Assembly: GCA_038207785.1 (NCBI GenBank)
Contig: JBBQZK010000001.1
Span: 9,405 to 73,404 of the forward strand
Reading direction: 5' to 3'
DNA: 64,000 nucleotides
DNA from: Candidatus Limnocylindria bacterium
GTDB lineage: Bacteria; Chloroflexota; Limnocylindria; P2-11E
Shown: piece after piece, positions 1 to 64,000 of the stretch
Layout of the letters: the number at the start of each line of letters is the position of its first letter
How positions within the stretch are numbered: position 1 is the first letter of the stretch
Made by a program: the position numbers and the translations under genes
The notes under the pieces: generated by a model
Seen by the model: only the letters and a program-made list of their open reading frames with translations
The model's database searches: none
What the model was told of the DNA's origin: nothing

Positions 1-429
1 CGCGCGGATCGCGCGACCATCGAACGAACGCACCGCCGCGTGGCCCGCCACGCCGACGGCTGGCAGACGTCGATCAGCGATCCCGCGGACGCCGCCTGGC
101 GGATCGCGGACGTGCGCGCCAAGGTCGCCGAGGCCGGCCGTGATCCGAGCGCTCTCGAGACCCACCTCTATCACAACATCAATGTGGGCTCGGACCGGTC
201 GGTCGCGCTCGATGAGTCGAAGCGCTTCCTCGACACCTACTACTCCACGGACTTCGCGCCCGGCTTCGTCGCGGACTGGACCGCGGCCGGTACGCCCGAG
301 GAGTGTGCCGAGCACCTGCGCGTCTTCGGGCGCATGGGCTTCAGCGAGATCACGCTGCGCTGCACGAGCTGGGACCAGCGCGGTCAGCTCGAAAAAGTCA
401 TCACCGAGGTGCTGCCCCTGCTCCGATGA
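1..429 (+). CDS. LLM-class (luciferase-like) flavin/F420-dependent oxidoreductase, C-terminal part; the 5' end lies outside the window
   Basis: The reading frame is open from nt 1. The C-terminus ...GTPEECAEHLRVFGRMGFSEITL resembles LLM oxidoreductase C-termini. It is convergent with the minus-strand operon. Confidence 0.5.
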   Translation, partial: RADRATIERTHRRVARHADGWQTSISDPADAAWRIADVRAKVAEAGRDPSALETHLYHNINVGSDRSVALDESKRFLDTYYSTDFAPGFVADWTAAGTPEECAEHLRVFGRMGFSEITLRCTSWDQRGQLEKVITEVLPLLR

Positions 430-432
430 GCG

Positions 433-1239
433 CTACGAGCTGAAGGCGATGCGGGCGCTGCCGGCGGGTCCGGCTCGCAGCCGGCGCTCGGCCGCGGCGA
501 CGTCGCCCGTCGCGAGCACCAGCTCGTGGATGCCCTCCCCTTCCTCCGCGAGGATCCGTTCGACGGCCGGATCGCCGGCCGGGGTCACGAGCTCAATGGT
601 CGTCCCGCCCAAGCGGTAGCGGGGCCCGGCGTCCGAGTGCGCCCCGCCGGCTTCGACCACCTCGTCCAGGCCGAGCTGCCGGCCATAGATCTCGCGGGCG
701 CGGGCCGCGTCGGCCACGAGCACGCGCACGGCACGGATCCCGGTGGCCCCGTTCGGGTGCGTGCCGGGCACCTCCCAGGCGAGGCGTTCCGCGTCGGCGG
801 CGTCCCACTGGATGAGGAACGGCCACGGCCGTCGCCAGGCGAGGCCCTCCGGGATCAGCAGCCGCCACGACAGCACCCGCCCGTCGGGCCGGGTGCGGGA
901 CATCGCGAACGGCCCGACGGCGGCCAGGCCGGTGGCCGCGAAGCGGCGCGCGTCGTCGTCGATGTCCGTCGTCGCGACGGCGTATCCGATCAGGCCGCCC
1001 TCGCGGCGCTCCAGAAAGTCCAGCATCGCGCTGCGCGAGTCCTGTCGCCGCGCTTCGGCCTCGTCATGCACGGCGAGGAGCTCGATGTAGTCGGGGCCGA
1101 AGCGGATGAGCGCGTTGTGGGTGCCCAGACCGACGTGACGTCCGCCGGGCTGGACCTCAAAGCCGAGCGCGCGGTAGCGCTCGATCGCGACCGGCAGATC
1201 CCGCACCGCGATCACGACGTGGTCAAGCCGGCTGATCAT
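433..1239 (-). CDS. VOC-family (glyoxalase/bleomycin-resistance/dioxygenase fold) protein with two VOC domains
   Basis: The N-terminus is MISRLDHVVIAVRDL... and a second ...IRAVRVLVADAARAREIYGRQLGL module follows. The ATG at 1239 overlaps the stop of the upstream nitroreductase gene (ATGA); the ORF-track start at 1266 would give a 31-nt overlap. Confidence 0.6.
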   Translation of the reverse strand: MISRLDHVVIAVRDLPVAIERYRALGFEVQPGGRHVGLGTHNALIRFGPDYIELLAVHDEAEARRQDSRSAMLDFLERREGGLIGYAVATTDIDDDARRFAATGLAAVGPFAMSRTRPDGRVLSWRLLIPEGLAWRRPWPFLIQWDAADAERLAWEVPGTHPNGATGIRAVRVLVADAARAREIYGRQLGLDEVVEAGGAHSDAGPRYRLGGTTIELVTPAGDPAVERILAEEGEGIHELVLATGDVAAAERRLRAGPAGSARIAFSS

Positions 1240-1844
1240 CCTTGCGAGTGGCCCCAGTTGCCCCATTTCCCATAGTGCAGCGGCCGTTCGCGGGTGCGGG
1301 CGCGGTCCGATCCGGCCGGACCGACGTGCTCGGTCGGGTAGCCGACCGCGATCGTGCAGACCGCCGTATACGCGGCGGGCACGCCGAACGCCTCACGCAC
1401 GGCATCCTGGCGCTGCACCTCGAACAGGAGCGCGCCGAGGCCGTTGTCCACCGCCGTCAGGAGGACCAGGAGCGCGGCCATCCCGGTGTCGACGTCCCAG
1501 TACGGGACCGGCCACACCCGCTCCGGCTGACCCGGAGGACGTTTGTCAGGCCGCCCGTAGCGCTCGAGGTAGGCGTCCTTGTGGGACAGGCAGACGATGA
1601 GCACCGGCGCGTTGAACAGGAGCGGGAACTGGGCGTAGGCGGTCCCATCGGGGCCGCGATGGGCGCTCCAATACCGCTCGGTCTCCTCGCGACCCCGAAG
1701 GACGAGGAACGCCCAGCCCTGACTGAAGCCGGCCGAGGGTGCCCGGAGCGCGTTGTCGACGAGCAGCTGGACGAGGTCATCGGGGACGGGGCGGTCCGCG
1801 AAGCTTCGGACCATCTTCCGTCGCCGGACGACCTCTTGGAACAT
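1236..1844 (-). CDS. nitroreductase-family protein
   Basis: Composition is nitroreductase-like (…RRKMVRSFADRPVPDDLVQLLVDNALRAPSAGFSQGW…). The internal ATG at 1844 overlaps the stop of the upstream gene (TGATG). The ORF-track N-terminal extension is Gly/Arg junk. Confidence 0.65.
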   Translation of the reverse strand: MFQEVVRRRKMVRSFADRPVPDDLVQLLVDNALRAPSAGFSQGWAFLVLRGREETERYWSAHRGPDGTAYAQFPLLFNAPVLIVCLSHKDAYLERYGRPDKRPPGQPERVWPVPYWDVDTGMAALLVLLTAVDNGLGALLFEVQRQDAVREAFGVPAAYTAVCTIAVGYPTEHVGPAGSDRARTRERPLHYGKWGNWGHSQG

Positions 1845-2971
1845 CACGTGATCAACAGGGTCCCGTCGCGGATGATCGTCACGCCCTCCGCCTCCACCGT
1901 GGCGTCGGTGAACCACAGCTCGGCCGAGAAGCTCGAGGCGAACGTTCCCCCCGACTCGACGATGTCCCCGAGGTGGAACCGGAAGCCGCCGGCGCCGAAG
2001 CCCCAGTACACCGGCATGCGCGCGCCGTCGATCGTGAGCGGTAGGAGCGGATTGCTGCCGATGACGATCTCGCTGAGCCGATCCTTGTCGCCGGTCTGCG
2101 CATCCCAGGCCGCCCGGAGCTCGCCGGTCCGAGAGCCGGCGTTGGCCTCGACGAGGTGGCCGGCGCGGAAGATCAGCTCGAGGTCACCGGTGAACGCGTT
2201 GAGGTCCACACTGCGGCCGGCGACCCCCTGGCCCCGCCGATAGCGGATCGTCCCCTCGGCGCTGTCGGCGATCGGCAGCGTCCGGATCGCGCCGGCGGGC
2301 AGCTCCTCCTCCCGGTCGCGGGCGCATCGTGCGTTCCGCACCTTGTCCGGCGAGGCATCCCCGTCGTTGAGGTGATACCAGCCGTCGCGCTCGAGCGTCA
2401 CGCTGAGGTCGGTGCCGTCGGGTGTGCGGACGCGCAGCGTTTTGCCGCGGACGGCCGCGACGATCCGCTCCTGGCGCGCGCGCAGATCGGCGCGATCGAG
2501 GTCCAGGATCGCGTGCTGGTACGCCGCGTACAGCCGCAGGGTCACCTCGCTCCCGGACCCGCTCGCGAGGTCCGGGAACCAGTGGAAGTGCACGCCGCGG
2601 CCCGGCCAGCGGGCGAGGACCCATTCCGACTGCATCGTCGTCGTCGAGCCCCGGAGGGCGTAGTTGCCCGGTAGCCAGATGAAGACCTGCGCCGGGCGAA
2701 AGAGATCGAGCATCGCCTCGTTCTCGCGAAGGGCCGCGGCCGGGTCCGGATGCTTCCCCTCGCGGTCGCGTACCGCCGTCAGGCGCTCGGTCCAGTTGAC
2801 GGTGGTGGCGTGCTCGATGCCCCCCGCGCGCAGGACGGCGAGACGGACAGCCTCGAAGAGCTTCGGCAGCACGTACGGGTCGGCGAGGTAGATGACGCGC
2901 TCGCCCGGCTGCACGCGGAGGGTCCGGTTCACGATCTGGTCGGCCAGTGCGTCCCAGTCCGGGTCACTCAC
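1844..2971 (-). CDS. M29-family (aminopeptidase T/AmpS-like) metallopeptidase-like protein
   Basis: The N-terminal ...LRVQPGERVIYLADPYVLPKLFEAVRLAVLRAGG pattern is typical of the M29 fold. The GTG start overlaps the thioesterase stop (GTGA). Confidence 0.4.
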   Translation of the reverse strand: MSDPDWDALADQIVNRTLRVQPGERVIYLADPYVLPKLFEAVRLAVLRAGGIEHATTVNWTERLTAVRDREGKHPDPAAALRENEAMLDLFRPAQVFIWLPGNYALRGSTTTMQSEWVLARWPGRGVHFHWFPDLASGSGSEVTLRLYAAYQHAILDLDRADLRARQERIVAAVRGKTLRVRTPDGTDLSVTLERDGWYHLNDGDASPDKVRNARCARDREEELPAGAIRTLPIADSAEGTIRYRRGQGVAGRSVDLNAFTGDLELIFRAGHLVEANAGSRTGELRAAWDAQTGDKDRLSEIVIGSNPLLPLTIDGARMPVYWGFGAGGFRFHLGDIVESGGTFASSFSAELWFTDATVEAEGVTIIRDGTLLIT

Positions 2972-3390
2972 CGCGGCGGGTTCGGGTCGCGGGTGCTGTA
3001 AAGGACGCGACCGATCGCGATGAGCTCGCCCGTCGCGTTGCGCACCTCTGCGTCGGCGACGCCGATCGACCGCCCCAGCCGGACGACCCGTGCCGTCGCG
3101 GTCAATGCCTCACGGCCGGCGACCTTCAGGTAGTCCACCCGCAGGTCGATGGTCGGGACGCCGCGCCCGAGCTGGAGGGCGATCGCGTAGTCGCCGGCGA
3201 TATCGAGCAGCGACCCGATGACGCCCCCGTGGAGATACGGGACGGATGGGTCACTGACGAGCTCTTCCCGGAACGGCATCCGGATGAGCACGGCGCCGGC
3301 CGCGTCGGTGGAGAACTCGAGGCCGAGGAACGCGTGGAACGGGCTGGTCGCGAACTCGCGATCGAGCTCCGCGCGCGCGGCCGGCTCCAT
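2968..3390 (-). CDS. PaaI-family hotdog-fold acyl-CoA thioesterase
   Basis: It is 140 aa and has the PaaI-like ...PYLHGGVIGSLLDIAGDYAIAL... motif. Its ATG overlaps the stop of the acyl-CoA ligase gene. Confidence 0.7.
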   Translation of the reverse strand: MEPAARAELDREFATSPFHAFLGLEFSTDAAGAVLIRMPFREELVSDPSVPYLHGGVIGSLLDIAGDYAIALQLGRGVPTIDLRVDYLKVAGREALTATARVVRLGRSIGVADAEVRNATGELIAIGRVLYSTRDPNPPR

Positions 3391-4952
3391 CAGGCGACCT
3401 GCTCGGTCATCGACTCCTGTGCCTGCCGCTCGAGGGCCTTGCGATCGATCTTGCTCGTCCCGGACAGCGGGAACTCGTTCACGAAGAACACCCGTCGCGG
3501 GTGCGCGTACGCGGCGCCACGCTCGAGGTAGAAGGCCTTGATCTGCTCCTCGGTGACCTCGTGCCCTTCACGGCGCACGACGAACGCCACCGGCACGGCG
3601 CCCTTCAGTGCATGCGGGACCGGGACGACCGACGCCTCGAGCACCCCGGGGTGCTGGAGCACGATCGCCTCGACCTCCTTCGGGTAGACGTTTTCGCCGC
3701 CAACGCTGATCTGGTCGTCCTTGCGCCCGAGGAAGAAGTAGAACCCCTCGGCGTCACGGCGCATGAGGTCGCCGCTCTTCAGCCATCCATCCGGCGTGAA
3801 TCGGGCCGCGGTGACCTCGGGCAGGTTGTGGTAGCCGCGGGCATTCCCCGGATTGCGGATCCAGGTCTCGCCGATCTCGTCGACGCCGACATCGACACCA
3901 GCCTCGTCGACGAGCCGGACCTCCATCTCGGGCAGCAGGATCCCGCAGCTGCCGAGCTTCTTCTTCCCCCAGCGCGGGATGAGGATCGGGACCGGTCCGC
4001 TCTCCGTCATCCCGTAGCCCTCGACGACATCCACGCCGCCGAAGGCCTCCTGGAGCTGCTCGAGGAACTCGGCGGTCACGGGCGCCGAGCCGACGCCGAG
4101 GTAATTGACGCTCCGGACGTCGTGGGCCTTCAGGAACTCGTGGTCCCGCAGCATGAGCGCGAACATCGTGGGAACGCCGATCGTGTGCGTGCAGGCGTAG
4201 CGCTCGATGGCTTCGATCACCGCTCGCGGGTCGAACTTCGGCAGGATCACCGCGGACGCGCCGCCCAGGATGAACGGATAGAACGCGCCGCTCAGCGCGT
4301 TCGCGTGATACATCGGGCCGCTGATCAGCGTGCGCTCGTCCGGGCTGATGAGATGCGCCCGGCGGAGGATCTCGGCGTTGTGGATCTGACCGGCGTGGTG
4401 GAGCCGCACGCCCTTGGGCCGTCCGGTCGTCCCCGAGGTGTACGGCATCATGCATAGGTCCTCGAACTCGATCTCGACCGCGACGCGCTCCGCGGACGCG
4501 TCGGCGACCCAGCGGTCGTAGGAGACCCGGCCGGCGACCGACCTCACCGCGTCTTTGCCACAGAGGACGACCTGTCGGATCGTCGGGATGTCGGCGGCGA
4601 GCTGGACCGCGAGCTCGTGCCAGTCGGGTGAGGCGATGAGGATCCGAGACCCGCTGTCCGCCAGGACGTAACGCATCGCGTCGTTGCCCGACCGGACGTT
4701 CATCGGGACGGCGACCGCGCCGGCGCGCATGACACCGAAGAAGCACTCCACGAAATGGCGCTCGTTGCCCTGCATCAGGGCGACCCGCTCGCCCTTTTGG
4801 ATGCCACTCGCGAGCAGCGCGTTCGCGACCCTGTTCGCGCGAGCCTCGAGCTCGGCATAGGTGAGCTCGTCGCCGTCCTGGATGAGCGCGACCTTCGACG
4901 GCGAAACGCGATAGCCGATCTCCGGCAGGTACCCGAAGTTCTGGATGTACAC
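3390..4952 (-). CDS. AMP-dependent acyl-CoA synthetase/ligase
   Basis: It has the AMP-binding signature YTSGTTGRPKGV and the C-terminal ...SGDL...GRKDDQI...GENVYPKEVE. It uses a GTG start. Confidence 0.85.
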   Translation of the reverse strand: MYIQNFGYLPEIGYRVSPSKVALIQDGDELTYAELEARANRVANALLASGIQKGERVALMQGNERHFVECFFGVMRAGAVAVPMNVRSGNDAMRYVLADSGSRILIASPDWHELAVQLAADIPTIRQVVLCGKDAVRSVAGRVSYDRWVADASAERVAVEIEFEDLCMMPYTSGTTGRPKGVRLHHAGQIHNAEILRRAHLISPDERTLISGPMYHANALSGAFYPFILGGASAVILPKFDPRAVIEAIERYACTHTIGVPTMFALMLRDHEFLKAHDVRSVNYLGVGSAPVTAEFLEQLQEAFGGVDVVEGYGMTESGPVPILIPRWGKKKLGSCGILLPEMEVRLVDEAGVDVGVDEIGETWIRNPGNARGYHNLPEVTAARFTPDGWLKSGDLMRRDAEGFYFFLGRKDDQISVGGENVYPKEVEAIVLQHPGVLEASVVPVPHALKGAVPVAFVVRREGHEVTEEQIKAFYLERGAAYAHPRRVFFVNEFPLSGTSKIDRKALERQAQESMTEQVA

Positions 4953-4955
4953 CGC

Positions 4956-5987
4956 CTACGGGACCAGCAGGATCTTGCCGAACGCTTCGCGCCGCTCCAG
5001 CGCGTCCTCGGCGGCGCGGGCCTCCGCCAACGGCAGCACCCGGTCGATCACCGGCCGGATCCGGCCGCGTCGGACCAGATCGAGCAGAGCGACCAGGCCC
5101 TCGCGGGTCCAGCCATCCGACCCGATGATCGTTTCCTCACGCGTCCAGACGTATCGGAGGTCGGTGACCGCATCGAAGCCGCTGGTCGCGCCGCAGGTGA
5201 GAATGCGGCCACCCTTGCGGACGGAGCGGACGCTCGTCGGCCAGGTGTCTTTGCCTGAGTAGTCCACAACGACATCGACCCCGCGCTTGCCCGTCAGCTG
5301 CCAGAGCTGCTTGCCCCAGTCCGCTGCGCTCGTGTCGATGACGGCGTCGGCTCCGAGCTCCGTCAGGCGCTTCCTTTTATCCGCCGAGCTGCTGCCGGCA
5401 TAGATCGTCGCGCCCGCGAGCTTCGCGATCTGTACGCAGGCGGTCCCGACACCGCCGCTCGCGCCGTGGATGAAGACCGTCTCGCCCAGGCGGACCTGGC
5501 CACGATCCATCATCAGCCGCCAGGCGGTCCCGTAGCCGATCGGGAGGGCCGCGGCGTGCTCGAAGCTGACGTCGTCGGGGAGCGGGATCACGTTTGCGGC
5601 CGACACGACCGCAAATTCGGCCATGACGCCTTGGGCGTCCTCGCCGAGAGCGCCCTCGGGGATCGCCGGATCGATGAGGACTCGCTGACCGACGCGCACC
5701 GTCGTGACACCGGGCCCGACCGCCGCGATGACGCCGGCGCCGTCGCCACCGGAGATGTGCGGAAGCTCCGTCTTCTTGGCGGGCATCCCGCGCCGGACGA
5801 AGATGTCGAGGAAGTTCAGGGCGCAGGCCCTGATCTCCACGAGGACCTCGCCCGCGCCTGCCGCCGGCCGCGGCCAGCGCTCCTCGAGGCGCAGGACCTC
5901 GGATCCGCCGTGTTCGTGGAAGACGATCGCCCGCATCACCTGGCCCGCTGGCGCTTCCGCCTCGCCGACCGGGGCCGCCTGACCCAT
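4956..5987 (-). CDS. zinc-type alcohol dehydrogenase / quinone oxidoreductase (MDR superfamily)
   Basis: It has the MRAIVFHEHGG... GroES-like N-terminus and the Rossmann motif HGASGGVG. The ATG at 5987 has a GGAGG RBS 5 nt upstream. An alternative ATG at 5936 (MRAIVF) lacks an RBS. The 561-aa ORF-track entry is over-extended. Confidence 0.75.
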   Translation of the reverse strand: MGQAAPVGEAEAPAGQVMRAIVFHEHGGSEVLRLEERWPRPAAGAGEVLVEIRACALNFLDIFVRRGMPAKKTELPHISGGDGAGVIAAVGPGVTTVRVGQRVLIDPAIPEGALGEDAQGVMAEFAVVSAANVIPLPDDVSFEHAAALPIGYGTAWRLMMDRGQVRLGETVFIHGASGGVGTACVQIAKLAGATIYAGSSSADKRKRLTELGADAVIDTSAADWGKQLWQLTGKRGVDVVVDYSGKDTWPTSVRSVRKGGRILTCGATSGFDAVTDLRYVWTREETIIGSDGWTREGLVALLDLVRRGRIRPVIDRVLPLAEARAAEDALERREAFGKILLVP

Positions 5988-6012
5988 CCCTACCTCCGCA
6001 CTGCGTGCGCAT

Positions 6013-6034
6013 TGACATGTTACGAGGAATGTCA
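6013..6034. promoter_or_regulatory. everted inverted repeat TGACAT-N10-ATGTCA overlapping a perfect TTGACA -35-like hexamer on the minus strand, upstream of the dehydrogenase operon
   Basis: Read directly from the sequence. The half-site is the same as in the ATGTCACGTGACAT palindrome found elsewhere in the window. The 12-mer TGACATGTTACG recurs at 21183. Confidence 0.5.
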
Positions 6035-6060
6035 AAGGGCACGCGCTCCGCTCGCCGAAG

Positions 6061-6840
6061 TCAGACGGAGCGGACGGACCTCCGTCGGGGCTGCGGCGCA
6101 CGGACCGGAAGAGGCTCCGCCGCTCCATGCGTCGCCCGGACGCCGAGCAGGCTGCCGATGATCCGGGTCTGGCCGTCGCGCACGTGGCGCGCGGTCGCCT
6201 CTCGGGCACCCTGGCGGTCCCGCCGAGCGAGCGCCGAGACGATGTCGCCGTGATCGTTGGTCGGCAGCGCCTCCAGCAGCACCGGATCGACGTACGCGGT
6301 GATGGTCGGGTCGATGAGCAGGATCCGCCTGCTCTCATCGAGGAGGCCCTCGATGAGGTGGACCAGTCGCTCGTTGGCCGACAGGCGTGCGAGCGCCAGA
6401 TGGAACTCGGAGTTGGCCTCGATCGCGAAGCGACGGTATGCCGCGGGATCGGTGCTGAACTTCTTGGCCTCGGACTGCACCCGGCGCTGCAGGCGCTCGA
6501 ACCCGTCGACGTCGCGGTCCGTGACGTGGTCGACCGCGAGCTCGGCGGCCAGGGCCTCGAGGGCCAGACGAAGCTGGAAGATCTCCTGGACGTCACCGAC
6601 GCTGAGCTCGGTGACGACGTAGCCGACGCGGGGAATGACACTGACGAGGCCCTCGGTGCAGAGCAGCTTGAGCGCCTCGTGCACCGGCGTCCGGCTCATC
6701 TTGTACTTCTGGGAGACCTTTGTGCCGAGCACCATCTCCCCCGGCTTCAGCTTCGTGCTGAGGATGTCCTCTTTGAGCTGGCGATAGGCCTTCTGCGCGA
6801 GCGAGCGGGTGTTCTTGACGGATGAGCGGATCATCGGCAC
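6061..6840 (-). CDS. GntR-family transcriptional regulator (FadR-like, FCD C-terminal domain)
   Basis: It has the N-terminal winged HTH (…SQKYKMSRTPVHEALKLLCTEGLV…) and a helical FCD-like C-terminus. It sits 28 nt downstream of dppC in the same operon. Confidence 0.8.
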   Translation of the reverse strand: MPMIRSSVKNTRSLAQKAYRQLKEDILSTKLKPGEMVLGTKVSQKYKMSRTPVHEALKLLCTEGLVSVIPRVGYVVTELSVGDVQEIFQLRLALEALAAELAVDHVTDRDVDGFERLQRRVQSEAKKFSTDPAAYRRFAIEANSEFHLALARLSANERLVHLIEGLLDESRRILLIDPTITAYVDPVLLEALPTNDHGDIVSALARRDRQGAREATARHVRDGQTRIIGSLLGVRATHGAAEPLPVRAPQPRRRSVRSV

Positions 6841-6867
6841 TGCGCGGAGCCTAGCAAAGCACGGTCC

Positions 6868-7800
6868 TCACTCATTCGGGCCGCGACGTCGCGGATCGAG
6901 CACGTCCCGGAGACCGTCGCCGGCGAAATTGAATGCGAGCCCGGTGACGACGATGAGGACGCCGGGGATGGTGCTGACCCACCAGGCGACGTCGAGGATG
7001 ATGCGGCCGTCGGCCACCATGTTGCCCCACGTCGGCGTCGGGGGCTGCACCCCGAGGCCGAAGTAGCTGAGCGCCGACTCTTGCAGGATGACCGCGCCGA
7101 CGCGCAGCGTGGCCGACACGATGATCACCGGCGCGACGTTCGGAAGGATGTGCCGCACCATGATCCGCCCGCTGCGCGCGCCGACGGCGTGGGCGGCCTG
7201 CACGAATTCGGTGGTCCGGAGCGACAGAACGACGCTCCGAACGAGCCGCGCGGTCCCCGGCCAGGCCGACAGGCCAAGGAACACGATCAGCAGCTGCAGG
7301 CTCGAGCCGTAGATGCTGAGGACGGCGATGAGGAGGAAGAAGATCGGGATCGAAATGAAGACGTCCACGACGCGCATCAGGAAGTTGTCCGTCCGGCCGC
7401 CGACGTAGCCGGCGATCACGCCGATCGCGCTGCCGATGGTGACGCTGATCACCATCGCAACGAGACCGACGCTGAGCGACACCCGGGCTCCATAGATCGC
7501 GCGACTGAGCATGTCGCGTCCGAGCCCGTCGGTCCCGAGCCAATGAGCCGCCCCCGGCGCCTGCAGCCGGTCCCTCAGGATCTGCGCTTCGGGATCGGCC
7601 GGCGACACGAGAGGCGCGAGCAGACCGGCCACAGCGAACAGGAGCACGACCGATGCGCCCACCGCGACCCGGTGATTGGCGATCAGTCGCCGCCAGAGCT
7701 CGGGCCGCTTCCGCAGCACCGTGGCAGGAGCGGCGCCGGTCACGGACCGACCGACGACGGTCACGCTAGCTGTACTGGATCCGCGGATCCGCGGCGCCAT
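6868..7800 (-). CDS. peptide/nickel ABC transporter permease (DppC/OppC-like)
   Basis: It has the family-5 permease signature ...ESALSYFGLGVQPPTPTWGNMV.... An alternative GTG start at 7764 lies immediately after the dppB stop. Confidence 0.85.
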   Translation of the reverse strand: MAPRIRGSSTASVTVVGRSVTGAAPATVLRKRPELWRRLIANHRVAVGASVVLLFAVAGLLAPLVSPADPEAQILRDRLQAPGAAHWLGTDGLGRDMLSRAIYGARVSLSVGLVAMVISVTIGSAIGVIAGYVGGRTDNFLMRVVDVFISIPIFFLLIAVLSIYGSSLQLLIVFLGLSAWPGTARLVRSVVLSLRTTEFVQAAHAVGARSGRIMVRHILPNVAPVIIVSATLRVGAVILQESALSYFGLGVQPPTPTWGNMVADGRIILDVAWWVSTIPGVLIVVTGLAFNFAGDGLRDVLDPRRRGPNE

Positions 7801-8719
7801 AGAGCACGTCGGCGAGGAGGTTTCCGAGCACCGAGGCGATCGCGCTGAACAACGTGACCGTGATCACGACCGGATAGTCGCGGATGAACACCGAGTCGAC
7901 CGCGAGGCGGCCGACCCCTGGCAGCGAGAAGATGGATTCGACGATCGCCGCGCCGCTGATCAGGAACGGGAGCGTGAAGCCGAGCAGCGTGATCACCGGG
8001 AGGAGGGAGTTGCGCAGCGCGTGACGGACCACCACGGTCCGCCGCTGCAAGCCCTTCGCGTGGGCCGTCCGGACGTAATCCTGGCTGAGCGATTCGAGCA
8101 TCGACGACCGCACGTAGCGCGCGATCGTTCCCATGAGACCGGTGCTCAGGACGATAGTGGGCATCACCAGATACGGCGCCATCTCCATGGGATTCCATCC
8201 GGTCGCCAGTGGCGGTCGGATACCGCTCACCGGCAGCCAATGCAATCGGACCGCGAACAGCATGATGAGCATCAGGCCCAGCCAGAACGAGGGCACCGTG
8301 AAGCCGAACAGCGCGACGAGCGTGCCGAGGTAGTCGAGCGGCCCGTTGGGCCGGAGCGCCTGCAAGATGCCGATGGCGGCGCCCGCGAGCACGCCCACAA
8401 CGATCGCGAGCAGCCCGAGCGTCAGCGTTGTCGGCATGCGCTCGAGAACGAGATTGATCACCGGCTGGCGGGACCGGTACGAGTACAGCTCGCCCCGCGC
8501 GAGCGCGGTCATGGTCTTCACGTACTGCACCGGCAGCGGATCGTCGAGCCCGAGCTCCACCCGGAGCTCGCGGTATCGCTCGGGCGTGGCCTGCTCCGGA
8601 TCCACGAGCAGGCGCGCCGGATCGCCGGGGGCGAAGTGGATGATCGCGAACGACAAGATCGAGATCCCGATGATCAGCGGGATGAGCTGGATGAGACGGC
8701 GTGCGATGTACCGTCTCAT
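7766..8719 (-). CDS. peptide/nickel ABC transporter permease (DppB/OppB-like)
   Basis: It begins MRRYIARRLIQLIPLIIGISILSFAIIHFAPGDP, a typical DppB N-terminus. It has six TM segments and the EAA-like loop. Confidence 0.85.
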   Translation of the reverse strand: MRRYIARRLIQLIPLIIGISILSFAIIHFAPGDPARLLVDPEQATPERYRELRVELGLDDPLPVQYVKTMTALARGELYSYRSRQPVINLVLERMPTTLTLGLLAIVVGVLAGAAIGILQALRPNGPLDYLGTLVALFGFTVPSFWLGLMLIMLFAVRLHWLPVSGIRPPLATGWNPMEMAPYLVMPTIVLSTGLMGTIARYVRSSMLESLSQDYVRTAHAKGLQRRTVVVRHALRNSLLPVITLLGFTLPFLISGAAIVESIFSLPGVGRLAVDSVFIRDYPVVITVTLFSAIASVLGNLLADVLYGAADPRIQYS

Positions 8720-8773
8720 TCCAGCTCCCCCCTTACTGCGCGAACGCGGACGACCGGTGGCGTGGGTAGAACG

Positions 8774-10480
8774 CTAGACGGCCTCCCACTGTGCCGCGGT
8801 GGTCCAAAGCTGCGGGCTGACCTTGATCGGCGGGATCTTGACGGTGTTCCGAACGACGAGCAGGTCCTGGATCCGCCAGAGGTGGATGAATGGCACGTCC
8901 CCCTCGACGATGCTCTGGATCTCTCCGTAGATGCGTTTGATGTCCTTCTCCTCGGTCGCCTTCGTGCCCTGGACGAACAGGTCGTCGACCTTGGGGTTGG
9001 CGTACCCGACGGTGTCCGGGCTGGGAGGCGGGGTGTGGAGGAAGTTCGCCTGGAGGTCGATACGGGGATCGATCGTGAAGTTGCCCCAGCCTTGGAAGAA
9101 CCCTTCGTAGCCCCCGACCACGCCCTTGGAGATGATGGTGCCGAAGTCGAGCTGCTGGATCTGGAACGGGATGCCCATGGTCTTGAAATACGGCTGCAGC
9201 GCGGCCGCCCAAGGGGCAGTGCGCGGTGAGCACATGTAGGTCCACTCGAAGCGCTTGCCATTCTTCACCCGGACCCCGTCGGCGCCCATGGTCCACCCTG
9301 CCGCGTCGAGCAGCTGTTTGGCCTTGGCCGGGTCGTACTCATATTTGGGGGCCTGGGGGTTGTAGATGTAGGACAGCGGCGACACGAGCGAATAATTCGG
9401 TTCGGCCGTCCCGGCGAAGAGGGCGTCGGTGATCGCCTTCCGATCGGGGGTATGGGCCATCGCCTCACGGACATTGCGGTCGGAGAACAGGACATTGGTG
9501 GGGTCGAGCTGCATGTACCAAGCCGTGGTGCCCGGCGACCGCTGCGTCGTGTAGTTCGTCTTGTCCTTGTCGAACTCTCCGAACTGATCGGCGAGGACGG
9601 ACGCGACCTGCACGCTGCCCGCGCGGAGCTCGGCGATGCCCGTCGCCGCATCGGGGATGCCGCGGGAGATGATCGTGTCGAGCCGGGGACGCCCCGCGAA
9701 GTGGTCCTTGAACGCGGTGAGCACGACCCCCTCGCCGTTCTTCCAGTCGCTGACCATGAACGGTCCGGTCAGGATCGGCTTGCGCGCGAATGCCGACTTG
9801 GGATGGTCGGCGACGGGGATCGTCGAAAGGATGTGCTTGGGCACCATGATCGAGCTCGCGACGGTGACGAGGAAGATCGCCGACAGATTCTTCAGCTTGA
9901 AGACCACGGTGTCGTCCCCGCTGGTGGTGATCCCTGCGATCGTCGTCGCCTTCTTGTCCTTGAAGTCCTGCGCTCCGACGATGTTGGCGAGATTGGATGG
10001 CAGGCCGCCGGGCCGATCCGGATGGGACAGCGTCTCGTACGTGTACTTGATGTCCTCGAGCGTGAACGGATTGCCGTCGTGCCACTTGACGCCCTTACGG
10101 ACCTTGAACGTATAGGTCGTTCCGTCCGCGGACACCGTCCACGACTCGGCCAGGTCCGGCGTTGGGCTCATTTCCGGGAGCTGGACCCTGACCAGGCGAT
10201 TCGCCGTGGCGAAGAAGATGTTCCCCGCGTAAGCGTTCCCATTGCCGTAGGGCAAGAGCGTGTTCGGCTCCTGCCCCTGGTTGATGATGAGCGTGCCGCC
10301 GATCTTGGGCGCCTTCGTTCCGCCGGCCCCGGGCGCCGCGCTGCCGCTGGTGGTCGGTCCGGTCGTCGCCGGCTGGCAGGCGGCCAGCGCCGCGAGCGCC
10401 GCTGCGCTCAAGCCGGTCGCCGCGATGAGCTCTCTGCGCGTGAGGACCGTCTGCCCTGAAGGACCCTTCGCTCGCCTCAT
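8774..10480 (-). CDS. ABC transporter substrate-binding protein, family 5 (peptide/nickel), Tat/lipoprotein signal
   Basis: It has an RR motif and an ...AALAALAAC lipobox. It is 568 aa, and its start has a GGAGG RBS. Confidence 0.85.
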   Translation of the reverse strand: MRRAKGPSGQTVLTRRELIAATGLSAAALAALAACQPATTGPTTSGSAAPGAGGTKAPKIGGTLIINQGQEPNTLLPYGNGNAYAGNIFFATANRLVRVQLPEMSPTPDLAESWTVSADGTTYTFKVRKGVKWHDGNPFTLEDIKYTYETLSHPDRPGGLPSNLANIVGAQDFKDKKATTIAGITTSGDDTVVFKLKNLSAIFLVTVASSIMVPKHILSTIPVADHPKSAFARKPILTGPFMVSDWKNGEGVVLTAFKDHFAGRPRLDTIISRGIPDAATGIAELRAGSVQVASVLADQFGEFDKDKTNYTTQRSPGTTAWYMQLDPTNVLFSDRNVREAMAHTPDRKAITDALFAGTAEPNYSLVSPLSYIYNPQAPKYEYDPAKAKQLLDAAGWTMGADGVRVKNGKRFEWTYMCSPRTAPWAAALQPYFKTMGIPFQIQQLDFGTIISKGVVGGYEGFFQGWGNFTIDPRIDLQANFLHTPPPSPDTVGYANPKVDDLFVQGTKATEEKDIKRIYGEIQSIVEGDVPFIHLWRIQDLLVVRNTVKIPPIKVSPQLWTTAAQWEAV

Positions 10481-10525
10481 TCCACCGCCTCCTTCGCGTT
10501 CCTGACCGCTCGCCTCCCCATGTTT

Positions 10526-10539
10526 ATGTCACGTGACAT
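10526..10539. promoter_or_regulatory. operator palindrome ATGTCACGTGACAT upstream of the substrate-binding-protein-dppBC-GntR operon
   Basis: It is a perfect 14-bp palindrome lying about 45 nt upstream of the substrate-binding-protein ATG. It is part of the repeated promoter-operator cassette. Confidence 0.7.
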
Positions 10540-10557
10540 TCCAGACCGGGCCACCCG

Positions 10558-10586
10558 ATGATGCGTCGCCGCCGATGCGCGGTCAA
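10558..10586 (-). promoter_or_regulatory. putative promoter: TTGACC (-35) - 17 nt - CATCAT (-10-like), directly upstream of the operator
   Basis: The same -35/17-nt/-10 arrangement recurs at 12119-12147, 16280-16308 and 24872-24900. Confidence 0.45.
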
Positions 10587-10597
10587 TGACCGCCGGC

Positions 10598-12061
10598 CTA
10601 CGGATACGGATTGACCGAAAGGGTGTTGAAGTTGCGGAGGAACGCCGGGATCGGCGCATCCGTGAAGGCCGGGGCGACCGCGCTGGCGTCCGGCCCGCCG
10701 ATGAGCTTGCCGTATGGGTTGCTGAGCCCAGCGGCAGCGGTGTTGAGATCGGCGGCCTTCGTGCTCGGCCAGCTGCCGTGGTCGATCCGGCCCAGCAGCA
10801 CCTGGATCGCGGCGATCTGCTCGGCGGCGGTGAACTGGCAGTGACCCGAGCGGTGCACGAGCAGCTGTCGGAGCTGGCTCGAGGTGCCGGCGTCCAGGAA
10901 CGCCTGCGCGTAGCCCTGGTCCTGGTTCGGGTATCCATAGGGGTCGGCCTGGGTGTGCATCGTCATGACGACCGCGCGCCCGATGTTGCCGCTGAAGATC
11001 GGATCGAGGTCCTCGACCTTCGTCACCGTGCCGGGATCCGCGCCGATGCGCGGCGCGCGCGCGAGCGTGCGGAGATCGGCGGCGAGGTTGAGTCCCGCGG
11101 CGGCATACATCGCCCGAACGATGTCGGCCGATGCCGAGCGCGCGAGCTGCGCCCCGTAGTCGACGCCGGTGTTCCAGGAGAAGTTCCCTCCGGTCACCGA
11201 GCCGTCGACGCTGTTCCAGGTGCCGACGCGGATCTCATAGTCGGCCCGGCCGTCGTCGTGATACATCCCATTGAATCGGCTGTTGAGGTACTGGTTGTAC
11301 TGCCGTGTCGCGTAATCGGTCGCGGCCGGCTGGGTCGCTCGCGCGTCGTCGATCCAATCCGGCGTATCGACCATCGCCTCGGCCAGCGCGAGGCGGGCGC
11401 GGCCTGCGGCCGTCTGCTGCGCGGCGTCGACCGTGGCGATGTAGGCGTTGTAGTAGCGGGTCAGCTGTCCGCCGTACTTGCCGATGTTCACCAGCGGCTG
11501 ATCGAATCCGAGGAGCTGCTGCATCACGAAGGCGTGGTCGAGGCGCTCGTTCGCGCGTCCGATGCTGCCGGCGATGTAGGTGCATTCCGCGAGCCCGCCG
11601 GCGAATCGCCCGGGATAGAACTGGAGCAGGTGCGCGGTCACCGCCCCACCGGCGGAGAGACCCCAGGCGATCGTCCGCGCCGGGTGACCGACGAGCCGCT
11701 CGAACGTGTCGAGCACGAGGGCCTGAGATGGATACATCTGCTTCGGCTCGTAGCAGAAGTCGCTGCAGGCGTACGAGCCCCCGGCGATCGCGAAGCCCTG
11801 GCCCAGCAGCCATTGGCGCGTCCACTGGTCGGAGCTGACCTGCGCGAGATTCGGGTCGCCCTGGATCCCGTGGCTGTAGAGGAAGAGCGTGCCGTTGTAG
11901 CTCCCCGGGACCTCGATGCGGTAGGTCGCGCCGTCGCTCATCGTTCCGACGTACACCGTCGGAGTGCTCGTCGCCGATGCCGACGTCCCGGTCAGGCCGA
12001 TCGCGACGACGAGTGCCACGCCGACGAGCCAGGCCGGCCAGCTGCTGCGCCCTGTCATCAT
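10598..12061 (-). CDS. secreted alpha/beta-fold hydrolase (esterase/depolymerase-like), signal peptide
   Basis: It starts MMTGRSSWPAWLVGVALVVAIGLTGTSASA and has a GGAGG RBS. It has a G-x-S-x-G nucleophile elbow, GLSAGG. The ORF-track start at 12691 is an over-extension. Confidence 0.5.
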   Translation of the reverse strand: MMTGRSSWPAWLVGVALVVAIGLTGTSASATSTPTVYVGTMSDGATYRIEVPGSYNGTLFLYSHGIQGDPNLAQVSSDQWTRQWLLGQGFAIAGGSYACSDFCYEPKQMYPSQALVLDTFERLVGHPARTIAWGLSAGGAVTAHLLQFYPGRFAGGLAECTYIAGSIGRANERLDHAFVMQQLLGFDQPLVNIGKYGGQLTRYYNAYIATVDAAQQTAAGRARLALAEAMVDTPDWIDDARATQPAATDYATRQYNQYLNSRFNGMYHDDGRADYEIRVGTWNSVDGSVTGGNFSWNTGVDYGAQLARSASADIVRAMYAAAGLNLAADLRTLARAPRIGADPGTVTKVEDLDPIFSGNIGRAVVMTMHTQADPYGYPNQDQGYAQAFLDAGTSSQLRQLLVHRSGHCQFTAAEQIAAIQVLLGRIDHGSWPSTKAADLNTAAAGLSNPYGKLIGGPDASAVAPAFTDAPIPAFLRNFNTLSVNPYP

Positions 12062-12080
12062 CGGACCTCCCCACGCTCGG

Positions 12081-12094
12081 ATGTCACGTGACAT
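12081..12094. promoter_or_regulatory. operator palindrome ATGTCACGTGACAT upstream of the secreted hydrolase gene
   Basis: It is a perfect 14-bp palindrome 20 nt upstream of the ATG. A TTGACC-N17-CATCAT promoter lies at 12119-12147. Confidence 0.7.
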
Positions 12095-12143
12095 GCAACG
12101 TGCACCCGGCCTTGCGCGATGATGGGCTTCCTGGGCCCTCGGG

Positions 12144-13493
12144 TCAATGACCGGGCCCGGAGGCCGCGGGCGCATCCGATCGTGCCGCGGCGAACAGCGC
12201 CGCGCGATCGACCGGCGTCCCGCGCTTGAACACCATCGCGATGCCGGTGGTCGCGGCGATCGTCCGCGTCGGGTCGCCGACGACCAGAACGAGGTCCGCT
12301 CGCTTCCCCGGCGCAACGACGCCGATATCGCTCGCCCCGAGCGTCTCTGCAGGCACGCTCGTCGCCGCCCGGAGCGCGGCGGCGGGTGAAAGGCCGGACC
12401 GCACGAGAAGCTCGAGCTCGCGATGGAATGAACTGCCCGGCAGGATGTAGGCGAACGGCGCATCGGTCGCGGCATGCAGGCGCACGCCCGCTTCGAACAT
12501 CGCGCCGGTGAACCGCATGACCTTCTCGAGCGCCCGCGCCGCCTGCGAGTAATCGGCCGCCGACCAGCCCTCGACGAACCGGTCACGCGTCTCACGCCAC
12601 CCGGAGCGCGCGACCGCGGCGTACTCGGCCATCGCCGGGTCCGCGTCGAGCGCCTCGATGCCGCGCCGGCCCCGTTCCACCGTGCGATCAAGGGTGATGA
12701 GCGTGGGGTTCACGTAGATCCCCTGCTCGGCCAGCCGCGCCGCGATGCGCTTGGTCCGGTCGGCTCCGAGGTCGACGGCCGCCCAGCCGCGGACGAAGTT
12801 GGCCCAGAACGCGCCGAGCCCGCGGCGGCGGCGATCCTCCGCCGGCCAGATGAGCTCCTCGGGCACGACCTCGGTGTAGAGGGACTGGGCGGTGTGCTCG
12901 AGACCGGCGACGCCGCAGTCGATGGCCTCGCCGGCGCGCACCTGTCCGAGATGGGCGCTCGTGCTCAGGCCGTGCTCGCGGGCTCGCCGGACGAACGTCC
13001 GCATGGCGGCGGCAGGCAACATCATGTACGCCTTACACGCGTCGACCCGCTTCTCGTCCAGCAAGTCGGCCGCGCGCACGGCATCCTCGTCATTCGCGAG
13101 GGCAAGGGAATGATCGGGCCAGAACGGCTCGGCGCCGTCGATCAGCGGACCGCAGCAATAGATGCGCGGGCCGCCGTCGCCACCGGAGCGCTCCGCGGCT
13201 CGCCACGGCAGGATGCGTTCGAAGGAGTTCCCGACGTCCTTGACCGTGGTGATGCCATAGGCGAGCCACAGGGGGAGCGCCTGCGGCTGCACGTGCGTGT
13301 GCATGTCGATGAACCCTGGCAGCACGGTGTGGCCACGCCCCGCGATGGTCCGGGCGCCCGCCGGCACTGCCGTGCGTTCGCGCGGCCCGCAGGCGACGAT
13401 CAGCTCGCGCTCGAGCACGACAGTGGCGTCCTCGATCACCGGGGCGCCGGTCCCATCGAACAGCCGCGCGCCGACGATCGCGATGGGCGCCAC
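12144..13493 (-). CDS. amidohydrolase-superfamily metal-dependent hydrolase
   Basis: It has ...LPGFIDMHTHV... with HxH metal ligands and a C-terminal ...GTDAP.../...GKRADLVLV... region. The GTG start at 13493 follows the M20 stop; the ORF-track start would overlap 104 nt. Confidence 0.7.
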   Translation of the reverse strand: MAPIAIVGARLFDGTGAPVIEDATVVLERELIVACGPRERTAVPAGARTIAGRGHTVLPGFIDMHTHVQPQALPLWLAYGITTVKDVGNSFERILPWRAAERSGGDGGPRIYCCGPLIDGAEPFWPDHSLALANDEDAVRAADLLDEKRVDACKAYMMLPAAAMRTFVRRAREHGLSTSAHLGQVRAGEAIDCGVAGLEHTAQSLYTEVVPEELIWPAEDRRRRGLGAFWANFVRGWAAVDLGADRTKRIAARLAEQGIYVNPTLITLDRTVERGRRGIEALDADPAMAEYAAVARSGWRETRDRFVEGWSAADYSQAARALEKVMRFTGAMFEAGVRLHAATDAPFAYILPGSSFHRELELLVRSGLSPAAALRAATSVPAETLGASDIGVVAPGKRADLVLVVGDPTRTIAATTGIAMVFKRGTPVDRAALFAAARSDAPAASGPGH

Positions 13494-13497
13494 GGGC

Positions 13498-14853
13498 TCA
13501 GCCGGCGTCGGCGAACTCGCTGACGAAACGGGCCGTCGCCCGGGCGATCGGCTGAACGAGGTCCAGCCGGAGGTTCTCGTTCGGCGCGTGCAGGCGCGCA
13601 TCGGGATGCGTCATCCCGAGCGCGACGAACGGGACCTTGTGCGGATCGCAGATCGGATGCATCGGCGCCGTGCCGGGGCCGGAGATCAATCGAAGCCCTG
13701 GCGCGCCGTAGACCGCCTCGGTCGCCCGCTCCGCCGCGCGCACGAGCGGGTCATCGATCGGCGTCCAGTACGGCCGCTCCGCGGAATGCAGGGTCAGCTC
13801 GACATCGGCGAAGCCACGGCGCGCGAGGTGCTGCCGCAGCTGCTCGAACACCCTGAGTGGATCCTGGTCGGGCACGAGCCGCAGATCGAGGCGGGCCCTG
13901 GCCACCGCGGGAAGGATGGTCTTCGTTCCCGGCCCCATCCACCCTGCGGCGAGGCCGGTGATGTTGCAGGTGGGACTGAAGATCTGGGCCACCTTCGCGG
14001 CCTGTCCCGTCCGCCCCGCGACGAAGGCGGTCGCGCCATGCAGCGCGGCGAAGGCGCGCTCGTCGAACGGCAGCGTATCCAGATGCGCGAGCTGCCGTGC
14101 GGACGGCGGCAGAGCGTCGTCGAGGAATCCGTCGATGATGACCGAGCCATCCGGCGCGACCAGCGTGGCCAGCGCGGATGCCAGACGCGCCCCGGCGTTC
14201 GGCAGCAGCGAGGCATACATCGAGTGGGCGTCCTGGGCCAGCGTGCGGACCTCTAGCTCGAGATACAACATGCCGCGGACCCCGCAGCTCAAGAGCGGCC
14301 GATCGGCCGCGTCGACCTGACCGCCCTCGTTCAGCGCGCCGTCGGCGACGCCGAGCTCGGGACGCTTCGCGAGGAGGGCGCTCAAGTGCGGGCTGCCGGT
14401 CTCTTCCTCACCCTCGACCAGGAAGCGCACCCGGCAGGGCAGCTCGCCGAACGCCTCGCGGTACGCCTCGAGGACGTGGATGCGGGTCACCAGGTGCCCC
14501 TTGTTGTCGACGACGCCGCGCGCGAACAGCCGGCCATCACGCACCGCGGGGCTGAACGGCGGCGTCACCCATTCGGTCAGCGGATCGGCCGGCTGCACGT
14601 CGTAATGCTGGATCGCCAGCAGCGTCTTCGGTCCGGGTCCGATCTCCCCCACGACGAGCGCCGGGGCGCCGGGCAGCTCGACGGTCATGACCGCGCAGCC
14701 CGCGGCGCGAAGGCGCTCCGCGACCCACCGCGACGCGGTCGCGAGCGGCTGCGCCTGAGCGGTCTCGGACGGGATCGCGCAGAGCTCCCGGAGGTCCTCG
14801 ACGATGCGCGGCTGACGCTCGGACAGCAGGCGGTCGAAGGGACCGAACTCCAC
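13498..14853 (-). CDS. M20-family metallopeptidase (dipeptidase/ArgE/CPG2-like)
   Basis: It has ...HYDVQPAD...GVVDNKGHLV... and ...FLVEGEEETGS... motifs. It is ATGA-coupled to the upstream amidohydrolase. Confidence 0.8.
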   Translation of the reverse strand: MEFGPFDRLLSERQPRIVEDLRELCAIPSETAQAQPLATASRWVAERLRAAGCAVMTVELPGAPALVVGEIGPGPKTLLAIQHYDVQPADPLTEWVTPPFSPAVRDGRLFARGVVDNKGHLVTRIHVLEAYREAFGELPCRVRFLVEGEEETGSPHLSALLAKRPELGVADGALNEGGQVDAADRPLLSCGVRGMLYLELEVRTLAQDAHSMYASLLPNAGARLASALATLVAPDGSVIIDGFLDDALPPSARQLAHLDTLPFDERAFAALHGATAFVAGRTGQAAKVAQIFSPTCNITGLAAGWMGPGTKTILPAVARARLDLRLVPDQDPLRVFEQLRQHLARRGFADVELTLHSAERPYWTPIDDPLVRAAERATEAVYGAPGLRLISGPGTAPMHPICDPHKVPFVALGMTHPDARLHAPNENLRLDLVQPIARATARFVSEFADAG

Positions 14854-16235
14854 TAGCCCGCCTTCGCCGGCGCGCCGCCCGGTACGGCGGGCTGATCGTT
14901 CCTCGCGAGCGCATCCGCCGCCGCGAGCAGATCGGCGCGGTGGTGCAGCCGCCCGCCGAGCATGACCTGCTCGATGTCGTTGAGCGCCCGGATGTCGCGC
15001 GCCACGTCGCCGCGCGCGATGACCAGGTCGGCCCGCGCGCCCGCCCGGATGGTGCCCTCATCGGGAGCGCGGAACGCGGCCGCGGCCTGCCCGGTGGAGG
15101 CGTGGATGGCCTCGACCGGCGAGAGGCCGGCTTCGACCAGGTACTCGATCTCGCGGATGAGGCTCGCGCCGGGCGCGACCAGGCCGTCGACGGTGTCGGT
15201 CCCGGTGAGGATGCGGATCCCGGCTCGGTGCGCGAGACCGGTGAAGGCGGTCATGCCGGCCACCGAATCCTGCAGCTCGGTGATCTCGTCGTCGGTCAGC
15301 GGGTCGATGTACGGCGAGCCGGCGGTCTGCACGATCGCTTGGATCGCGGGGCTCAGGTGATCGATGCGCGGCCCGTCGCTGCGCGTCCGCTCGCCGACGT
15401 TGGACACCACGTTCTGGACCACGATCGTCGGATCGAGGAAGATCCGATCGCGGTGCGCCTGCCAGCTCTCGAGGGTCCGGGTCACCGCGCGCGAGTCCGG
15501 GTCGAACCGCGCCCAGTGCGCGGTGCGCCGCATCACGCGGAGGTCGAGCGGGAACCGGCCGACATAGGCCGGGTCGTCGTGCACCTCGCCGGGATGGGCC
15601 CGGACGTGCTCGAGGATCGTGAGGCCCTGGGAGATCGCCTCGACGCTCGTCATCGAGAGCGGCACGTGGCCGGTCAGCAGGATGTCGTGCTCCCGCGCGA
15701 ATGCGGTGATCTGGCGCATCGCGCCCGAGGAGACCCAGTTGTGGATCTTGAGGAACTCGACCCCGAAGGCGAGGTTGTTCTCGAGCAGCAGCTGGGTGTC
15801 GCGGCCCTCCCGCAGGAACCGCAGCTCGTTCTCCGCGCCGTTCAGGGTGACGCCGCTGATCCGCAGCCGGGGATTGACCTCATCCAGGTCGAGCCAGCGA
15901 CGGACGGCCGCGAGCTTGCCCAATGGCCCGCCCGCGTCCTTCAACCTGGTGACGCCATGGGCCAGCAGCAGCTTGAGCACCCATTTCGAGCGCGCGAGGG
16001 TGCCGTGGCCGATGTGGACGTGCATGTCCGACAGCCCCGGCAGCACGCTGTGCCCGGAGGTGTCGATGGCGGTCGCCGAAGACACTTCCGGAGGCGATCC
16101 CTGACCGACCGCGGCGATGCGTCCGCCGCGCACGTGGATCCAGGATCGCTCGAGCGGCGCGGCGCCGGTCCCGTCGATGAGCAGGCCGCCCGAGAGGATC
16201 AGATCGTTCGCGGTCGGGTCGGCCGTGTCACGCAT
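14853..16235 (-). CDS. amidohydrolase-superfamily protein
   Basis: It has ...VLPGLSDMHVHIGHG... and a C-terminal ...GTDTVDG.../...GARADLVIARGD... region. It is the first gene of the amidohydrolase-M20-amidohydrolase operon. Confidence 0.75.
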   Translation of the reverse strand: MRDTADPTANDLILSGGLLIDGTGAAPLERSWIHVRGGRIAAVGQGSPPEVSSATAIDTSGHSVLPGLSDMHVHIGHGTLARSKWVLKLLLAHGVTRLKDAGGPLGKLAAVRRWLDLDEVNPRLRISGVTLNGAENELRFLREGRDTQLLLENNLAFGVEFLKIHNWVSSGAMRQITAFAREHDILLTGHVPLSMTSVEAISQGLTILEHVRAHPGEVHDDPAYVGRFPLDLRVMRRTAHWARFDPDSRAVTRTLESWQAHRDRIFLDPTIVVQNVVSNVGERTRSDGPRIDHLSPAIQAIVQTAGSPYIDPLTDDEITELQDSVAGMTAFTGLAHRAGIRILTGTDTVDGLVAPGASLIREIEYLVEAGLSPVEAIHASTGQAAAAFRAPDEGTIRAGARADLVIARGDVARDIRALNDIEQVMLGGRLHHRADLLAAADALARNDQPAVPGGAPAKAG

Positions 16236-16253
16236 CGCTGCTCCAAGCCTTGG

Positions 16254-16267
16254 ATGTCACGTAACAT
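16254..16267. promoter_or_regulatory. operator ATGTCACGTAACAT in a divergent intergenic region; a TTGACC-N17-CATCAT cassette at 16280-16308 serves the minus-strand operon
   Basis: It lies 19 nt upstream of the minus-strand ATG at 16235 and 24 nt upstream of the plus-strand ATG at 16291. Confidence 0.7.
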
Positions 16268-16290
16268 GCAGGCGATCGGATGATGCGCGC

Positions 16291-17559
16291 ATGAGCACGG
16301 TCGGTCAAAGCGGGACGCTGCTGATCACGGGGGCGACCGTCTGGGACGGGACCGGCGACGCGGTGCGCGAGGACGTCGCGATGCGGATCGCGGGCTCGCG
16401 CATCGCGGCGATCGGCCGCACCGCGGACTTCGGCGCGCAGCCCGTGTCAGGTGCCGAGATCGACGGCCATGGCCTCTTCCTGATGCCCGGTCTCATCAAC
16501 ATGCACGAGCACCTGATCTTCCGTGGCACAGTCGGGCCACCGGCCGCGGCCCTCGGGCGCGGCGCCCCCGAGCTGACGATCCACGCCGTGCGGGTCGCGG
16601 CTACGGCGCTCGCGCAGGGCATCACGACGGTCCGCGACATGGGCACGAAGTTCGAGATCGCCCTCCGGCTGCGCGACGCGATCGGCGCCGGGCAGATCCT
16701 CGGTCCGCGCATCCTCGCCTGCAACAGCGCGATCCGGGTCACCGGCGGTCACGGCTATCAGGCGGTCCACGCCGATGGGGTCGCCGAGTTCCAGCGCGCG
16801 GCGCGGACGCAGCTCGCGGCAGGCGCCGATTTCATCAAGGTCATGGCGAGCCACGATCCGACGCCGATGCCCGGGCCCGAGCCCACGCGGCCGGAGTGCA
16901 CGGTCGACGAGCTCCGCGCCGCGTTCGAGGTGGCGCACGACTGGGGTCATCACGCCGGGTGCCACGTCATGGGGAGCACCGCGATCTCCCGCGCGCTGGA
17001 CGCCGGCGCCAATGTCATCGAGCACGGTCACTTCCTGACCGAGGACCAGGCCATCCGGATGGCTCGCGATGGGGTCACCTTCACGCCGACCCTCAGCGCG
17101 TACAACGTGCAGACCATGCATCCGCGTTTCAAGCGCGGCGCGGCATGGAAGGCGGCGCACGACGCGCTGCGCTCCGGGCATGCCTCGGCCATGCGCGCCG
17201 CCGTGAGCGCTGGTGTCGCGATGGTCGTGGGAACGGATTCCGTCGGCTGCTACGCCGAAGAGGTCGACCTCCTCCGCAAGGCCGGGGTCGGGACGTTGGA
17301 ATCGCTTCGCGCGTGCACCTCGAACGCCGCCCGCGCGCTCGGCTTGGACCAGGAGATCGGGACGATCAGCGTCGGTCGAATGGCGGACATCATCGCGCTG
17401 CGCGCCGATCCCCGGACCGACCCATACGCCCTCGAGCAGGTGCAGCTCGTGATCCGCGAGGGCCGGGTGCACCGACCGGCGGATCTGGTGTACGCCGAGT
17501 CCGCGCTTCCCGCCGAGGTATCGCTGACGACCCTGGTGCGCTCGCCTAGCAGCGCCTGA
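16291..17559 (+). CDS. amidohydrolase-superfamily protein
   Basis: It starts MSTVGQSGTLLITGATVWDGTG... and has ...MPGLINMHEHL... and ...GTDS.... The ORF-track start at 16117 is an over-extension. Confidence 0.75.
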   Translation: MSTVGQSGTLLITGATVWDGTGDAVREDVAMRIAGSRIAAIGRTADFGAQPVSGAEIDGHGLFLMPGLINMHEHLIFRGTVGPPAAALGRGAPELTIHAVRVAATALAQGITTVRDMGTKFEIALRLRDAIGAGQILGPRILACNSAIRVTGGHGYQAVHADGVAEFQRAARTQLAAGADFIKVMASHDPTPMPGPEPTRPECTVDELRAAFEVAHDWGHHAGCHVMGSTAISRALDAGANVIEHGHFLTEDQAIRMARDGVTFTPTLSAYNVQTMHPRFKRGAAWKAAHDALRSGHASAMRAAVSAGVAMVVGTDSVGCYAEEVDLLRKAGVGTLESLRACTSNAARALGLDQEIGTISVGRMADIIALRADPRTDPYALEQVQLVIREGRVHRPADLVYAESALPAEVSLTTLVRSPSSA

Positions 17560-18496
17560 GCTTCTGGAGGCTGCGGAGCTCGCGCGGTGGATCCAGGTAG
17601 CGGCCGGTCGTGCTCCAGGAGGTCTCGCCGACATAGAGGTCGCCGCGCGAATCCATCGCGAGGCCGTGTGGCGTGATGAAATCGCCGTCGCCTTCGCCGG
17701 CCGGCCCGTTCCCGATCCGGGCCACGCAGTCGCCGGCGGTCGTGTACACGCTGATCCGCGGACCCAGGCCCGGCGCCTCCTTATTAAAGGGGTATGTCGG
17801 GCCCAGCTCCGAGACGTACACATGGTCACGCGGACCGTCGGCTTCGATCCACAGTGCGCAGGCGCGATGCATGTTCACCCATTGATCGAGGACCCGACCG
17901 GAACGGTCGAAGATCTGGACCCGGTGGTTCTCGCGGTCGGCGACATAGAGCCGGCCGTCGCGATCAAGCGCGAGGTTGTGCGGAAGGTTGAACTCGCCCG
18001 GGTCGGTACCCGATCCGCCCCACGATGCGAGCCGGCGACCGTCCTGATCGAAGCGGTGCACCCGGGCGTTCCCGTAGCCGTCGGACACGTAGAGCTCGCC
18101 GGTTCCCGGGTCGACGACGGCATGCGTCGGCCGGTTGAACGGCGCACCGGAGTGGAACGCAGCCGGGGCGTTCGGCGTGCCGATCTCCCGCTCGACCTTC
18201 CCTTCCACGCTGCACCGACGAACGGTGTGGTCGCCCTCGTCGACGAGCCAGAGGGACCCGTCGGCCGCGGACGACGCGCCATGCGGGGCGCTGAAGATCC
18301 CCTCGCCCCACGACGAGAGAAAGGAGCCGTCGCGGTCGAACACCATGATCGGGTGGTCGCCGCGGGTGAAGAGGAACACCCGGTCCTCGCGATCGACCGC
18401 CACGGCGGCGACCTCCTTGAGACCCATCCCGGCCGGCAGGCGTGGCCAGTCGGGCACCGTCTCGAAGCGGAACGCGCCGGCCCCGAGGACCGCCAT
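17546..18496 (-). CDS. NHL-repeat beta-propeller protein
   Basis: It has repeated ...LYVSDGYGNARVHRFD... and ...LYVADRENHRVQIFD... blades. The ATG is at 18496; the ORF-track N-terminal extension is Arg/Gly junk. Confidence 0.6.
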   Translation of the reverse strand: MAVLGAGAFRFETVPDWPRLPAGMGLKEVAAVAVDREDRVFLFTRGDHPIMVFDRDGSFLSSWGEGIFSAPHGASSAADGSLWLVDEGDHTVRRCSVEGKVEREIGTPNAPAAFHSGAPFNRPTHAVVDPGTGELYVSDGYGNARVHRFDQDGRRLASWGGSGTDPGEFNLPHNLALDRDGRLYVADRENHRVQIFDRSGRVLDQWVNMHRACALWIEADGPRDHVYVSELGPTYPFNKEAPGLGPRISVYTTAGDCVARIGNGPAGEGDGDFITPHGLAMDSRGDLYVGETSWSTTGRYLDPPRELRSLQKLRRC

Positions 18497-18498
18497 CG

Positions 18499-19209
18499 TC
18501 AGGCAGTGACCACGAGGGAGAGCGAGCCCACCGCGCCGAGCGTGATCGTCCACCTTCCGACGGCGAGCGGCACGGGCGCGAAGACGGCCCCCGTCGCCAC
18601 GAGCGACGAGCGACCGGCGGCGGCGGTCGCCGCCAGGTCCAGCGCGCGGGCGATGGCGGCACGAACGTCGACCTGGCCGCGCGACACGACCTCGCCGTCG
18701 CGGGTCACCACCGCCTCCAGCGGATCCGCCGGCGGCGCGATCGGCCGTCCGAAGAGCATCGCCCCCTGCAATCCGAAATCGGCGACGGCGAGGGGCAGCG
18801 TGACGCTCCAGTCGCGGACCCGGCAATCAGCGATCTCGATGCACGGCAGCGCCATCGCGTGGCCGTCGGCCAAGAGGACGCCGACCTCGGTCTCGAACAG
18901 CGGCGCGATCAGTGAGCGCAGCGAGATCACCGAGTCGGCCGCGACGACGCTGGTGTCGAACACCGGGGCACTGAACGGCCGGTCGGTCCCGAACCGCCGT
19001 TGGATCGCCGGGTCGGTCGCGGCGATCTTCCAGCCGATCTGTTCCGCGCCGTCGCGGCGAAGCCGCTCGTACAGCAGTGCGGCGACCTGGCTGCCCTCCG
19101 CCGCCGACAGGCCCCCGATCGGCGGGAGCGGGTCGATGGGCTGCGCCGAGCGGCGCGCGGCCCAGAGGGCATCGGCGTGTGCCGCTACGGTGTCGCCGTC
19201 AGCGGTCAC
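18499..19209 (-). CDS. 2-keto-4-pentenoate hydratase / MhpD-HpaH-like hydratase-decarboxylase family protein
   Basis: Its architecture resembles E. coli MhpD (…SAAEGSQVAALLYERL… …ETEVGVLL… …CIEIADCRVRDWS…). Confidence 0.5.
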   Translation of the reverse strand: MTADGDTVAAHADALWAARRSAQPIDPLPPIGGLSAAEGSQVAALLYERLRRDGAEQIGWKIAATDPAIQRRFGTDRPFSAPVFDTSVVAADSVISLRSLIAPLFETEVGVLLADGHAMALPCIEIADCRVRDWSVTLPLAVADFGLQGAMLFGRPIAPPADPLEAVVTRDGEVVSRGQVDVRAAIARALDLAATAAAGRSSLVATGAVFAPVPLAVGRWTITLGAVGSLSLVVTA

Positions 19210-20120
19210 GGGAGATACGCCAGCAACCGGCGAGCGTTGTCGACGAAGAGCATCCGCAGCTCACGATCGGTCAGCCCGGCGTCGCGGAGGAGCGGCACGA
19301 AGCCGGTGAGCATGACGTCATAGCCCGCGCCAGCGTACGCGTGCAGGCGCGTCGTGAACGACACGTCGCACGAAAGGAACAGCTGGGCGCCGAACCCCCG
19401 TCGCACGAGGGTCGCGACGGTACGGGCGCGCTCCTCGTCGCTCTGCACGTCGGTCAGACCGACGTGATCGATACCGAGCGAGGCGCCGGTATCGAGCACC
19501 CGCAGCTGGAGATCGAGATCGCGCCGGTCGCCGAAGTGTCCGATGACGACGCGGCCCAGGTCGGCACCCTCCGAACGGAGCACGTCGACCTGCTGCAGCG
19601 CGAGCTCGCCGAACCAGGTATGGGTCAGGATCGGCGCCCCTGTAGCGGCCTGCGCCATCGCCGCCGCGCGGAACACCCGCTCCTCGGTCGGGCTCATCCC
19701 GTGCCGCCAGGTCCCGATCTCTCCGATCACCCCCGCGCGCACCCCACTGTCGCCGATGCCCTCGCGGAGCTCGCGCTGGAACACCAGGGCGAGCTCCGGG
19801 GCGGTCGAGGTCCGCACGCTGTCGGGGTAGTAGGGCTCGCGGTACAGCCCGGTGGCCGCGACGACCCGCACGCCCGACCGCTCCGCGGCGGTCCGCAGGC
19901 CGACGACATCGCGTCCGAGACCCTCGGGGGTCAGGTCCACGAGCGCGCCTCCCCCGGCCTCCCGGTAGCGGACGAGCTCGCTGGCCAGGACGTCGACGTC
20001 GGCGAGGACATGGACCAGGCCCCGCCAGGATCGATCGAACGCGCAGAGCAGGTGCTCGTGGGTCTGGGTATGACCCAAGGCTTCGCCATCGATCGGGCCG
20101 GCGACGGTCATGGCGCGCAC
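19206..20120 (-). CDS. phosphotriesterase-family (PTE/Php-like) TIM-barrel hydrolase
   Basis: It has ...GHTQTHEHLL... at the N-terminus and ...GVIGEIGT... and ...PILTHT.... It is ATGA-coupled. Confidence 0.75.
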   Translation of the reverse strand: MRAMTVAGPIDGEALGHTQTHEHLLCAFDRSWRGLVHVLADVDVLASELVRYREAGGGALVDLTPEGLGRDVVGLRTAAERSGVRVVAATGLYREPYYPDSVRTSTAPELALVFQRELREGIGDSGVRAGVIGEIGTWRHGMSPTEERVFRAAAMAQAATGAPILTHTWFGELALQQVDVLRSEGADLGRVVIGHFGDRRDLDLQLRVLDTGASLGIDHVGLTDVQSDEERARTVATLVRRGFGAQLFLSCDVSFTTRLHAYAGAGYDVMLTGFVPLLRDAGLTDRELRMLFVDNARRLLAYLP

Positions 20121-20123
20121 GCG

Positions 20124-21161
20124 CTAGAAGGCCAACGCTCCGTCCTTCACCACCGCGTGCCCGTCGAGCTCCAACGTCGCGTCGCGCATCGTCATGTCGA
20201 TGTGCGCCGGCGCCATCGCGCGTCCGCCGATGTGCACGTCCGCTCCCAACGCGAAGCTCACGCATCCGGTCGTGTGCGTGTCCTCGCATGGCGCGGCGAC
20301 ACCGCTGAGCCGGCAGCGTGGATTCGTCCCGAATGCCAGCTCGGTCACGTGATAGATCTCGCGGTCGCCGTGGCGCGCCAGCCAGCGGCCGAGCTTCCCT
20401 GCTTCGAGATCGCCCTCCACCTTCGTGACGTACCCGTCTTCGACGATGAAGCGGACGGGCTCGCCGAGCTGCTTGAAGTCGTTCGCCGCGATCGACCTGT
20501 CGATCACGATGATGCCGTTCGCGGTGCCGTCGTTCGGGACCCGGCTCACCTGGCCACCGGGCAGCGACTGCCGCGCACCCTTGGCCACGACCCCGTTGTG
20601 GGTCTTGCCGGTGTAGTCACCGAGCTCGAGGGTGAGGTCGGTGCCCGCCGGCGACGTCACGCGTACCTTCTTTGCGTTGGCTATGAGCGATCCGCCCTGA
20701 TCGGTGCGCGCGCGCAGCGCCTCGACCTCCTCGAGCGAACCCGGAAGCAGGCGCATCGCGGATTCGGTCGTGAGGTAGCTCAATGACACCACTCGCGTGC
20801 CGCCCGCCAGGATCTCCTTGAACGCGGGCGCGAACATCAGGAAGTCCAGATCCGACGTGGCGAACGCGATGACCGGGCAGCTCGCGAGCGCGCCAGCGAG
20901 ACCGGCGGGGATGCGTACACCGCCCGGCGGCAGGGAGGCTCCGGCGAACAAGCCGAACTCGGCCATCGGCCGATACGCAAGCGGCTGGTAGGTGAAGACG
21001 TACGGGCGGATGCCCGAGGTGATCGCCGCACAGCGCAGCGCCTCGACGAGGTCGGCGGTCACGGTCTCATCCCACACGATGAGGACCTCGTCGCCACGAC
21101 GCAGGGTCAGCGCGCCTTCGAGGACCGCCGCGGCCTGGGCGACGAGCTGGCTGGCCGACAT
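20124..21161 (-). CDS. M29-like aminopeptidase / NicX-like protein
   Basis: It has ...LRRGDEVLIVWDETVTADLVEALRCAAITSG... The ATG at 21161 has a GGGGGAG RBS. Confidence 0.4.
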   Translation of the reverse strand: MSASQLVAQAAAVLEGALTLRRGDEVLIVWDETVTADLVEALRCAAITSGIRPYVFTYQPLAYRPMAEFGLFAGASLPPGGVRIPAGLAGALASCPVIAFATSDLDFLMFAPAFKEILAGGTRVVSLSYLTTESAMRLLPGSLEEVEALRARTDQGGSLIANAKKVRVTSPAGTDLTLELGDYTGKTHNGVVAKGARQSLPGGQVSRVPNDGTANGIIVIDRSIAANDFKQLGEPVRFIVEDGYVTKVEGDLEAGKLGRWLARHGDREIYHVTELAFGTNPRCRLSGVAAPCEDTHTTGCVSFALGADVHIGGRAMAPAHIDMTMRDATLELDGHAVVKDGALAF

Positions 21162-21185
21162 CACAACTCCCCCGCCAAATATGAC

Positions 21186-21199
21186 ATGTTACGTTACAC
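21186..21199. promoter_or_regulatory. operator variant ATGTTACGTTACAC in a divergent intergenic region
   Basis: The TGTTACGTTACA core matches TGTnACGTnACA. It is flanked by TGACAT and GTGTCAC. Confidence 0.55.
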
Positions 21200-21204
21200 G
21201 TTAG

Positions 21205-21948
21205 GTGTCACTCCGCGAAGTGTTCATCGAGCGCATGACCTGGCCCGACATCGAGGCGGCGCTCGCCGCCGGCGCGCGTACCGCCGTCATCGCCGCCGGC
21301 GCGACCGAGCAGCATGGCCGGCACCTCCCGGAGGGGTCGGATGCCTTCATGGGCGAGGCCGTCGCCGAGCGGGTCGCGCGCGAGCTCGGCGACGCGTTGG
21401 TCGCGCCGGTCATCCGGCCGGGGTGCTCGGATCACCCTCTCGACTTCCCTGGAACGATCTCGATCCCGGCCGACACCCTCATCGACATCCTCGACGCATA
21501 CGTCACGTCGCTCCGTCGCAACGGCTTCGAGCGGTTCGTCGTGTTCTCGACGCACGGTGGGAACTTCCCGGTCCTCGAGCGGTGGCAAGGGTCCCGAAGT
21601 GCGCCGGGGCTCATCGTCATCCCCGATCGGCGCGGTCACGTCCGACCGGTCTACCAGTTCGCGGTGGCCTCCGGAACGGAGCAGCCCGGGGTGCTGCACC
21701 ACTCCGACGCCTTCGAGACGTCGCAGATCCTCGCCTTGCATCCCTCGCTCGTCCACCTGGACCGCGCGGAGCGCGGATATGTGGGTCCCCTGACCGCGGA
21801 CGAGCTGTTCGCCAGAGGCACCCGCATCGTCAGCCCGAACGGCGTGCTCGGGGATCCGGCGGGGGCGACGGCCGAGATCGGTGAGGTCATGTTGCGGTCG
21901 GTGACCGACTACATCGTGGGCAAGGTGCGGGCAGCGACACCGGCGTGA
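21205..21948 (+). CDS. creatininase-family amidohydrolase (creatinine amidohydrolase/MftE-like)
   Basis: It has ...AAGATEQHGRHLPEGSD... and ...FSTHGGN... motifs. It uses a GTG start. Confidence 0.75.
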   Translation: MSLREVFIERMTWPDIEAALAAGARTAVIAAGATEQHGRHLPEGSDAFMGEAVAERVARELGDALVAPVIRPGCSDHPLDFPGTISIPADTLIDILDAYVTSLRRNGFERFVVFSTHGGNFPVLERWQGSRSAPGLIVIPDRRGHVRPVYQFAVASGTEQPGVLHHSDAFETSQILALHPSLVHLDRAERGYVGPLTADELFARGTRIVSPNGVLGDPAGATAEIGEVMLRSVTDYIVGKVRAATPA

Positions 21949-21970
21949 GCGTCGTTCGACCGCGATCCCT

Positions 21971-22897
21971 GTGATACGCGTGCAGACCGTGCTGGGACCG
22001 GTGGAGCCGGCTTCGGTCGGTCAGGCCTCGATGCACGAGCACATCAAATGCGATTTCTGGAAATACCACCTCGAGCTCAGCTACGACGGCATCCTCGACG
22101 ACGAGGATCTCCTCGAGGCCGAGCTTCGATCGTTCCGCGGGACCGGTGGCCGGACGATCGTCGACGCGACGACGATCGGGATCGGGCGGGACCCGCTCGG
22201 TCTGGCACGGCTGGCGCGCGCCGCCGACGTCCAGATCGTCATGGGCGCGGGCTGGTATCGCGAGCGCGTCTACTCGCCGGAAGTAGTCGAGCGCACGAGC
22301 AACGAGCTTGCCGATGTGCTCATCCGTGAGTTCTCCGACGGCGTGGGCACGACCGGGGTGCGTCCGGGGATCATCGGCGAGATCGGGACCGAACGGTCAC
22401 TGGTCACGGCGGCGCAGGAGCGGGTCTTCCGCGCGGCCGCCCGCGCCCAGCGCGAGATCGGCGCGTCGATCACCACGCACACCACCTACTTCGGCGGCCT
22501 CGCCCTGGAGCAGGTCGCCATGCTCCGGCGGGAGGGCGTGCCGCCGGAACGCATCGTGATCGGACATCTGGCCGAGCAGCGATCGATCGTTGACGTGCTC
22601 GAGGTCGCGCGCACCGGGGTCTTCATCGAAGTCGACCACGTGGGCGCGCTCCAGGTCCAGTTCCAGCCGGAAGGTCAGCGGGTCCAGAATGTGGTCGCGC
22701 TCGTGCGCGCCGGCCACCTCGATCAGCTGCTCCTCTCGATGGACATCTGCAAACGGTCGCAGCTCGAGGCCTATGGTGGCAACGGCTACGGCTACCTGTT
22801 CCGCGTGTTCGTCCCACTGCTCCGCGAGGCGGGGCTGACCGAACGGGAGGTCACGACGATCCTGGTCGACAACCCGCGCCGCGTCCTCGCGTTCTGA
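21971..22897 (+). CDS. phosphotriesterase-family hydrolase (second paralogue)
   Basis: It has ...QASMHEHIKCDF... and ...GIIGEIGTERS... and ...SITTHTT.... It is a paralogue of the gene at 19206-20120. Confidence 0.75.
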   Translation: MIRVQTVLGPVEPASVGQASMHEHIKCDFWKYHLELSYDGILDDEDLLEAELRSFRGTGGRTIVDATTIGIGRDPLGLARLARAADVQIVMGAGWYRERVYSPEVVERTSNELADVLIREFSDGVGTTGVRPGIIGEIGTERSLVTAAQERVFRAAARAQREIGASITTHTTYFGGLALEQVAMLRREGVPPERIVIGHLAEQRSIVDVLEVARTGVFIEVDHVGALQVQFQPEGQRVQNVVALVRAGHLDQLLLSMDICKRSQLEAYGGNGYGYLFRVFVPLLREAGLTEREVTTILVDNPRRVLAF

Positions 22898-23817
22898 TGT
22901 CCGCCCCGCGCCCGAGGCCGGCCGGGGGCGCTCCGGGCATCGTCGCGATCGCGGGCGCGGGCCGGATGGGCGCGCAGATCGGCGCGGAGTACGCGCTCGC
23001 CGGCCACCCGACGATCTTGATCACCCGCGCGGGCGCCACCGCCGACCGTGCGCTCGAGGGGGCGACGGCCGCGATCCGGCTCCTCGCGGAGGAAGGCCTT
23101 GCGAGCGAGAACGATGCGCGAGCGGCCGTCCGCCGTCTGGGGATGGCGACCGACCTGCCGGGCGCGTGCCGCGGGGCGGACATCGTCGTCGAATCGGTCG
23201 CCGAGGACTTCGAGACGAAGGTCAGGGTACTCACGGCCGCGGGCGACGCGGCGCCCGACGCGATCCTCGCGACGAACACCTCGTCGCTCTCGATCGGGGC
23301 GCTCGGCGACGCGGCCGGCGTGGCTGACCGGCTCATCGGGACGCACTACTGGAATCCACCGACGCTCATGCCGCTCGTCGAGGTCGTCACCGGACCGAAT
23401 ACCGCCCCGATCGTGCGAGACCGGATGCTCGAGACGCTCCGGCGGCTCGGCAAGGATCCGGTCGTCGTCGGCGACGTGCCGGGCTTCGTCTGGAACCGTC
23501 TGCAGTTCGCGTTGCTCCGCGAGGCGGCGGCGCTCGTGGCTGCGGGCGTGGTCAGCGCGCCGGACCTCGATCGCATCGTCGCTCGCGGCCTCGCGCGGCG
23601 CTGGAGCCTCGTCGGACCGTTCGACACCATGGCCCTCGGCGGGCGGGAGACCTTCCTCGCGATCGCCCGCGGGCTGTTCCGCGAGCTCAGCGCAGGGACA
23701 TCGGTGGACGACCTGGCGGCGCTGCCGGAGACGGGACCACGCCGGCTCGCCGGGCTGGCGCAGGAGCGCGACCGAGGGTTGGCCGAGCTGCGGCGGCGCG
23801 ATGGCGCCGCGGAGTGA
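22897..23817 (+). CDS. 3-hydroxyacyl-CoA dehydrogenase family protein (NAD-binding)
   Basis: It has the ...IVAIAGAGRMGAQIG... Rossmann fold and ...NTSSLSI... and ...HYWNPP.... It is TGATG-coupled. Confidence 0.8.
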   Translation: MSAPRPRPAGGAPGIVAIAGAGRMGAQIGAEYALAGHPTILITRAGATADRALEGATAAIRLLAEEGLASENDARAAVRRLGMATDLPGACRGADIVVESVAEDFETKVRVLTAAGDAAPDAILATNTSSLSIGALGDAAGVADRLIGTHYWNPPTLMPLVEVVTGPNTAPIVRDRMLETLRRLGKDPVVVGDVPGFVWNRLQFALLREAAALVAAGVVSAPDLDRIVARGLARRWSLVGPFDTMALGGRETFLAIARGLFRELSAGTSVDDLAALPETGPRRLAGLAQERDRGLAELRRRDGAAE

Positions 23818-24845
23818 CGGTCGTCCCGGATCCGGCCCGCCTACGGATCCTCGCACCCGGCATCGCCCTCGCGCTCGCGCTGACCGCCGCGGCTGTCGCT
23901 CTCGGCGTTGTCGAAACGCGCGCGTTCGGCCACGATCTCATCGAGCCGCTCGTGCTCGCGCTCCTGCTCGGCGTCGTCGCGCGCAACGTGCTTCCGCGCC
24001 CCGAACGGTTCGTCGCGGGCGCGAATCTCGCGTCCAAGCAGGTGCTCGAGGTCGGCGTCGGGCTCCTTGGCGCGAGCGTCGATCTGCGCCAGATCCTGGC
24101 CACCGGACCGGCCCTCGTCTCGCTCGTCGTCATTGCGGTGGCGGTCGGCATGTCGGGAAGCTACGTCCTTGGTCGGATGCTGGGGCTCTCGGCGATCCTT
24201 GCCGCGCTCGTCGCGGTCGGCAATGCCATCTGCGGGAACTCGGCGATCGCCGCGGTCGCGCCCGTCCTGCGGGCGGAAAAGAAGGACGTGGCCAGCGCCA
24301 TCGGACTGACCGCGGTCCTGGGCGTCTGCCTCGTGCTGCTGCTGCCGGCCCTCATTCCGGTCTTCCTCCTGAGCAACTACCAGTACGGCATCCTCGCGGG
24401 CATGAGCGTGTACGCGGTGCCGCAGGTCATCGCGGCGGCATTCCCCGTCAGCCAGCTGTCGGGCGAGGTCGCGACCCTGGTCAAGCTGACCCGGGTCTTG
24501 CTCCTCGGTCCGACCGTGCTGATCGTGGCGTTGCTCGCGGCGCGCCGCGGCGGGCCGGTCGGTGTGCGGCGGAGCTGGTCCACCTACCTTCCCTGGTTCG
24601 TGCTCGCGTTCCTGATCCTCGCCGCGCTCCGCAGCACGGGCGTCCTCGGCGAGGCCGTTGCCACACCCGCGCGCGAGGCGAGCCGGTGGCTCACCACGAT
24701 CGCGATGGCCGGGCTCGGCTTCGGGGTGGAGCTGGCCGCGGTGAAGCGCGTCGGTCCTCGCGTCGGCGTCGCGATCGTGCTCTCGCTCGCGCTCATGGCG
24801 GGCCTCACCCTCGTCCTGCTGCGCCTGCTCGCGATCGCCGGCTGA
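23814..24845 (+). CDS. YeiH/UPF0324-family membrane protein (putative sulfate exporter family)
   Basis: It is a polytopic membrane protein. The GTG start overlaps the upstream stop (GTGA). Confidence 0.6.
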   Translation: MTVVPDPARLRILAPGIALALALTAAAVALGVVETRAFGHDLIEPLVLALLLGVVARNVLPRPERFVAGANLASKQVLEVGVGLLGASVDLRQILATGPALVSLVVIAVAVGMSGSYVLGRMLGLSAILAALVAVGNAICGNSAIAAVAPVLRAEKKDVASAIGLTAVLGVCLVLLLPALIPVFLLSNYQYGILAGMSVYAVPQVIAAAFPVSQLSGEVATLVKLTRVLLLGPTVLIVALLAARRGGPVGVRRSWSTYLPWFVLAFLILAALRSTGVLGEAVATPAREASRWLTTIAMAGLGFGVELAAVKRVGPRVGVAIVLSLALMAGLTLVLLRLLAIAG

Positions 24846-24910
24846 TCGCGGTCCGGACCGTCACCAGCCAGTTGACCCGCACCGCCATCGAGCGCATGCT
24901 TGCCGCATAC

Positions 24911-24924
24911 ATGTCACGTGAAAT
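24911..24924. promoter_or_regulatory. operator ATGTCACGTGAAAT, with a TTGACC-N17-CATGCT promoter at 24872-24900, upstream of the DJ-1 pair
   Basis: It matches the cassette architecture, here on the plus strand. Confidence 0.6.
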
Positions 24925-24953
24925 GCTTATCGTCCGCTCGGTTGTCGCTTCGG

Positions 24954-25571
24954 GTGACTGACCGCCGGCGGGTCGGCATCGTGCTGTTCGAGGATGTCGA
25001 GGACATCGATTATGTCGGGCCCCTCACCGTCTTCGGGATGGCCTCGCAGCTGTTCCCGGACGAGCTGGAGACCGTGACGGTGAGCGCCACCGGAGCGGCG
25101 GTCCGGACGTCGATGGGCGTCTCGGTGCTGCCGCACGCGAGCTTCGCGTCCGCGGGACGGATCGACATCCTGGTCGTGGCCGGCGGGACCGGACATCGCG
25201 CAGCGATGCTCGATCGCGAGCTGACCGACTGGATCGCCGAGCGCGCGCGGGATGCCGAGATCGTCTCGTCGGTCTGCTCGGGAGCGTTCATCCTCGCGGC
25301 CGCCGGCGTGCTGCGCGATCAGCCCGCGACCGCCGCCTGGATGGCCCTCGACCGGCTGCGCGCGACGTTCCCGAGCCTGGACGTCCGCTCGGACGTGCGG
25401 TGGGTCGACGAAGGCGGCGTGGTCACGAGCGCCGGGGCGTCCGCGGGCATCGACATGAGCCTCCATCTCGTGGACCGGCTGCTCGGCCCGGCCGCGGCCG
25501 CGCGGGTCGTGAAACACATGTCGTATACCGGCTGGCCGGTGCGTGAAGGGGTGCCGGGTGCGATCGGATAG
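24954..25571 (+). CDS. DJ-1/PfpI-family protein (glutamine amidotransferase-like class 1)
   Basis: It has ...RRVGIVLFEDVEDIDYVGP... and the nucleophile elbow ...SVCSGAFILAAAGVL.... The GTG start is at 24954; the ORF-track TTG at 24900 would include the operator. Confidence 0.7.
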   Translation: MTDRRRVGIVLFEDVEDIDYVGPLTVFGMASQLFPDELETVTVSATGAAVRTSMGVSVLPHASFASAGRIDILVVAGGTGHRAAMLDRELTDWIAERARDAEIVSSVCSGAFILAAAGVLRDQPATAAWMALDRLRATFPSLDVRSDVRWVDEGGVVTSAGASAGIDMSLHLVDRLLGPAAAARVVKHMSYTGWPVREGVPGAIG

Positions 25572-26187
25572 CGATCCGCGTCGGGTCGGCGTGCTCGTCT
25601 ACCCGGACGTCGAGGACCTCGACTTCGTCGGACCGCTCGAGGTCTTCGGCATGGCCGCGCGGCTGCGCACGGGCGCGCTCGAGGTGCTCACCGTCGCCGA
25701 GACCACCGCGCCGGTGCGCACGTCGTTCGGGCTGTTGGTCACCCCCCACTGCAGCTTCGCGACTGCGCCGCCGATCGACATCCTCGTCGTGCCGGGCGGC
25801 GGTGGCGCCTGGGCGAGCCTCGAGAACCGCACCTTGCTGGACTGGATCGCGCGGAGCGCGGCGGGGGCCGAGATCACGACCTCGGTGTGTTCGGGGGCGA
25901 TGCTGCTCGCGGTGGCGGGCGTCCTTCGTCACCAGCCCGCGACGACGCACTGGAACGCGATGAGCCGGATGCGCGAACGGTTCCCCGATCTCGAGCTGCG
26001 GGAGGGCGTGCGCTGGGTGGACGAGGGCGGCGTGATCACGAGCGCCGGCGTCTCGGCGGGGATCGATATGGCTTTGCACGTCGTCGAGCGGCTCTTCGGA
26101 CCCGAGACCGCGGACCTCACCGCGCACTGGCTGCAGTACGAGCCCTGGCGCGCCGCCCGGCTGGCGGCGGCCTCGGCCGCCGGATGA
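25558..26187 (+). CDS. DJ-1/PfpI-family protein (tandem paralogue)
   Basis: It is roughly 55% identical to the upstream gene (…SVCSGAMLLAVAGVL…). An alternative GTG lies at 25543. It overlaps the upstream gene. Confidence 0.7.
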   Translation: MRSDSDPRRVGVLVYPDVEDLDFVGPLEVFGMAARLRTGALEVLTVAETTAPVRTSFGLLVTPHCSFATAPPIDILVVPGGGGAWASLENRTLLDWIARSAAGAEITTSVCSGAMLLAVAGVLRHQPATTHWNAMSRMRERFPDLELREGVRWVDEGGVITSAGVSAGIDMALHVVERLFGPETADLTAHWLQYEPWRAARLAAASAAG

Positions 26188-26206
26188 ACGGGCCCGATCG
26201 GGCGGA

Positions 26207-28165
26207 CTAGCCCGGGCCGAACCCGTCGACCGGCGCGATCCGCCGTTGTCCCCGCGGACTCGTTTCCAGCACTTCGAGGATCGTGCCATCCGGTCCGAGG
26301 CGGTAGTCCTGCTCAGTGAGCTCGCTTACCCGATCGATCGCGACGCGCCAGGCCGTGCCTGCGGCCTCGCCAGCGGGCGGGCGGCTCGCCACAACGCTGA
26401 CACTGCGCGGCTCGCCACGCTCCAGCGTCAGCCCCTGCCGCGAAGCCTCGCCGGAGCTCGCCGCGACGGCCGCGGCGAGCGCGGTGACCGACACCCGTTC
26501 GGTGGCGATGACCTTCCCGGGCAAGGTGATCGTTGACTGGAATCCGTCGATGGCCTGGACCTCGACGATCGTGTCGCCACCCTCGGCGGACCGCACCTCG
26601 ATCGTGTCCTCGCCCAGCGGCGACACCATGCGCTGCGTGCCGCGGACGATGGTCCCGTCCGCCTTCAGATCGAGGCTGGTGGTCCGCACCATTCGCCCGC
26701 CCTGGCCCTGCTCGCTCGCGGTCCGCTCCTCGACGCGCAGCTCGCCCCGAGACGTACGGCTCCGGCGGAAGCTCGTCTCGGCGACCACCGCGCCGGCGAC
26801 CTCATCGCGCAGCCGCCCGGCCCGCAGGGCCGTAGCGTCGTCCGAGGGTGGATCGAGCTCCGTCTCGAACACGGGCGGCCGCTCAACAGCTCGCGCGCGG
26901 TCGGCCAGTCGCGCCTCGAGCGCATCGCGCGCGAAGTCGTAGCCGTTCACGAAGACGTGAGCGATCTCGCGGAGCGCGGCGACGTCGTCGACCGGATTGC
27001 CCGGGAGGAGCAGGAGATCCGCCCGCTTCCCCACCTCGACCGTCCCCCAGTCCGCCGTCTCGTTCACGAACCGCGCGGCTTCGACGGTCCCGCAACGCAG
27101 GGCCTCATAGCTCGAGAGGCCGGCCGCCCGCAGGTTTGCGAGCTCGCGGTGGATCGAGAAGCCCGGGATCACGTAGGGGTTCGGCGTGTCGGTGCCAAGG
27201 AGCAACGGGGCGCCTTCGCTATGCAGCACGCCGACGATGCGCCGGTAGACCTCGCTCAGCCGCGCGAGCGTGTCGTAGTAGTCGTCGTCGAAGGTCTGGC
27301 CGCGGAACCGGAAGTCCTGCGAGGGGTCCCAGGCCGCACGCGTGGCGGGGCTCATGTAGCGCAGGTACGGATCGAGCCTCGCCTGCGCCGGCCGTTGGGT
27401 GGTCTGCTGCCAGACGACACCGGTCGGGCAATTCCAGATCTGCTGCTCGTGCATCAGCACGGCGAGCCGCCGGATCGAATCCCAGTCGAGGTGCTCGATC
27501 GCGAGCTTCGCCAGGGCCAGGCGGTTGGCGCGGTCGCTCGGATCGGGCATCGTTACGCCCGCCTCCAAGTGATCGCGGCGAATGCCCGTGAGGTGCTCAA
27601 AGCAGGTGTGGCCGTTCGCGATCGCCTGCTCGTAGCTGATCGAGTCCGGGCAATGCCCGGTGATCATGACCCCGTGGGTCTTGGCCGCGACGCAGAGCGC
27701 GGCGTGGGACTCCGGGCTCAGCCACGAATACACTTTGATCTGCGGGTACCCGCGCTCCGCCCAGGCGCGCACGAGCGGCTCGGCCTGTTCGGGACGGGCG
27801 ACCATCGCCGAGGTGGACCAGATCGTGCGCCCGCTTTTGCCAGGGCCGTCGACGATCGGACTCGTCGTGATCAAATGGGGACCGGGGAGCAGGCCGTTAC
27901 GGATCTGTCGCTGGAGGGCCAGGTGCATCGGCGCGCCCCACATGTTGCGAACGGTCGTGACGCCGTTGGCGAGGTAGAGCCGGTACTCGTCCAGGTCCCA
28001 CCAGTGCACGTGCATGTCGGCGAGGCCGGGCATCAGGTACCGTCCGCGGCCCTCCACCACACGGGCGCCGGGTGGCACGACGCAGGTCGCCGCCGGACCG
28101 ATCGATCGGATCCGGCCGGCTTCGATGACGACGGTCTGATCGGGGATCACTGCGTCGCGGTCCAT
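26207..28165 (-). CDS. amidohydrolase-superfamily protein with a C-terminal extension of roughly 180 aa
   Basis: It has ...LMPGLADMHVHWWD... and ...GTDTPNP... and ...GKRADLLLLPGNP.... The ATG at 28165 follows the cupin gene stop; the ORF-track start at 28624 overlaps the cupin gene. Confidence 0.6.
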   Translation of the reverse strand: MDRDAVIPDQTVVIEAGRIRSIGPAATCVVPPGARVVEGRGRYLMPGLADMHVHWWDLDEYRLYLANGVTTVRNMWGAPMHLALQRQIRNGLLPGPHLITTSPIVDGPGKSGRTIWSTSAMVARPEQAEPLVRAWAERGYPQIKVYSWLSPESHAALCVAAKTHGVMITGHCPDSISYEQAIANGHTCFEHLTGIRRDHLEAGVTMPDPSDRANRLALAKLAIEHLDWDSIRRLAVLMHEQQIWNCPTGVVWQQTTQRPAQARLDPYLRYMSPATRAAWDPSQDFRFRGQTFDDDYYDTLARLSEVYRRIVGVLHSEGAPLLLGTDTPNPYVIPGFSIHRELANLRAAGLSSYEALRCGTVEAARFVNETADWGTVEVGKRADLLLLPGNPVDDVAALREIAHVFVNGYDFARDALEARLADRARAVERPPVFETELDPPSDDATALRAGRLRDEVAGAVVAETSFRRSRTSRGELRVEERTASEQGQGGRMVRTTSLDLKADGTIVRGTQRMVSPLGEDTIEVRSAEGGDTIVEVQAIDGFQSTITLPGKVIATERVSVTALAAAVAASSGEASRQGLTLERGEPRSVSVVASRPPAGEAAGTAWRVAIDRVSELTEQDYRLGPDGTILEVLETSPRGQRRIAPVDGFGPG

Positions 28166-28257
28166 CGGCACGAGCGTGACCGATGTGATCGCGACCGGAC
28201 CCTCGGGCCGCGCGGGAATGTCCAGGCCCTCGCGGAGGGCCGGCAGTCGAGCGGAGC

Positions 28258-28881
28258 TCACGCTCGGTCCGACCGCCAGGTCTCGCCGGCGTCCCGGATC
28301 GTCGCCGGTCCGCCGGCACGGACCCGGAGGTGGCCGAAGCGCTGGTTGATGCTCGAGCCGAGCGCCTCGATGTCGGCGCCGTACACGTGGATCGAGATGG
28401 CCGGACCTGCCCCGGCGTTGCTGACGCGGTGGATGTTCTCCTCGGGCGGGACGAGTGCCGAGCAGTCGCCGCGAGCCGCCCGCTCGTGTCCCGCCTCGAC
28501 GAGGTAGCGGTCCTCGCCGGACCGCATGAGGCGGTAGCGGATCTGGGACTCCTCCCCCTCGTACACGCCCACGACGCACCAGCAGATGTGGTCGTGGATG
28601 GGCGTGGCCTGGCCGGGATGCCACACGAGGGCGACGACGCTGAACGAGCGATCCGGGGAGACCGCGAGCACGTGTTGGGTGTAGCGGTCAGGGGTGCCGG
28701 CTCGCGCACCCTCGGGCAGCCACGAGCGATCCGCGAGGAGCGGCGGCAAGCGCCGCATCGCGAGATCGGCCATCTCCCGGGGACCTCTGCCGTCGGCCTG
28801 CGCCGCCGACAGCTGGGCCACGAACGATCGCAGCGCGGGCGCGAGCGTCGGCGCTGACGGACCGGACCTCACCGCTTGCAT
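28258..28881 (-). CDS. cupin-fold protein (cysteine dioxygenase type I-like)
   Basis: It has ...ALVWHPGQATPIHDHICWCVVGVYEGEE.... The ATG at 28881 lies inside the operator. The ORF-track GTG is at 28893. Confidence 0.55.
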   Translation of the reverse strand: MQAVRSGPSAPTLAPALRSFVAQLSAAQADGRGPREMADLAMRRLPPLLADRSWLPEGARAGTPDRYTQHVLAVSPDRSFSVVALVWHPGQATPIHDHICWCVVGVYEGEESQIRYRLMRSGEDRYLVEAGHERAARGDCSALVPPEENIHRVSNAGAGPAISIHVYGADIEALGSSINQRFGHLRVRAGGPATIRDAGETWRSDRA

Positions 28882-28893
28882 GTTACGTGACAC
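28880..28893. promoter_or_regulatory. operator variant ATGTTACGTGACAC spanning the stop of the amidohydrolase gene and the start of the cupin gene
   Basis: The amidohydrolase TAA is at 28885..28883 and the cupin ATG at 28881..28879. Confidence 0.5.
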
Positions 28894-30145
28894 GGCTGGT
28901 GCCGCCGCGCGGCCGCTCCTCGAGGGGAGCGGCTGAACGGATGCGGACCCCGGACTGCATCACGAACCGCACGCGCCCGCGGTCGCTGAAGAGCGCCGGC
29001 TCGGACAACGGGTCCCCGGCGACGCCGATGAGGTCCGCCTGCTTACCCGGTTCGAGCGTGCCGACCGTGTCCAGCCCGAGGCAGGCGGCCGCCGTCTTCG
29101 TGGCCGCCATGATGGCCTGCAACGGAGTCATGCCGGCTTCGACCATGAAGCTGATCTCCTCGGCGTTCGCGCCATGCGGGCCGATGCCGGTGTCCGTCCC
29201 CATCGCGATCCGCACGCCCATCCGGAGGGCCAGCTGGAATGCCTCACGATGCCGCCCGATCAGGGCGTCCGCCTTCTTGATCACGTAGCTCGGCATGGCC
29301 GCCGGATCCGCGTCGGCCCGCCGGCGGGTCCACGGCAGCGCCGAAAGCGTCGGCACGAGGAACGTTCCGCGCTCGACCATCATCAGGCAGGCTTCCTCGT
29401 CGAGGAAGGTCCCGTGCTCGATGGACTCGATCCCGGCAAGCACGGCGTTCTTGATCCCCTGCGCCGAGTGAGCGTGAGCCATCACGGTCTTCCCCGCGGC
29501 GTGCGCCTCGTAGACGACGACGGCGATCTCCTCCGGCGAGAATCCCGTGGCGGTCGGCTCGTCGCTCGGCGACATGACCCCACCCGAGGTCAGCACCTTG
29601 ATCTGATCGGCGCCCGCGCGGAGCAGCTCGCGGGTGCCACGCCGAACGGCGTCCACGCCGTCGACCACGGCCATCGGGCGCTCCGCGTCCACGGGAAGGC
29701 GCATGACCACGCCCATCGGCATGAGCTGATCGCCGTGCCCACCGGTCTGAGACAGCGCGCCGACCGAGAGGCGCATCCGCGGCCCCGGGAACAGGCCACG
29801 GTCCACCGCGAGCCTGACTCCACGGGGCGTCCCGCCGCCATCGCGCACGGTCGTGATGCCCGCCTCCAGCGTCGCGCGCGCGTTGAACAGAGCCTGGGCG
29901 GTCACGAGGCTCGACGGCGTGAGCAGCTTCTCCTGCGCGTTGAAGGTCGTGATCCCCAGGTGCACGTGGCTGTCGATGAGTCCGGGGAGGATCGTCAGCT
30001 CGGACGCGTCGATCACCTCCGCGTCTCGCGGGCGCTCGCTGCCGACGCGCTCGATGCGGCCGTCGGCGATGGTGATCCAGGCTGGGCGCACCGGATCGGC
30101 GCCGGTGCCGTCGATGACCCCGCCCGCGTGGATCGCCGTCCTCAC
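28883..30145 (-). CDS. amidohydrolase-superfamily protein
   Basis: It has ...ILPGLIDSHVHLG... and ...GTDTGIGPHG... and ...GKQADLIGV.... Confidence 0.75.
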   Translation of the reverse strand: MRTAIHAGGVIDGTGADPVRPAWITIADGRIERVGSERPRDAEVIDASELTILPGLIDSHVHLGITTFNAQEKLLTPSSLVTAQALFNARATLEAGITTVRDGGGTPRGVRLAVDRGLFPGPRMRLSVGALSQTGGHGDQLMPMGVVMRLPVDAERPMAVVDGVDAVRRGTRELLRAGADQIKVLTSGGVMSPSDEPTATGFSPEEIAVVVYEAHAAGKTVMAHAHSAQGIKNAVLAGIESIEHGTFLDEEACLMMVERGTFLVPTLSALPWTRRRADADPAAMPSYVIKKADALIGRHREAFQLALRMGVRIAMGTDTGIGPHGANAEEISFMVEAGMTPLQAIMAATKTAAACLGLDTVGTLEPGKQADLIGVAGDPLSEPALFSDRGRVRFVMQSGVRIRSAAPLEERPRGGTSRVT

Positions 30146-30149
30146 GGCC

Positions 30150-30863
30150 TCAGATCCCCCACTTGGCGCGATCGGCGGCCTCGGAGTCGGTCCAGTGCGC
30201 GACGCGCGCGGTCATCCCCATCGCGTCGATGTAGCTCTCGCCGCCGACCATCCGCGCGTGCCGCTCCTCTTCCAGCGCGGCATGCGCCTCGGTCAGCTCG
30301 ATGACCCGCTCGGCGTCCGCGCGCGGCACGACGACGACGCCGTCGTCGTCGCCCAGGATCAGGTCGCCCGGCTGCACAGGAATGCCGCCGCACTGGATCG
30401 GGATGTTGATCGCCCCCGGCCCGGCGCCAGGCCAGAGCGGCATCGCCACCGACCGGGCGAAGACCGGCCAGCCCTTCGCGCGCAGGATCGTCGCGTCGCG
30501 CACCCCGCCGTCCACCACGATCCCGGCCGCACCGGCCCGCTCCAGGTACCAGGCGATGCGGTCGCCCATGCAGCAGAACTCCTTGATGCCGGCCGCATCC
30601 ACGACGATGACCTCGCCCGGACGGACCACGTCCGACGACTTCAGGACGAAGAGCGCATCGGCGGCCCGGGTCCACACCGTCACCGCAGGCCCGCAGACCT
30701 TCATCCCCGGTGCGATCGGCTTGATCTCGTGATGCACGGCCCCGTGACGACCCATCGCGTCATACGCATGCACCGGCGGGTGCGCCCTGAACCGCTCGAT
30801 GAGCCCTGCGGGCAGCGGCTCGGGCGCCGCGAGGATCTTCCCGTACTGGCTGTGCCGCTCCAT
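30150..30863 (-). CDS. RraA-family protein (RraA/HMG-CHA aldolase/oxaloacetate decarboxylase-like)
   Basis: It has ...GIVVDGGVRD... and ...GWPVFARS.... The ATG at 30863 has a GGAGG RBS. The ORF-track extension is junk. Confidence 0.7.
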   Translation of the reverse strand: MERHSQYGKILAAPEPLPAGLIERFRAHPPVHAYDAMGRHGAVHHEIKPIAPGMKVCGPAVTVWTRAADALFVLKSSDVVRPGEVIVVDAAGIKEFCCMGDRIAWYLERAGAAGIVVDGGVRDATILRAKGWPVFARSVAMPLWPGAGPGAINIPIQCGGIPVQPGDLILGDDDGVVVVPRADAERVIELTEAHAALEEERHARMVGGESYIDAMGMTARVAHWTDSEAADRAKWGI

Positions 30864-30918
30864 GATGTCGCCTCCGTCGCCGAACTCTGGCCCACCCGGT
30901 CCGCGTGGTCGCTTGGGA

Positions 30919-31944
30919 TCACGACCAGTCCAGCACGACCTTTCCGCACTCACCCGAGCGCACGACGGCGAAGGCCTCCGCGAACTGCGCCGCGCGGAAC
31001 CGGTGCGTGATGACCGCACCGATGTCGAGGCCGCTCTGGAGCATCGAGCCCATCCGATACCAGGTCTCGAACATCTCCCGGCCGTAAATGCCCTTGATCG
31101 TGAGGCCGCGGAAGATGACTTGGTTCCAGTCGATCGCCACCTCTTCGTTGGGGATCCCGAGGAGCGCGATGCGACCGCCGTGGTTCATCGTGGCGAGCAT
31201 CGAACGGAGCGCGGCCGGGCTTCCGGACATCTCGAGTCCGATGTCGAACCCCTCCAGCATCCCGAGCTCTGCCATGACGCCGCTGAAGGTGGTCGCCGCC
31301 GGGTCCACCGCGAGCGTCGCGCCGAGCGTTCGCGCAAGGTCGAGCCGGTACGGATTGCGGTCGCTGACCACGACGTAGCGGGCGCCCACGAACTGGCTCA
31401 CCGCCGCGGCCATCACCCCGATCGGTCCGGCGCCGGTGATGAGCACGTCCTCGCCGGCGAGCTCGAAGGACAGCGCGCTGTGGATCGCGTTGCCGAGCGG
31501 ATCGAGGCATGAGCCGATCTCGTCCGGCATGCCGGCGGGCAGCACATACGCGTTCGTCGCAGGCACCGTCACCTCGTCGGCGAACGCTCCGGGGCGCTGG
31601 ACCCCGATCCCCTCGGTGTTTCGGCACAGGTGGCGGCGGCCGGCCCGGCAGTTCCGGCAATGGCCGCAGGTCACGTGGCCCTCGACAGCGACCCGCTGTC
31701 CGATCTCGAATCCGCGCACGAGATCGCCGATCTCGACGATCGACCCCATGAATTCGTGGCCGACGACCAGCCCGATCGGCACGTTGGCGCGGGACCAGGC
31801 ATCCCAGTTCCAGATGTGCAGATCGGTGCCGCAGATCGAGGTGTAATGGACGCGGATCCGTAGATCGTTGGGGCCGGTCAGGGGAGCCGGCACATCGTCG
31901 AGCCAGAGTCCGGCCTCGGGCCTGCTCTTCACGAGCGCGCGCAT
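30919..31944 (-). CDS. tdh: L-threonine 3-dehydrogenase
   Basis: It is near-collinear with E. coli Tdh (…[14 protein letters not shown]… …[19 protein letters not shown]… …GKVVLDWS). It is ATGA-coupled to kbl. Confidence 0.9.
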
Positions 31945-33134
31945 CAGCTGGCGCCGAGCTCCCGTCCGGCGGTCGCGAACGCCTCGAGCGCGCGGTCGAC
32001 GTGCGCGGACTCGTGGGCGGCCGAGAGCTGTACGCGGATCCGCGCCTCCCCGCGCGGCACGACCGGGAACGAGAATGCGATGACGTAGATCCCGAGCTCG
32101 AGGAGCCGGTCGGCCATCCTCGTCGCGAGGCCCGCGTCGCCAAGCATGACCGGCACGATCGGATGCTCGCCGGGAATGATCCGGAAGCCGCGCTGCGCCA
32201 TCCCCTCGCGGAACCGGACCGTGTTCGCCCAGAGCCGCTCTCGCTCCAGGCTGGATCGCTCGATGAGATCCAGCACCGCGATCGACGTCGCGGCGATCAC
32301 GGGTGCGAGGCTGTTCGAGAACAGGTAGGGCCGGGACCGCTGCCGCATGAGCTCGACGATCTCTTTGCGCCCGGAGATATAGCCGCCGGAGGCGCCACCC
32401 AGCGCCTTGCCGAGCGTGCCCGTGATGACGTCCACCCGGCCGACCACACCACCGGCCTCGTGGGATCCGCGGCCGCTCGCGCCCATGACGCCGACCCCGT
32501 GCGAGTCGTCGACCATGACGAGCGCGTTCGAGCGGTCCGCGAGATCGCAGATGCCGCGGAGATCCGCCACGACGCCGTCCATCGAGAACACCCCGTCGGT
32601 CGCGATGACCGTGAAGCGGGCTCCCGAAGCCGCGGCGAGCTGACGCTCGAGATCGTCCAGATCGTTGTTCGCGTACCGGTAGCGCGTCGCTTTGGACAGA
32701 CGCACGCCGTCGATGATGCTGGCATGGTTGAGGGCATCGCTGATGATCGCGTCACCCTCGCCCACGAGCGTCTCGAAGAGGCCCCCATTCGCGTCGAAGC
32801 ACGAGCCATAGAGGATGGTGTCCTCGGTGCCGAGGAAGCGCGTCAGGCGATCCTCGAGCTCGGTGTGGATCTCCTGCGTGCCGCAGATGAACCGGACCGA
32901 CGAGAGCCCATAGCCCCACCGATCGAGGGCCCGGTGGGCCGCGGCCACGACGTCCGGGTGATTGGAGAGCCCGAGGTAGTTGTTCGCGCAGAAATTGAGG
33001 ACCTCGCCGCCCGGGCGAGCGACGATGACGGCCCCCTGGGCCGAGGCGAGGACCCGTTCGCGCTTGAACAGCCCGGCATCACGGATGCCGTCGAGCTGCC
33101 CGCGGAGGTGGTCGGACAGCGCGGTCGTCCGCAT
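31944..33134 (-). CDS. kbl: 2-amino-3-ketobutyrate CoA ligase (glycine C-acetyltransferase)
   Basis: It is near-collinear with E. coli Kbl (…[15 protein letters not shown]… …SVRFICGTQ… …[12 protein letters not shown]…). The MRTT start at 33134 matches the E. coli N-terminus. An alternative ATG at 33146 lies inside the operator. Confidence 0.9.
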
Positions 33135-33158
33135 GCTACGTAACATGTTACGTCAGTG
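33133..33158. promoter_or_regulatory. two overlapping operator variants, ATGCTACGTAACAT at 33133-33146 and ATGTTACGTCAGTG at 33145-33158, between kbl and the asparaginase gene
   Basis: They overlap the kbl start codon(s) and end just before the asparaginase GTG at 33156. Confidence 0.55.
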
Positions 33159-34196
33159 CCACGCGGCGCAGCCGACCGCAGTGATCACGCGCTGAGCGAG
33201 CTGCTGCTCGAGGTCACCCGGGGCGCGCTGGTCGAGGAGCGACACCGGGGCGCGCTGGCCGTCGTCACGCCGGACGGTCAGCTGGCGCACGCGGCCGGGG
33301 ATCCGGACGCGACCGTGGCGTACCTGCGATCCGCGGCGAAGCCGTTCCAGGCCATCGCGCTCGTGCGGAGCGGCGCCGCTGACCGGTTCGATCTGAACGC
33401 CGCGGATCTCGCCCTGTGCTGCGCGTCGCACAACGGCGAGGAACGGCACATCGCCGGCGTGGCCGCGCTGCTCGAAAAGATCGGCTGCAGCGAACGGGAT
33501 CTCGCCTGCGGCACATACCCACCCCTCCTCGCGGCTGCCGCCGCCGCTCTGGACCGGCGCGGCGAGCGCCCCACCGCCCTGCACAACAACTGCAGCGGCA
33601 AGCACGCCGGCATGCTCGCGCTCGCGCTCCACCTTGGTGCTCCGATCAGGGGCTACCTGCAGTCAGACCATCCCGTGCAGCGGGAGATCCTGGCTGACGT
33701 CTCGCGTTTCACCGGCGTGCCGGTCGAGCGCATCGCCCAGGCTATCGACGGCTGCGGCGCACCCACCTTCGGCACCCCGGTCACCGGGATGGCCCTGGCC
33801 TTCGCGCGTCTCGCGAACCCGGATGTGCTGCGCGGAGCTGATCGCTCGGCTGCGCTGCGGCTCCGGGACGCGATGATCGCAGAGCCCTATCTGGTGGGCG
33901 GTGCGGAAAGCTTCGACACTGCGGCGATGACCAACGGCGTCGGCCGACTGGTGTCGAAGCGGGGCGCGAGCGGAGTGCAATGCGTCGGCGTCGTGGGCCG
34001 GCTGGGCATCGCGGTCAAGATGGAGGCCGGATCGGCGGCGCCCGGCCCGGCTGCCGCCGTGATGTGCGCGGCGCTTCAGCAGCTGCGGGTGCTCGATCAG
34101 CCCGGCGAGCTTGCGCTCGACGCTTTCGCCCGCCCGCCGATCCGTAGCGTCGTCGGAGACATCGTGGGGCAGACTCGCGCTGTGTTCGTCCTCTAG
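33156..34196 (+). CDS. L-asparaginase II family protein (PF06089-type)
   Basis: It has the hallmark ...HNNCSGKHAGMLAL... and an N-terminal ...LLLEVTRGALVEERHRGALAV.... It uses a GTG start. Confidence 0.8.
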   Translation: MPRGAADRSDHALSELLLEVTRGALVEERHRGALAVVTPDGQLAHAAGDPDATVAYLRSAAKPFQAIALVRSGAADRFDLNAADLALCCASHNGEERHIAGVAALLEKIGCSERDLACGTYPPLLAAAAAALDRRGERPTALHNNCSGKHAGMLALALHLGAPIRGYLQSDHPVQREILADVSRFTGVPVERIAQAIDGCGAPTFGTPVTGMALAFARLANPDVLRGADRSAALRLRDAMIAEPYLVGGAESFDTAAMTNGVGRLVSKRGASGVQCVGVVGRLGIAVKMEAGSAAPGPAAAVMCAALQQLRVLDQPGELALDAFARPPIRSVVGDIVGQTRAVFVL

Positions 34197-34245
34197 CCCT
34201 GGACGCACGCGATGCCCACGCGTGGGACCGCAAGTAGCGCGACGC

Positions 34246-34886
34246 TCAGGAAGCGGATGGACGGGAACGAGGGGACGATCCGGACGCGCGTCCTGTACCA
34301 GCGACGCGCGGCAGCCAGGCCGCGCGCTGCGACTCGTATGCCGCGATCGCCGGGGCGTGCGCGAGCGTCAGATCGATCTCGTCCCGGCCGGCGAGGAGTC
34401 GCGCGCGCGAGCTGTCGTCGATCGCGAACGGCGCGTGGTAGCCGAGCGCCGGCACCGCCACGCTCCGCCGGTCCACGTCGACCGTCAGCTCGATCAGGGG
34501 ATCCGCGGCGACCGCCGCGAGGATGCGCGCGACGTCCGCCGCCGGCAGCTCCGCGAGCACGAGCCCGACGGCGAGACAGTTGGAGCGGAAGATGTCGGCG
34601 AAGCTCGGCGCGACGACGGCCCGGAAGCCGCGATCATCGAGCGCCCATGCGGCGTGCTCCCGCGAGCTGCCGCAGCCGAAGTTCGCGCCGGCGACGAGCA
34701 CGGTCGCGCCGGCGAAGCGCGGATCGTTCAGAACGAACCCAGGGTCCGCGCACCACGCCGCGAAAAGTCCCGCCCCGTAGCCGGTGCGCTCGATGCGCTT
34801 GAGCCAGTCGCTCGGGATGATCTGGTCGGTGTCCACGTCGCGGCGGTCGAGCGGGAGCGCCCGCCCGGTGACCGCCCGCACGGCCC

Positions 34887-34890
<4 letters not shown>
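34246..34890 (-). CDS. leuD: 3-isopropylmalate dehydratase small subunit
   Basis: It has ...[19 protein letters not shown]... and is ATGA-coupled to leuC. Confidence 0.85.
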
Positions 34891-39314
<4,424 letters not shown>

Positions 39315-39327
39315 CTCTTCCTCCTGT

Positions 39328-39573
39328 TTATTCGGCCGGGTGGATGCGTGCGTCGCGTACGTCGATGAGCGATGCGAACTGACTGAGCGCGAGCGCCGCT
39401 TCCTTCGGCACCGCGCCCGCCTCGATGCGGACGGACCAGCGCCCCGCGTCGGCGCGGTCGGCGCGGAACGACCGCAGGCCGAGCCTGCGGCGCCGCACGA
39501 CGGACAGGACGCGCTCGATCGCGCCGGGTACCGCGTCGACCGTGAGCTCGAAGGTGTGTTGATCGTCGCTCAC
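39328..39573 (-). CDS. ilvN: acetolactate synthase small (regulatory) subunit, short single-ACT form (81 aa)
   Basis: It is ACT-like (…[31 protein letters not shown]… …[13 protein letters not shown]…). The GTG overlaps the ilvB stop (GTGA) and has a GAGGAG RBS. Confidence 0.6.
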
Positions 39574-41285
39574 GAGAACGGCTCCTCGATGAGATCCGCG
39601 TTCGCGCCGCCCGGCGGCACGATCGGCCAGACATTCGCCTCGCGCTCGACGCGGATGTCGAGCACGACCGGACCCGGATGCGCTTTCGCGGTGGCGAGCG
39701 CGGGCGCGAGGTCGGCGCGCCGCTCGACGCAGAAGCCGAGGACGCCGTACGCATCCGCGAGCTTCACGTAGTCCGGGCTGCTGATGGGCGTCTGCGAGAT
39801 CCGGCCGTCGTGGAACAGCTGCTGCCACTGCCGGACCATGCCGAGGTAGCCGTTGTTCAGGATCGCGAGCTTCACCGGCGTGCCCTCCTGCACCGCGGTG
39901 CCAAGCTCCTGGATCGTCATCTGCGCGCCGCCGTCCCCGGCGATCGCCCAGACTTCCGACGCGGGCCGGCCGAGCTGCGCGCCGATCGCCGCGGGGAGCG
40001 CGTAGCCCATCGCGCCGAGGCCACCCGAGGTGAGGAACCGGTCCGGCTGGGTGAGCCGGAGGTGCTGCGCGGCCCACATCTGGTGCTGGCCGACGTCCGC
40101 GACGAAGTACGCGTCTTCGCTCGCCGCCTCGCGGATCGCGCGGATCACCAGCCGCGGCGGGAGCTCGACACGTCGCTCGTACTCGCTGACCCGCGGCCGC
40201 GGCCGGTCGTGCTCGAGGCGGGCCCGCCACTCGGGGCGCGTGACCTTCGGGAGGCGCGCGGCGATGGCGAACAGCACGGCACCGGCGTCGCCGAGGATGC
40301 CGAGTGCCGTCGGCACGTTCTTGCCGAGCTGCGTCGCGTCGATGTCCGCGTGGATGATGGCGGCCCGCGGCGCGAACGCGCTGATCTTGCCGGTGACGCG
40401 ATCATCGAACCGCAGACCCACGCCGAGGATGACGTCGGCGTCGTTGACCATCCGGTTCGCGGCTGCGCTCCCGTGCATGCCGAGCATGCCCGCGGCGAGC
40501 GGATGTTCTTCGGAGATCGCGCCGATGCCGAGGAGGGTCGTGACGATCGGCGCGTCGATGCGCTCGGCAAGGGCCCGCAGCTCACCGTGCGCGCCGGCCA
40601 GGCGGACGCCCTGACCGGCGATGATCACCGGCCGCGCCGCGCCCTGGAGGAGCGCCGCCGCGCGGTCGAGCGCGACCGGATCCGCTCCGGCCGGGGGTGG
40701 CGGCGCGAACGCGCTCTCAGCACGTGCGCGCGCCGCCGTCGCGCGCAGCTGGATGTCCTTCGGGATGTCGACGACGACCGGACCCGGCCGGCCGGCACGC
40801 GCGACCGCGAACGCCTGGTGGATCGTGGGCTCGATGTCCTCGACCCGCTCGACGAGGAACGCGTGCTTCGTGACGGCGCCGACCAGCCCGAGGACGTCGG
40901 TCTCCTGGAACGCGTCGCGTCCCATGAGCGGCGTCGACACCTGGCCGGTGATCGCCACGACCGGGACGCTGTCCATGTACGCGCAGGCGAGCCCGGTCAC
41001 AAGGTTCGTGGCTCCGGGGCCGGAGGTCGCGACGCAGACGCCGGCGCGTCCGGTGGCCCGCGCGTAGCCATCGGCCATGTGCGCTGCACCCTGCTCGTGC
41101 CGCACGAGCACGTGATGGACGCGCGGATGGTCGGGGAGTGCGTCGTACAGCGGAAGGCAGGCGCCCCCGGGATAGCCGAAGACGACGTCGGCGCCGGCGT
41201 GCTCGAGGGCACGCCACACGAGGTCGGCACCGCGCAGCGTGACCGCGTCGGCTGCCGGGATCGCCGGCCGGATCTGCGTCGCCAT
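39570..41285 (-). CDS. ilvB: acetolactate synthase large subunit
   Basis: It has the TPP/FAD ALS fold (…GYPGGACLPLYDAL… …GDGGAQMTIQELGT…) and a GAAGGAGG RBS. Confidence 0.9.
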   Translation of the reverse strand: MATQIRPAIPAADAVTLRGADLVWRALEHAGADVVFGYPGGACLPLYDALPDHPRVHHVLVRHEQGAAHMADGYARATGRAGVCVATSGPGATNLVTGLACAYMDSVPVVAITGQVSTPLMGRDAFQETDVLGLVGAVTKHAFLVERVEDIEPTIHQAFAVARAGRPGPVVVDIPKDIQLRATAARARAESAFAPPPPAGADPVALDRAAALLQGAARPVIIAGQGVRLAGAHGELRALAERIDAPIVTTLLGIGAISEEHPLAAGMLGMHGSAAANRMVNDADVILGVGLRFDDRVTGKISAFAPRAAIIHADIDATQLGKNVPTALGILGDAGAVLFAIAARLPKVTRPEWRARLEHDRPRPRVSEYERRVELPPRLVIRAIREAASEDAYFVADVGQHQMWAAQHLRLTQPDRFLTSGGLGAMGYALPAAIGAQLGRPASEVWAIAGDGGAQMTIQELGTAVQEGTPVKLAILNNGYLGMVRQWQQLFHDGRISQTPISSPDYVKLADAYGVLGFCVERRADLAPALATAKAHPGPVVLDIRVEREANVWPIVPPGGANADLIEEPFS

Positions 41286-41304
41286 GAGCGGGCCTCCTTC
41301 TCGC

Positions 41305-41341
41305 GTACATAAGAGGAAGGCCTCCCATTGCTGGGAGGCCT
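41305..41341 (-). terminator. ilvB leader attenuator: a 10-bp GC hairpin (AGGCCUCCCA-GCAA-UGGGAGGCCU) followed by UUCCUCUUAUGU
   Basis: It lies about 30 nt downstream of the leader-peptide stop and about 20 nt upstream of the ilvB RBS. An alternative pairing, CUGGGAGGC (overlapping the leader stop) with GCCUCCCAG, would form an anti-terminator. Confidence 0.55.
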
Positions 41342-41372
41342 CCGTGGTGGGTTCTGCGTGTCGCCTGTGCCG

Positions 41373-41447
41373 CTAGCCTCCCAGCCGTCTCCCATCGCCC
41401 TCAATAAGGACGATGCCGATAACGACGACGAGGCCGAGCTGGCGCAT
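41373..41447 (-). CDS. ilv operon leader peptide MRQLGLVVVIGIVLIEGDGRRLGG
   Basis: It is a 24-codon ORF with 10 of 13 consecutive codons Val/Ile/Leu. It sits immediately upstream of the attenuator hairpin. Confidence 0.55.
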   Translation of the reverse strand: MRQLGLVVVIGIVLIEGDGRRLGG

Positions 41448-41524
41448 CAGGAAGATGGACGATGCGGCACGCGCACCGGCACGGTCAACGCTCGCGGCCG
41501 AAGTCGGTGCACCATGCACAGTGC

Positions 41525-42217
41525 TCACGACGCGAGCTCCTCGAGCGCGGTCTGGCCGAGCACGGCGAGGTACAGCGTCACGCGCTGGCCGGCATCCTCG
41601 AGGTCGGCTCCGGTGAGCTCGCCGATCCGCCTGAGGCGCTGGCGCACGGTGTTGCGGTGCAGGAACAGCGCGCGGGCAACGCCGTTCACGCTGCCATGCG
41701 ACCGCAGGAACTCCTCGAGCGTCCGGAGCTCCTCGCGCTGGGCCTGCTCGGCGAGCGGGCCGAGGACCGCGCGGCAGAAGGTGCGGATCTCCTCTGTCGG
41801 CCGGCCGAGGACGAAGCAGTACGGGCCGAGTTCGGCGAACGCGGTGACGCGCCCGTGGCCGTTGAGCGCGCGCCCCACGCGCACCGCCTGTTCGGCCTGC
41901 AACACGACGAGCTGGAGGGAACGCTCGCGATCGCGCGGACCGGCGATGCCGACCGAGAGCGTCGGATCGCCGAGCGCGTCGGCGACCGCGGCGCGAAGGC
42001 TGGCCGCCGCACCGGCAGGCTCGGCGCCGGGCGGCACGCGCTGGAGCGCGATGACCGTCGGTCCGCGTGCGCCGACGATCCGCGCGTCCGGTGGAAGCGC
42101 CCGGCGGACCGCACCGTGGAGCGACCGCAGGGTGCCCTCGGCCGCGCCCTGGAACGCGAACGCGTAGAGCGGCGATGGCGTCGTCGCCGGGGTCGTCCGC
42201 TCGGATCGCGCGTCCAC
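41525..42217 (-). CDS. PucR/CdaR-family-like transcriptional regulator (C-terminal PucR-type HTH)
   Basis: It has ...LRTLEEFLRSHGSVNGVARALFLHRNTVRQRLRRIGELTG.... It uses a GTG start with an AAGGAG RBS. Confidence 0.6.
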   Translation of the reverse strand: MDARSERTTPATTPSPLYAFAFQGAAEGTLRSLHGAVRRALPPDARIVGARGPTVIALQRVPPGAEPAGAAASLRAAVADALGDPTLSVGIAGPRDRERSLQLVVLQAEQAVRVGRALNGHGRVTAFAELGPYCFVLGRPTEEIRTFCRAVLGPLAEQAQREELRTLEEFLRSHGSVNGVARALFLHRNTVRQRLRRIGELTGADLEDAGQRVTLYLAVLGQTALEELAS

Positions 42218-42242
42218 CGCTCGCTCCTTTCATTTCGCACCG

Positions 42243-42273
42243 GAAACAGAAAAGACCTCCCGGTCTGGGAGGT
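42243..42273. terminator. GC hairpin (GACCTCCC-GGTCT-GGGAGGTC) with an A-run on one side and a T-rich tail on the other; candidate bidirectional intrinsic terminator
   Basis: On the minus strand the hairpin is followed by UUUUCUGUUUCC. It separates the ACT gene from the PucR-like gene. Confidence 0.5.
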
Positions 42274-42441
42274 CCTTGTTGGTGCCGGTCTCGATGTGTG
42301 TGCTACGCGGTCGTGGTGTTCCTCCCAGCGTCGTTCAAGCCCCACATGATGTGGAGCTCGATAACGATGGCGCGGAGGACGCTGGACCGCATCGCGACAA
42401 CGGTACATCCTGCCGGGGGTCCGGCCAAGCCCCAGGCAGTC

Positions 42442-43125
42442 CTAATACGTCCGGCCCCGCTGCCGCGCGATGTCGAAGCGCGCCGTCTTGGCGACCGCCA
42501 TCACGGCCATGACGCCCGCCTGGACGGGGTCGCTGACGATCAGATCGGCCGCCTTCGGCGCCGACCCAGCCATGTTCAGGCTGATCACCAGGATGCCGCG
42601 CCGGCGGACCTCCTCGACGGCCTCGGTGATCTCGCCGCCCATGAGCGAGCCGGCGAGCACGAGGGCCACCGCGCGCGGCAGGCGGGCAACCGCCCGGACC
42701 GCCGCGGCGAGGGTCTGCTCGCCGACGATCGGGATCGTGTCAATGCTGATCTTCTCGCCGCGGATGTTGTGGCGGTCCGCCTCCGAGATCGCGCCGAGCG
42801 CGACCTGCCCGACCTGCGCGCCGCCGCCCACCACGATGATCCGCTTGCCGTAGACCTCGGCCATCGTCGGCACGACCTGGACCGCCGAGAGCACGTCGAG
42901 CCCGTTCAGGTCCGTGACCAGCCGGCCGGGGTCGGCGCTCGCCGGCAGGTCGATCTCGACGTGGACCCGCGCGCGGTCGCCGCGCTCAGGGATCTCGATC
43001 CCGGTGATGTTGCCGCCGTGGGCGAGGATCACGGTCGTGATCGCGTGCAGCGTCCCCGGCCGGTCCGCGCCATCGCACGCGAGCGCGATGGAGACCGGGA
43101 CGCCGGTCCGCTCAGCGGGCGGCAT
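42442..43125 (-). CDS. ACT-domain-containing protein
   Basis: It has an N-terminal ACT-like ...GVPVSIALACDGADRPGTLHAITTVILAHGGNITGIEI.... The ATG at 43125 has a GGAG RBS. Confidence 0.45.
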   Translation of the reverse strand: MPPAERTGVPVSIALACDGADRPGTLHAITTVILAHGGNITGIEIPERGDRARVHVEIDLPASADPGRLVTDLNGLDVLSAVQVVPTMAEVYGKRIIVVGGGAQVGQVALGAISEADRHNIRGEKISIDTIPIVGEQTLAAAVRAVARLPRAVALVLAGSLMGGEITEAVEEVRRRGILVISLNMAGSAPKAADLIVSDPVQAGVMAVMAVAKTARFDIARQRGRTY

Positions 43126-43419
43126 CGAGCTCGCTCCGCTCCAGGTGGAGCGCTTCCAGGAACGCGACGCGGAGGCCGAGCAGGTTCGGATCGCGCCGAT
43201 CGCGCGGGTGCTCGGCGGCAACGCGCAGCACGTCCGAGACGCGTGCCGGCCGATCGGTGAGCAGGATGACGCGGTCCGCGAGATATACCGCCTCGTCGAG
43301 GTCGTTGGTCACGGGCACCAGGGTGGACGGTAGCGCGTCCGCGCCGCGAGGAGGTGATCCTGGGTCGCCGCAGGATGAACGTGTCGAGTTCCCAGGGCAC
43401 GGTGTAGCCGGGCGATGAG
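43112..43419 (-). pseudogene. remnant of an ABC-transporter ATP-binding protein (NitT/TauT-type C-terminus)
   Basis: ...LVPVTNDLDEAVYLADRVILLTDRPARV... matches an ABC ATPase C-terminus. No Walker A or signature motif lies upstream. The upstream part reads in a different frame. Confidence 0.45.
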
Positions 43420-44034
43420 TTACTGCTCGGCGATCGCCAGCCGGCCCGCGAGAGCAACGAACGACCCGGCGAAGCCCCGGCGCATCCAGGTGAGCACGCG
43501 CGGCCGGGCGATGACCTGCCTGCGCACCGACGCGGCGAAGACGCCGTAGCCGACGAACACGACGAAGGTCACGACCATGAAGACGCCGCTGAGCTCCAGC
43601 ATCCGCACGACCCCGTCCGGCTCCGCGCTACTGACGAACTGCGGGAGGAACGCGAAGAAGAAGATCGTGAGCTTGGGGTTGAGGATGTTGATCAGCACCC
43701 CGGTCATGACCATCCTCGCCACACCGCGCGGGGCCGCGCCCTCTGCTACGACGAGGGCGCGCTTGTCCCGGAGCGTGCTCCACGCGAGGTAGAGCAGGTA
43801 GGCGGCGCCCGCGTACTTCAGGCTCTGGAACGCGAGTGCGCTCGCGTGCACGAGTGCCGCGAGACCGGTGATCGCAGCAAGCATGTGCGGGACGATGCCG
43901 AGGGTGCAGCCGAACGCCGCGATGACGCTTGCGCGCGCGCCGCGAGACACGCCGGCGGAGAGCGTGTACAGGACTCCGGTGCCCGGTGTCGCCACCACGA
44001 TGATCGTCGTCACCAGGAAGGCGATGCTCACCAC
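43420..44034 (-). CDS. LysE/RhtB-family amino-acid exporter
   Basis: It is 204 aa with 6 TM segments and a typical LysE N-terminus, MVSIAFLVTTIIVVATPGTGVLYTLSAG. Confidence 0.75.
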   Translation of the reverse strand: MVSIAFLVTTIIVVATPGTGVLYTLSAGVSRGARASVIAAFGCTLGIVPHMLAAITGLAALVHASALAFQSLKYAGAAYLLYLAWSTLRDKRALVVAEGAAPRGVARMVMTGVLINILNPKLTIFFFAFLPQFVSSAEPDGVVRMLELSGVFMVVTFVVFVGYGVFAASVRRQVIARPRVLTWMRRGFAGSFVALAGRLAIAEQ

Positions 44035-44250
44035 GCGCCGCGCATGCCCGCCGCGGTCGCTGAGCCGCCGTCGCCCGGGATATTCGTACGCCCATCACCG
44101 GCCACCGTCGTGATGGTGCCGTCGGTCGCGATCCGGCGCACCCGATTCGTCGCAGGGCCGCCGTCCCGGCTGGATCCCTTCGTGTCCTTGTTGCCCGCGA
44201 TCGTCACCATCGTCCCGGTCCCCGGATCAACGCAAACGTACTTACTGAGA
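44028..44250 (-). pseudogene. fragment of an NHL-repeat protein
   Basis: ...DGGPATNRVRRIATDGTITTVAGDGRTNIPGDGGSA... has an NHL-type blade. There is no credible start or N-terminus. Confidence 0.35.
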
Positions 44251-44306
44251 GCGCGAGCATCACAGCGAGCGAGTGGACCACCATCGATGCGCAGTATCGC
44301 CGTTGA

Positions 44307-44456
44307 GCGGGTGCGGCTCGGTCCAGGGGCAGCTCCGGGACGGTCGGCGCCAGCACGGACGCCTACTCGGTCCTCGCGACGATCCAAGAGCTGTTCGGGC
44401 TGGCCAAACTCGGTGCGGCAGCGCAGGCAACGAGCTTCGCCGCGCTCCTCGACTAG
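44307..44456 (+). pseudogene. C-terminal fragment of a phosphoesterase (phospholipase C/acid phosphatase family) gene
   Basis: ...STDAYSVLATIQELFGLAKLGAAAQATSFAALLD* matches the family's C-terminal motif. An in-frame stop lies just upstream at 44304. Confidence 0.4.
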
Positions 44457-45271
44457 CTCCCCGCGAGGTCACCGAGCCAGTCGGCCGCGAGCGCGACTGC
44501 GGCGAGCGACACGAGCACCCGGTGCACGTGCGGGCGACGCGAAACGGTCACCGCGACCGCGAATAGGGCCAGCGCGGCGAGGAAGAACGCGCCCGGTGCG
44601 CCGCCGCGCGGGCGGACGAGCACGACCACGATGGCCGCAAGCGCGAATGCGGCCCAGCATGCGGCGCGCGCCCGGTCGGTGCCGAGCCGTGCCGCGAGCC
44701 CCGACGCGCCCGCGGACCGGTCCGTCCCGATGTCCGGAAGCGCGTCGGCGAGATGGATCGCGACCACGAGCGGTGCGCCGATGAGGTACGCGACGGGCAC
44801 CAGCAGATCCGCGCGCCCGACGACGGCGAACGCCGCGACCGCGAGCGTCGGCAGCGCGATCGAGAACGGCACGACGCTCGCGATGGTCCGATCGACGCCG
44901 CGGTCGTACACGAACCCGCATGCGGTGCCGAGCGCGACGAGAGCGGCGACCGCCGGGCTCACGACAAACGCGACGGTGAGGCCCGCGGCAAGGAACAGCC
45001 ATGCGCCGAGCCGCGCGCTGCCGGCGGCCACGACGCCACGTGGGATCAGCCGCCAGGGCTTCGTCGCCGCATCGAGCTCGCGGTCGCACCAGTTGTTGTC
45101 GAGCGCGATGGCGACCTGCGTGAGCAGGACCGCCGCGAGGAAACCCACGGTCGGACTGGGCGGCGGCCCGCCCTGTGCGGCGATCCAGACGAACGCGAAT
45201 GCGGCGAGGAGAACGACCGGGATCGCGCGCAGATGCAGGAACTCGGCCCACAGGAACGCGGTGCTGCGCAC
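44453..45271 (-). CDS. UbiA-family prenyltransferase (membrane)
   Basis: It has ...ALDNNWCDRELD..., an NDxxDxxxD-like motif, and multiple TM helices. It uses a GTG start. Confidence 0.65.
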   Translation of the reverse strand: MRSTAFLWAEFLHLRAIPVVLLAAFAFVWIAAQGGPPPSPTVGFLAAVLLTQVAIALDNNWCDRELDAATKPWRLIPRGVVAAGSARLGAWLFLAAGLTVAFVVSPAVAALVALGTACGFVYDRGVDRTIASVVPFSIALPTLAVAAFAVVGRADLLVPVAYLIGAPLVVAIHLADALPDIGTDRSAGASGLAARLGTDRARAACWAAFALAAIVVVLVRPRGGAPGAFFLAALALFAVAVTVSRRPHVHRVLVSLAAVALAADWLGDLAGS

Positions 45272-45335
45272 CGCGGGACGATAGAGGGGCGCCCGCAGGT
45301 CGCGGACGCCGCCTCTACAACAGCAGCCTTGGCCG

Positions 45336-45935
45336 CTAGATGCGGCCGGTGGTGGCCCCGCTCCGCTCGGCCTGCGCGGGCTCGATCCAGGCCTCGAGGA
45401 TCGCGCTCCGCGTGATCTCGGGCGCGGTCGCGTCCATGCCGGGGAAGTCCCCGTCCTGGAGCTCGCGGAAGACGGTCATCGGCACGAGCCGGTCGATCTC
45501 CGTGACGAACTTCGCGCACTCGACGAACGAGCGCTTCGCGAGGGACGCGGTCTCCGTGTCGCCAAGAGCCGTCGCCGTCGTATGCAGCATCGTGTAGCTC
45601 AGGTACACGAGGTTGAGGGCCGTGTGGTCGTCACGCAGGCCCTTCGCAGCGCCTTCGGTGCGGACCTTGTTGTACAGGCCGGCGGCGATGCCGAGGGCGT
45701 CCGAGACGACCTCCTTCACGGGGTGCGTCGGGCTGCCGCCAAGGGCGCCGAGGCGCGTGCCGATGGCCTCATCCTGACGCTTCAGGCTGAGTGCGATGCG
45801 CGCAACGGTCTGCGCCACATCAGGCTTGTCTTTGAACTCGTCCTTCTGCCGCTCCATCGCGGTATGGACGTGGCTCACCAGCGACTTCATGTCGCCGAGG
45901 TACTTCGTGATGGTCTCCTGCTTCTTGTCACCCAT
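45336..45935 (-). CDS. ferritin-like (DUF892/YciE-YciF-like) protein
   Basis: It has a helical repeat architecture and an AAGGAG RBS. It is Lys-rich, with a local GC content lower than its neighbours. Confidence 0.4.
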   Translation of the reverse strand: MGDKKQETITKYLGDMKSLVSHVHTAMERQKDEFKDKPDVAQTVARIALSLKRQDEAIGTRLGALGGSPTHPVKEVVSDALGIAAGLYNKVRTEGAAKGLRDDHTALNLVYLSYTMLHTTATALGDTETASLAKRSFVECAKFVTEIDRLVPMTVFRELQDGDFPGMDATAPEITRSAILEAWIEPAQAERSGATTGRI

Positions 45936-46046
45936 GGTGCTGTCTCTCCTTCATGTACGGGGTGCACGATGTAGAGCAAGGCGTCGGCCACATCTCCGCT
46001 CGCCCGCCCGTCGGCCGGGCGCTCGCGGAGCCGCCAGAATGCCCGC

Positions 46047-46646
46047 ATGAGCGAGCTCACTGCGGCGGAGGTCCGCTCGTTGCGCGCCTTGAAGTCACCA
46101 CACGGCGTACAGCGAGCGCTCGATGGGATGCCCTACCACCTCGCGACGACCGCATGGTCTCCCCGGCTCGTGCTTCGCGAGCGCACGGTGCACTGCCTCG
46201 AGGCGGCGATCTTTGCCGCGGCGGCGCTCCGGCACATCGGGCACCGTCCGCTCATTGTCGATCTCGAAGCGGAGCACGACACCGATCACGTGATCGCGGT
46301 GTACCGCGAGCGCGGCTTGTGGGGTGCGGTGGCGCGCTCCAATTACGCGGGCCTGGAGCATCGCGAGCCCATCTACCGGACGCTCCGCGAGCTCGCGCTC
46401 AGCTACTTCCCGATGTACTTCAACCTGCGCGGTGAGCAGACCCTCCGCACCTTTTCGCGCCCGGTCGACCTGACCCGGTTCGACGCGCGCGGATGGATGA
46501 CCTCGGAGAAGGACGTCTGGTTCATCCCCGAATACCTGCTGACCATCTCCCATACACGGCTGCTGCCATCGGGCGTCGCGAGCGCCCTCCATCGCTTCGA
46601 CAAGCGCACGTTCGACGCCGGGCTGGTCGGGCACCGCTGGACGTGA
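46047..46646 (+). CDS. hypothetical protein (possible transglutaminase-like/papain-fold cysteine hydrolase)
   Basis: It has Cys...His candidates (…TVHCLEAAIFAAA… …DHVIAVY…). No firm family assignment was possible. Confidence 0.3.
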   Translation: MSELTAAEVRSLRALKSPHGVQRALDGMPYHLATTAWSPRLVLRERTVHCLEAAIFAAAALRHIGHRPLIVDLEAEHDTDHVIAVYRERGLWGAVARSNYAGLEHREPIYRTLRELALSYFPMYFNLRGEQTLRTFSRPVDLTRFDARGWMTSEKDVWFIPEYLLTISHTRLLPSGVASALHRFDKRTFDAGLVGHRWT

Positions 46647-46650
46647 CGCC

Positions 46651-47631
46651 CTAGCGGTCGAGCGCGCCGATCGCGAGCAGCAGCCCGTCCTTCTTGATCG
46701 CTGGACTCGTCACGATGAACAGCAGCACGCCCCCGGTCTGCGCGTGGAGTGTCGCGAGCGGCTCGCCGACGAGGTCCACCATCTCGCCCACTACGTCGCC
46801 CTTCCGCAGCATGTGTCCGACGGCAACGCGCGGGTGGAAGATGCCCTCGGCCGGTGAGCGGAGCCAGTCGAACGCGTTGACCACGGTCGGCGGCTTCACG
46901 AGGTGCGGGACGCCGCTCAGCGCGCCGACCGCTCGAAGGATGTTCGTCACACCCTTCACATGTCGCGCCACATCGCGTTCGATCAGCAATCCGCGACCAC
47001 CGGACTCGGCGAGCATGGACGCGACGCCGTTCAGGCACGCGACGGCGTACAGCGAGCCGGGCCGCTCACCCGTGGGCGCGCTTTTCACCGCCCACTTTGC
47101 TCCGTACGCGTTCGCCATGCGTGTGATCCGCGCATCGAGCGCGGGCTCGTCCGTCTGACGGTAAATGACGAATGGCGTGAGATCCTCGATGAGATCGCCC
47201 GCGTGGAGGTCGATCGCGTTATCGCATTTCCGCACGATCTCGGTCAGCAGGCGATGGGCGAACCGCTCGCCCCAGGTTCCGTCGGCGCGACCGGGGAACA
47301 GCCGGTTGAGGTTGTCGTTGTCCTCCGGGTTGACATAGATGCTCCGCTCGTAGAACCCCGGCCGGTTGAGCAGCGGCAGGACCAGCACCGTGCCCCGCAC
47401 CTGCGCTGGATCAAGACCGCGCCCGATACGGATCGCCGCCTCGATGCCGGTGTACTCCGCGGCGTGGATGCCCGCGGTGATGAGGACCGTCGGGCCATCG
47501 GATGAGCCGCTCACCGCGATGAACGGCCAGCGGTACTTCTCTAGACCGGGGTCCCCGCCGAAGGTGAACTCGCCCGTCGCGCGCTCGCCCGTCGCGGGGA
47601 GCGGGATGGGACCCAGAGAACGGCCGGCCAC
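46651..47631 (-). CDS. succinylglutamate desuccinylase/aspartoacylase (AstE/AspA) family zinc hydrolase
   Basis: It has ...ITAGIHAAEYTG... and ...DLHAGD.... It uses a GTG start. Confidence 0.7.
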   Translation of the reverse strand: MAGRSLGPIPLPATGERATGEFTFGGDPGLEKYRWPFIAVSGSSDGPTVLITAGIHAAEYTGIEAAIRIGRGLDPAQVRGTVLVLPLLNRPGFYERSIYVNPEDNDNLNRLFPGRADGTWGERFAHRLLTEIVRKCDNAIDLHAGDLIEDLTPFVIYRQTDEPALDARITRMANAYGAKWAVKSAPTGERPGSLYAVACLNGVASMLAESGGRGLLIERDVARHVKGVTNILRAVGALSGVPHLVKPPTVVNAFDWLRSPAEGIFHPRVAVGHMLRKGDVVGEMVDLVGEPLATLHAQTGGVLLFIVTSPAIKKDGLLLAIGALDR

Positions 47632-47656
47632 GACGACACGCTAGCGCGATGCCGCG

Positions 47657-48511
47657 CTAGGGCGTGCACTTCGTGTAGTCACCGGTCGTGTAGCCCGTCG
47701 AGAGCCACTGCTGGCGCTGCGCCGCCGACCCATGCGTCCAGGCCTCGGGAGCGACGCGCCCCGCGGTCTGTTTCTGGATCCGGTCGTCACCGACCGATGC
47801 AGCCGCATCGAGCGCGGTGGCGATATCGGTCTGCGTCGGCGCCTGCAAGAAGCCCGTCTCGGCTGCATGCTTCGCCCAGACGCCCGCGAAGCAGTCGGCC
47901 TGCAGCTCTTGTTTGACAGAAGTGCTCTGCGGCCCGGCGCGCTGATCACTGCTGAGGATGCCCAGCACATCCTGCACGTGATGCCCGTACTCGTGGGCGA
48001 CGACATACGCCTCGGCGAACGGTCCGCCCTTCGCGCCGAATTTCGTTTGCAGCTCGTTGAAGAACGCGAGATCCAGATACACCTTGCCGTCGACGGGGCA
48101 GTAGAACGGTCCCATCGCCGTGGAGGCGGTCCCGCACCCGGCCTGGGTCAGGTCAGTGAACAGCACGGTCGTAGCCGGCGAATACGTCTTCCCGCGCCGG
48201 CTGAGCTCGTCCTTCCAGTACTGCTGGATGCTGTCGACGTAGCCGACGATCCGGCAGTCCTGTCGTTTGTTGGCGTCCGCGCCGCTCTTGCAGTCTGCGA
48301 CCGTGGGCGCATTCGGGTCCGTGACAGTGGTCGTGTCGGTCGGGATCGCGTTGAGGATCCCGGTCGGATCGACACCGAGGAGCAGCGAGACGACGAGGAT
48401 CACGATGCCGATACCGCCGCCTCCGACCATGAGGCCGCCGCCGCCCATGCGGCGGCCACGGACGTCGTCGACCTGCGATGGATCCAGGCGCGCCTCGTCG
48501 TTGAAGCTCAC
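47657..48511 (-). CDS. neutral zinc metallopeptidase (YpfJ/PF04228-like), N-terminal TM anchor
   Basis: It has ...AYVVAHEYGHHVQ... with the HExxH motif. It has a Gly-rich N-terminus followed by a TM segment. It uses a GTG start. Confidence 0.7.
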   Translation of the reverse strand: MSFNDEARLDPSQVDDVRGRRMGGGGLMVGGGGIGIVILVVSLLLGVDPTGILNAIPTDTTTVTDPNAPTVADCKSGADANKRQDCRIVGYVDSIQQYWKDELSRRGKTYSPATTVLFTDLTQAGCGTASTAMGPFYCPVDGKVYLDLAFFNELQTKFGAKGGPFAEAYVVAHEYGHHVQDVLGILSSDQRAGPQSTSVKQELQADCFAGVWAKHAAETGFLQAPTQTDIATALDAAASVGDDRIQKQTAGRVAPEAWTHGSAAQRQQWLSTGYTTGDYTKCTP

Positions 48512-48594
48512 GCTCGAGGACTCGCAAGACCGCGGCCAACCGCCCGGACAGCCGCCATTTGGGTGCGATACCGTCGCGGCAGCGAGGAGGGGAC

Positions 48595-49479
48595 ATGGCG
48601 GTCGCCATCCGCACCCAGGCGCTCACCAAGGACTACGGCGCGGGCCACGGCATCTTTGACCTTGACCTCGAGGTGGCCGAAGGCGAGGTGTTCGGCTATC
48701 TCGGACCGAACGGGGCGGGCAAGACCACCACCATCAAGCTGCTCATGGGCCTCTGCCACGCGACGCGTGGCCGCGCGGCGATCTTCGGGCTCGACACCGA
48801 TCGCGATGCGGTCGCGGTCAAGAAGCGCGTGGGGTACGTTCCCGGTGAGCTGCCGCAGTTCGGGGGCTGGCGCGGATCCGAGATCGTGGCGTACATCGCC
48901 GGGCTTCGCGGGGATCTCGACGACGCGTGGATCGCCGCGATCGCGTCGCGCCTGCAGCTGGACCTCTCGCGGAAGTATCGCGAGTACTCCCACGGGAACA
49001 AACAGAAGCTCGCGTTGCTGCTCGCCTTCGCGCCGGATCCGGACCTGCTCATCCTCGATGAGCCCACGAGTGGTCTCGATCCGCTCCATCAGCAGGAGTT
49101 CTACGGCCTCGTGCGCGACGCGCGGGCGCGTGGCGCCACGATCTTCATCTCGTCGCACGTGTTATCGGAGGTCGAGCACATCTGCGATCGGGTCGGCATC
49201 GTGCGTGAGGGTCACCTGGCCACCGTCGGCACGCTCGACGAGCTCACCGGCATCCGGGCGCACCACGTGCGGATCGAGTTCGCCGACGCGCCGCCCGCCG
49301 AGCGGCTCGATGCTTTGAAGGGCTTCGAAGGGCTCGCCATCGAGGGCCATCGCGTGACGGGGCTCTATCGGGGGAGCTTCGACGAATTGCTGGCCGCCAT
49401 ATCCGGTTCGCGGATCGCGACGCTCGAGAGCCGCGAGCCGACGCTCGAAGAGGTCTTCCTGAGCTTCTATTCCGGATGA
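48595..49479 (+). CDS. ABC transporter ATP-binding protein (ABC-2/DrrA-like)
   Basis: It has Walker A GPNGAGKTT, the signature HGNKQKL and Walker B LLILDEPT. The ATG at 48595 has an AGGAGG RBS. The ORF-track start at 48559 carries an extension. Confidence 0.85.
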   Translation: MAVAIRTQALTKDYGAGHGIFDLDLEVAEGEVFGYLGPNGAGKTTTIKLLMGLCHATRGRAAIFGLDTDRDAVAVKKRVGYVPGELPQFGGWRGSEIVAYIAGLRGDLDDAWIAAIASRLQLDLSRKYREYSHGNKQKLALLLAFAPDPDLLILDEPTSGLDPLHQQEFYGLVRDARARGATIFISSHVLSEVEHICDRVGIVREGHLATVGTLDELTGIRAHHVRIEFADAPPAERLDALKGFEGLAIEGHRVTGLYRGSFDELLAAISGSRIATLESREPTLEEVFLSFYSG

Positions 49480-51095
49480 CGCTCGTGCGCATCGCCCTTC
49501 GCGCCCAACGGACGGGGACGCTGGCGACGGCCTGGATCGGCACGGTGACGGGCATCGCCAACGGCGTCGGCTACGCCGCGGTCGCGGGGACGACGCACGC
49601 GGAACGCGTTGCCTTCGCCCGGCAGATGGAGCTTCTCGGGAAGCAGCTCTCGTATCTGCTCCCCCAGCCCGTCGCGCTCGACACCATGGGCGGCTACCTC
49701 ACGTGGCGGAGCTTTCCCACGCTCGCGATCGTGTTCGCGATGTGGGGCCTCCTTGCGGCGACGGGTGCAGGTCGCGGGGACGAGGAGCGCGGGCTCACCG
49801 AAGCGTGGCTCGCCACCGGCGTCAGCCGAGCGCGGTGGCTTGCCACCCGCACGGTCGGCTTCATCGCCGTCGCGATGGCGTCGCTCCTCGTCGGATGTGG
49901 GGTCACCACCGTCGCGGTCGCCCTGGTCGGCGATGCTGTGCCGCTCGGCGCGATGGCGTTCGCCGGCCTGCTCGTGCTCGGGGTGGCCGTGTGGGGCTTC
50001 GGACTCGGGCTGCTCGCGGCGCAGCTCGTGACGACGCGGCGAGCGGCGTCGGTCATCGGGGGCGCGGTGATCGTTGCGCTGTACGTCGTCAATTCGGTCC
50101 TCCGGGCGGGCGCGGATCCGGGGCCGCTCAAGTGGCTCTCTCCGTTCTACCTGTTCGACCGCAGCACGCCGCTCGTGCCGGGCGGCACGGTGGACCTCGT
50201 CGCCACGCTCCTCCTCGTCATGATCGGCGTGGTCCTGGCGGGCCTCGCGGCCGTCGCGTTCGCACGGCGTGACCTCGGCGGCGCGCTGTTCGAACGCCGA
50301 CCGGCGACCGCGGCGCCCACGGTGCGGCCGTCCTCCGACCCCCTGCTCCGGCTGCCGGTCCTCGCAGGGGTCGACCAGCAGCGGTGGTGGATCGTCGGCT
50401 GGGCCCTCGGCCTCGCGGTCCTCGGCTACTTCCTCACGTCGCTCGCGAGGACGATCGTGGACTCGCTCGCAGCGATCCCGTCGATGCAGGTCTATCTCAC
50501 GCGCGCGGGGATCAACGCGTACGCGGACATCGTCGGCGTCATCTGGTTCGGGACCGCGCTGCTGCTCATATCCGTCTTCGTGGTCGCGCAGGTGAACGGG
50601 TGGGCCGCGGATGACGCCGAAGGCCGGCTCGAGGCGTCCCTCGCCGCGGGCGCGTCCCGCCACCGGATCGTCCTCGAGCGCCTCGCCGCGTTGCTCGTGG
50701 CCGCCGGAATCGTCGCGGTCGTCAGCAGCGGGGGCGTGTACCTCGCGACGCGGGCGTTCGACATCAGCGTGCCCGGCGATCGGCTGCTGGTCGCCGCGCT
50801 CCTCGTGCTTCCCCTGGTGTTCGCGTTCGGCGGGATCGGACACGCGCTCGTCGGCTGGCGGCCGCGCGTCGCCGTGGTGATCCTGAGCACCGTCGCGATC
50901 GTGTCGTATTTCATTCAGCAGTTCGCGCCGGTCTTCGACGTGCCCGAGTGGGTCAGCAAGCTCTCGTTGTTCGTGCTGTACGGGACGCCGCTGACGAAGG
51001 TCGAATGGTCCGGTGCGCTGACGCTGACGGCCATCGGCATCGCCGGGACGGCTGTAGCGCTGGGCGGGATGCGCCGGCGGGACGTGGGTCGCTAG
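49476..51095 (+). CDS. ABC-2-type transporter permease (duplicated 6-TM domains)
   Basis: It is ATGA-coupled to the ATPase and is a 539-aa polytopic membrane protein. Confidence 0.7.
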   Translation: MTLVRIALRAQRTGTLATAWIGTVTGIANGVGYAAVAGTTHAERVAFARQMELLGKQLSYLLPQPVALDTMGGYLTWRSFPTLAIVFAMWGLLAATGAGRGDEERGLTEAWLATGVSRARWLATRTVGFIAVAMASLLVGCGVTTVAVALVGDAVPLGAMAFAGLLVLGVAVWGFGLGLLAAQLVTTRRAASVIGGAVIVALYVVNSVLRAGADPGPLKWLSPFYLFDRSTPLVPGGTVDLVATLLLVMIGVVLAGLAAVAFARRDLGGALFERRPATAAPTVRPSSDPLLRLPVLAGVDQQRWWIVGWALGLAVLGYFLTSLARTIVDSLAAIPSMQVYLTRAGINAYADIVGVIWFGTALLLISVFVVAQVNGWAADDAEGRLEASLAAGASRHRIVLERLAALLVAAGIVAVVSSGGVYLATRAFDISVPGDRLLVAALLVLPLVFAFGGIGHALVGWRPRVAVVILSTVAIVSYFIQQFAPVFDVPEWVSKLSLFVLYGTPLTKVEWSGALTLTAIGIAGTAVALGGMRRRDVGR

Positions 51096-53158
51096 CGGAC
51101 CGTCACGTACCAGTACACGCCGTAGTCCTCCATCCACTGCGCGCCCTCGACGAGCGGCCGGATGTACAAGCGATACGTCCCGGGCGTCGCGGGCGCCTGG
51201 ATCGTGAACTGGAACCAGGCGACCTGGTTCGGCCCGACGTAGGGAGCGGGCTGGAGGGCCACCCGGTTGTAGCGCGGCCATGCGGTGTTCGGCGAGCCGA
51301 GCTGGCCGTCACCGCCGAGAGGGCTCGGCTGATCCTGGCCGGGCATCGGCGACCACGTGCCGAGGTACGCGACCTCGCCCATGCGTCCGCTGACCCAGCC
51401 CCTCGAGCCCGAATTGTAGTACGCGACGGTCGCCGTCGAGCGGTCGCCGGCGCAGAGCGTCGGATATCCGGACTGGCCGTACCACGACGCATGGAAGCCG
51501 GGCTGCCCCGACGGCAGCGTCGGTGGCGGCGGGATCCCGGGTCCTTCGCTGGAGGTGCACGCAGCCGTCGACGGCGCCGGTGACACGACCGCGAGCTGGC
51601 CGGCTGCGACCGTGACCGTGCCGCTCGATGCGATGGCCCTGGTCGCGTCGATCGTCGCGGTATACGTGCCGGGGGCGAGATCGACGAAGCCGAACCAGCC
51701 CGACCCGTCGGTCGTGCGGCGCGCGATCACCACGTCGTTCGCGCCGTGGAGCGAGACGACCGCCTGCGTGATCGGCGCGCCGCTCGCGTCGACCGCGATC
51801 CCGCGGATGTGGCCCAGCGACGGCTGGTCCTTCCACGGCATGCCCGGCGCCGCGGCGGGTGTCGCGAAGACCGCGGGCGTCACGGGATCATCTGCACTCG
51901 GCTTCGTCAGCGCGGCGATGAGCTGCGCGCGCGCGGACGCGCCGGTGCGGGTCCCGGCATCCGTCGCCGCGTCAGGGGTGCGGTACGAGTAGCCGGCCCA
52001 TCCAGCCGATGGCACGCCGGCCGTGCTCGGCGCGACCGCGGTGCGCACCTGCCGGATGGTCGAGGGGATGTCGTTGAGGTACATCGCGGATCCCACCGCG
52101 CTCGACCGCTGGAACTGCGAATCCTTCGCGAAGTCGGACCACTGCGCGTACCAGGTGCGCTGATTGGCGTCGGTATCGCGCTTGTAGTTCATCGCGATGT
52201 TGAGATCGAGGATGCCCTCGCGCAGCCAGCCGACCCAATCCTGCAGCACTTCGGCATACGTCCGGGTCTTCTCCCAGCCGCCGACGCTCTGCGGCCCCGA
52301 GCCGTACGTGATCGTGTCCGCGCTGATCCGGATCGCAGGCCGGATGGCGTACGTCTCGAGATAGATCTTGCGCACGATGTTCGTGACCTGGTCGCGCCGC
52401 CACTGCGTCCACGCGACGTCCGTGTTCGCCGGCCGGTCCGTGCGTCCGGTCGAGGCCTGGAAGCGCGCGAGGGCCGTCGGGTTGTAGCCCCAAGAGGGCA
52501 CGTTCGTGCCGAAGTTGCCGTCGGGGTACCGGATGCGGTCGAGGTTGATGCCGTCGACGTTGTAGCCGCGCGCGATGCTCGTCGCGATGTTCACGATGTA
52601 CGCGGCGGCATCGGGGTGCCCGGGATCGATGAAGTACTCGTTCGTGAGGTTGGACGCGCCGTCGGAGCGGTAGTCGATCCAGTTGGCGGCGCCGGTCGTC
52701 GCCGGCCCGTGCTGGTTGTACGCGTGATTCGGGTCAGTAGGTGCGGCCGGGCCCTGCCACACGCCGGTGGTGATGATCCACGCGTGGACCTGGATGCCCT
52801 GGGCGTGCGCGGCATCGATGAGCGACTGCAGCGGATCGAACGGCGCGGGCGAGACCCCGGCGTATGCCGCGCGGGGCAGGCTCGAGCGGTTGCAAAGGCA
52901 GTCGCCGCGACGGACGACCTGCGCGACGATCGCGTTCATGTTGGCGCTCTTGACGTCCGTGACGAGCTGATCGATCTGGGCCTGCGTGTACAGGCCGTCC
53001 CCGAACGCGTCGACCCAGAACGCCCGCAGCTGGCCGCCGGCCGCGGCGACGGGCGCGATGTTCGGATCGACCGTCGTGCCCGCGGCGCGGGCTGGAGCCG
53101 CGCAGGCGAGCGCGGCCAGCACGACCGCGAGCGCGATCCCGATCGAGCGGCGGATCAC
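51092..53158 (-). CDS. secreted glycosyl-hydrolase-like family 10 (GHL10/PF02638-like) protein with a CarbR-like domain and a C-terminal ~140-aa beta domain
   Basis: It has a signal peptide VIRRSIGIALAVVLAALACAAPARA and ...FWVDAFGDGLYT... and ...GIQVHAWI.... The GTG at 53158 overlaps the upstream stop (GTGA). Confidence 0.55.
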   Translation of the reverse strand: MIRRSIGIALAVVLAALACAAPARAAGTTVDPNIAPVAAAGGQLRAFWVDAFGDGLYTQAQIDQLVTDVKSANMNAIVAQVVRRGDCLCNRSSLPRAAYAGVSPAPFDPLQSLIDAAHAQGIQVHAWIITTGVWQGPAAPTDPNHAYNQHGPATTGAANWIDYRSDGASNLTNEYFIDPGHPDAAAYIVNIATSIARGYNVDGINLDRIRYPDGNFGTNVPSWGYNPTALARFQASTGRTDRPANTDVAWTQWRRDQVTNIVRKIYLETYAIRPAIRISADTITYGSGPQSVGGWEKTRTYAEVLQDWVGWLREGILDLNIAMNYKRDTDANQRTWYAQWSDFAKDSQFQRSSAVGSAMYLNDIPSTIRQVRTAVAPSTAGVPSAGWAGYSYRTPDAATDAGTRTGASARAQLIAALTKPSADDPVTPAVFATPAAAPGMPWKDQPSLGHIRGIAVDASGAPITQAVVSLHGANDVVIARRTTDGSGWFGFVDLAPGTYTATIDATRAIASSGTVTVAAGQLAVVSPAPSTAACTSSEGPGIPPPPTLPSGQPGFHASWYGQSGYPTLCAGDRSTATVAYYNSGSRGWVSGRMGEVAYLGTWSPMPGQDQPSPLGGDGQLGSPNTAWPRYNRVALQPAPYVGPNQVAWFQFTIQAPATPGTYRLYIRPLVEGAQWMEDYGVYWYVTVR
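51095..51520. repeat. copy A of a ~420-bp direct repeat encoding the shared secreted beta domain
   Basis: It is roughly 80% identical at the nucleotide level and roughly 75% at the protein level with 53870-54295. Confidence 0.6.
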
Positions 53159-54426
53159 CGGACGTACGCCGCCTTGAAGGATTCGAAGCGCGCGTAGAAG
53201 ACGTCGGTGGGCTCGCCGAAGGCCTGCGCGAACGCGGCATGCCACTCGATCCCGCGACCCACGGCCTCGCACCACGTGCGCAGCGGCAGCGGTCCATTTG
53301 CGGCGAGGAGCCGATCGACCGCGAGGTACGAGACGCTGTACGGGTTCGCGCTGTCCGGCCATTGTGTCTCGAGCTGCGCGAGCGCCGGATGGGTCGTCGC
53401 GGTGACGAGCTGCCGCTTCGTGAACGTGTCCATGTTCCCCTGCGGGATGAGCCCGTCAGCGACGAGCGTGCGATACGCGAGCGACTCGGCCATTCCCTCC
53501 GAGAGCCAGCGGGGCCCGAGCATGCATGCGTTGCCGCCGAGCTCGCCCTGCCACACGTGGATGTACTCGTGCGCCGTGAGCTCTCGGCGCTCGGTGTCGG
53601 CGCTCCAGGTGTCCGCCGCCACGGCCCGTGGACTCACCCACTCGCTGTTGCTCGTGACGATGTCGATGCCATCGAGGCGTGCGAGGCAGCAGTACTGGTC
53701 GGCGGTGCTCCCGACCACGATCCGCGTCGTGGCCGTGCGCGAACGATCTCCGCCCACGGCGCGCGCCAGATATGCGGCCGCGCGATCGATGCCCTCGTGG
53801 ACGTCGGCGATGGAACGGGCATCGACGCCGGCCCCGACCGTGAAGTACATACCGCGCGGATCGGGCGGCGTGGCGGCCGGGGCGGAGCCGTCGGGGTTGA
53901 GGACGGTGATCTGCCAGAAGACCCCGTAGTCCTCCATCCATTGCGCGCCTTCGATGAGCGGGCGGATGGCGACGCGGTACGTGCCCGGGGTCGCGGGGGC
54001 CTGAACGGTGAACTGGAACCACGCGACCTGCCCGGGTCCGACGTACGCCGCGGGCTGCACGGCCGGGCGGTTGTACCGGGCCCAGCCCGTCGCCGGTGAT
54101 CCGAATGCACCGTCGCCGCCGACGATGGTCGCCGCGTCCTGCCCCGGGTCGCTGTCCGCGGTGCCGAGGTAGGCGACCTCACCGAGGCGCCCCCTGACCC
54201 AGCCCCGCGAGCCGGAGTTGTAGTAGGCGACCGTGGCCGTCATGCGATCGCCTGGGCAGAGCGACATGTACCCGGACTGGCCGAACCAGGCCGCGTGGAA
54301 CCCGGGCAACCCGGTGGCCCGGCTGGCCGGAGGGGGCACGCCCGGACCGACCGAGGAAGCGCACGTGGCTGCGTGTGCCGGACGGCCAAGCGCCGTCACC
54401 GACGCGACCACGAGCAGAGCCACCAT
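53155..54426 (-). CDS. secreted protein with an N-terminal shared ~140-aa beta domain and a C-terminal HExxH zinc-metallopeptidase-like domain
   Basis: It has a signal peptide MVALLVVASVTALGRPAHA and a GAGGA RBS. It carries ...TAHEYIHVWQGELGG...SEGMAESLAY.... Confidence 0.55.
   Translation of the reverse strand: MVALLVVASVTALGRPAHAATCASSVGPGVPPPASRATGLPGFHAAWFGQSGYMSLCPGDRMTATVAYYNSGSRGWVRGRLGEVAYLGTADSDPGQDAATIVGGDGAFGSPATGWARYNRPAVQPAAYVGPGQVAWFQFTVQAPATPGTYRVAIRPLIEGAQWMEDYGVFWQITVLNPDGSAPAATPPDPRGMYFTVGAGVDARSIADVHEGIDRAAAYLARAVGGDRSRTATTRIVVGSTADQYCCLARLDGIDIVTSNSEWVSPRAVAADTWSADTERRELTAHEYIHVWQGELGGNACMLGPRWLSEGMAESLAYRTLVADGLIPQGNMDTFTKRQLVTATTHPALAQLETQWPDSANPYSVSYLAVDRLLAANGPLPLRTWCEAVGRGIEWHAAFAQAFGEPTDVFYARFESFKAAYVR
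53870..54295. repeat. copy B of the ~420-bp direct repeat
   Basis: It pairs with copy A at 51095-51520. Confidence 0.6.
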
Positions 54427-54475
54427 CCCGATCCTCACTACGACCACAACTCTCACGCGCGCGAAGCGTGACGCG

Positions 54476-56656
54476 CTATCTCGCGTACCGTCCCAACCCT
54501 TCCACCAGCACTTCAGCGACGTGGCGCACGACGAACCCGTCGTGCGCCACGTTGGCGGCCCCGCGCAGATGCAGGAGGCAGCCGGGATTGTCCGTCGCGA
54601 GCACCGTCGCACCGGTCGCGCGAACGTTCTCGAGCTTGCGTTCGGCGATGCGCTGGGCGAGGGCCGGGTGATCGAGCGACGTCGAGCCACCGAACCCGCA
54701 GCACACCCCAGCCTCGGCGAGCTCGCGGACGGGGATGCCGGCGCGCTCGAGCAGCTGCCGACCGACGTCGCCGGAGCCCATGACGTTGGTCGTCTGACAG
54801 AACGCGTGGACAGTCACGGCCTCGGCATCTGCCCGGAGGGGCAGCGCCGGCGGGTCCGCGATCCGAGCGAGGAAGCTCAGCAGGTCGAGGGTCCGCTCGG
54901 AGAGGTGCTGTGCGCGGGCCCGCCACTCGGGCTCACCGGCGAGCAGCTCCACATAGTCGTGAGCGATGGCGATGGCGCAGGACGCACCGGCGCTCACGAT
55001 CCAGTCGGACCGCAGGTCCTCGAGCGCTTCGATCGTCTGCTTCGCCATGCGCCGGGCCGTCTCCCGATCGCCCGCATCGAGCGGCGGCAGGCCGCAGCAA
55101 TGCTGCCCGGCCGGGACGACGACGCGCACACCGCAGGCGCGCAGCAGCTCGATCGCGGCGCGAGCCTGCTCCGGGGCGAACCGGTCGGTGATGCACTGCA
55201 GGAAGTACGCGACCGTCAGACCGCGCGCCTTGCTTTCGCGCCACGGGCCGGTCGCATGCGCCTCGAACGCGCGGCCAAGGAGCGTGTCGCGCCCGGGACG
55301 CGACGCGAGCGCGGGGACGCTCCGCCACCGGAGAGCCGGCGGCAGGGGGATCCGCAGGAATGCGCCTCGCCGGAGCGGGCGCTGGACGACGGACGCGGCG
55401 CGCATCACGGCGTCGAAGACCCGCGGCCGGGACCAGACGGCGAACGCCACGCGCTTCGCGAACGGCAGGCCATTGGCCGCGACGACCGCCGCGCGCACCC
55501 GCAGGATCTGTTGCGGCAGCGGGATGTCGACCGGGCAGATGGTCGCGCACGCGTTGCAGCTCACGCAGAGGCTCTGCGGCCCGGCCGCGTTCTGGAGCCC
55601 GTGATGCGCGGCGGTATTCACGAGGCCGATCGGCCCCGAGTACACGTAGCCGAACACGTGCCCGCCGACGACCTGATATGACGGACAGACGTCGGCGCAC
55701 GCGGCGCAGCGGATGCAGCGCAATGCGTCGCGGAAGCCGGGATCCGCGTGCAGCTGCGTGCGGCCGTTATCCACCAGCACAAGGTGGATCTCGCGGTCGC
55801 CGTCGGTGCCGGTGATGAAGCTCGTGTAGCTCGTGATCTCCTGCGCGGTGGCACTGCGCGCGAGGAGACGGAGCTGTGACGCGGCGTCCGCGAACGTGGG
55901 CACGAGCTTTTCCCAGCCGGCGATGACGATGAGCGTGTTGGGCAGCGTGCTCACGAGGTCGCCGTTCCCTTCGTTCGTCACGAGCATGACGGTGCCGGTG
56001 TCCGCGATCAGCGCGTTCGCTCCGATCATGCCGGCGCCGGCCGCGAGGAACACCCGCCGTAGCTCGGCGCGCGCTAGCGCCACCATCGCGCCGATGTCGT
56101 CGGGATCGACTGCCCGCTGGGCCTCGGCCTCGAGAAGCGCGGCCACCTGCTGGCGACTCTTGTGGATGGCCGGCATGACCATGTGGCTCGGGGTCTCGTG
56201 CGCGAGCTGAACGATCCATTCGCCGAGATCCGTTTCGACGACGCGGATGCCCGCGGCCTCGAGGTGGTGATTCAGGAAGACCTCTTCACCAACCATCGAC
56301 TTGCCCTTCGCGAAGAGCGTCACGCCCCGCTCACGCAGGAGACCCAGGACGATGCTCCGTGCGTCGTCGGCCGTCCGCGCGTCGTGCACAACGCCGCCGC
56401 GCGCCGTGAACGCGCGTTCGAATCGTGCGCGGATCCCGGACGGATCCGCAAGCACGCTGTTCTTGGCTGTCACGAGGCGGGCCTTCTCCTCGGCGAACGA
56501 GCTGCCGGTGGCCCCGACAGCGGACGCTTCGGCTCGCAGTCGTTCGAATGCCGCGTCGCGGGTCAGCCGCCAGGCCCGCTGGAACGCGAGCAAGTTGCGG
56601 CGCAGGCGCGGGTCCGCCAGGGCGCGGCGATACCGCTCGCCGAATGGCGCGATCAC
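54476..56656 (-). CDS. lutB: lactate-utilisation LutB-LutA fusion protein (DUF162/LUD + 2x[4Fe-4S] + two CCG domains)
   Basis: It has ...CIRCAACADVCP... and ...CVSCNACATICP... ferredoxin motifs, then ...CCGLP... and ...CCGFGG... CCG domains. Confidence 0.7.
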   Translation of the reverse strand: MIAPFGERYRRALADPRLRRNLLAFQRAWRLTRDAAFERLRAEASAVGATGSSFAEEKARLVTAKNSVLADPSGIRARFERAFTARGGVVHDARTADDARSIVLGLLRERGVTLFAKGKSMVGEEVFLNHHLEAAGIRVVETDLGEWIVQLAHETPSHMVMPAIHKSRQQVAALLEAEAQRAVDPDDIGAMVALARAELRRVFLAAGAGMIGANALIADTGTVMLVTNEGNGDLVSTLPNTLIVIAGWEKLVPTFADAASQLRLLARSATAQEITSYTSFITGTDGDREIHLVLVDNGRTQLHADPGFRDALRCIRCAACADVCPSYQVVGGHVFGYVYSGPIGLVNTAAHHGLQNAAGPQSLCVSCNACATICPVDIPLPQQILRVRAAVVAANGLPFAKRVAFAVWSRPRVFDAVMRAASVVQRPLRRGAFLRIPLPPALRWRSVPALASRPGRDTLLGRAFEAHATGPWRESKARGLTVAYFLQCITDRFAPEQARAAIELLRACGVRVVVPAGQHCCGLPPLDAGDRETARRMAKQTIEALEDLRSDWIVSAGASCAIAIAHDYVELLAGEPEWRARAQHLSERTLDLLSFLARIADPPALPLRADAEAVTVHAFCQTTNVMGSGDVGRQLLERAGIPVRELAEAGVCCGFGGSTSLDHPALAQRIAERKLENVRATGATVLATDNPGCLLHLRGAANVAHDGFVVRHVAEVLVEGLGRYAR

Positions 56657-57057
56657 CCGACGAACACGACGTGCAGCTCGCGTGGTCCATGCACGCCCAC
56701 GGTGAGCGCGCGCTCGATGTCCGCCGTGCGGCTCGGTCCGGTCATCAACGTCACGTAGGGCCGGCCGTCGCGCACGAGACGGTCGATGCGCGCGAGCGCG
56801 TCATCGAGCGTGGGAAGGAGCTCGCCGGCGGGAACGAGGAGCCACAGCCGCTCGGCAAGCATCGCTTCGCCACGTTCTTCCCGCGGCAGCGCGACCGCGA
56901 CGGATCCGGTCTCGGCGACAGCGAACAGCGCGTCCACGATGCGATCGCCTTCGTGGTGACCAGCGGCCGCACGAGCAGCGGTCGCGTCGGTCGCGGTGGT
57001 GACGACGGCGCCGACGGCGGTCGCCTTTCGCGCGAAGTGCAGGTGCAGGTCGGACAA
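56653..57057 (-). CDS. lutC: LutC/YkgG-family (LUD-domain) protein, short form
   Basis: It has ...TLMTGPSRTADIERALTVGVHGPRELHVV... The TTG start lies immediately after the upstream stop. It is ATGA-coupled to lutB. Confidence 0.5.
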   Translation of the reverse strand: MSDLHLHFARKATAVGAVVTTATDATAARAAAGHHEGDRIVDALFAVAETGSVAVALPREERGEAMLAERLWLLVPAGELLPTLDDALARIDRLVRDGRPYVTLMTGPSRTADIERALTVGVHGPRELHVVFVG

Positions 57058-57684
57058 CTAGGTCGCGCGCTCGAACCGGTCCGTCTTCACGTTCCAACCG
57101 AACAGCAGCTTCGCGTCGGGCTTCCCGTCCTTCACGCCACGGATCTCGTGCACGGTGCTCACGACACGGCGCGTGGGGTGCTCCCACTCGCCGAGCGAAC
57201 GCAGGTACACCACGAGCGAGATCCGCGCGGCGTGGGCGTCGGGCACGCCGCAGCCGTGGCAGATGATCGCGAAGGCCTCGTCCGGGTCGGGCGCGTGCAG
57301 CGCCGTCGCGAGTGCGGTCCCTTGGGTGATGCCGTTGAACGCGCGGCGCACCGGATCGCCGAAGACGTACCCGGCAGACCACGTACCGCGGCTGATCTCC
57401 GGCACGATGAGGTAGCCGCCCTTCGCCTTCTCGATCAGCGGATCGACGTCGTCGCCGTCGTACCCGAGCGCGAGCACCGGCTTTGATTGCTCGGCGAGCA
57501 TCGCCCGCATCGTGGTCGTCTTGCCCGCGAGGCGCGGGACCGCCATCACGATGAAGCTCTTGTGCGCTCGCGCTGTATCGCGAAGGAGATCGGCGATCTC
57601 CTGGGACATCGTGCCGTTCGCCACCTGATCGGCGAGCCTGATCGGAGCTTCAGCCACGCGCAAACAGTAATCATCCGCCGACAT
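57058..57684 (-). CDS. truncated/divergent CpaF/VirB11-like secretion-ATPase core domain protein
   Basis: It has a Walker A-like AVPRLAGKTTT. ...YLIVPEISRG... resembles the rpDrIIVGEvRG box, and ...TALATALHAPDPDEA... resembles the TGHdGsmtTiHAnsa His box. It has no N-terminal domain. The ATG at 57684 has a GAGGTGGG RBS. Confidence 0.4.
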   Translation of the reverse strand: MSADDYCLRVAEAPIRLADQVANGTMSQEIADLLRDTARAHKSFIVMAVPRLAGKTTTMRAMLAEQSKPVLALGYDGDDVDPLIEKAKGGYLIVPEISRGTWSAGYVFGDPVRRAFNGITQGTALATALHAPDPDEAFAIICHGCGVPDAHAARISLVVYLRSLGEWEHPTRRVVSTVHEIRGVKDGKPDAKLLFGWNVKTDRFERAT

Positions 57685-57746
57685 GCACTGCGCCCACCTC
57701 GTGGGCGGGCGCAGTCGGTCAAGGAGGGAGTGGAGGAGTTGACGGG

Positions 57747-58463
57747 CTAGTGGCGCGGGCCGTGGCCGGTCGAGTCGGCGAGCTTGGCCATCCGGTCGGC
57801 CAGCCCGGTCTCGAGCTGCGTCGCCTGAGCGGCGGTGATGGTGCCGGCGGTCTTCGCGGCCTCGATCTTCGTGGTCGCGTCGGTGACGAGGGCTTGGATC
57901 AAGGCCTCGCGGGTCTTGCCTGCGGCCGTCGCGATCTGGGCCAGGGTCTGGCCGCCTTGCATCTTCGTGTGCAGATCGGCGGTCGTGGTGCCGAGGAACG
58001 TCGCCGCGGTGGCGAGCGGGTCCGCCTGCACGCCAAAGCCGAAGCCGTGGCCCGGGCCACCGGGGCCACCGTTCGGGTGCTGATCGGCCGTGCCGGGCTG
58101 GTCGACCATCGTCGAGATCGCCTGCCGCTCGGCACTGACGAGCGCGGCGATGAGTCCGTCGCGGGTCTTGCCGTTGGCGACCGCGATGGCCGCGAGGGTC
58201 TTGCCGGTCGCCAGCTGCGTCCGCAGGTCGGCCGCGGCGATGCCGATGTACGCGGCGGCGGCCGTCATGAGGTCGGCGCCCTTGGGACCGTTGTCGGACA
58301 GCACGCCGAGATCGGCGCCGATCTGCGCGGCGAGCTGGGTGCCTGGGCCGGGCTGGGCGGCCGCGGCGATCGCGGACGTCCAGACGATGCCGGCGCTCGC
58401 CACGCCGCCTGACAGGACGAGCGCGACACCGGTCGCGATGAGGGCCCGCTCGATGTTCTTCAC
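57747..58463 (-). CDS. secreted protein with internal ~45-aa tandem repeats
   Basis: It has a signal peptide MKNIERALIATGVALVLSGGVASA. Its repeats are ...ADLRTQLATGKTLAAIAVANGKTRDGLIAALV... and ...ADLHTKMQGGQTLAQIATAAGKTREALIQALV.... It uses a GTG start with an AAGGAG RBS. It is divergent from the two-component system. Confidence 0.5.
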   Translation of the reverse strand: MKNIERALIATGVALVLSGGVASAGIVWTSAIAAAAQPGPGTQLAAQIGADLGVLSDNGPKGADLMTAAAAYIGIAAADLRTQLATGKTLAAIAVANGKTRDGLIAALVSAERQAISTMVDQPGTADQHPNGGPGGPGHGFGFGVQADPLATAATFLGTTTADLHTKMQGGQTLAQIATAAGKTREALIQALVTDATTKIEAAKTAGTITAAQATQLETGLADRMAKLADSTGHGPRH

Positions 58464-58570
58464 ATCTGTTCTCCTTCGCTCGGACGCCGGTCGTGGCGTA
58501 CGACAGCCACGGTCGCATTCCCCATGCGGAGAATCATGAACGGGCCCTAAGAAACCGGCGGAATGCGGGC

Positions 58571-58588
58571 GTTCTTAGCCTGTTCTTA
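58571..58588 (+). promoter_or_regulatory. direct repeat GTTCTTA-N4-GTTCTTA, with 11-bp periodicity, upstream of the response-regulator gene
   Basis: Tandem direct repeats at one helical turn are typical of OmpR-family binding sites; this could be an autoregulatory site. Confidence 0.35.
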
Positions 58589-58612
58589 ACGCGCAGTTCC
58601 TAGACTCGCTCC

Positions 58613-59290
58613 ATGAACGTCCTCCTGGTCGAGGACGACCCCGCGGTACGCGGCGCGGTGGAGCGGGCGCTCCGCCACGCCGGGCACCAGCCGGCTGTCG
58701 CGGCGGATGGCGTTCGCGCGCTGGAGCAGGCGACGGCCGTCCTGTACGACGCGGTGGTCCTCGACCTCGGCCTTCCGGGTCTCGACGGGCTCGAGGTCTG
58801 CCGCCGGCTGCGAGCGGTCGGCAATCAGGTGCCGGTCCTGATGTTGACCGCGCGTGCCGCGGTGGCGGAGCGCGTGTCGGGCCTGGACGCGGGCGCCGAT
58901 GACTATCTGGTGAAGCCCTTCGCGCTCGATGAGCTGCTCGCCCGGCTGCGCGCATTCGAGCGGCGCGCGCCGACGAGCGGGCAGACCCGCGGCGAGCTGC
59001 GATTCACGGATCTCGCGCTCGATCGCGACGCGATGACCTGCCGGCGCGGGGCTCACGAGATCCCGCTGTCGCGGACCGAGTACCAGCTCCTCGAGCTGCT
59101 CATGGCGAACCAGGGCAAGGTGCTGAGCCGCGATGTCATCTTCGACACGGTGTGGGGCTACGACTTCGGCCCCGAGTCCAATTCGCTGGACGTGTACGTC
59201 GGGTATCTCCGCCGCAAGCTCGAGGTGGATGGCGGCTCGCGGATCATCCACACCGTCCGTGGGGTGGGCTACGTGATGCGCGAGTCATGA
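58613..59290 (+). CDS. OmpR-family response regulator
   Basis: It has a receiver domain (DD...D...K) and a winged-helix output domain (…VYVGYLRRKLE…). Confidence 0.9.
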   Translation: MNVLLVEDDPAVRGAVERALRHAGHQPAVAADGVRALEQATAVLYDAVVLDLGLPGLDGLEVCRRLRAVGNQVPVLMLTARAAVAERVSGLDAGADDYLVKPFALDELLARLRAFERRAPTSGQTRGELRFTDLALDRDAMTCRRGAHEIPLSRTEYQLLELLMANQGKVLSRDVIFDTVWGYDFGPESNSLDVYVGYLRRKLEVDGGSRIIHTVRGVGYVMRES

Positions 59291-60624
59291 GCTTCCGCCT
59301 GCGGATCGCGCTGCTCGCAGCGGGGGCGGTCGCCGTCGCCGTCATCGGGGCAGCGGTGCTCATGTACATCGTCGTCGAGACCCAGCTGGTCAACCAGTTC
59401 AACACCACGCTCGTCGACGCCGCGAATGCGGTGCGGTCCCCCGGCGGCGATCACGGTCCAGGCGGCCGCTTTCCTGGAGCGCCGCAGGGAACGGTGTCCG
59501 GCCGCTCGGATGTCGCTGCGCAGATCGTCAACAGCACCACCGGTACGGTGAGCCGCTCAGATGCGCAGCCGGTCGTGGCGCTCGTCACGCCGGACGTCCT
59601 CGCGGTCGCGAGCGGCTCGACGCCCGCTTACTCGTTCGATACGACCGTCGATGGATCGCGGCTGCGCGTATACGTGGCACCCGCGGGGCGCGGCACCGCG
59701 GTGGAGGTCTGGGGCCCGCTCGATCCCATCGAGAGCGCGCTCGCTGCAACGCGCGTCCGGCTCGCCGTGGTCGCGCTGGGGGGCGTCTTGTTAGCGGCGG
59801 CACTGGGCACCGTCGTCGCGCGCGCCGCTATCGCGCCGGTCGAACGGCTGACGTCCGTGGTCGAGGATGTCGCGCGCACGCGCGATCTGTCCCGCCGGGT
59901 GGCCGCGACCGGACACGACGAGCTCAGCCGCCTCGCCGCGAGCTTCAACGAGATGCTCGGCGCGCTCGAGGTCTCGCTGCGGCAGCAGCGCCAGCTCGTG
60001 GCGGACGCGTCGCACGAGCTCCGCACCCCGCTCACGAGCCTCCGCACCAACCTCGAGCTCCTCGCGCGCGGCCATCCGACGGACGAGGCCGAGCGTCATC
60101 TGGTGCTGACCGATCTCGTCGCGCAGATGGAGCGCCTCTCTACGCTCGTCGCCGACCTCATCGATCTGGCGCGCGACGAGGAGGCGGCAGTGCCGGTCGA
60201 AGAGCTGCAGCTCGATGAGCTCGTCGTGGACGCCCTCGCCGGCGTGCGGGGCCGCTACCCGGCGGTGACGTTCCAGCTATCGAGCCAGCCGACCGTGGTC
60301 ACCGGCGCGCGGTCGCGGATCTCGCGCGCCATCACGAACCTGCTCGACAACGCGGCGAAGTGGAGCCCACCGGGCGGTACGGTCGAAGTCAGCGTGGCGG
60401 CCGGCGAGGTCGTCGTGCGTGATCACGGACCCGGGATCGCGCCCGAGGACGCGCCGCATGTCTTCGACCGATTCTGGCGCGCGAGCAGCGCGCGAGGCAT
60501 GCCCGGCTCCGGCCTCGGCCTCTCGATCGTGAAGGACGTCGCCGAAAAGCACGGCGGCAGCGTCACCCTCGACCCAGCCCCCGGCGGTGGCGCCCGCTTC
60601 AGGCTCCGACTGGCGGGTGCCTAG
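59287..60624 (+). CDS. sensor histidine kinase (2 TM, HAMP, HisKA, HATPase_c)
   Basis: It has the H-box ...ADASHELRTPLTSL... and G-boxes. It is ATGA-coupled to the response regulator. The ORF-track start at 59152 is over-extended. Confidence 0.85.
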   Translation: MSFRLRIALLAAGAVAVAVIGAAVLMYIVVETQLVNQFNTTLVDAANAVRSPGGDHGPGGRFPGAPQGTVSGRSDVAAQIVNSTTGTVSRSDAQPVVALVTPDVLAVASGSTPAYSFDTTVDGSRLRVYVAPAGRGTAVEVWGPLDPIESALAATRVRLAVVALGGVLLAAALGTVVARAAIAPVERLTSVVEDVARTRDLSRRVAATGHDELSRLAASFNEMLGALEVSLRQQRQLVADASHELRTPLTSLRTNLELLARGHPTDEAERHLVLTDLVAQMERLSTLVADLIDLARDEEAAVPVEELQLDELVVDALAGVRGRYPAVTFQLSSQPTVVTGARSRISRAITNLLDNAAKWSPPGGTVEVSVAAGEVVVRDHGPGIAPEDAPHVFDRFWRASSARGMPGSGLGLSIVKDVAEKHGGSVTLDPAPGGGARFRLRLAGA

Positions 60625-60921
60625 ATCTACCATCGAACGACGGTCATCAATGCCCGCACCGTCCGTTGCAGCCACCGGGCCGACATCAAGCCGGTGTCTC
60701 CCGATGGCGACGGCTGCGCCGAATGTCTCGCCGTGGGCGACGAGTGGGTCCACCTGCGGATGTGCCTGACCTGTGGCGCCGTCCGGTGCTGCGACTCATC
60801 ACCGAATCAGCACGCCAGCAGACATGCGGACACGTCGGGACATCCGCTCGTGCGGTCGATGGAGCCGGGTGAAGGCTGGATGTGGTGCTACGTGGACGAG
60901 ATCTTCATAGAAGTCGCTTGA
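60625..60921 (+). CDS. UBP-type zinc-finger (zf-UBP) protein, with a start-codon problem
   Basis: It has ...RCSHRADIKPVSPDGDGCAECLAVGDEWVHLRMCLTCGAVRCCDSSPNQHASRHADTSGHPLVRSMEPGEGWMWCY.... The first Cys-His ligand pair lies upstream of the only in-frame GTG at 60694. No ATG, GTG or TTG lies between the histidine-kinase stop (60622-24) and that Cys codon. Confidence 0.55.
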   Translation: MYHRTTVINARTVRCSHRADIKPVSPDGDGCAECLAVGDEWVHLRMCLTCGAVRCCDSSPNQHASRHADTSGHPLVRSMEPGEGWMWCYVDEIFIEVA

Positions 60922-60930
60922 ATGGGGCTC

Positions 60931-60959
60931 GCTCGGGGCCGGCACAGCCGGGCCCGAGC
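60931..60959. terminator. 13-bp GC-rich hairpin (one mismatch, ACA loop) between convergent genes
   Basis: The arms are GCTCGGGGCCGGC and GCCGGGCCCGAGC. There is no clear U-tract. Confidence 0.3.
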
Positions 60960-60979
60960 GTACGCGCGGAGGAGGACGG

Positions 60980-61123
60980 CTAGTGCTGCCCCATCGTCAC
61001 GATGAGCACGATGATCAGGATCGACACAAGGAAGATCGGTATCGCCAGCGCCGCGAAGATGATGTGGTCCTGCTGCCGGTACTGCGGATCGGGCTTGTGC
61101 GGCGGGGTCCCATGAGCGGCCAT
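60980..61123 (-). CDS. hypothetical 47-aa single-TM protein
   Basis: It reads MAAHGTPPHKPDPQYRQQDHIIFAALAIPIFLVSILIIVLIVTMGQH. No RBS was evident. Confidence 0.3.
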   Translation of the reverse strand: MAAHGTPPHKPDPQYRQQDHIIFAALAIPIFLVSILIIVLIVTMGQH

Positions 61124-61151
61124 CGCGCGAAATCTAGCGCATAGTCCTCGA

Positions 61152-61412
61152 GTGGAGATCGCGCTCCTCATCTGGTTCGCCGTCGGTGCTGGCATCGCCG
61201 CAGGCGCATTCATCATCGCCCGATCCACGATCCAGATCGCGTCCGTTGCGTACAACGTCCTCGAGAAGCGCCTCGATCCACGCGTGGCCACGCGTCAAAC
61301 GATCCTGCTGACGCTCGCTGCGATCGCGGCTCTCGTCGCGACCTCGATCATCGCCGGCATCGCGACCCTGGCGATGCTCCAGGGATTGATCGATGCGAGC
61401 GGCCTGAGCTAG
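61152..61412 (+). CDS. hypothetical small membrane protein (2 TM)
   Basis: It uses a GTG start and is followed by a strong hairpin terminator. Confidence 0.35.
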   Translation: MEIALLIWFAVGAGIAAGAFIIARSTIQIASVAYNVLEKRLDPRVATRQTILLTLAAIAALVATSIIAGIATLAMLQGLIDASGLS

Positions 61413-61424
61413 GAGCGCACGAAG

Positions 61425-61450
61425 AAGCGCCGGCTTGCGGGCCGGCGCTT
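61425..61450. terminator. intrinsic terminator hairpin AAGCGCCGGC-TTGCGG-GCCGGCGCTT, bidirectional
   Basis: It is a perfect 10-bp stem, with an A-run upstream and TTCATTGATCT downstream. Confidence 0.6.
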
Positions 61451-61615
61451 CATTGATCTGCGCGAGTGCGGTCACATTGTCTTTGGCGTTTCAGGCTGCG
61501 GCGAGGGCCGCGGCTGAAGCGGCTGATCGATCGGCTGACCCCCCGTTTGGCCTGGCTCGACCTGCGGCGGGGGATGTTCGCCGGGCCGCGGAGGAAGGGG
61601 CCCTTGAGGATTCAA

Positions 61616-62128
61616 CTAGCGCTCGGTCTCGCCGGTCGAGCCCTGGCCCGGCTTGCCCTGGCCACCCTGCGTTCCGCTCTGGCCACCCTGGCCACCGTGC
61701 GATCCGCTCTGGCCACCCTGGCCAACCTTCGTTCCGCTCTCGCCGCCCTGGCCACCCTGCTGCGAACCGCCCTGACCGCCCTGGCCACCGTGCGATCCGC
61801 TCTGGCCACCCTGGCCACCGTGCGATCCGCTCTGGCCACCCTGCGATCCGCTCTGGCCACCCTGGCCACCCTGCGATCCGCTCTGGCCACCCTGGCCACC
61901 GTGCGATCCGCTCTGGCCACCCTGCGTTCCGCTCTGGCCACCCTGACCAACCTTCGTTCCGCTCTGGCCGCCCTGGCCACCCTGCTGCGAACCGCCCTGA
62001 CCGCCCTGACGGCCGGCCTGGTCCTGCGGCTGGCCCTGCTTGCCCTGCTCGCCGTGCTTACCCTGCTGACCTTGGCCACCCTGGGATCCACCCTGGCTTC
62101 CTTGTCCCTGCTTGTCCTTGTCCTGCAT
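61616..62128 (-). CDS. Gly/Gln/Ser-rich low-complexity (GGQ-repeat) intrinsically disordered protein
   Basis: It reads MQDKDKQGQGSQGGSQGGQGQQGKHGEQGKQ...(QGGQSGSHGG)n...GETER. It has a strong AAGGAGG RBS. The ORF-track start is over-extended. Confidence 0.6.
   Translation of the reverse strand: MQDKDKQGQGSQGGSQGGQGQQGKHGEQGKQGQPQDQAGRQGGQGGSQQGGQGGQSGTKVGQGGQSGTQGGQSGSHGGQGGQSGSQGGQGGQSGSQGGQSGSHGGQGGQSGSHGGQGGQGGSQQGGQGGESGTKVGQGGQSGSHGGQGGQSGTQGGQGKPGQGSTGETER
61640..62100. repeat. coding minisatellite with 24/30-bp periodicity (unit about CCGCTCTGGCCACCCTGGCCACCGTGCGAT) and a ~210-bp higher-order duplication
   Basis: Directly visible tandem repeats. The block ccaaccttcgttccgctct.gccgccctggccaccctgctgcgaaccgccctgaccgccctg occurs twice. 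Confidence 0.7.
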
Positions 62129-62216
62129 TGCGTGGCCTCCTTCGTATTTACCGGCGAGCCGGCTCCTTCTATCGCCGCAGAGGCCGTGCCAGAGACCGTA
62201 CGCGGCCGCCTGGCCG

Positions 62217-62657
62217 TCACCCGTTACGAACGGCCGAGCCGCGCCCACGCGGTCGGTCGTCCAGCCGCGCGACAAGCGCGCGGACCCGGCGCTCGATGCC
62301 GTCACGGACAAGCCGGAAGGCCGCAAGCCGCTCCTCGTCCGGACCGCGCGCGAGCGCGGGGTCGGCGAGCTTCCACCGCAGCTGTACCGCGGCGCCGGGC
62401 GGGATCGGACAGTTCGCATCGCACACCGTGACGCAGATGTCGAAGGGTCCGGCGACGTCGTCCACGCACGTGCTGCGCTGGGCCCTGATATCGATCCCCA
62501 CCTCGGCCATCGCGCGGATCGCGAGCGGATGGAGCTCGCTCGCGACCGTGCCCGCGCTCTCGGCGACGAACCGATCGCCGCCGAGCGCGCGGAGGAATGC
62601 TTCGGCCATCTGCGAGCGGGCGGAGTTGTGCCCGCAGAGGAACAGCACGCGCGTCAC
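62217..62657 (-). CDS. arsC: LMW-PTP-family arsenate reductase (thioredoxin-coupled ArsC type) / low-molecular-weight phosphatase
   Basis: It has the P-loop LFLCGHNSARSQMAEA (CX5R) plus downstream ...VTVCDANCP... cysteines in the ArsC positions. Confidence 0.65.
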   Translation of the reverse strand: MTRVLFLCGHNSARSQMAEAFLRALGGDRFVAESAGTVASELHPLAIRAMAEVGIDIRAQRSTCVDDVAGPFDICVTVCDANCPIPPGAAVQLRWKLADPALARGPDEERLAAFRLVRDGIERRVRALVARLDDRPRGRGSAVRNG

Positions 62658-62683
62658 ATGGCTATGGTGCCATCGCCGCGGAC

Positions 62684-62989
62684 CTACTCGGGAAGCTTGA
62701 GCTTCTTTCCCGGGTGGATCATGTCGGGGTCGTCCCCGATGACATCCTTGTTCAGCTCGTAGATCTCTTTCCAGCGGTTCGCGTCGCCGAGCTGCTCCTG
62801 GGCGATGTCCGAAAGGTTGTCACCGTCCTTGATCGTGTAGGACTTCTCGGACTTCTCGGACTTCTCCGACTTATCTGCGGCCTTGATCTCGTCGGGCGCG
62901 TGGATCTCGCTCCCGGGAATGACCTTGTACTCCTTCGGTGCGTAATCCGGGGTCTTGGTCTCGCTGTCGGTGCCTGCGTCGTTCGGCAT
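62684..62989 (-). CDS. small LysM-domain protein with an N-terminal Lys/Glu/Ser-rich (KSEKSEKSEKS) tail
   Basis: The C-terminal ...YTIKDGDNLSDIAQEQLGDANRWKEIYELNKDVIGDDPDMIHPGKKLKLP is a LysM fold. Confidence 0.65.
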   Translation of the reverse strand: MPNDAGTDSETKTPDYAPKEYKVIPGSEIHAPDEIKAADKSEKSEKSEKSYTIKDGDNLSDIAQEQLGDANRWKEIYELNKDVIGDDPDMIHPGKKLKLPE

Positions 62990-63062
62990 GTGTCGTCCTC
63001 CCGCGCGTCTTCGCGCGCGTCATGGCGGTGCAGTTTCGGTGCCGTCAAGGAACCAAGCCGCC

Positions 63063-63080
63063 GTGACTCCCTATCGTCAC
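63063..63080. promoter_or_regulatory. inverted repeat GTGAC-N8-GTCAC just upstream of the MFS transporter start (also CGCGCG-TCTT-CGCGCGCG at 63002-63019)
   Basis: Direct reading of the sequence. It lies in the divergent intergenic region between the LysM-arsC cluster and the MFS gene. Confidence 0.3.
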
Positions 63081-63083
63081 CCG

Positions 63084-64000
63084 ATGCGTTCGGGTCCGCT
63101 GCGTCACAAGTGGTTCGCGTGGTTCACCGTGACGGTCACGTCCGGATCGATCGGCGACGAGATCATGCGGCTCGCGCTCCCTCTCCTGATCCTCGACCTC
63201 ACGCACGACATCGGCGCCGCCGCGATCCTCCGGGTCGTCGAGACCGTCCCGTACGTGCTGTTCGGCGCCTTCGCCGGCGCGCTCATCGACCGATCGGAGA
63301 AGCGGCGGCTGCTCGCGATCACGACGATCCTGAGCTTCGTGTTCACGGCGGTGATCCCGATGTCCGTGCACCTGGGCTGGTTCTCGCTCGGGCTGCTCTA
63401 TGCGATCGCGTTCATCCTCGGGACGCTCGAGGTCGTGTGGGGCATCACCGCGGACTTCAGCATCGTGCCTGCGCTCGTGGATCCGGAGGAGCTGACGAAC
63501 GCGAACGCGACGTATCTCACCGCCGATCGCGTCGCGCGGATCGTTGGCCCGAGCCTCGGTGGCTTCGCCGTGGGTGCGCTCGCGTTCACGGGGGCGTACG
63601 GCTCCGCCAACGCCCTCTGGCTCTCGGCGTTCCTGTACCTGCCGTCGCTCGTGGTGTTCTTGCGCATGCCTCCGCTGAACGACGTGGACCCCGCGACCGT
63701 CGCACCACTCACCGTCGCCAACGTCAAGAGCGAGGTCGGCGAAGGGTTCACCTTCATCTGGCGAAGCACGGTCCTGCGCGCGCTGTTCGTGCTCATGTTC
63801 ATCAGCAACCTCGGCAGCCAGGGGATCAACACGCTCCTCCTCTTCGTCCTGCGCGAGGAGTACAAGCTTGACGCCATCACGATCGGCCTCGCGCTGTCGT
63901 TCACCGGCGTCATTCAGATCTTCGGCTCGGCGTTCGCGCCGCGTCTGGCGCGAGGCCGGCCGCTCGGACTGACGATGCTCATCGTCGTGTCCATCGCCGC
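63084..64000 (+). CDS. MFS transporter (partial, runs off the 3' end of the window); absent from the ORF track
   Basis: An ATG at 63084 opens a frame to the window end. It has multiple TM helices (…LLILDLTHDIGAAAILRVVETVPYVLFGAFAGALIDR…). Confidence 0.7.
   Translation, partial: MRSGPLRHKWFAWFTVTVTSGSIGDEIMRLALPLLILDLTHDIGAAAILRVVETVPYVLFGAFAGALIDRSEKRRLLAITTILSFVFTAVIPMSVHLGWFSLGLLYAIAFILGTLEVVWGITADFSIVPALVDPEELTNANATYLTADRVARIVGPSLGGFAVGALAFTGAYGSANALWLSAFLYLPSLVVFLRMPPLNDVDPATVAPLTVANVKSEVGEGFTFIWRSTVLRALFVLMFISNLGSQGINTLLLFVLREEYKLDAITIGLALSFTGVIQIFGSAFAPRLARGRPLGLTMLIVVSIA

Follow-up and report, generated by a model that had tools for sequence, protein, structure and literature searches.

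How did pieces of three genes come to lie packed within 1.3 kb around an intact LysE exporter in the genome of a Candidatus Limnocylindria bacterium? An earlier note had suggested past rearrangement, deletion or insertion. Comparison of the window (the whole 64,000-nucleotide stretch of DNA that was analysed) with related genomes points to one of these, deletion: we put the probability that the zone was shaped by recent pseudogene erosion through deletions, in the genome of a soil Chloroflexota (class Limnocylindria-like), at roughly 85%. As such it is a clear yet ordinary example of bacterial pseudogene erosion. From left to right, the features are:

42442..43125, minus strand: intact ACT + DUF5612 gene (Pfam DUF5612, E=2e-67)
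43112..43392, minus strand: pseudogene remnant of an SsuB-like (NitT/TauT family) ABC ATPase, codons ~158-250 of 250
43393..43419, no strand: 27-nt spacer from the LysE stop to the first clear ABC homology, holding the junction of two ancestral segments
43420..44031, minus strand: intact LysE/RhtB-family exporter, 203 aa, GTG start at 44031 (Pfam LysE, E=6.9e-34)
44028..44153, minus strand: NHL piece, codons 253-293 (88% DNA identity to L089 1678-1800)
44149..44238, minus strand: NHL piece, codons ~200-229 of the L089 gene (82% DNA identity to L089 1518-1607)
44239..44248, no strand: 10-nt AT-rich filler, TCAGTAAGTA on the minus strand, 30% GC, replacing 560 nt of NHL (L089 958-1517)
44249..44320, minus strand: NHL 5' end, a 36-nt leader and the first 12 codons, ATG at 44284-44282 (85% DNA identity to L089 886-957)
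44322..44456, plus strand: PF04185 phosphoesterase pseudogene remnant, the last 44 codons and the stop (from phmmer and DNA collinearity with L096)
44453..45271, minus strand: intact UbiA-family prenyltransferase, 272 aa (Pfam UbiA, E=4.1e-27)

Each of the three fragments is homologous to an intact gene in a close relative (the ABC ATPase in L005, the NHL gene in L089 and the phosphoesterase in L096), and each has been disabled by truncation, frameshifting or the loss of a large internal stretch. The fragments are too short to be matched in Pfam or NCBIfam scans, and other comparisons were needed to identify them. For the phosphoesterase remnant, with 44 of about 290 codons retained, only an exhaustive search gave an answer. 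An exhaustive phmmer search of 1.84 billion proteins returned a sole match, P0001 (E=1.3e-5), which is a PF04185 Phosphoesterase protein, and the fragment found none in Pfam, NCBIfam, the PDB, a word-indexed protein search or plasmid tblastn. The genomic contexts of P0001 (L086) and of P0123 (L097) bear no relation to the locus. In the sister lineage, 38 of the 44 residues (86%) match P0134/L096, and DNA collinearity with L096 starts exactly at 44322, continuing to 51097 at 88-90% identity. The earlier note had drawn a phosphoesterase C-terminus at 44307-44456; the family stands, and the homology is slightly shorter (44322-44453). These last 44 residues fall well short of a full PF04185 domain, whose catalytic part is N-terminal (P0122, by contrast, covers profile positions 112-356). 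Upstream of them about 250 codons are gone, as are 88 nt from the divergent intergenic region, a loss of ~874 nt when measured on L089. The remnant is convergent with UbiA, the stop codons overlapping in CTAG (44453-44456), and L096 likewise has a 272-aa UbiA orthologue with a 4-nt stop overlap, there with an intact phosphoesterase gene. Scanning metagenomes with the UbiA sequence found five loci at 60% identity, all without synteny.

The NHL remnant (44031-44320, minus strand) keeps 83 codons of a gene that has 329 in the sister lineage L089, where it starts at 922. Its recognition from the sequence alone was correct: the fragment matches teneurin-like NHL repeats in the PDB (E=5e-21), the intact L089 protein (329 aa) matches Pfam NHL (E=3e-19), and the three pieces (44320-44249, 44238-44149 and 44153-44031) share 82-88% DNA identity with the L089 gene. 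Three deletions shrank it. First, 560 nt were removed with the 10-nt filler in their place; the frame breaks after codon 12, and reading from the ATG now stops after 26 codons. Second, an in-frame deletion of 75 nt follows the piece at 44149..44238 and lies at a GCGAC microhomology. Third, a deletion of 126 nt took the last 37 NHL codons along with the spacer and one base, the first, of the TTG start codon, so the NHL frame now runs into a TGA stop that shares bases with the GTG start of LysE (GTGA, 44031-44028). The full NHL 3' end is kept in five sister contigs (L088, L089, L093, L094 and L095). What is left, about 1.5 repeats (71 codons) versus 329 aa in L089, does not make a closed propeller.

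LysE itself had been called intact, and every comparison agrees: the Pfam match (PF01810) runs over profile positions 1-191 of 193, a 100% identical match (P0002) is 203 aa long, most homologues among the matches listed have the same length, and dN/dS of 0.105-0.112 versus L088 and L089 (202 codons) reflects purifying selection. Set beside known RhtB/LysE exporters (TIGR00949; E. coli RhtB), the gene is full length in Pfam terms and its best NCBIfam models are of the RhtB type (homoserine/homoserine-lactone and homoserine/threonine efflux), at scores below the curated equivalog cutoffs (111.8 vs 209 bits). Exact look-ups returned no record either for LysE read from its first GTG start (the recorded LysE begins one codon later) or for the DUF5612 protein.

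An alternative is that LysE, with or without neighbours, arrived by horizontal transfer and split and truncated the genes it landed in. Its homologues at 69-75% identity are scattered across Actinomycetota, Chloroflexota and a Mesorhizobium, the site downstream of it is variable in relatives and holds tRNA-Gln fragments and integrases, and synteny with L001 is lost where DUF5612 starts. Synteny comparison with related genomes, a check the earlier note had proposed, recovered the ancestral gene order from UbiA to LysE, and this order contradicts an insertion. The sister lineage has UbiA, a convergent PF04185 phosphoesterase, a 124-nt divergent intergenic region, NHL (329 codons), LysE/RhtB and, further downstream, tRNA-Gln. 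This arrangement is assembled from L096, where the phosphoesterase is convergent with UbiA, and L089, where it is divergent from NHL and LysE follows; NHL-then-LysE adjacency is present in the same five sister contigs that keep the NHL 3' end. Since that adjacency is ancestral, LysE did not arrive by insertion; it was the genes beside it that were cut away. The collinearity of the UbiA-to-phosphoesterase side with L096 likewise implies that LysE is native to the block. Furthermore, the NHL and ABC fragments come from different genes and not from a single gene that was split, and the GC3 of LysE (0.93) is in line with that of neighbouring genes. The zone bears no mobile-element signature, being without integrase, flanking repeats, tRNAs or Rfam families: repeats flanking LysE amount to short matches at chance level, and no tRNA or tRNA-Gln fragment occurs within the window. 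Insertion of LysE is thus very improbable, and we rejected it on the evidence of the sister contigs. At the level of sequence, these comparisons establish how the genes between UbiA and LysE were originally arranged, the homologies of the remnants, their breakpoints and the integrity of LysE. Of the processes first suggested, deletion holds (at least four events on the phosphoesterase/NHL side), LysE insertion does not, and rearrangement is possible at the LysE|ABC junction only.

On that other side of LysE lies the final part of an ATPase gene (about 92 of 250 codons, or 37%). It had been read as an ABC ATPase C-terminus with a broken frame, and rightly so: the fragment matches NrtD/CmpD ATPases in the PDB (E=5e-7), is 86% identical in protein sequence over 66 residues to residues 182-247 of the intact 250-aa L005 ATPase, and has its frame broken by two 1-nt deletions (43364/63 and 43329/28). 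DNA homology to L005 begins at ~43390-43394, corresponding to codon 158-159 there, and Pfam ABC_tran (PF00005) spans residues 22-157 of the L005 protein. The remnant is accordingly without Walker A, Q-loop, LSGGQ signature and Walker B, and the catalytic H-loop histidine has become asparagine (VTND vs VTHD in L005 and ITHD in the PDB NrtD/CmpD sequences). The SsuABC aliphatic-sulfonate importer (NitT/TauT family) is the natural comparison: the fragment matches the C-terminal 92 ATPase codons of such a system, of which L005 has an intact copy between terC and metX, with an SsuA-family binding protein (234.6 bits; cutoff 163.5), a permease and the ATPase. Unlike that operon, the remnant has neither the ATPase motifs nor the H-loop histidine, is frameshifted twice, and has no binding-protein or permease partner gene anywhere in the 64-kb window.

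The history of this junction can be followed less far. Identity to L005 drops to chance level in the spacer at 43393..43419, homology to all LysE-bearing relatives ends at 43421, and the relatives diverge from each other right after the LysE stop. In no relative compared do LysE and the ssu operon lie close together. Just past LysE the relatives have tRNA-Gln, its 3' partial copies or a tyrosine integrase, and the content varies between close strains. At tRNA-linked integration hotspots, integrative elements target the 3' ends of tRNA genes, and the downstream flank of LysE in the relatives looks like such a site; the window differs in that tRNA, tRNA fragment and integrase are all absent there. 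We infer that a larger deletion, or else a rearrangement, at this variable, tRNA-linked flank brought LysE and the ABC remnant together, and any tie between the hotspot and the junction is conjecture. At its far end, the ABC remnant meets the ACT/DUF5612 gene, whose ATG sits 14 nt within the remnant's end; the microhomology GCGAGCTCGATG marks the junction of the remnant's 3' end with the start of that gene. Synteny with L001 extends leftwards from the ACT/DUF5612 gene and breaks off at ~43157.

Could the broken genes be products of assembly or sequencing, with the metagenome contig being a chimera or intact genes being thrown out of frame by indel errors? The source is apparently metagenome-derived, the closest relatives are all metagenome-assembled genomes (MAGs), and two of the lesions are single-base deletions. 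The Logan contig L087 (run SRR19962011), however, is 100% identical over 4459 nt, without gaps, and spans the whole zone, although it may share reads with the genome record. The phosphoesterase/NHL side has lost more than 1.6 kb of coding sequence, beyond what single-base errors can account for. The earlier note had named mis-framing of intact genes, or a lack of similarity, as what would overturn it; similarity was found, and the fragments are not just mis-framed because large portions of each gene are absent. Nor are the pieces stitched-in reads of co-occurring strains, since they are 82-90% and not 100% identical to relatives. An artefact is therefore extremely improbable; it was rejected given the L087 assembly, identical over 4459 nt (perhaps from the same reads). 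If L087 and the genome record do rest on the same reads, a read-level error could lie behind the two 1-nt deletions.

When did the decay happen, and do the remnants still do anything? Their dN/dS values (0.15, 0.15 and, for the ABC remnant versus L005, 0.085; 44-70 codons only, and imprecise) are close to that of the intact neighbour UbiA (0.20 versus L096), which indicates that the decay would be recent. Low values of this kind would also be compatible with ongoing constraint on the remnants. Such constraint would be expected if the remnants were kept as translation leaders for LysE and ACT/DUF5612, making the zone a remodelled operon leader and not pure junk. For LysE, the NHL 3' piece would then be a short leader ORF that brings ribosomes to the exporter's start. 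The GTGA stop/start overlap between the NHL 3' piece and LysE fits this idea, as does an unrelated 152-aa upstream ORF that overlaps LysE by the same arrangement in L090-L092. The ABC remnant ORF similarly overlaps the DUF5612 ATG by 14 nt, and the window lacks an upstream motif of DUF5612 that is conserved between L001 and L004; DUF5612 would thus need another source of expression. Yet at 70% GC chance ORFs of 60-120 aa occur throughout the window, in the five sister contigs LysE is preceded by a gap of 15 nt and not by an overlap, recent inactivation explains the low dN/dS equally well, and the NHL start codon now opens a 26-codon dead-end frame. A search for promoter or terminator consensus sites found none. 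A leader role for the remnants is on balance quite unlikely. A bolder version, in which the remnants are the minimal pieces that selection spared because they carry initiation context, and dead genes turned coupling leaders join LysE and DUF5612 in one new operon, also strikes us as unlikely. Under the reading of deletional erosion, the remnants would have no function, as far as their sequences can tell, and the 60-119-aa and 68-aa ORFs are best labelled pseudogene remnants and not hypothetical proteins.

A course of events consistent with this erosion can be proposed. The phosphoesterase and NHL genes would have become dispensable in the window's lineage, and at least four separate deletions trimmed that side: one of ~874 nt that took the bulk of the phosphoesterase together with its promoter side, one of 560 nt within NHL that left the 10-nt filler in place, the in-frame one of 75 nt at a 5-nt microhomology, and one of 126 nt that cost NHL its 3' end. 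LysE kept its full length under purifying selection. Its other side is joined to the last 37% of the SsuB-like ATPase gene, which is missing its 5' part as well as its partner genes, has two 1-nt frameshifts and the H-loop substitution, and has its 3' end fused via the short microhomology to the start of ACT/DUF5612. The deletions were probably successive neutral events that reflect bacterial deletion bias; a single error-prone repair event at the tRNA-Gln integration hotspot, giving both the clustered deletions and the filler, is an unlikely alternative.

Two studies of bacterial pseudogenes describe a comparable process (Kuo and Ochman, 2009, PMC2817411; Kuo and Ochman, 2010, PMC2916853): under deletional bias, inactivation is followed by piecemeal deletion that spares essential neighbours, and the remnants are recognisable only against intact orthologues, as here. 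The abstract of the second reports that young pseudogenes are rapidly removed, while a small number of highly degraded ones persist. The present case differs in three ways. First, the present host is a free-living high-GC soil Chloroflexota and not a pathogen or symbiont. Second, three unrelated genes have here decayed side by side in 1.3 kb. Third, one junction bears 10 nt of filler DNA. With breakpoints placed at the level of single bases, the locus offers a well-resolved case of an uncultivated free-living soil bacterium that appears to have shed dispensable genes stepwise while a selected neighbour was spared, the lineage-specific losses being a secreted-type phosphoesterase, an NHL propeller protein and a sulfonate-type ABC importer; it raises no new biological question.

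A patch of locally low GC that had been noticed at 44221-44300 is real (0.5875 vs a window mean of 0.702, in the 2nd percentile of 80-nt windows). It includes the 10-nt filler at the deletion junction, which sits at its core (44239..44248), together with the NHL 5' leader and signal-peptide codons.

The window has a GC content of 70%, and the order of its minus-strand genes around the exporter gene LysE was read from ORFs and translations:

Features of the decay zone and its neighbours (window positions)
45271-44453, minus: UbiA-family gene (Pfam UbiA, E=4e-27)
44307-44456, plus: ends in the peptide ...DAYSVLATIQELFGLAKLG..., assigned to a phosphoesterase in the earlier note
44387-44028, minus: 119-aa ORF with NHL-like repeats (ORF/translation)
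44034/44031-43420, minus: LysE gene (Pfam LysE, E=6.9e-34)
43318-43112, minus: 68-aa ORF similar to an ABC ATPase end (ORF/translation)
43125-42442, minus: ACT+DUF5612 gene (Pfam DUF5612, E=2e-67)
After ACT+DUF5612, minus: PucR-type regulator, then acetolactate synthase (ORF/translation)

The PucR-type regulator (41525-42217, minus) is just 230 aa long and combines HTH_30 with a partial GGDEF-like domain; because the aligned part of its counterpart in the relative L001 is similar in length, it seems to be short by nature and not through further decay.

A Pfam scan of the three short fragments gave no match. In PDB searches the ABC fragment matches the nitrate/bicarbonate ABC ATPases NrtD and CmpD (E=5e-7) and the NHL fragment matches teneurin-like NHL repeats (E=5e-21); the former is also 86% identical to residues 182-247 of the intact 250-aa ATPase of L005, from a Candidatus Limnocylindria metagenome-assembled genome (MAG). 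For the phosphoesterase fragment, nothing was found in Pfam, NCBIfam, PDB, a word-indexed protein search or plasmid tblastn, and phmmer, run exhaustively against 1.84 billion representatives, gave a single match: the PF04185 Phosphoesterase protein P0001 (E=1.3e-5, 63% identity), aligned over its residues 181-223 of 224. Sister-lineage proteins are far closer (P0134, 38/44 residues; P0122, 35/44). The families named in the earlier note (an ABC ATPase C-terminus, an NHL protein and a phosphoesterase C-terminus) are therefore all correct. Its description of LysE as intact also holds: the Pfam match is strong, the length equals that of most homologues listed, and dN/dS is 0.11 (202 codons, against the sister contigs L088 and L089). 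LysE opens with tandem GTG codons (44029-44034), of which the second (44031) is the likely start because the database protein P0002 and most homologues listed have 203 aa; this explains why the 204-aa form from the first GTG has no exact database match.

P0002, a 100% match to the LysE protein, is encoded both on an NCBI contig of 145 kb and on L087, a Logan contig from run SRR19962011. L087 equals window 47031-42573 with zero mismatches and zero gaps, so every fragment and both frameshifts are reproduced by a second assembly. That the pattern is an assembly artefact is extremely unlikely given this identity, and the pieces are 82-90%, not 100%, identical to co-occurring relatives.

Synteny with relatives recovers the ancestral phosphoesterase-NHL-LysE order. 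In all five sister contigs compared (L088, L089, L093, L094, L095; LysE 87-89% DNA identity), an intact NHL 3' end lies directly upstream of LysE: 15 nt separate the NHL stop from the TTG start of LysE. L089 carries an opposite-strand phosphoesterase (265 aa up to the contig end), separated by a divergent intergenic stretch of 124 nt from a 329-aa NHL gene (Pfam NHL, 3e-19), after which comes LysE. The UbiA side comes from L096, a MAG contig of L089's lineage (the two phosphoesterases are 99% identical), which aligns collinearly to window 44322-51097 (88-90% identity) and in which the phosphoesterase 3' end and UbiA converge, their stops overlapping in CTAG as they do in the window. Set against L089 and L096, the window shows at least four deletions:

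Segments kept and deleted between UbiA and LysE
44322-44453: phosphoesterase, last 44 codons kept
Deletion, ~874 nt: remaining phosphoesterase plus 88 intergenic nt
44320-44249, minus: NHL 5' piece kept, 36 nt leader and codons 1-12 (L089 886-957)
Deletion, 560 nt of NHL: 10-nt filler TCAGTAAGTA in its place
44238-44149, minus: NHL middle piece kept, codons ~200-229
Deletion, 75 nt, in-frame within NHL: 5-nt repeat GCGAC at its flanks
44153-44031, minus: NHL 3' piece kept, codons 253-293
Deletion, 126 nt: last 37 NHL codons, spacer and first base of the TTG start codon

The low-GC patch noticed earlier is real (GC 0.5875, 2nd percentile) and holds the 10-nt filler plus the NHL leader and signal-peptide codons. 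Past rearrangement, deletion or insertion had been proposed for the locus; these four events bear out deletion, whereas insertion of LysE among its neighbours is very improbable, as the NHL-then-LysE adjacency is conserved in the sister contigs and the window is collinear with L096. Judged from these alignments, the pattern is one of deletion around a native LysE, not of insertion.

The 126-nt deletion joins ...GCGTGG to TGAGC..., which gives LysE a GTG start that overlaps the TGA now ending the NHL frame (GTGA, 44031-44028). It is unlikely that the remnants serve as leader ORFs whose stops overlap the starts of LysE and DUF5612: the same GTGA overlap does occur in L090-L092 behind an unrelated upstream ORF, but long chance ORFs are frequent at such GC content and the five sister contigs lack the overlap. 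Searches of the zone for promoter and terminator consensus sites were negative.

On the other side, all LysE-bearing relatives lose their homology to the window exactly at the LysE stop (43421), and the 27 nt from there to 43393 have no clear match. The sequence beyond varies from relative to relative: in L089, 1.5 kb of other DNA separates LysE from a complete tRNA-Gln(CTG) (4076-4148), L088 (1083-1145) and L094 (824-885) have a ~47-nt 3' partial copy of this tRNA straight after the LysE stop, and L091 and the more distant L090 (9407-10375) have a tyrosine integrase 0.8 kb from LysE. These differences suggest that the flank is a variable site, probably a tRNA-linked integration hotspot. The window contains no tRNA or tRNA fragment, and a search of the decay zone for repeats, tRNA, integrase and Rfam families gave no sign of a mobile element. 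The join between LysE and the ABC remnant reflects either one large deletion or a rearrangement.

The L005 ATPase gene comes third in an operon of SsuA-family binding protein, permease and ATPase, placed between terC and metX-metY-(CoA-binding)-DUF5612; gene order in L002 and L003 is identical except that the operon is absent. DNA homology to L005 runs from ~43390-43394 (ATPase codon 158-159, just past Walker B) to the stop at 43112, at 78% identity (219/282 aligned columns), with single-base deletions at 43364/63 and 43329/28 and an H-loop reading VTND in place of VTHD. The binding protein and permease have zero matches within the 64-kb window. The remnant's end overlaps the DUF5612 ATG. The 12-nt GCGAGCTCGATG at this overlap is also present in L001 around the DUF5612 start and is very similar to the 3' end of the ATPase gene in L005, which would fit a microhomology-mediated deletion having joined the two.

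The remnants have dN/dS values of 0.15 (NHL pieces against L089, 70 codons), 0.15 (phosphoesterase piece against L096, 44 codons) and 0.085 (ABC piece against L005, 66 codons), near that of intact UbiA (0.20 against L096, 272 codons). Such ratios indicate that purifying selection acted on the remnants through most of the divergence from these relatives (dS 0.3-0.8) and that their inactivation is recent; given the small codon samples, they may still be under weak constraint. Ordinary deletional erosion of genes turned dispensable is the best-supported explanation, with selection preserving LysE and the intact flanking genes. This agrees with the deletion bias and rapid pseudogene removal described for bacterial genomes (PMC2817411; PMC2916853), and the locus is a clean example of an already well-known process. 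In a 2026 study, which does not cover this locus, genomes are reported to have expanded in one family of this class and to have shrunk in another (PMC13212565).

Elsewhere, a 123-aa DUF1801 gene between two 199-aa genes in L096 (2043-2570) is missing at window 45939-46081, a length difference of 386 nt that goes back either to one more deletion on the window's branch or to an insertion in L096; another indel against L096, of 65 nt, lies at window 48563. The best relatives of the DUF5612 protein are Candidatus Limnocylindria (Chloroflexota) MAGs, mostly from soil (77-89% identity), and collinearity between L001 and the window extends over window positions 35409 to ~43157, synteny ending at the DUF5612 start. 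Because ACT+DUF5612 lies after metX (homoserine O-acetyltransferase), metY (O-acetylhomoserine sulfhydrylase) and a CoA-binding protein gene in L002, L003 and L005, the gene may have some part in methionine or sulfur metabolism; these three genes have zero matches within the window. The motif CACACTGGTGCTC[G/A]TGACGCG, missing in the window, where the ABC remnant end takes its place, lies upstream of the DUF5612 start in both L001 (5225-5250) and L004 (~2985-3010) and may be a regulatory element.

Follow-up and report, generated by a model that had tools for sequence, protein, structure and literature searches.

The FW (four-tryptophan) domain family (PF16158, N_BRCA1_IG), whose hallmark is a set of four conserved tryptophans in the hydrophobic core, is represented by solved structures from human NBR1 (4OLE), human ILRUN (6VHI) and Chaetomium Nbr1 (7VQO). 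Its bacterial members, known since 2012, include XRE-FW regulators and diverse proteins of Chloroflexi and Actinobacteria (Marchbank et al. 2012, PMC3357945), and for none of them is a function established (PMC3357945, PMC9233695). Two enzyme groups are also pertinent. One is GHL10, with E. coli DigH (YddW), which degrades denuded peptidoglycan glycans (PMC12288456), as a member; the other is the gluzincin metallopeptidases of clan MA(E), comprising M1, M30, M9, M61 and M4 together with Pfam Peptidase_MA_2.

The locus considered here, within a 64,000-nt stretch of the genome of a soil Chloroflexota bacterium (the window), encodes a putatively secreted zinc peptidase and an adjoining DigH-family sugar hydrolase that have a module in common. 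The main result is negative: behind the direct DNA repeat that encodes the module there is no recent duplication, mobile element or artefact, and the repeat represents ordinary domain sharing between old paralogous modules. The locus and its relatives bring to light a subfamily, most likely of FW type, that is large, conserved to a very high degree and confined to secreted proteins. Current Pfam models miss it, and it is carried by many enzymes, several classes of cell-wall hydrolase among them.

The gene pair and its products

Both genes are on the minus strand. The HExxH metallopeptidase-like gene (53155..54426; ATG at 54426 to TGA at 53155, 423 aa), an open reading frame with a candidate ribosome binding site, GAGGA, 7 nt upstream of its start, is the 5′ member of the pair and not, as had been supposed, the downstream one. 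The GHL10 glycoside-hydrolase-like gene (51092..53158; GTG at 53158 to TAG at 51092, 688 aa) follows, its start codon overlapping the stop codon of its neighbor in a GTGA (53155..53158, minus strand) that is read directly in the sequence and was already part of the original prediction. The two are a translationally coupled pair that is kept in the closest relatives: the order Lut-like gene, HExxH gene, GHL10 gene is common to 10 other Limnocylindria/Chloroflexota assemblies, with the GTGA overlap at the HExxH/GHL10 junction in the orthologous loci L001, L006 and L010 and gaps of about 50-200 nt at the other extreme. In the window the Lut-like gene is separated from the HExxH gene downstream of it by 50 nt. 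Because a scan of 50800-54800 for promoters and terminators gave no sites, the operon boundaries are set only by this gap and the GTGA overlap; tRNA and Rfam scans of the window gave nothing relevant. HExxH homologues at 57-60% identity retain the module and lack the GHL10 neighbor. The adjacency is therefore confined to a close clade, so that functional coupling of the enzymes is weakly supported, and an obligate functional pair is rejected on the same ground.

The HExxH protein consists of a leader, the module, a Pro-rich linker and a gluzincin catalytic domain. The leader (54370..54426, minus strand; MVALLVVASVTALGRPAHA, 19 aa) is a probable Sec signal ending AHA/A. Like that of the GHL10 protein (53084-53158, minus strand; VIRRSIGIALAVVLAALACAAPARA), it is hydrophobic and ends in AxA, the residues that follow being ATC and AG, respectively. 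Equivalent leaders, with the pattern M(R)x..LLV..L.RPAxA/ATC, are present in the HExxH orthologues, and it is on account of this conservation that the putative description as secreted is reasonable. Linker and catalytic domain together occupy 53158..53886 (minus strand), with HEYIH at 53557-53571 and the third-ligand Glu, in WLSEGMAE, at 53497-53499. The gluzincin motif is complete, H106, E107, H110 and E130 being invariant among 56 HExxH homologues, and the catalytic domain has the thermolysin-like catalytic fold. All 118 homologues of the protein are from Limnocylindria/Chloroflexota, are about 420-426 aa long and have no Pfam match on record; no entry of the contig index is identical in sequence to the window protein. 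With the M1 peptidase model (PF01433) the protein scores 16.9-18.6 bits, below the cut-off of 27.7, and a match to PF13485 (E=8e-7) is found in one of 77 scanned module-bearing representatives (alignment A2), which need not be a relative of the HExxH family.

In the GHL10 protein the leader is followed by the catalytic domain (52163..53029, minus strand), whose match to PF02638 (E=2.5e-33, 116 bits against a cut-off of 27.9) bears out its earlier assignment, then by a CarboxypepD_reg-like (prealbumin-like) Ig domain, a beta-sandwich spacer (51587..51808, minus strand; PF13620, E=2.7e-10, 40.9 bits against a cut-off of 32.3), and finally by the C-terminal FW-like module. DigH itself matches PF02638 at E=6e-136 and the window domain is 25% identical to it over 280 aa (E=4e-15), which places both in the one family.

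Two old copies of one module

Copy A of the module (51095..51565, minus strand) forms the C-terminus of the GHL10 protein and copy B (53899..54369, minus strand) directly follows the leader of the HExxH protein, with a Cys-containing N-terminal extension (ATCASSVGPGVPPP...); each is 157 aa and resembles a divergent FW/NBR1-like Ig-fold domain. They align gapless, every position being displaced by exactly 2804 nt, with identity at 113 of 157 amino acids (72%) and 337 of 471 nucleotides (71.5%). For sequence of this composition a nucleotide identity of about 0.3 would arise by chance, a level that the match far exceeds. BLASTP gives 68% identity over 173 aa (E=1e-77). That two adjoining secreted proteins have a domain in common is thus as first proposed, though the repeat, real in itself, is longer than the 140 aa or 420 bp then estimated (about 157 aa, 471 bp), and its identity is a little below the 75% then given. 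These are the only two copies in the window.

One protein module, present in two old paralogous copies, underlies the DNA repeat, which reflects constraint at the protein level. The original prediction took the domain to be recently duplicated, and it is true that the copies lie side by side, share one orientation and align without gaps, as local duplication or shuffling of a segment of about 420 bp between neighboring genes would leave them. However, dS is saturated at about 1.07, and identity at third codon positions is 53% where 42% is expected by chance. In 10 other assemblies each copy has orthologues 83-94% identical to it, while identity across the paralogues is 71-77% in every genome. 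Copy A is closer to modules of other genomes (up to 90%) than to its neighbor (72%). A neighbor-joining tree of 167 modules, drawn without support values, puts A and B into separate orthologue clades with modules of other architectures between them, so that they are not each other's nearest relatives; B groups there with the N-terminal modules of the HExxH proteins of L001-L009. A recent event is accordingly highly improbable. A collapsed or chimeric repeat, which had been mentioned as something that would undo the observation, has nothing in its favor but the existence of the repeat; 28% of nucleotides are different between the copies, each lies in frame within a long open reading frame and is under purifying selection (dN/dS 0.20), and the two-copy arrangement recurs in 10 independent assemblies, which makes the chance of an assembly artefact negligible. 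Gene conversion or other concerted evolution is also rejected, since the modules group with their orthologues and not with others of their own genome.

A probable divergent FW domain

The module is most likely a Limnocylindria-specific, strongly conserved and divergent bacterial version of the FW (NBR1-like, PF16158) immunoglobulin-fold domain. Its AF2 model is an Ig-like beta-sandwich that is closest to the solved FW domains, with 4ole as the top Foldseek hit (E=3.3e-5). Scanned directly against Pfam and NCBIfam, the module returned no significant match: with PF16158, whose gathering threshold is 28 bits, copy B reaches 13.8 bits (E=0.09) and copy A gives no match up to E=10. Nor did profile searches of PDB sequences, started from a close (A1) or a broad (A4) alignment, return a significant hit, 4OLE coming at E=1. 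A search with the module profile, on the other hand, matched 2100 cluster representatives, and among the more distant ones PF16158 scores in 39 of the 70 scanned (best E=2.5e-31), proteins that match the module profile at E values of 1e-42 to 1e-71; 25 of 41 isolated domain segments also match PF16158. By these profile matches the module is transitively homologous to accepted members of the FW family. A well-known domain with an established role had been named as another outcome that would undo the observation; the superfamily is indeed a known one, and it is the established role in bacteria that is missing.

Conservation across 167 modules reaches at least 93% at 61 of the 156 positions, both Cys residues included, and the same holds for Trp 27, 56, 95, 116, 143 and 151, counted in the module's own numbering. 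W35, W74 and W122, in core-alignment numbering, are kept in distant relatives. Additional features are a long conserved loop, PGQD..LGGDG..GSP.TGWPRYNR, and an N-terminal extension of about 20 residues, C-x-S-S-x-G-P-G-I-P-P-P, which, to judge from conservation, a disulfide between Cys2 and Cys37 probably links to the core. A lipoprotein lipobox ([LVI][ASTVI][GAS]C) was considered for the first Cys and rejected, the preceding residue being T, A, E, P, I, V or S in homologues, the same Cys being internal in the GHL10 protein, and the residue co-varying with the second conserved one, Cys37.

Distribution and possible roles

The domain had been suggested to be a cell-wall or polysaccharide-binding module shared by a glycanase/peptidase pair. 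A role of that kind is conceivable. The module is not special to such a pair: it is present on dozens of different secreted Limnocylindria proteins, as well as in stand-alone form, and divergent HExxH homologues carry it where there is no GHL10 neighbor. Its partner domains include RlpA/DPBB, VanY, CHAP, M23, SpoIID, Amidase_2, sortase, polysaccharide deacetylase and GHL10, and also S8, GH5, GDSL, CAP and GSDH; in so mixed a set, with many members outside the cell-wall enzymes, nothing requires the role to be specific to peptidoglycan. The module directly follows the leader peptide in 56 of 78 cases and is C-terminal in 15 of 78, and distant relatives have up to five tandem copies. In divergent HExxH homologues it is 68-74% conserved as against 57-59% for the catalytic domain. 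That the module, where N-terminal, serves as a propeptide or inhibitor is rejected, given its C-terminal position on GHL10 and its occurrence alone.

The account that we consider reasonably probable combines the two sides: old paralogous copies of a divergent FW module that act as a common extracytoplasmic targeting or retention module. Such a role is, we infer, the most likely one. The module would bind one conserved, here purely conjectural, envelope ligand, be it peptidoglycan, an attached polymer or a surface protein, with the consequence that different exo-enzymes would be held at the cell surface or delivered to the wall. At this locus the HExxH and GHL10 enzymes would be co-expressed and sent to the same site, where plausibly GHL10 would cut the glycan and the HExxH protein the peptide parts of the wall. 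Counting against targeting is that those eukaryotic FW domains whose ligands are known take proteins or peptides rather than glycans.

Other readings of the module have to be weighed. A carbohydrate-binding module for external polysaccharides (EPS, plant or microbial glycans) instead of the cell's own envelope, concentrating substrate for the attached hydrolases, would suit an Ig-like beta-sandwich with conserved aromatics in surface loops (W27, W95, Y33), the glycosidase partners (GH5, GHL10, Glyco_hydro_cc, DUF4832) and weak similarities to NPCBM_assoc and to the Ig-like linkers found in sialidases and in GH123 enzymes. But many partners have no polysaccharide substrate (peptidases, lipases, sortase, CAP, dehydrogenases), no CBM family is matched, and the solved relatives NBR1, ILRUN and CtNbr1 bind proteins (PMC9582228, PMC9233695), so that this reading is distinctly unlikely. 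Unlikely, without being far-fetched, is a protein-protein domain that docks dockerin-like on a surface scaffold or S-layer, or that recognizes peptide termini, for instance those of peptidoglycan stem peptides. Here the precedents are the FW domain of CtNbr1, whose beta1/beta6 pocket binds the Ams1 N-terminal tail, and the human FW domain, which binds MAP1B and TAX1BP1 (PMC9233695, PMC9582228); the tandem copies look scaffold-like and stand-alone secreted modules occur, though no candidate receptor or scaffold was found in the window or in related loci. This possibility overlaps the favored explanation, differing from it only in ligand chemistry. That the module is an inert, structural or stabilizing Ig-like domain or spacer with no ligand at all is quite improbable. 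Ig-like domains are frequent as spacers in secreted bacterial enzymes, and the GHL10 protein already bears one in CarboxypepD_reg, yet spacers change fast, whereas the 61 strongly conserved positions persist despite unrelated partners and extend to the long surface loops. Further, the module evolves more slowly than the attached catalytic domain, and it lies at chain termini, or on its own, rather than between domains.

Tentatively, targeting may be taken a step further, with the divergent FW module serving as the address tag of a lineage-specific Limnocylindria surface-display system in which dozens of secreted enzymes (peptidoglycan hydrolases, proteases, glycosidases and lipases) are held on the cell envelope via one conserved receptor. 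We regard this as possible without expecting it. If it were so, a bacterial FW domain would have a function for the first time, and a targeting domain that worked outside the bacterial cytoplasm would suggest itself as the ancestor of the cargo-binding FW domain in NBR1, the eukaryotic autophagy receptor. The module, being small, with a probable disulfide and stand-alone forms, is practical for testing what bacterial FW domains bind. Limnocylindria are abundant in soil and freshwater, and better annotation of their poorly annotated secretome would follow.

Comparison with known systems

Relative to DigH, the window hydrolase belongs to the same Pfam family, PF02638, but is a distant relation that adds CarboxypepD_reg and FW-like domains and comes from a Chloroflexota lineage of monoderm type. 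Its partner compares with the gluzincins in motif but reaches no Pfam or NCBIfam family. Unlike M1 enzymes it has a stand-alone catalytic domain of 243 aa without the M1 flanking domains, and, in a further difference from the known gluzincins, its family is found only in Limnocylindria/Chloroflexota.

For the module, the pertinent parallel in how it may work, and in that only, is with SLH, LysM, SPOR and dockerin, which are likewise shared terminal modules on many unrelated exo-enzymes: small, conserved between paralogues and placed on the N- or C-terminus, peptidoglycan hydrolases included. The role is suggested by analogy, there being no relation of sequence or fold, and Pfam scans as far as E=10, of both proteins and of the module by itself, gave none of these four and no CBM.

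The relation to the FW domains is of a different kind. Compared with the characterized members, cytosolic domains by which autophagy receptors bind cargo or partners, the module is extracytoplasmic and adds the Cys-containing N-terminal extension of about 20 aa and a conserved insert of about 40 aa. With the set of Marchbank et al. it has in common that it is bacterial, that Chloroflexi are among the clades, and that the architectures are very diverse and the domain often terminal. There, however, the emphasis is on cytoplasmic XRE-FW regulators and C-terminal placement, whereas here the module is secreted, stands mostly N-terminal after the leader, and constitutes a large, highly conserved, lineage-specific paralogue family.

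Gene organization and the shared module

Of the two minus-strand genes concerned, that for the HExxH protein, a gluzincin-type metallopeptidase-like product of 423 aa (ATG 54426 to TGA 53155; GAGGA 7 nt upstream), is the upstream member, the reverse of the order in the original prediction, and that for the GHL10 protein (GTG 53158 to TAG 51092; 688 aa) is downstream. The operon-like overlap predicted for them is present as GTGA at 53158-53155, where the GHL10 start codon overlaps the HExxH stop codon. Each product opens with a hydrophobic leader whose last residues are AxA (MVALLVVASVTALGRPAHA followed by ATC, and VIRRSIGIALAVVLAALACAAPARA followed by AG) and, as equivalent leaders are present in orthologues, secretion of the two is likely.

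The sharing of a domain by these adjacent proteins holds, with a BLASTP match at E=1e-77 between them and a gapless alignment of 51095-51565 with 53899-54369 (offset 2804 nt). The predicted repeat is thus real, though its length and identity need correction, to 471 nt or 157 aa, with 337/471 nt (71.5%) and 113/157 residues (72%) identical. Copy A makes up the last 157 residues of the GHL10 protein and copy B the first 157 after the leader of the HExxH protein; there is no third copy within the 64-kb window.

The enzyme classes proposed for the two proteins are judged right, the GHL10 catalytic domain, which is followed by a CarboxypepD_reg-like beta-sandwich, being a PF02638 member (E=2.5e-33). 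Escherichia coli DigH/YddW, which at the septum breaks down denuded peptidoglycan glycans (PMC12288456), is itself in PF02638 (E=6e-136), and its alignment with the window's domain covers 280 residues at 25% identity (E=4e-15). Family membership and this alignment make a wall-glycan substrate plausible but unproven.

Several neighboring features merit mention. CTAG at 51092-51095 is common to the GHL10 gene (stop TAG 51094-51092, minus strand) and a convergent plus-strand ABC-2-type permease gene (stop TAG 51093-51095), which gives a 2-nt overlap between the two stop codons; no terminator-like hairpin was found in 50800-54800. A minus-strand gene at 54476-56656 is the immediate upstream neighbor, with 50 nt between it and the HExxH start. 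From its sequence, the 726-aa product reads as LutB-like (LUD and 4Fe-4S) and LutA-like (CCG) parts fused together; the gene adjoins that for the HExxH protein in 9/10 related loci, with no evident functional link. A second metallopeptidase-like gene, unrelated to that for the HExxH protein, is at 47657-48511 (minus), and its 284-aa product, labeled YpfJ-like from a reading of the sequence and having a motif (AHEYGHHVQ, again HExxH) and an N-terminal Gly-rich membrane segment, is kept beside the ABC transporter or GHL10 in four of the related loci (L002, L004, L008 and L010). Further away, a tandem repeat at 61656-61985 (period 30/81, about 11 copies; ORF 61616-62419, minus) encodes, in a small protein, a low-complexity tail rich in Gly, Gln and Ser (GGQGGQSGSQGG / GGQSGSHGG...) that is probably intrinsically disordered.

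A divergent FW/NBR1-like subfamily

Pfam and NCBIfam scans of the module gave no significant match, the best Pfam score being to PF16158 (N_BRCA1_IG) for copy B (E=0.09) with none for copy A, and PDB sequence searches were likewise without significant match. An AlphaFold2 model built with 52 homologues is an all-beta sandwich (pLDDT 84.7, pTM 0.78), for which Foldseek places the human NBR1 FW domain (4OLE) top (E=3.3e-5), its further hits including human ILRUN (6VHI) and the FW domain of Chaetomium Nbr1 (7VQO). When a module profile was searched against 1.84 billion cluster representatives, 2100 proteins matched at E≤1e-3, of which 256 reached E≤1e-30. PF16158 is rarely scored by the 77 closest module-bearing representatives; it is scored by 39/70 scanned more distant ones (best 2.5e-31) and by 25/41 isolated domain segments. 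From the 4OLE match and these scores among distant relatives, the module belongs, as a divergent subfamily, to the FW/NBR1-like superfamily, which is already known.

Specific to the subfamily are an N-terminal extension of ~20 residues (C-x-S-S-x-G-P-G-I-P-P-P...), alignment of distant relatives beginning only at profile position ~20, and a long conserved loop (PGQD..LGGDG..GSP.TGWPRYNR). Conservation is at least 93% at 61/156 positions across 167 modules, and Cys2 and Cys37, which are among these, probably form a disulfide.

Bacterial FW domains, those of Chloroflexi among them, have been on record since 2012, in diverse architectures and with no function (PMC3357945), and later papers say likewise (PMC9233695, PMC9582228); no literature on PF16158 in bacteria was found beyond these three. 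With 2100 clusters at 50% identity, the bacterial superfamily appears much larger than such accounts suggest.

Age of the two copies

The original interpretation is partly supported: domain sharing, enzyme classes and overlap have stood, and the idea of a recent duplication is wrong. Identity between copies A and B at codon positions 1, 2 and 3 is 76%, 85% and 53%, the last against 42% expected from base composition alone, and Nei-Gojobori estimates give a saturated dS of about 1.07, dN of 0.22 and dN/dS of 0.20. In a scan with one genome per species, 10 Limnocylindria/Chloroflexota assemblies have the Lut-like Fe-S oxidoreductase, HExxH and GHL10 genes in the same arrangement, usually with the convergent ABC transporter and YpfJ-like peptidase downstream. 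Orthologous modules in each are 83-94% identical to the window's matching copy, and cross-paralogue identity is 71-77%; copy A reaches 90% identity to modules of other metagenomes but only 72% to copy B. A neighbor-joining tree of the 167 modules, without support values, assigns A and B to different orthologue clades, between which lie many modules of other architectures. Because codon and dS data, orthologues and clades agree, the copies are old paralogues under purifying selection, and the nucleotide direct repeat is a mere by-product of protein conservation. Recent local duplication, to which a direct repeat might point, is very improbable given the saturated dS and third-position identity so near chance, and an assembly artefact is less credible still, the two-copy arrangement being present in all 10 assemblies.

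The name under which one related locus, L002 (DATJHW010000036.1, 1-7546), was submitted is 'Candidatus Saccharimonadales bacterium'. Synteny between it and the Limnocylindria loci extends across five genes (Lut-like, HExxH, GHL10, ABC transporter and YpfJ-like peptidase), its proteins being 65-93% identical to their counterparts (lowest the ABC permease, 65%), and by this resemblance it is probably mis-binned Chloroflexota.

Distribution and possible role

Of 78 modules in the close, Limnocylindria-type subfamily, 56 are directly after a leader, 15 are at the C-terminus and the other 7 are internal; a hydrophobic leader is present in 44/45 of the N-terminal cases starting with Met. Wall-related partners comprise RlpA-type DPBB, VanY, sortase, polysaccharide deacetylase, C39-like peptidase, GHL10, CHAP, M23, SpoIID and Amidase_2; others include S8 proteases, GH5, GDSL lipases, CAP and GSDH, and many partners are without any Pfam match. 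Stand-alone forms of about 190 aa, leader plus module, also exist. Distant relatives have up to five tandem FW-like copies in large proteins (e.g. P0244, P0211 and P0261 from the profile search), the P0244 array (MBW3537883.1) being from a CPR genome, Candidatus Parcubacteria.

More divergent HExxH homologues from other Limnocylindria lineages (L013-L017) have the gene at 8001-9281 in each locus, between glyoxalase and peroxiredoxin genes and with no GHL10 gene near. Their N-terminal module (68-74% identity) is more conserved than the accompanying catalytic domain (57-60%). Since the module is kept there, it is not peculiar to the HExxH-GHL10 combination, and only the close clade has the two genes side by side.

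Because the module is terminal, more conserved than the catalytic domains beside it and borne by many unrelated secreted enzymes, as well as occurring alone, the mechanism proposed as most likely is that all copies bind a single conserved ligand outside the cytoplasm, probably part of the cell envelope, and thereby keep attached enzymes at that ligand or deliver them to it. In the window, the peptidase and the DigH-family glycosidase, whose genes are translationally coupled, would share one destination, where they might act together. Docking to a protein in the eukaryotic manner, which overlaps this targeting proposal, has in its favor that characterised eukaryotic FW domains are protein binders, that of CtNbr1 holding the Ams1 N-terminal tail in a beta1/beta6 pocket and that of human NBR1 having MAP1B and TAX1BP1 as partners (PMC9233695, PMC9582228); it is nevertheless rather doubtful as the explanation. 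A carbohydrate-binding module for external polysaccharides is a little less probable again, and an inert spacer decidedly improbable. The subfamily offers a convenient handle on what bacterial FW domains do. In favor of the targeting proposal, the module, being small, terminal and attached to many unrelated secreted enzymes, behaves like the known targeting or retention modules SLH, LysM, SPOR and dockerin.

Follow-up and report, generated by a model that had tools for sequence, protein, structure and literature searches.

What is the gene of a secretion-type ATPase doing directly in front of genes for lactate utilization, and do the two belong together? The question is raised by a locus within the window, the whole stretch of 64,000 nucleotides that was analyzed, which comes from the genome of a soil Chloroflexota bacterium. 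An earlier note on this DNA had described an ATPase gene followed by a short lutC, with its TTG start at the ATPase stop codon, and by a lutB::lutA fusion of 726 aa. The open reading frames, the gene junctions, and the Pfam domains bear out this order. All features listed below lie on the minus strand, and those near the upstream and downstream ends are included as context.

57747..58463, minus strand: 238 aa protein with a predicted signal peptide and an internal repeat (context)
57058..57684, minus strand: short P-loop NTPase, 208 aa from ATG 57684 or 199 aa from GTG 57657
57514..57537, minus strand: Walker A (P-loop) of the ATPase, residues 50-57, PRLAGKTT
57394..57414, minus strand: Walker-B-like strand of the ATPase, residues 91-97, YLIVPEI, with invariant E96
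57292..57315, minus strand: His-box strand of the ATPase, residues 124-131, TALATALHA, with H130 and A131 invariant
56653..57057, minus strand: shortened LutC/LldG-like subunit, 134 aa, TTG start, LUD_dom
54476..56656, minus strand: LutB::LutA fusion, LldH/LdhH-like large subunit, 726 aa, GTG start
55532..55717, minus strand: two CxxCxxCxxxCP [4Fe-4S] motifs of the fusion, residues 314-325 and 364-375
54695..55099, minus strand: LutA-derived part of the fusion with two CCG motifs, residues 520-522 and 652-654
53155..54456, minus strand: secreted HExxH protein, about 430 aa, start uncertain, HEYIH motif (context)
51092..53167, minus strand: GHL10 glycosyl-hydrolase-like protein with a CarboxypepD_reg domain, start approximate (context)

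The ATPase stop codon TAG (57060-57058) is followed without a gap by the TTG start of lutC (57057), and the lutC stop overlaps the lutBA start in the sequence GTGA. A tight ATPase-lutC junction is found in most species of the clade, and in one relative (L006) it is a 1 nt overlap. This fits co-transcription, and lutC-lutBA are probably transcribed together with the ATPase gene. A scan for promoter and terminator consensus sequences between 51 and 59 kb gave no match; such a consensus is uninformative for an organism of this high GC content. The HExxH gene starts 19 nt past the lutBA stop on the same strand. It had been noted that a GHL10 protein and a peptidase lie downstream in this orientation, and this holds. 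The GHL10 protein matches Pfam GHL10 (2.5e-33) and CarboxypepD_reg (2.7e-10) and has orthologues of 691 aa, while the HExxH protein has orthologues of 413-429 aa and a weak match to Peptidase_M1 (0.005) that is under the cut-off. The mechanical open reading frames of this pair (53155-54690 and 51092-53362) overrun their upstream neighbours, and the true genes are shorter, about 430 and 690 codons long.

The lut genes would encode an L-lactate dehydrogenase of the LldG/LldH (LdhG/LdhH) type, an iron-sulfur enzyme with two subunits. In the large subunit, a LutB portion with its LUD domain and two [4Fe-4S] sites would be joined to the two CCG domains of LutA, and the small subunit would be a shortened LUD protein. 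The same parts, a CCG protein, a LUD protein with Fe-S sites, and a LUD protein, are found in LutABC of Bacillus subtilis and LldEFG of Shewanella oneidensis. There they are encoded by three separate genes in the order A-B-C, with a presumed chemistry shared with the window enzyme; the gene order of the window is C, followed by B fused to A. By analogy with LutABC/LldEFG and LldGH, L-lactate would be oxidized to pyruvate and the clusters would relay the electrons to an acceptor that is probably a quinone.

The arrangement had been described as a rearrangement of the lut genes, which does not hold. The layout has a precedent: a LutC gene ahead of a LutB::LutA fusion is an already published organization with an NCBIfam model of its own. 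It is that of the L-lactate dehydrogenase LldG/LldH (DVU3032/DVU3033) of Desulfovibrio vulgaris, for which both the gene order and the genetics have been reported (PMC4481167). There, too, a LUD-only small-subunit gene lies directly upstream of the large-subunit gene, and the large subunit fuses LUD, two [4Fe-4S] sites, and two CCG domains. Mutants and activity staining have established L-lactate-specific dehydrogenase activity for DVU3032-33 alone (PMC4481167), whereas in the window, whose host is a Chloroflexota bacterium, the activity is predicted from sequence. DVU3032 has 209 aa, in contrast to the small subunit of the window, which has 134 aa and is missing an internal stretch of the LUD domain. 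Genes for a lactate permease, pta/ack, or por were not found near the lut genes of the window.

The fusion fits this architecture along its whole length. Its residues 9-717 align with positions 6-705 of the 706 positions of NCBIfam NF045670 (LdhH) at 3e-202. The score of 673.7 bits is under the 800-bit equivalog cut-off of NCBI, which we read from the alignment as the same architecture in a divergent lineage. Pfam finds LUD_dom (3.7e-44), the 4Fe-4S dicluster domain Fer4_8 at residues 311-378 (4.9e-13), and two CCG stretches (1.3e-25). The cluster ligands C314, C317, C320, and C324 with P325, and C364, C367, C370, and C374 with P375, are invariant in the alignment of the fusion, as are C520, C521, and G522 and C652, C653, and G654 of the CCG motifs. 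The fusion has a dN/dS of 0.13-0.16. Orthologues of 721-725 aa are fused in more than 20 independent assemblies and relatives are encoded on at least 512 metagenome stretches, including 80 loci at 44-87% identity, so a merger of separate lutB and lutA frames by sequencing error is excluded.

The small subunit is the part of the lut layout that is local to the clade. The 134 aa LutC passes the gathering score of Pfam LUD_dom (8.6e-19; 68.4 bits against a cut-off of 22.6), and its match is restricted to positions 89-189 of a complete domain of about 190 positions. Likewise, its alignment with the LUD protein 2g40 is limited to residues 130-224 of the latter. With a LutC profile built here, members of the clade match at about 12-51 and 85-197, and the stretch between is absent only in this clade. 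The short form is kept among relatives (125-139 aa). We considered whether insertion of the ATPase gene had truncated lutC and rejected this, as lutC also has 134 aa where it stands behind a different gene (L004/L005, L069). In L022 lutC seemed to have been lost, but this was rejected as well, since the locus has a run of N that is a scaffold gap.

The earlier note had called the ATPase a truncated, CpaF/VirB11-like secretion ATPase without the N-terminal domain. The superfamily and the missing domain stand, but the likeness to CpaF and VirB11 does not. The best matches by sequence profile and by fold are to the C-terminal domain of the archaellum ATPase FlaI/ArlI (PDB 4ii7/4ihq) and of Archaeoglobus fulgidus GspE (afGspE; 2oap). 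The profiles of these archaeal-type proteins give E-values of 1e-25 and 3e-22, against 4.5e-9 for CpaF and 0.003 for VirB11. CpaF/TadA and VirB11 also have N-terminal domains and sit in tad or type IV secretion clusters. A match to an unrelated P-loop family was looked for and none was found. In Pfam, the domain search that had recovered LUD_dom and CCG from the lut proteins found nothing in the window ATPase at E<=0.1, and the gathering score of T2SSE (PF00437) was not reached; weak T2SSE matches occur in 5 of 35 members of its family, the best at 0.0023.

The protein spans only residues 228-497 (approximately) of FlaI and 232-498 of afGspE. The RecA-like C-terminal ATPase fold is present, with a predicted structure of high confidence (pLDDT 92.6) in which the first 11 residues are disordered. 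Most homologues have 199 aa, and GTG 57657 may be the true start rather than ATG 57684. The motif strings that had been claimed for the ATPase are all in the sequence (AGKTTT, YLIVPEISRG, and ALHAPDPDEA). When aligned with FlaI and afGspE, the Walker A, the Walker B glutamate, the His box, and an RRV motif all correspond, but the Asp box does not. In hhalign, with three family profiles, E96 of YLIVPE falls on the Walker B glutamate of afGspE and FlaI (YIIVGE[V] in afGspE), and a β-strand predicted at residues 91-97 matches this placement. HMMER local alignments instead put the Walker B of FlaI over Y106-G109; this was rejected in favour of the hhalign global alignment and the predicted strand. 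For the His box, the counterparts are STLHA in afGspE and ATFHA in FlaI. An Asp box (IEDxxE) was not found after the second strand, where the aligned segment, LALGYDGDD, is unconserved in the family. Relative to FlaI and afGspE, the family thus lacks the N-terminal domains (about 230 residues), including the N2 domain, which packs against the adjacent subunit, the IEDTxE Asp box, and the subsequent hairpin. Behind Walker B it has about 10 extra residues, among which Y106 and G109 are invariant. The C-terminal helical extension of afGspE is retained in longer members.

The short length is not a truncation in this genome, since it is common to the whole family of 266 clusters at 50% identity (199-300 aa). 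Nor is the protein degenerate, as had been proposed. It is under purifying selection (dN/dS 0.08-0.26), and G54, K55, T57, E96, H130, and A131 are invariant across 35 members with identities down to 24%; only the Asp box and the hairpin behind it are lost. Named members come from Limnocylindria, Thermomicrobium (WP_012643292 of T. roseum; hhalign 6e-38), Dehalococcoidia, and Chloroflexia, and the family was seen here in Chloroflexota records only. The family would consist solely of the RecA-like domain found at the C-terminus of archaeal-type FlaI/GspE ATPases. Unlike FlaI, which has FlaJ, FlaH, and pilin-type neighbours, its members have no platform protein, pilin, or other machine genes within 7-10 kb in the annotated loci, nor in the window between 39 and 64 kb. 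Because they lack the N-terminal domain and such genes, these proteins cannot work like a secretion ATPase. The ATPase most likely binds and probably hydrolyzes a nucleoside triphosphate, and it would act on a partner that is not encoded alongside. PADLOC and PHROGs returned nothing for the ATPase or the 238 aa protein except one chance-level PADLOC match to the ATPase (E 0.0083; 13.2 bits), so a defence-system or phage origin is unsupported.

Does the ATPase belong to the lut genes? We think it likely that two unrelated units stand side by side here, namely a LldG/LldH-type lactate dehydrogenase and an orphan FlaI/GspE-type ATPase. Their adjacency would come from shared ancestry within the Limnocylindria lineage and not from a functional partnership. 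The comparison that bears on this is one of neighbourhoods and not of whole genomes, and genomes without lut genes at the locus may carry them elsewhere. Within that scope, lutC-lutBA lies directly behind the ATPase in 12 of the 15 species-level loci and is not directly adjacent in the other 3. At two loci (L002 and L034) the DNA alignment skips from the ATPase stop (window position ~57061/57066) to ~54443/54474, which is the exact span of lutC-lutBA. At another locus (L004/L005) four signalling genes, one of them on the opposite strand, stand between the ATPase and lutC-lutBA. Thus lutC-lutBA comes and goes beside a constant ATPase, and it may have been inserted here or lost in sister lineages.

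These observations also weigh on the proposal that the ATPase was recruited as an accessory subunit or maturation factor of Lut, for example for nucleotide-driven assembly or Fe-S loading, which is close to the earlier claim that it was co-opted into the lut operon. The abutting stop and start codons and the order kept in 12 of the 15 loci speak for it. So does a second, remoter lineage (L013, L016, L101, L108), whose ATPase is 54-55% identical and has a LutB-LutA fusion within about 400 nt, with a Fe-S_biosyn (HesB/IscA-like) gene between them. This recurrence is more than we would expect by chance of wholly unrelated genes, and it may be leftover ancestral synteny. In that lineage, however, the ATPase and LutB-LutA cannot share a transcript because they are convergent. 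Where sister species lack lutC-lutBA at the locus, with clean boundaries in two of them, the ATPase is kept under equal constraint (dN/dS 0.22-0.24 in L002/L034). The four genes inserted in L004/L005 count against recruitment as well. Six remoter loci (L001, L011, L015, L018, L036, L037) have no lut gene within 7-8 kb of the ATPase. In the reverse direction, 53 LutB-LutA loci could be followed upstream for 1.5 kb or more, and the ATPase precedes the fusion in none of them. The family also has no conserved Cys in the alignment of its 35 members. We consider recruitment to Lut unlikely, and we hold it equally doubtful that the ATPase serves the neighbouring Fe-S lactate dehydrogenase in the two Limnocylindria-related lineages.

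The ATPase might instead be the partner of the 238 aa secreted protein upstream, under a divergent two-component system, as a small envelope-related module. The 238 aa protein belongs to no Pfam family. Throughout the closest clade its gene separates the ATPase gene from the two-component system, and the order of histidine kinase, response regulator, protein of about 240 aa, and ATPase is found in every locus with an ATPase identity of at least 77% whose sequence extends sufficiently far upstream. This protein and the ATPase are encoded on the same strand, 62-120 nt apart. However, the 238 aa protein and the two-component system are missing beside the 66% identical homologue in L001 and beside all remoter ones. 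The whole upstream block of 8 kb is syntenic, so the association may be just inherited gene order. We judge this partnership improbable.

A third alternative is that the ATPase has no function any more and is left over from a pilus, archaellum, or secretion system that was lost. The missing N-terminal domain and Asp box might suggest this, as might the lack of platform or pilin genes near it in every locus examined. We consider it very improbable given the purifying selection on the ATPase, its length and its P-loop, Glu, and His residues that stay constant to 24% identity, its confidently predicted fold, and its named members from several Chloroflexota classes.

For the lut genes, the locus only extends an already described enzyme type by a Chloroflexota member whose small subunit is shortened, and as an aid to annotation it marks soil Limnocylindria of this kind as probable lactate oxidizers. 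For the ATPase, it is possible, though we put this forward tentatively, that an uncharacterized family uses the catalytic domain of FlaI/GspE alone, as an independent module driven by nucleotides, for a task unrelated to secretion or motility. Annotation pipelines label proteins of this family 'hypothetical' or 'type II secretion system protein E'. Recognizing them as a separate family with only the catalytic domain would keep secretion or pilus systems from being wrongly inferred for Chloroflexota genomes, and it offers a small, tractable protein with which to probe the abilities of a bare motor catalytic domain.

The genes described here lie on the reverse strand of the window, which has a G+C content of ~70% and whose closest protein matches, all from soil metagenomes, carry the names Candidatus Limnocylindria / Chloroflexota. 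In transcription order they are:

57747-58463 (-), 238-aa protein with a signal-peptide-like N-terminus
57058-57684 (-), short P-loop protein (the short ATPase)
56653-57057 (-), LutC-like gene, 134 aa (lutC)
54476-56656 (-), LutB-LutA fusion, 726 aa (lutBA)
53155-54456 (-), HExxH protein, ~430 aa
51092-53167 (-), GHL10 protein

This is the layout of the earlier note (ATPase, lutC with abutting TTG, 726-aa lutB::lutA, GHL10/HExxH pair downstream), which stands as written. The ATPase stop codon TAG is followed immediately by the lutC TTG, the lutC stop and the lutBA GTG overlap as GTGA, and the short ATPase gene is probably co-transcribed with lutC-lutBA in the window. The HExxH gene has its first in-frame GTG 19 nt from the lutBA stop, and lutBA and the HExxH gene may share one transcript. 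The transcript may continue into the two secreted-protein genes because ~390 bp found between lutBA and the next gene in four related loci (L020, L006, L024, L025) are missing in the window (54456-54476). In L020 this segment (3339-3730) holds an opposite-strand 88-aa signal-peptide ORF with no Pfam match. One domain (CxSS.GPG...PATPGTYR...EGAQWMEDYG) is shared by the HExxH protein, where it makes up the N-terminal ~150 aa, and the GHL10 protein, where it makes up the C-terminal ~150 aa; tblastn with one copy finds the other in several loci.

In the 726-aa fusion, a LUD domain (77-296) is followed by two CxxCxxCxxxCP motifs (314-325, 364-375) and a pair of CCG domains. Its residues 9-717 align to positions 6-705 of NCBIfam NF045670, 'L-lactate dehydrogenase (quinone) large subunit LdhH' (3e-202), with a score of 673.7 bits that is under the 800-bit equivalog cut-off. 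The single reading frame is genuine, as had been proposed: many independent assemblies carry orthologues of 721-725 aa, which rules out an assembly artefact, scanning of metagenomes gave at least 512 relatives (80 were fetched, 44-87% identity), and dN/dS of lutBA is 0.13-0.16. The same order, a LUD-only gene followed by a LutB::LutA fusion, is found in DVU3032 (lldG, 209 aa) and DVU3033 (lldH), whose deletion mutants grow more slowly on L-lactate and oxidise less of it (Vita et al. 2015, PMC4481167).

Of the lutC product, the C-terminal ~95 residues alone match the LUD model (Pfam positions 89-189; PDB 2g40 residues 130-224). Set against a LutC profile built from the fetched LutB-LutA loci, members of the clade cover positions ~12-51 and ~85-197 and lack the stretch between; upstream LUD ORFs in more distant LutB-LutA loci are 170-260 aa. 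The shortening is particular to the window's clade. The short LutC also occurs where lutC comes after another gene (L004/L005, L069), and the ATPase gene is therefore not the reason for the shortening. The lut part of the locus is a predicted lactate dehydrogenase of the LldG/LldH type whose small subunit has this clade-specific shortening.

The short ATPase alone matches no Pfam family, and the NCBIfam models FlaI, TrbB and TadA are matched at chance level only. It has 542 close homologues, mostly of 199 aa, and 266 matches at E<=0.001 among 1.84 billion cluster representatives (200-280 aa, identity down to ~25%). Named members also come from Thermomicrobium, Dehalococcoidia and Chloroflexia; WP_012643292.1 of the T. 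roseum megaplasmid, annotated 'type II secretion system protein E', belongs to the family (hhalign 6e-38). The earlier description as CpaF/VirB11-like holds at the level of the superfamily, but the nearest relatives are of the archaeal GspE/FlaI type: the family profile matches the C-terminal domains of A. fulgidus GspE (afGspE; 1.2e-25, residues 232-498 of 511) and FlaI (3e-22), and is far weaker on CpaF (4.5e-9), PilT (about 1e-4) and VirB11 (0.003). A confident AlphaFold2 model from 42 homologues (pLDDT 92.6) has FlaI and afGspE at the top Foldseek ranks (TM 0.74-0.79). The N-terminal domain is indeed missing, since the match starts at residue 232 of afGspE. The words 'truncated' and 'degenerate' do not fit: the architecture is stable and common to the whole family, the motif residues are invariant, and dN/dS is 0.08-0.26 for relatives with dS 0.4-0.7, indicating purifying selection (dS of ~0.6-0.9 approaches saturation in this high-GC genome, and dN/dS of more distant pairs is rough).

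Invariant in a 35-sequence alignment are G54, K55, T57, E96, Y106, H130, A131 and R173. HMMER local alignments place the FlaI Walker B (YILVGE) over Y106-G109, and the acidic position would therefore be unconserved. Global profile-profile alignment with hhalign, against afGspE/FlaI segments rebuilt from printed alignments, puts YLIVPEIS on YIIVGEVR in all three runs, each with a different family alignment; a ~25-residue hairpin after the Asp box is deleted and a ~10-residue insertion with Y106 and G109 follows Walker B. The HMMER placement was set aside for that of hhalign, which fits the predicted secondary structure (in order, helix 80-86, strand 91-97, helix 110-119, strand 124-129), and on this basis E96 is read as the putative Walker B Glu and H130 as the putative His-box His. 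Walker A (G54/K55/T57), E96 and H130 are retained throughout the 35-sequence alignment; the segment corresponding to the Asp box (LALGYDGDD in the window protein) is not conserved in it.

The association of ATPase and lut genes was examined from both sides. Among 15 species-representative genomes with a close ATPase homologue (77-93% identity; the relatives compared are mostly metagenome bins), lutC-lutBA directly follows the ATPase in 12 and not in 3; one apparent lutC loss among ATPase loci was a scaffold gap. Aligned to the window, the DNA of L002 and L034 matches as far as the ATPase stop (~57061/57066) and again from window ~54443/54474, 23-45 nt further on in the relative; exactly lutC-lutBA is cleanly absent. 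The ATPase there is under constraint equal to that elsewhere (dN/dS 0.22-0.24). In L004/L005 the ATPase and lutC-lutBA are split by four acquired signalling genes (8597-13219): a PAS-GerE regulator, which alone is on the opposite strand, a GAF-HisKA-receiver hybrid kinase, a single receiver and an HD-domain response regulator. In a neighbour-joining ATPase tree, lut-less loci fall at two or more places within the lut-adjacent clade.

Six more distant lineages (L001, L011, L015, L018, L036, L037) have no lut genes within 7-8 kb of the ATPase. Its neighbours there are mutually unrelated and include an ABC transporter, flgM and flagellar genes, tRNA synthetases, shikimate-pathway genes with GAPDH, and formate dehydrogenase. 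In L011/L012 (7574-8672) a 47%-identical homologue lies 170 nt after a flgM-like gene and ~2.4 kb from a fliW-flagellin-flgK-flgN cluster, with an IS element in between. In T. roseum (L035; NC_011961, 494616-499076) a 302-aa member precedes a MoxR-like AAA_5 ATPase and a VWA-domain protein on the same strand. Starting from LutB-LutA, the ATPase-family HMM gave three matches in 80 metagenome loci, one with the window-type arrangement (L049) and two convergent downstream copies (L101, L108). Where the flank on the side in question is 1.5 kb or longer, the ATPase is upstream in 0 of 53 loci and downstream in only 2 of 49. Taken together, these comparisons of gene neighbourhoods lend no support to co-option of the ATPase into a rearranged lut operon, as had been suggested, or to a part for it in the lactate system.

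A looser functional tie between the two is improbable. The sole observation favouring it is a second lineage (L013, L016, L101, L108; ATPase 54-55% identical) in which the ATPase again has a LutB-LutA fusion (44-47% identical, no lutC) within ~400 nt. The fusion lies past a Fe-S_biosyn (HesB/IscA-like) gene and is convergent to the ATPase, so there is no common transcript, and we read this proximity as an ancestral leftover. In L016 (8995-16334) a glcD-glcE-glcF-like operon that includes a CitMHS/ArsB-type transporter ends with LutB-LutA, and in L013 (8987-12294) LutB-LutA follows a Na+/H+ exchanger gene; in both, the convergent Fe-S_biosyn and short ATPase genes are just past its 3' end.

Further observations concern the upstream side. 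The 238-aa protein (57747-58463, -) has a predicted signal peptide and a ~60-aa repeat in two copies (DL.T....G.TLA.IA...GKTR..LI.ALV), matches no Pfam family, and in the close clade is always between a divergent two-component system and the ATPase. A tandem array at 61656-61985 (30-nt period, 11.5 copies) lies inside ORF 61616-62419 (-), which encodes a repeat protein rich in Gly, Gln and Ser (GGQGGQSGS...) that matches no Pfam family; in relatives, this position has only small ORFs. A 101-aa LysM-domain protein (62684-62989, -; 9-nt repeat at 62840-62872) adjoins an LMWPc/arsenate-reductase-like gene (62217-62657, -), and the LMWPc gene is in a conserved upstream synteny block.

Judged from sequence comparison, the locus is a set of lactate dehydrogenase genes beside an unrelated orphan ATPase. 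Platform, pilin and archaellum genes were found neither near any member examined nor in window 39-64 kb. Other Chloroflexota do have archaellum clusters with full-length ArlI (PMC12488501); these clusters are a possible evolutionary source of the short ATPase domain, and that paper on the clusters makes no mention of the short family. Given purifying selection and the invariance of the Walker A, Walker B and His residues, our best guess is that the short ATPase is a free-standing module that binds and probably hydrolyses nucleotide, and that would act on a partner encoded elsewhere.

Follow-up and report, generated by a model that had tools for sequence, protein, structure and literature searches.

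The zf-UBP gene that follows a histidine kinase gene in the window (the whole stretch of 64,000 nucleotides analyzed here) has no canonical start codon ahead of its first zinc ligands, and its initiation codon is probably the ACG at 60640-42, whatever the route that delivers the ribosome to it. A first-pass annotation of this junction had listed non-canonical initiation among several options, and our comparison of homologous loci supports that option, with the ACG in the position that ATG or GTG occupies in sister loci. We favor initiation at the ACG because of this positional equivalence, the invariance of the ACG and of the T, A, A, and T of an upstream hexamer, and a coding constraint that starts after the ACG. 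The same reading is favored by the absence of any other conserved canonical or near-cognate start and by the occurrence of a hexamer, 6 nt, and RTG at other genes of the lineage.

The kinase protein ends in ...ARFRLRLAGA, followed by a TAG at 60622-24, and five orthologues (L001, L002, L083, L084, and L175) share both this C-terminal tail and the position of the stop. The zf-UBP open reading frame (ORF), 60625-60921, continues in the kinase frame after the TAG with the codons ATC TAC CAT CGA ACG ACG GTC ATC AAT GCC CGC ACC GTC CGT TGC (60667) AGC CAC (60673). We rechecked the coordinates and, as first reported, found no ATG, GTG, or TTG in frame between the kinase TAG and the conserved Cys. 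The GTG at 60694, nine codons past the Cys of the C-x-H motif, had been described as the only in-frame GTG; it is the first in-frame canonical start, and more in-frame GTG and ATG codons lie downstream. The ATG at 60650 does lie in a different frame, as the first-pass annotation stated, and its translation (MPAPSV...) ends after 39 codons. Its proposed role as a plausible start does not hold, as this ATG is a by-product of the codon pair AAT-GCC, for which most relatives have AAC-GCN and thus no ATG. The features of the junction are collected in Table 1.

Table 1. Features of the kinase/zf-UBP junction and of the comparison gene, in window coordinates
Feature	Position	Strand	Remarks
Response-regulator gene start, comparison case	58601..58615	+	TAGACT, 6 nt, ATG (58613); heads the response regulator-histidine kinase (RR-HK) operon
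Histidine kinase gene	59287..60624	+	HAMP, HisKA, HATPase_c (Pfam matches)
-10-like hexamer TACCAT	60628..60633	+	First T 12 nt upstream of the ACG
6-nt spacer CGAACG	60634..60639	+	Between hexamer and ACG
ACG, proposed non-canonical initiation codon	60640..60642	+	On a leaderless mRNA, also the putative transcription start
zf-UBP CDS as proposed	60640..60921	+	93 codons, (M/T)VINARTVRCSH...IEVA, stop TGA 60919-21
Incidental ATG	60650..60652	+	Formed by codons AAT GCC (Asn-Ala); no start
Cys-Ser-His, first ligand pair (C-x-H)	60667..60675	+	Upstream of the first canonical start
GTG, Val of KPVSP	60694..60696	+	First in-frame canonical start; as a start codon not conserved

The ORF at 60625-60921 matches the Pfam zf-UBP family (PF02148) with 52.2 bits against a cutoff of 22.7 (E = 7e-14), and the protein, of about 90 amino acids, matches PDB entry 2IDA over residues 7 to 91 (E = 1e-31). 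The PF02148 model starts at the CAEC motif, so that the C-x-H pair lies upstream of the model; of the 162 distinct homologue loci, 161 nevertheless keep the pair. It aligns with the "GCRH" of 2IDA and with the "CPH" of HDAC6, where it serves as a zinc ligand. Numbered on the translation of 60625-60918, the ligand positions C15, H17, C31, C34, H43, C47, C50, C55/C56, H63, H67, H73, and C88 show either no variation or a conservation of at least 90% in the alignment, and homology to 2IDA suggests that the protein adopts the same fold and binds zinc. The window protein is thus like stand-alone bacterial UBP-type zinc fingers (PF02148, 2IDA) in having all Cys/His ligand positions, including the N-terminal C-x-H, but it differs from them in its start codon and in the nine residues ahead of the Cys, where they usually have 3 to 5.

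The start-less state is not peculiar to the window. Twelve distinct loci, drawn from independent assemblies and samples and with 76 to 91% nucleotide identity, show it, namely the window, L001 to L003, L081 to L084, L161, L162, L175, and L185 (the ACG loci). The corresponding codon in sister loci is GTG (L004, L163, L169, and L170) or ATG (L005), with the same hexamer and the same spacer ahead of it. The ACG is invariant in 12/12 loci, compared with only 1 of 25 conserved codons of at least 4-fold degeneracy in the same loci, and the preferred Thr codon is ACC, not ACG. Homologues with a visible upstream stop all have a canonical start, usually 3 to 5 codons ahead of the Cys, except for the ACG clade and one CTG case (L142). 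Judged from these alignments, the missing canonical start is more than chance. A tree groups the ACG loci in a single clade that branches from within the RTG loci, a topology that is indicative only, given weak bootstrap values, a short gene, and a rooting that may matter.

The same alignments show coding constraint from the first codon past the ACG onward. At the three codon positions, variable sites number 2/0/7 over codons 1 to 9 and 7/5/30 over codons 1 to 40, while the region upstream of the ACG gives 16/14/15, i.e., no periodicity. Pairwise codon differences after the ACG are 278 synonymous versus 120 non-synonymous, and the pattern indicates that the N-terminal 40 codons are under strong purifying selection. 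These observations bear on the suggestion, made in the first-pass annotation, that a 1-nt indel (a sequencing error or fresh pseudogenization) has put the ATG at 60650 out of frame, and on the related possibilities that an assembly or sequencing error conceals an ATG in place of the ACG or that the gene is dead. ACG and ATG do differ by a single T/C, and, immediately past the kinase stop, the window has one base fewer than L001 (CCTAGATC in the window, CCTGAGACC in L001). However, this difference lies upstream of the ACG; it replaces the TGA stop of the kinase by TAG and affects neither protein. The 12 distinct loci with the ACG come from different studies and assemblers, L175 having been recovered identically from 10 samples, and the ATG at 60650 is not conserved. 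With the N-terminus under purifying selection in independent loci, we regard error or decay as a very improbable explanation.

Several alternative start codons were considered and rejected. The Val codon that reads GTG at 60694 is GTC or GTT in 11/12 ACG loci, and a start there would lose the C-x-H pair. The first canonical in-frame start is found 41 codons past the ACG in L002, L003, L081, and L083 and would delete two ligand pairs; the refuting condition named in the first-pass annotation, homologues that begin at the internal GTG and lack the first Cys-His, is thus not borne out. A near-cognate start at the Ile/Leu position (ATC at 60646 in the window, or CTG) is not preserved in L081 and L083, which have CTC there. 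An upstream GTG that overlaps the kinase stop in L001 and P0001 fails as the true start of the family, as a 1-nt indel polymorphism shifts the frame of this region between loci and only 3 codons separate the stop from the ACG in L083 and L084. In L083, no near-cognate codon other than the ACG occurs from the in-frame stop to the Cys.

The sequence immediately upstream of the ACG has a fixed geometry. TAnnAT, exactly 6 nt, and the first codon follow one another in all 12 ACG loci and in five RTG loci (L004, L005, L163, L169, and L170), 17 loci altogether. Among the ACG loci, T-12, A-11, A-8, and T-7 are invariant and positions -10 and -9 vary; the spacer is 6 nt long in all loci, with every one of its six positions variable. 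If the seven sites predicted to be constrained (the T, A, A, and T of the hexamer and the A, C, and G) are compared with the eight predicted to be free between them, 0/7 vary versus 8/8 (Fisher P = 1.6e-4, uncorrected for phylogeny). The hexamer TACCAT is common to 9 of the 12 loci, and the TA of the hexamer is part of the kinase stop codon in the other three, so the independent evidence for constraint on the hexamer is thinner than the raw counts suggest. No Shine-Dalgarno (SD)-like sequence is present at the junction, save the AGGA within the TAGGAT of L083. We also rejected the hexamer itself as an SD element, since only TAGGAT contains AGGA and TACCAT, TAGCAT, and TACGAT are unlike an SD.

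In bacteria, including Actinobacteria and Deinococcus-Thermus, leaderless genes are recognizable by a TANNNT motif some 12 bp ahead of the start (Zheng et al. 2011, PMC3160421). The window gene is like such genes in that the first T lies at -12, the 6-nt spacer is fixed, the first base is a purine, and no SD is present. The lineage itself uses this geometry, normally with a canonical start, as shown by the response-regulator gene of the window, whose layout (with ATG or GTG) recurs in L002 to L005, L083, L163, and L175, i.e., in every orthologous locus examined. Of six occurrences of TAnnnT-N6-RTG in the window, five stand at the beginning of long GC3-rich ORFs, against a background of 0.32. 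A divergent gene begins only 27 nt upstream of the zf-UBP gene in L165, which implies that only a promoter-proximal, essentially leaderless start is open to the family in that locus. A scan for the full sigma-70 consensus, which also requires a -35 element, recognized no promoter and no -35, a result that is uninformative for high-GC promoters relying on the -10 element alone. The window search for other genes with the hexamer, 6 nt, and ACG found none; on that search, the ACG is specific to the zf-UBP gene and no genome-wide habit.

The first codon is where the gene departs from the leaderless class. Where leaderless initiation has been tested in bacteria, only AUG, or AUG and GUG, work, whereas the codon is ACG in the window and the 11 other loci. 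A screen of all 64 codons in Mycobacterium smegmatis found only ATG and GTG to function at the leaderless position (Shell et al. 2015, PMC4633059), near-cognate codons drop drastically on leaderless mRNAs in Caulobacter (PMC8459731), and ACG has served as the negative control in reconstituted Escherichia coli and mitochondrial leaderless systems (PMC11775629). A leaderless ACG thus conflicts with a mode that is the most start-codon-selective form of initiation where tested. The absent -35, the weak bootstrap, and the partly non-independent hexamer evidence also count against it. The window gene is therefore no standard member of the leaderless class, though it may work like one.

The ORF upstream of the ACG offers other routes of translation. 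A co-directional ORF ends 9, 15, or 16 nt ahead of the ACG in all 12 ACG loci. Its stop is an in-frame TAG in eight loci (the window and seven others; frame 0) and an out-of-frame TGA in L001, L082, L161, and L185 (frame 2). In L003, L161, and L185, the kinase and the zf gene are set apart by an insertion, and there an ORF of 26 to 38 amino acids with a kinase-like tail ends at the same place; the L003 and L161 versions, compared by eye, differ mostly at synonymous sites. Stop and ACG are 3 or 5 codons apart, and the translations of these codons (IYHRT, TYHRA, DLR, HRS, and HLG) show no conservation at the protein level. The stop-to-start distance in the RTG clade is 22 nt in L004 and about 50 nt in L005, and L165 has the divergent gene instead.

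The in-frame TAG of the window and seven other loci might be taken to favor stop-codon read-through or a frameshift, as raised in the first-pass annotation, yielding a kinase-zf-UBP fusion that needs no separate start. Such coupling is not conserved: the TGA of the other four loci would demand two different recoding events within one clade, and neither a constant frame relation nor a conserved linker was found. The upstream ORF is a mini-ORF rather than the kinase in three loci, and in the RTG relatives the zf gene plainly stands by itself, being, for instance, out of frame in L004 and beside a divergent neighbor in L165. The in-frame position of the TAG is itself explained by the geometry, in which the TAG either makes up the first three bases of the hexamer, at 12 nt from the start, or precedes the hexamer by 6 nt. 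We find a fusion protein hardly credible.

Looser coupling, that is, termination followed by reinitiation at the ACG, is possible and forms the main rival to the leaderless route. Translation would then take place mainly on transcripts that read through from the upstream ORF, with ribosomes that terminate 9 to 16 nt short of the ACG, remain bound to the message, and begin again at the ACG. Coupling by 70S scanning after an upstream ORF has been described (PMC9031893), and every ACG locus is like it in the ORF that ends 9 to 16 nt before the start, a feature that fits reinitiation as well as it fits leaderless initiation. The mini-ORFs that end at the same place despite an insertion and the looser distances of the RTG clade also point this way, and leadered initiation accepts more start codons than leaderless initiation (PMC4633059, PMC8459731). 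However, the stop-to-ACG distance takes three values and the frame two, while the distance from hexamer to ACG is fixed, and reinitiation leaves the invariant T, A, A, and T at exactly 6 nt unexplained. The restart codon would be non-canonical, ACG being a poor start codon in every bacterial context tested, and no SD-like sequence apart from the L083 AGGA would assist it; the small upstream ORF may simply be a remnant of duplication. On balance, we consider reinitiation unlikely, while still a serious competitor.

An invariant ACG would likewise be expected if it were a fixed site of C-to-U editing to AUG in the RNA, or the target of some other lineage-specific device, such that the genomic ACG is not the codon read. 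Editing of this kind makes AUG from ACG in plant organelles; we know of no C-to-U editing of mRNA start codons described in bacteria. Invariance is the only observation in its favor, and it is countered by the lack of conserved RNA structure around the site: RNAalifold leaves the junction unpaired with a covariation term of -0.61, and Rfam returned only noise matches at the junction (E of at least 0.45, far under the gathering scores). We attach almost no weight to this possibility.

Under the leaderless route, members of the zf-UBP family would carry their own -10-type hexamer, TAnnAT, exactly 6 nt ahead of the first codon. If the hexamer is an active promoter, transcription would begin at the first base of the CDS and yield a leaderless mRNA with the A of the ACG as its 5' end. 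A single T-to-C change in the window's clade, most simply ATG to ACG, would have set it apart from sister lineages with ATG or GTG, and the ACG state would then have been retained even as the remainder of the gene fell to 76 to 91% nucleotide identity. The initiator tRNA would read the ACG despite a single central mismatch and presumably with low efficiency, so that the protein might be scarce or its synthesis might depend on conditions that relax start-codon fidelity.

Natural near-cognate starts do occur in bacteria, as with the AUU of infC. In E. coli, ACG initiates detectably and yields an N-terminal Met (bioRxiv 10.1101/063800), and the tape-measure gene of mycobacteriophage Corndog has, as a candidate start, ACG in place of the ATG of its relatives, with peptides that begin right after the ACG (PMC4351075). 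Corndog and infC are like the window in that a near-cognate codon takes the exact position of the ATG of relatives and that no canonical start lies from the upstream stop to the conserved or observed N-terminus. The Corndog ACG belongs to a single phage group and is leadered, whereas that of the window is fixed across a diverged clade and stands in a leaderless-type position. We regard it as an evenly balanced proposition that the zf-UBP gene is intact, expressed, and initiated at ACG 60640-42 by the leaderless route. More tentatively, and with somewhat less confidence, we propose that a Limnocylindria-like clade of soil Chloroflexota initiates leaderless mRNA at a 5'-terminal ACG that is kept under selection across species-level divergence.

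Truncated gene calls of 50 to 54 amino acids are common (P0121 has 77 members on 14 contigs), which suggests that the ACG state is widespread in nature. Gene callers misannotate these loci as fragments of 50 to 77 amino acids, as upstream-extended ORFs, or as starting at a TTG inside the putative promoter (P0121, P0013, P0003, and P0008), and such systematic miscalling implies that protein databases hold many wrong N-termini for the zf-UBP family. A comparative test of the kind used here can recover genes with non-canonical starts in uncultured lineages. If the ACG is the start, it would be a clade-wide, naturally selected use of a codon that models deem essentially nonfunctional in bacteria, and the junction would offer about 60 nt of native sequence for testing how leaderless or reinitiating ribosomes relax start-codon choice. 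Bacterial leaderless initiation would then not be universally limited to AUG and GUG, if the leaderless route is the true one, and the ACG might serve as a built-in switch that keeps the output of a kinase-associated zinc-finger protein low or makes it responsive to fidelity.

In the window, the stop of the histidine kinase gene is followed in the same frame by ATC TAC CAT CGA ACG ACG GTC ATC AAT GCC CGC ACC GTC CGT TGC AGC CAC. The ORF ending at 60921 matches the UBP-type zinc finger (zf-UBP; Pfam PF02148, 52 bits), and its closest relative of known structure is 2IDA, a stand-alone bacterial protein (E=1e-31). None of the in-frame codons between the kinase stop and the first zinc-ligand pair (C-x-H) is ATG, GTG, or TTG, and the first canonical in-frame start, GTG 60694, lies nine codons past the Cys. 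The first-pass annotation described this start-less junction accurately and correctly placed ATG 60650 outside the zf-UBP frame. The Pfam model begins only at the CAEC motif, downstream of C-x-H. Of 162 distinct homologue loci, 161 retain the pair, and alignments match it to 2IDA and HDAC6; it is therefore part of the domain, as that annotation had assumed.

We collected junction DNA from genome and metagenome collections, plus the contigs behind oddly called proteins. The closest relatives are uncultured Chloroflexota, labeled in the genome collection as Chloroflexota or Candidatus Limnocylindria. No conserved canonical start is present in 12 distinct loci (pairwise nucleotide identity, 76 to 91%), which share a TAnnAT hexamer, exactly 6 nt, ACG, and a conserved N-terminus; one sequence, L175, is identical in ten samples. 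A sequencing error or fresh pseudogene, as first proposed, does not fit this recurrence, and by these comparisons the gene is intact, neither misread nor dead. We regard sequence error as very improbable, and RNA editing likewise. Neither a known RNA family nor a conserved RNA structure was found to account for the junction.

Coordinates and layouts of features at the zf-UBP locus and its homologues
Feature	Locus	Position	Strand	Remark
Histidine kinase (HAMP, HisKA, HATPase_c)	window	stop TAG 60622-24		C-terminus ...RLRLAGA
Candidate zf-UBP start, ACG	window	60640-42
Convergent 47-50 aa ORF, C-terminal half hydrophobic	window	60980-61123	-	Pfam match: none
Hydrophobic 85-87 aa ORF	window	61152-61412	+	Pfam match: none
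LMWPc-type phosphatase or ArsC-like gene	window	62217-62657	-
GC-rich inverted repeat	window	about 60925-60960		between convergent genes
Tandem-repeat array	window	61656-61985, 62029-62067		periods 21, 30, 51, 81 nt
Gly/Gln/Ser-rich low-complexity ORF	window	61616-62419	-
Response-regulator hexamer TAGACT	window	58601-06		6 nt, then ATG 58613
TTCTTA direct repeat	window	58572-77, 58583-88		in 58568-58615
Mini-ORF	L003	2872-2970
Mini-ORF	L161	about 215-279
Mini-ORF	L185	about 635-751
SD and CTG	L142	about 1280-1300
GTGA start/stop overlap	L167/L168	1597-1600
ACG layout	window, L001, L003			TACCAT cgaacg ACG
ACG layout	L002			TACCAT cgggcg ACG
ACG layout	L081, L082, L161, L175			TACCAT cgagcg ACG
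ACG layout	L185			TACCAT cgatcc ACG
ACG layout	L083			TAGGAT ttacgt ACG
ACG layout	L084			TAGCAT cgatcg ACG
ACG layout	L162			TAGCAT ttgggg ACG
Sister layout	L004			TAGCAT tgtctg GTG
Sister layout	L005			TAGGAT cggtcg ATG
Sister layout	L163			TAGCAT ccggag GTG
Sister layout	L169			TACGAT cgaccc GTG
Sister layout	L170-174			TAGCAT ccggcg GTG

Sister loci carry a canonical start at the exact position of the ACG, behind the same hexamer and spacer, and their products begin MVINAR..., compared with (T)VINAR... in the window. Among eight ACG loci, variable sites by codon position number 7/5/30 over codons 1 to 40 after the ACG and 2/0/7 over the nine codons from ACG to Cys, against a 16/14/15 split upstream. 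Four loci (L002, L003, L081, and L083) offer no canonical in-frame start until the Met of LRMC, 41 codons past the ACG. In L083, GAT TTA CGT alone separate the in-frame stop from the ACG, and apart from the ACG this locus has no near-cognate codon before the Cys. Because of the codon-position bias, the distant LRMC starts, and the lack of alternatives in L083, the region from the ACG onward must, on sequence grounds, be translated. As a start, the Ile/Leu codon was rejected: ATC in the window, it is CTC in L081 and L083 and hence unconserved.

The ACG is kept in 12/12 loci, the preferred Thr codon being ACC, and of 25 fully conserved residues with four or more codons each, only 1 keeps a single codon across them; the ACG is thus constrained beyond Thr coding. 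In a neighbor-joining tree, weakly supported for so short a gene, the ACG loci form one clade nested among relatives with ATG or GTG, and one ATG-to-ACG transition, retained since, would be the simplest history. We consider it quite likely that this ACG is the initiation codon, so that, among the options first listed, non-canonical initiation is the one that gains support.

The other options fare poorly. A 1-nt indel had been proposed to bring ATG 60650 into frame, yet this ATG is a by-product of the Asn-Ala codons AAT GCC, which read AAC GCN in most relatives. A one-base difference does occur upstream of the ACG (CCTAGATC in the window, CCTGAGACC in L001); depending on this base the kinase ends in TGA or TAG while both proteins stay unchanged, and the clade is polymorphic for it. 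Tolerance of an indel that shifts the frame argues against translation of this stretch within the zf-UBP protein. Also raised earlier was kinase read-through or frameshifting, which would draw on the shared frame, but eight loci have an in-frame TAG as their upstream stop and four an out-of-frame TGA, the linker to the ACG varies in length, and in L003, L161, and L185 the ORF ending there is a mini-ORF, with the kinase elsewhere; we give this reading very little weight. The shared frame in the window follows from geometry: the TAG either forms the hexamer's first half, 12 nt from the start, or precedes the hexamer by 6 nt.

The mini-ORF (26 to 38 aa, MTSFELLILGYQVLLYAGLR[VL]RLVAA), placed between the kinase and zf-UBP genes, is hydrophobic, and its tail duplicates the kinase C-terminus (...RLRLVAA*). 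Differences between L003 and L161 are almost only synonymous, which suggests that it is translated; the L185 copy has an internal frameshift.

Within the ACG clade, T-12, A-11, A-8, T-7, and the three bases of ACG are invariant, while -10, -9, and every position of the 6-nt spacer vary (variable sites, 0/7 of those predicted constrained versus 8/8 of those predicted free; Fisher p=1.6e-4, uncorrected for shared ancestry). This is the pattern of a -10 promoter element, and the ACG most probably sits at its +1 position. Leaderless genes of bacteria, above all in high-GC genomes, are reported to have the same hexamer-to-first-codon distance (PMC3160421). The layout is used elsewhere in the lineage: TAnnnT-N6-ATG/GTG occurs six times in the window, opening long GC3-rich ORFs in 5/6 (background 0.32), and the adjacent operon opens with a response-regulator gene that shows it, leaving no space for a leader, in all orthologous loci examined (L002 to L005, L083, L163, and L175; ATG or GTG). 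In L165, a divergent gene begins 27 nt upstream of the zf-UBP gene and therefore leaves space only for a promoter-proximal start. The TTCTTA repeat just 5' of the response-regulator hexamer may be a binding site of the regulator itself. At window 8764 (-), TAGCGT, 6 nt, and CAC open a 332-codon GC3-rich ORF with 3 open codons upstream and the first canonical start 15 codons in, which is probably no more than a promoter followed by a short leader.

Leaderless delivery of the ACG has, in our judgment, about an even chance. Termination-reinitiation is a serious if rather unlikely rival for the delivery route: a co-directional ORF ends 9, 15, or 16 nt before the ACG at every ACG locus, and at loci where an insertion has moved the kinase away, a small ORF whose tail resembles that of the kinase still terminates there, but the hexamer constraint is left unexplained. 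Both routes could coexist. Published experiments speak against efficient initiation at ACG on leaderless mRNAs. In a selection over all 64 codons at a leaderless position in M. smegmatis, ATG and GTG alone passed (PMC4633059), near-cognate codons cause a drastic drop in Caulobacter (PMC8459731), and reconstituted leaderless systems use ACG as a negative control (PMC11775629). In E. coli, ACG yields detectable product with N-terminal Met (bioRxiv 10.1101/063800). Mycobacteriophage Corndog has an ACG in place of its relatives' ATG, with peptides beginning directly after it (PMC4351075), a close natural precedent for the ACG proposed here.

Elsewhere in the family, at the more distant homologue L142 (about 62% identity) a strong SD, GAGAGGAGG, precedes a CTG at the position of the ATG in orthologues L111 and L134, and the 85 open codons 5' of the CTG hold no canonical start; this is either a second, independent non-canonical start or a single-contig error. 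In one related lineage (L167/L168) the zf-UBP gene follows and overlaps a guanylate/adenylate-cyclase-domain gene and lacks the hexamer; the family has thus moved between a promoter of its own and classical translational coupling. In acidobacterial-type loci (L108, L111, L115, L134, L142, and L150) it lies directly 3' of a histidine-kinase-like ORF end (...GDTRFQVRVPI...), judged by eye from translations. Such pairing seems to occur repeatedly in different phyla, a hint that zf-UBP may be functionally linked to two-component signaling. The downstream neighborhood is kept in nearly all related loci, often with an MFS transporter after the LMWPc-type/ArsC-like gene. The tandem-repeat array (up to 11.5 copies, 75 to 90% matches) lies within the low-complexity ORF, gives long ORFs on both strands, and is absent from the syntenic locus L163.

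Gene callers have shortened zf-UBP to 50 to 54 aa or 77 aa (predicted proteins P0121 to P0123 and P0013; P0121 has 77 members from 14 contigs), lengthened it upstream (P0001 and P0003), or begun it at a TTG abutting the hexamer (P0008). The ACG loci thus expose systematic misannotation of N-termini in this family. The case joins known kinds, leaderless genes and non-canonical starts, and is not a new type of system; as read here, the zf-UBP ACG would be a natural, conserved, and easily testable exception to the AUG/GUG rule of leaderless initiation.
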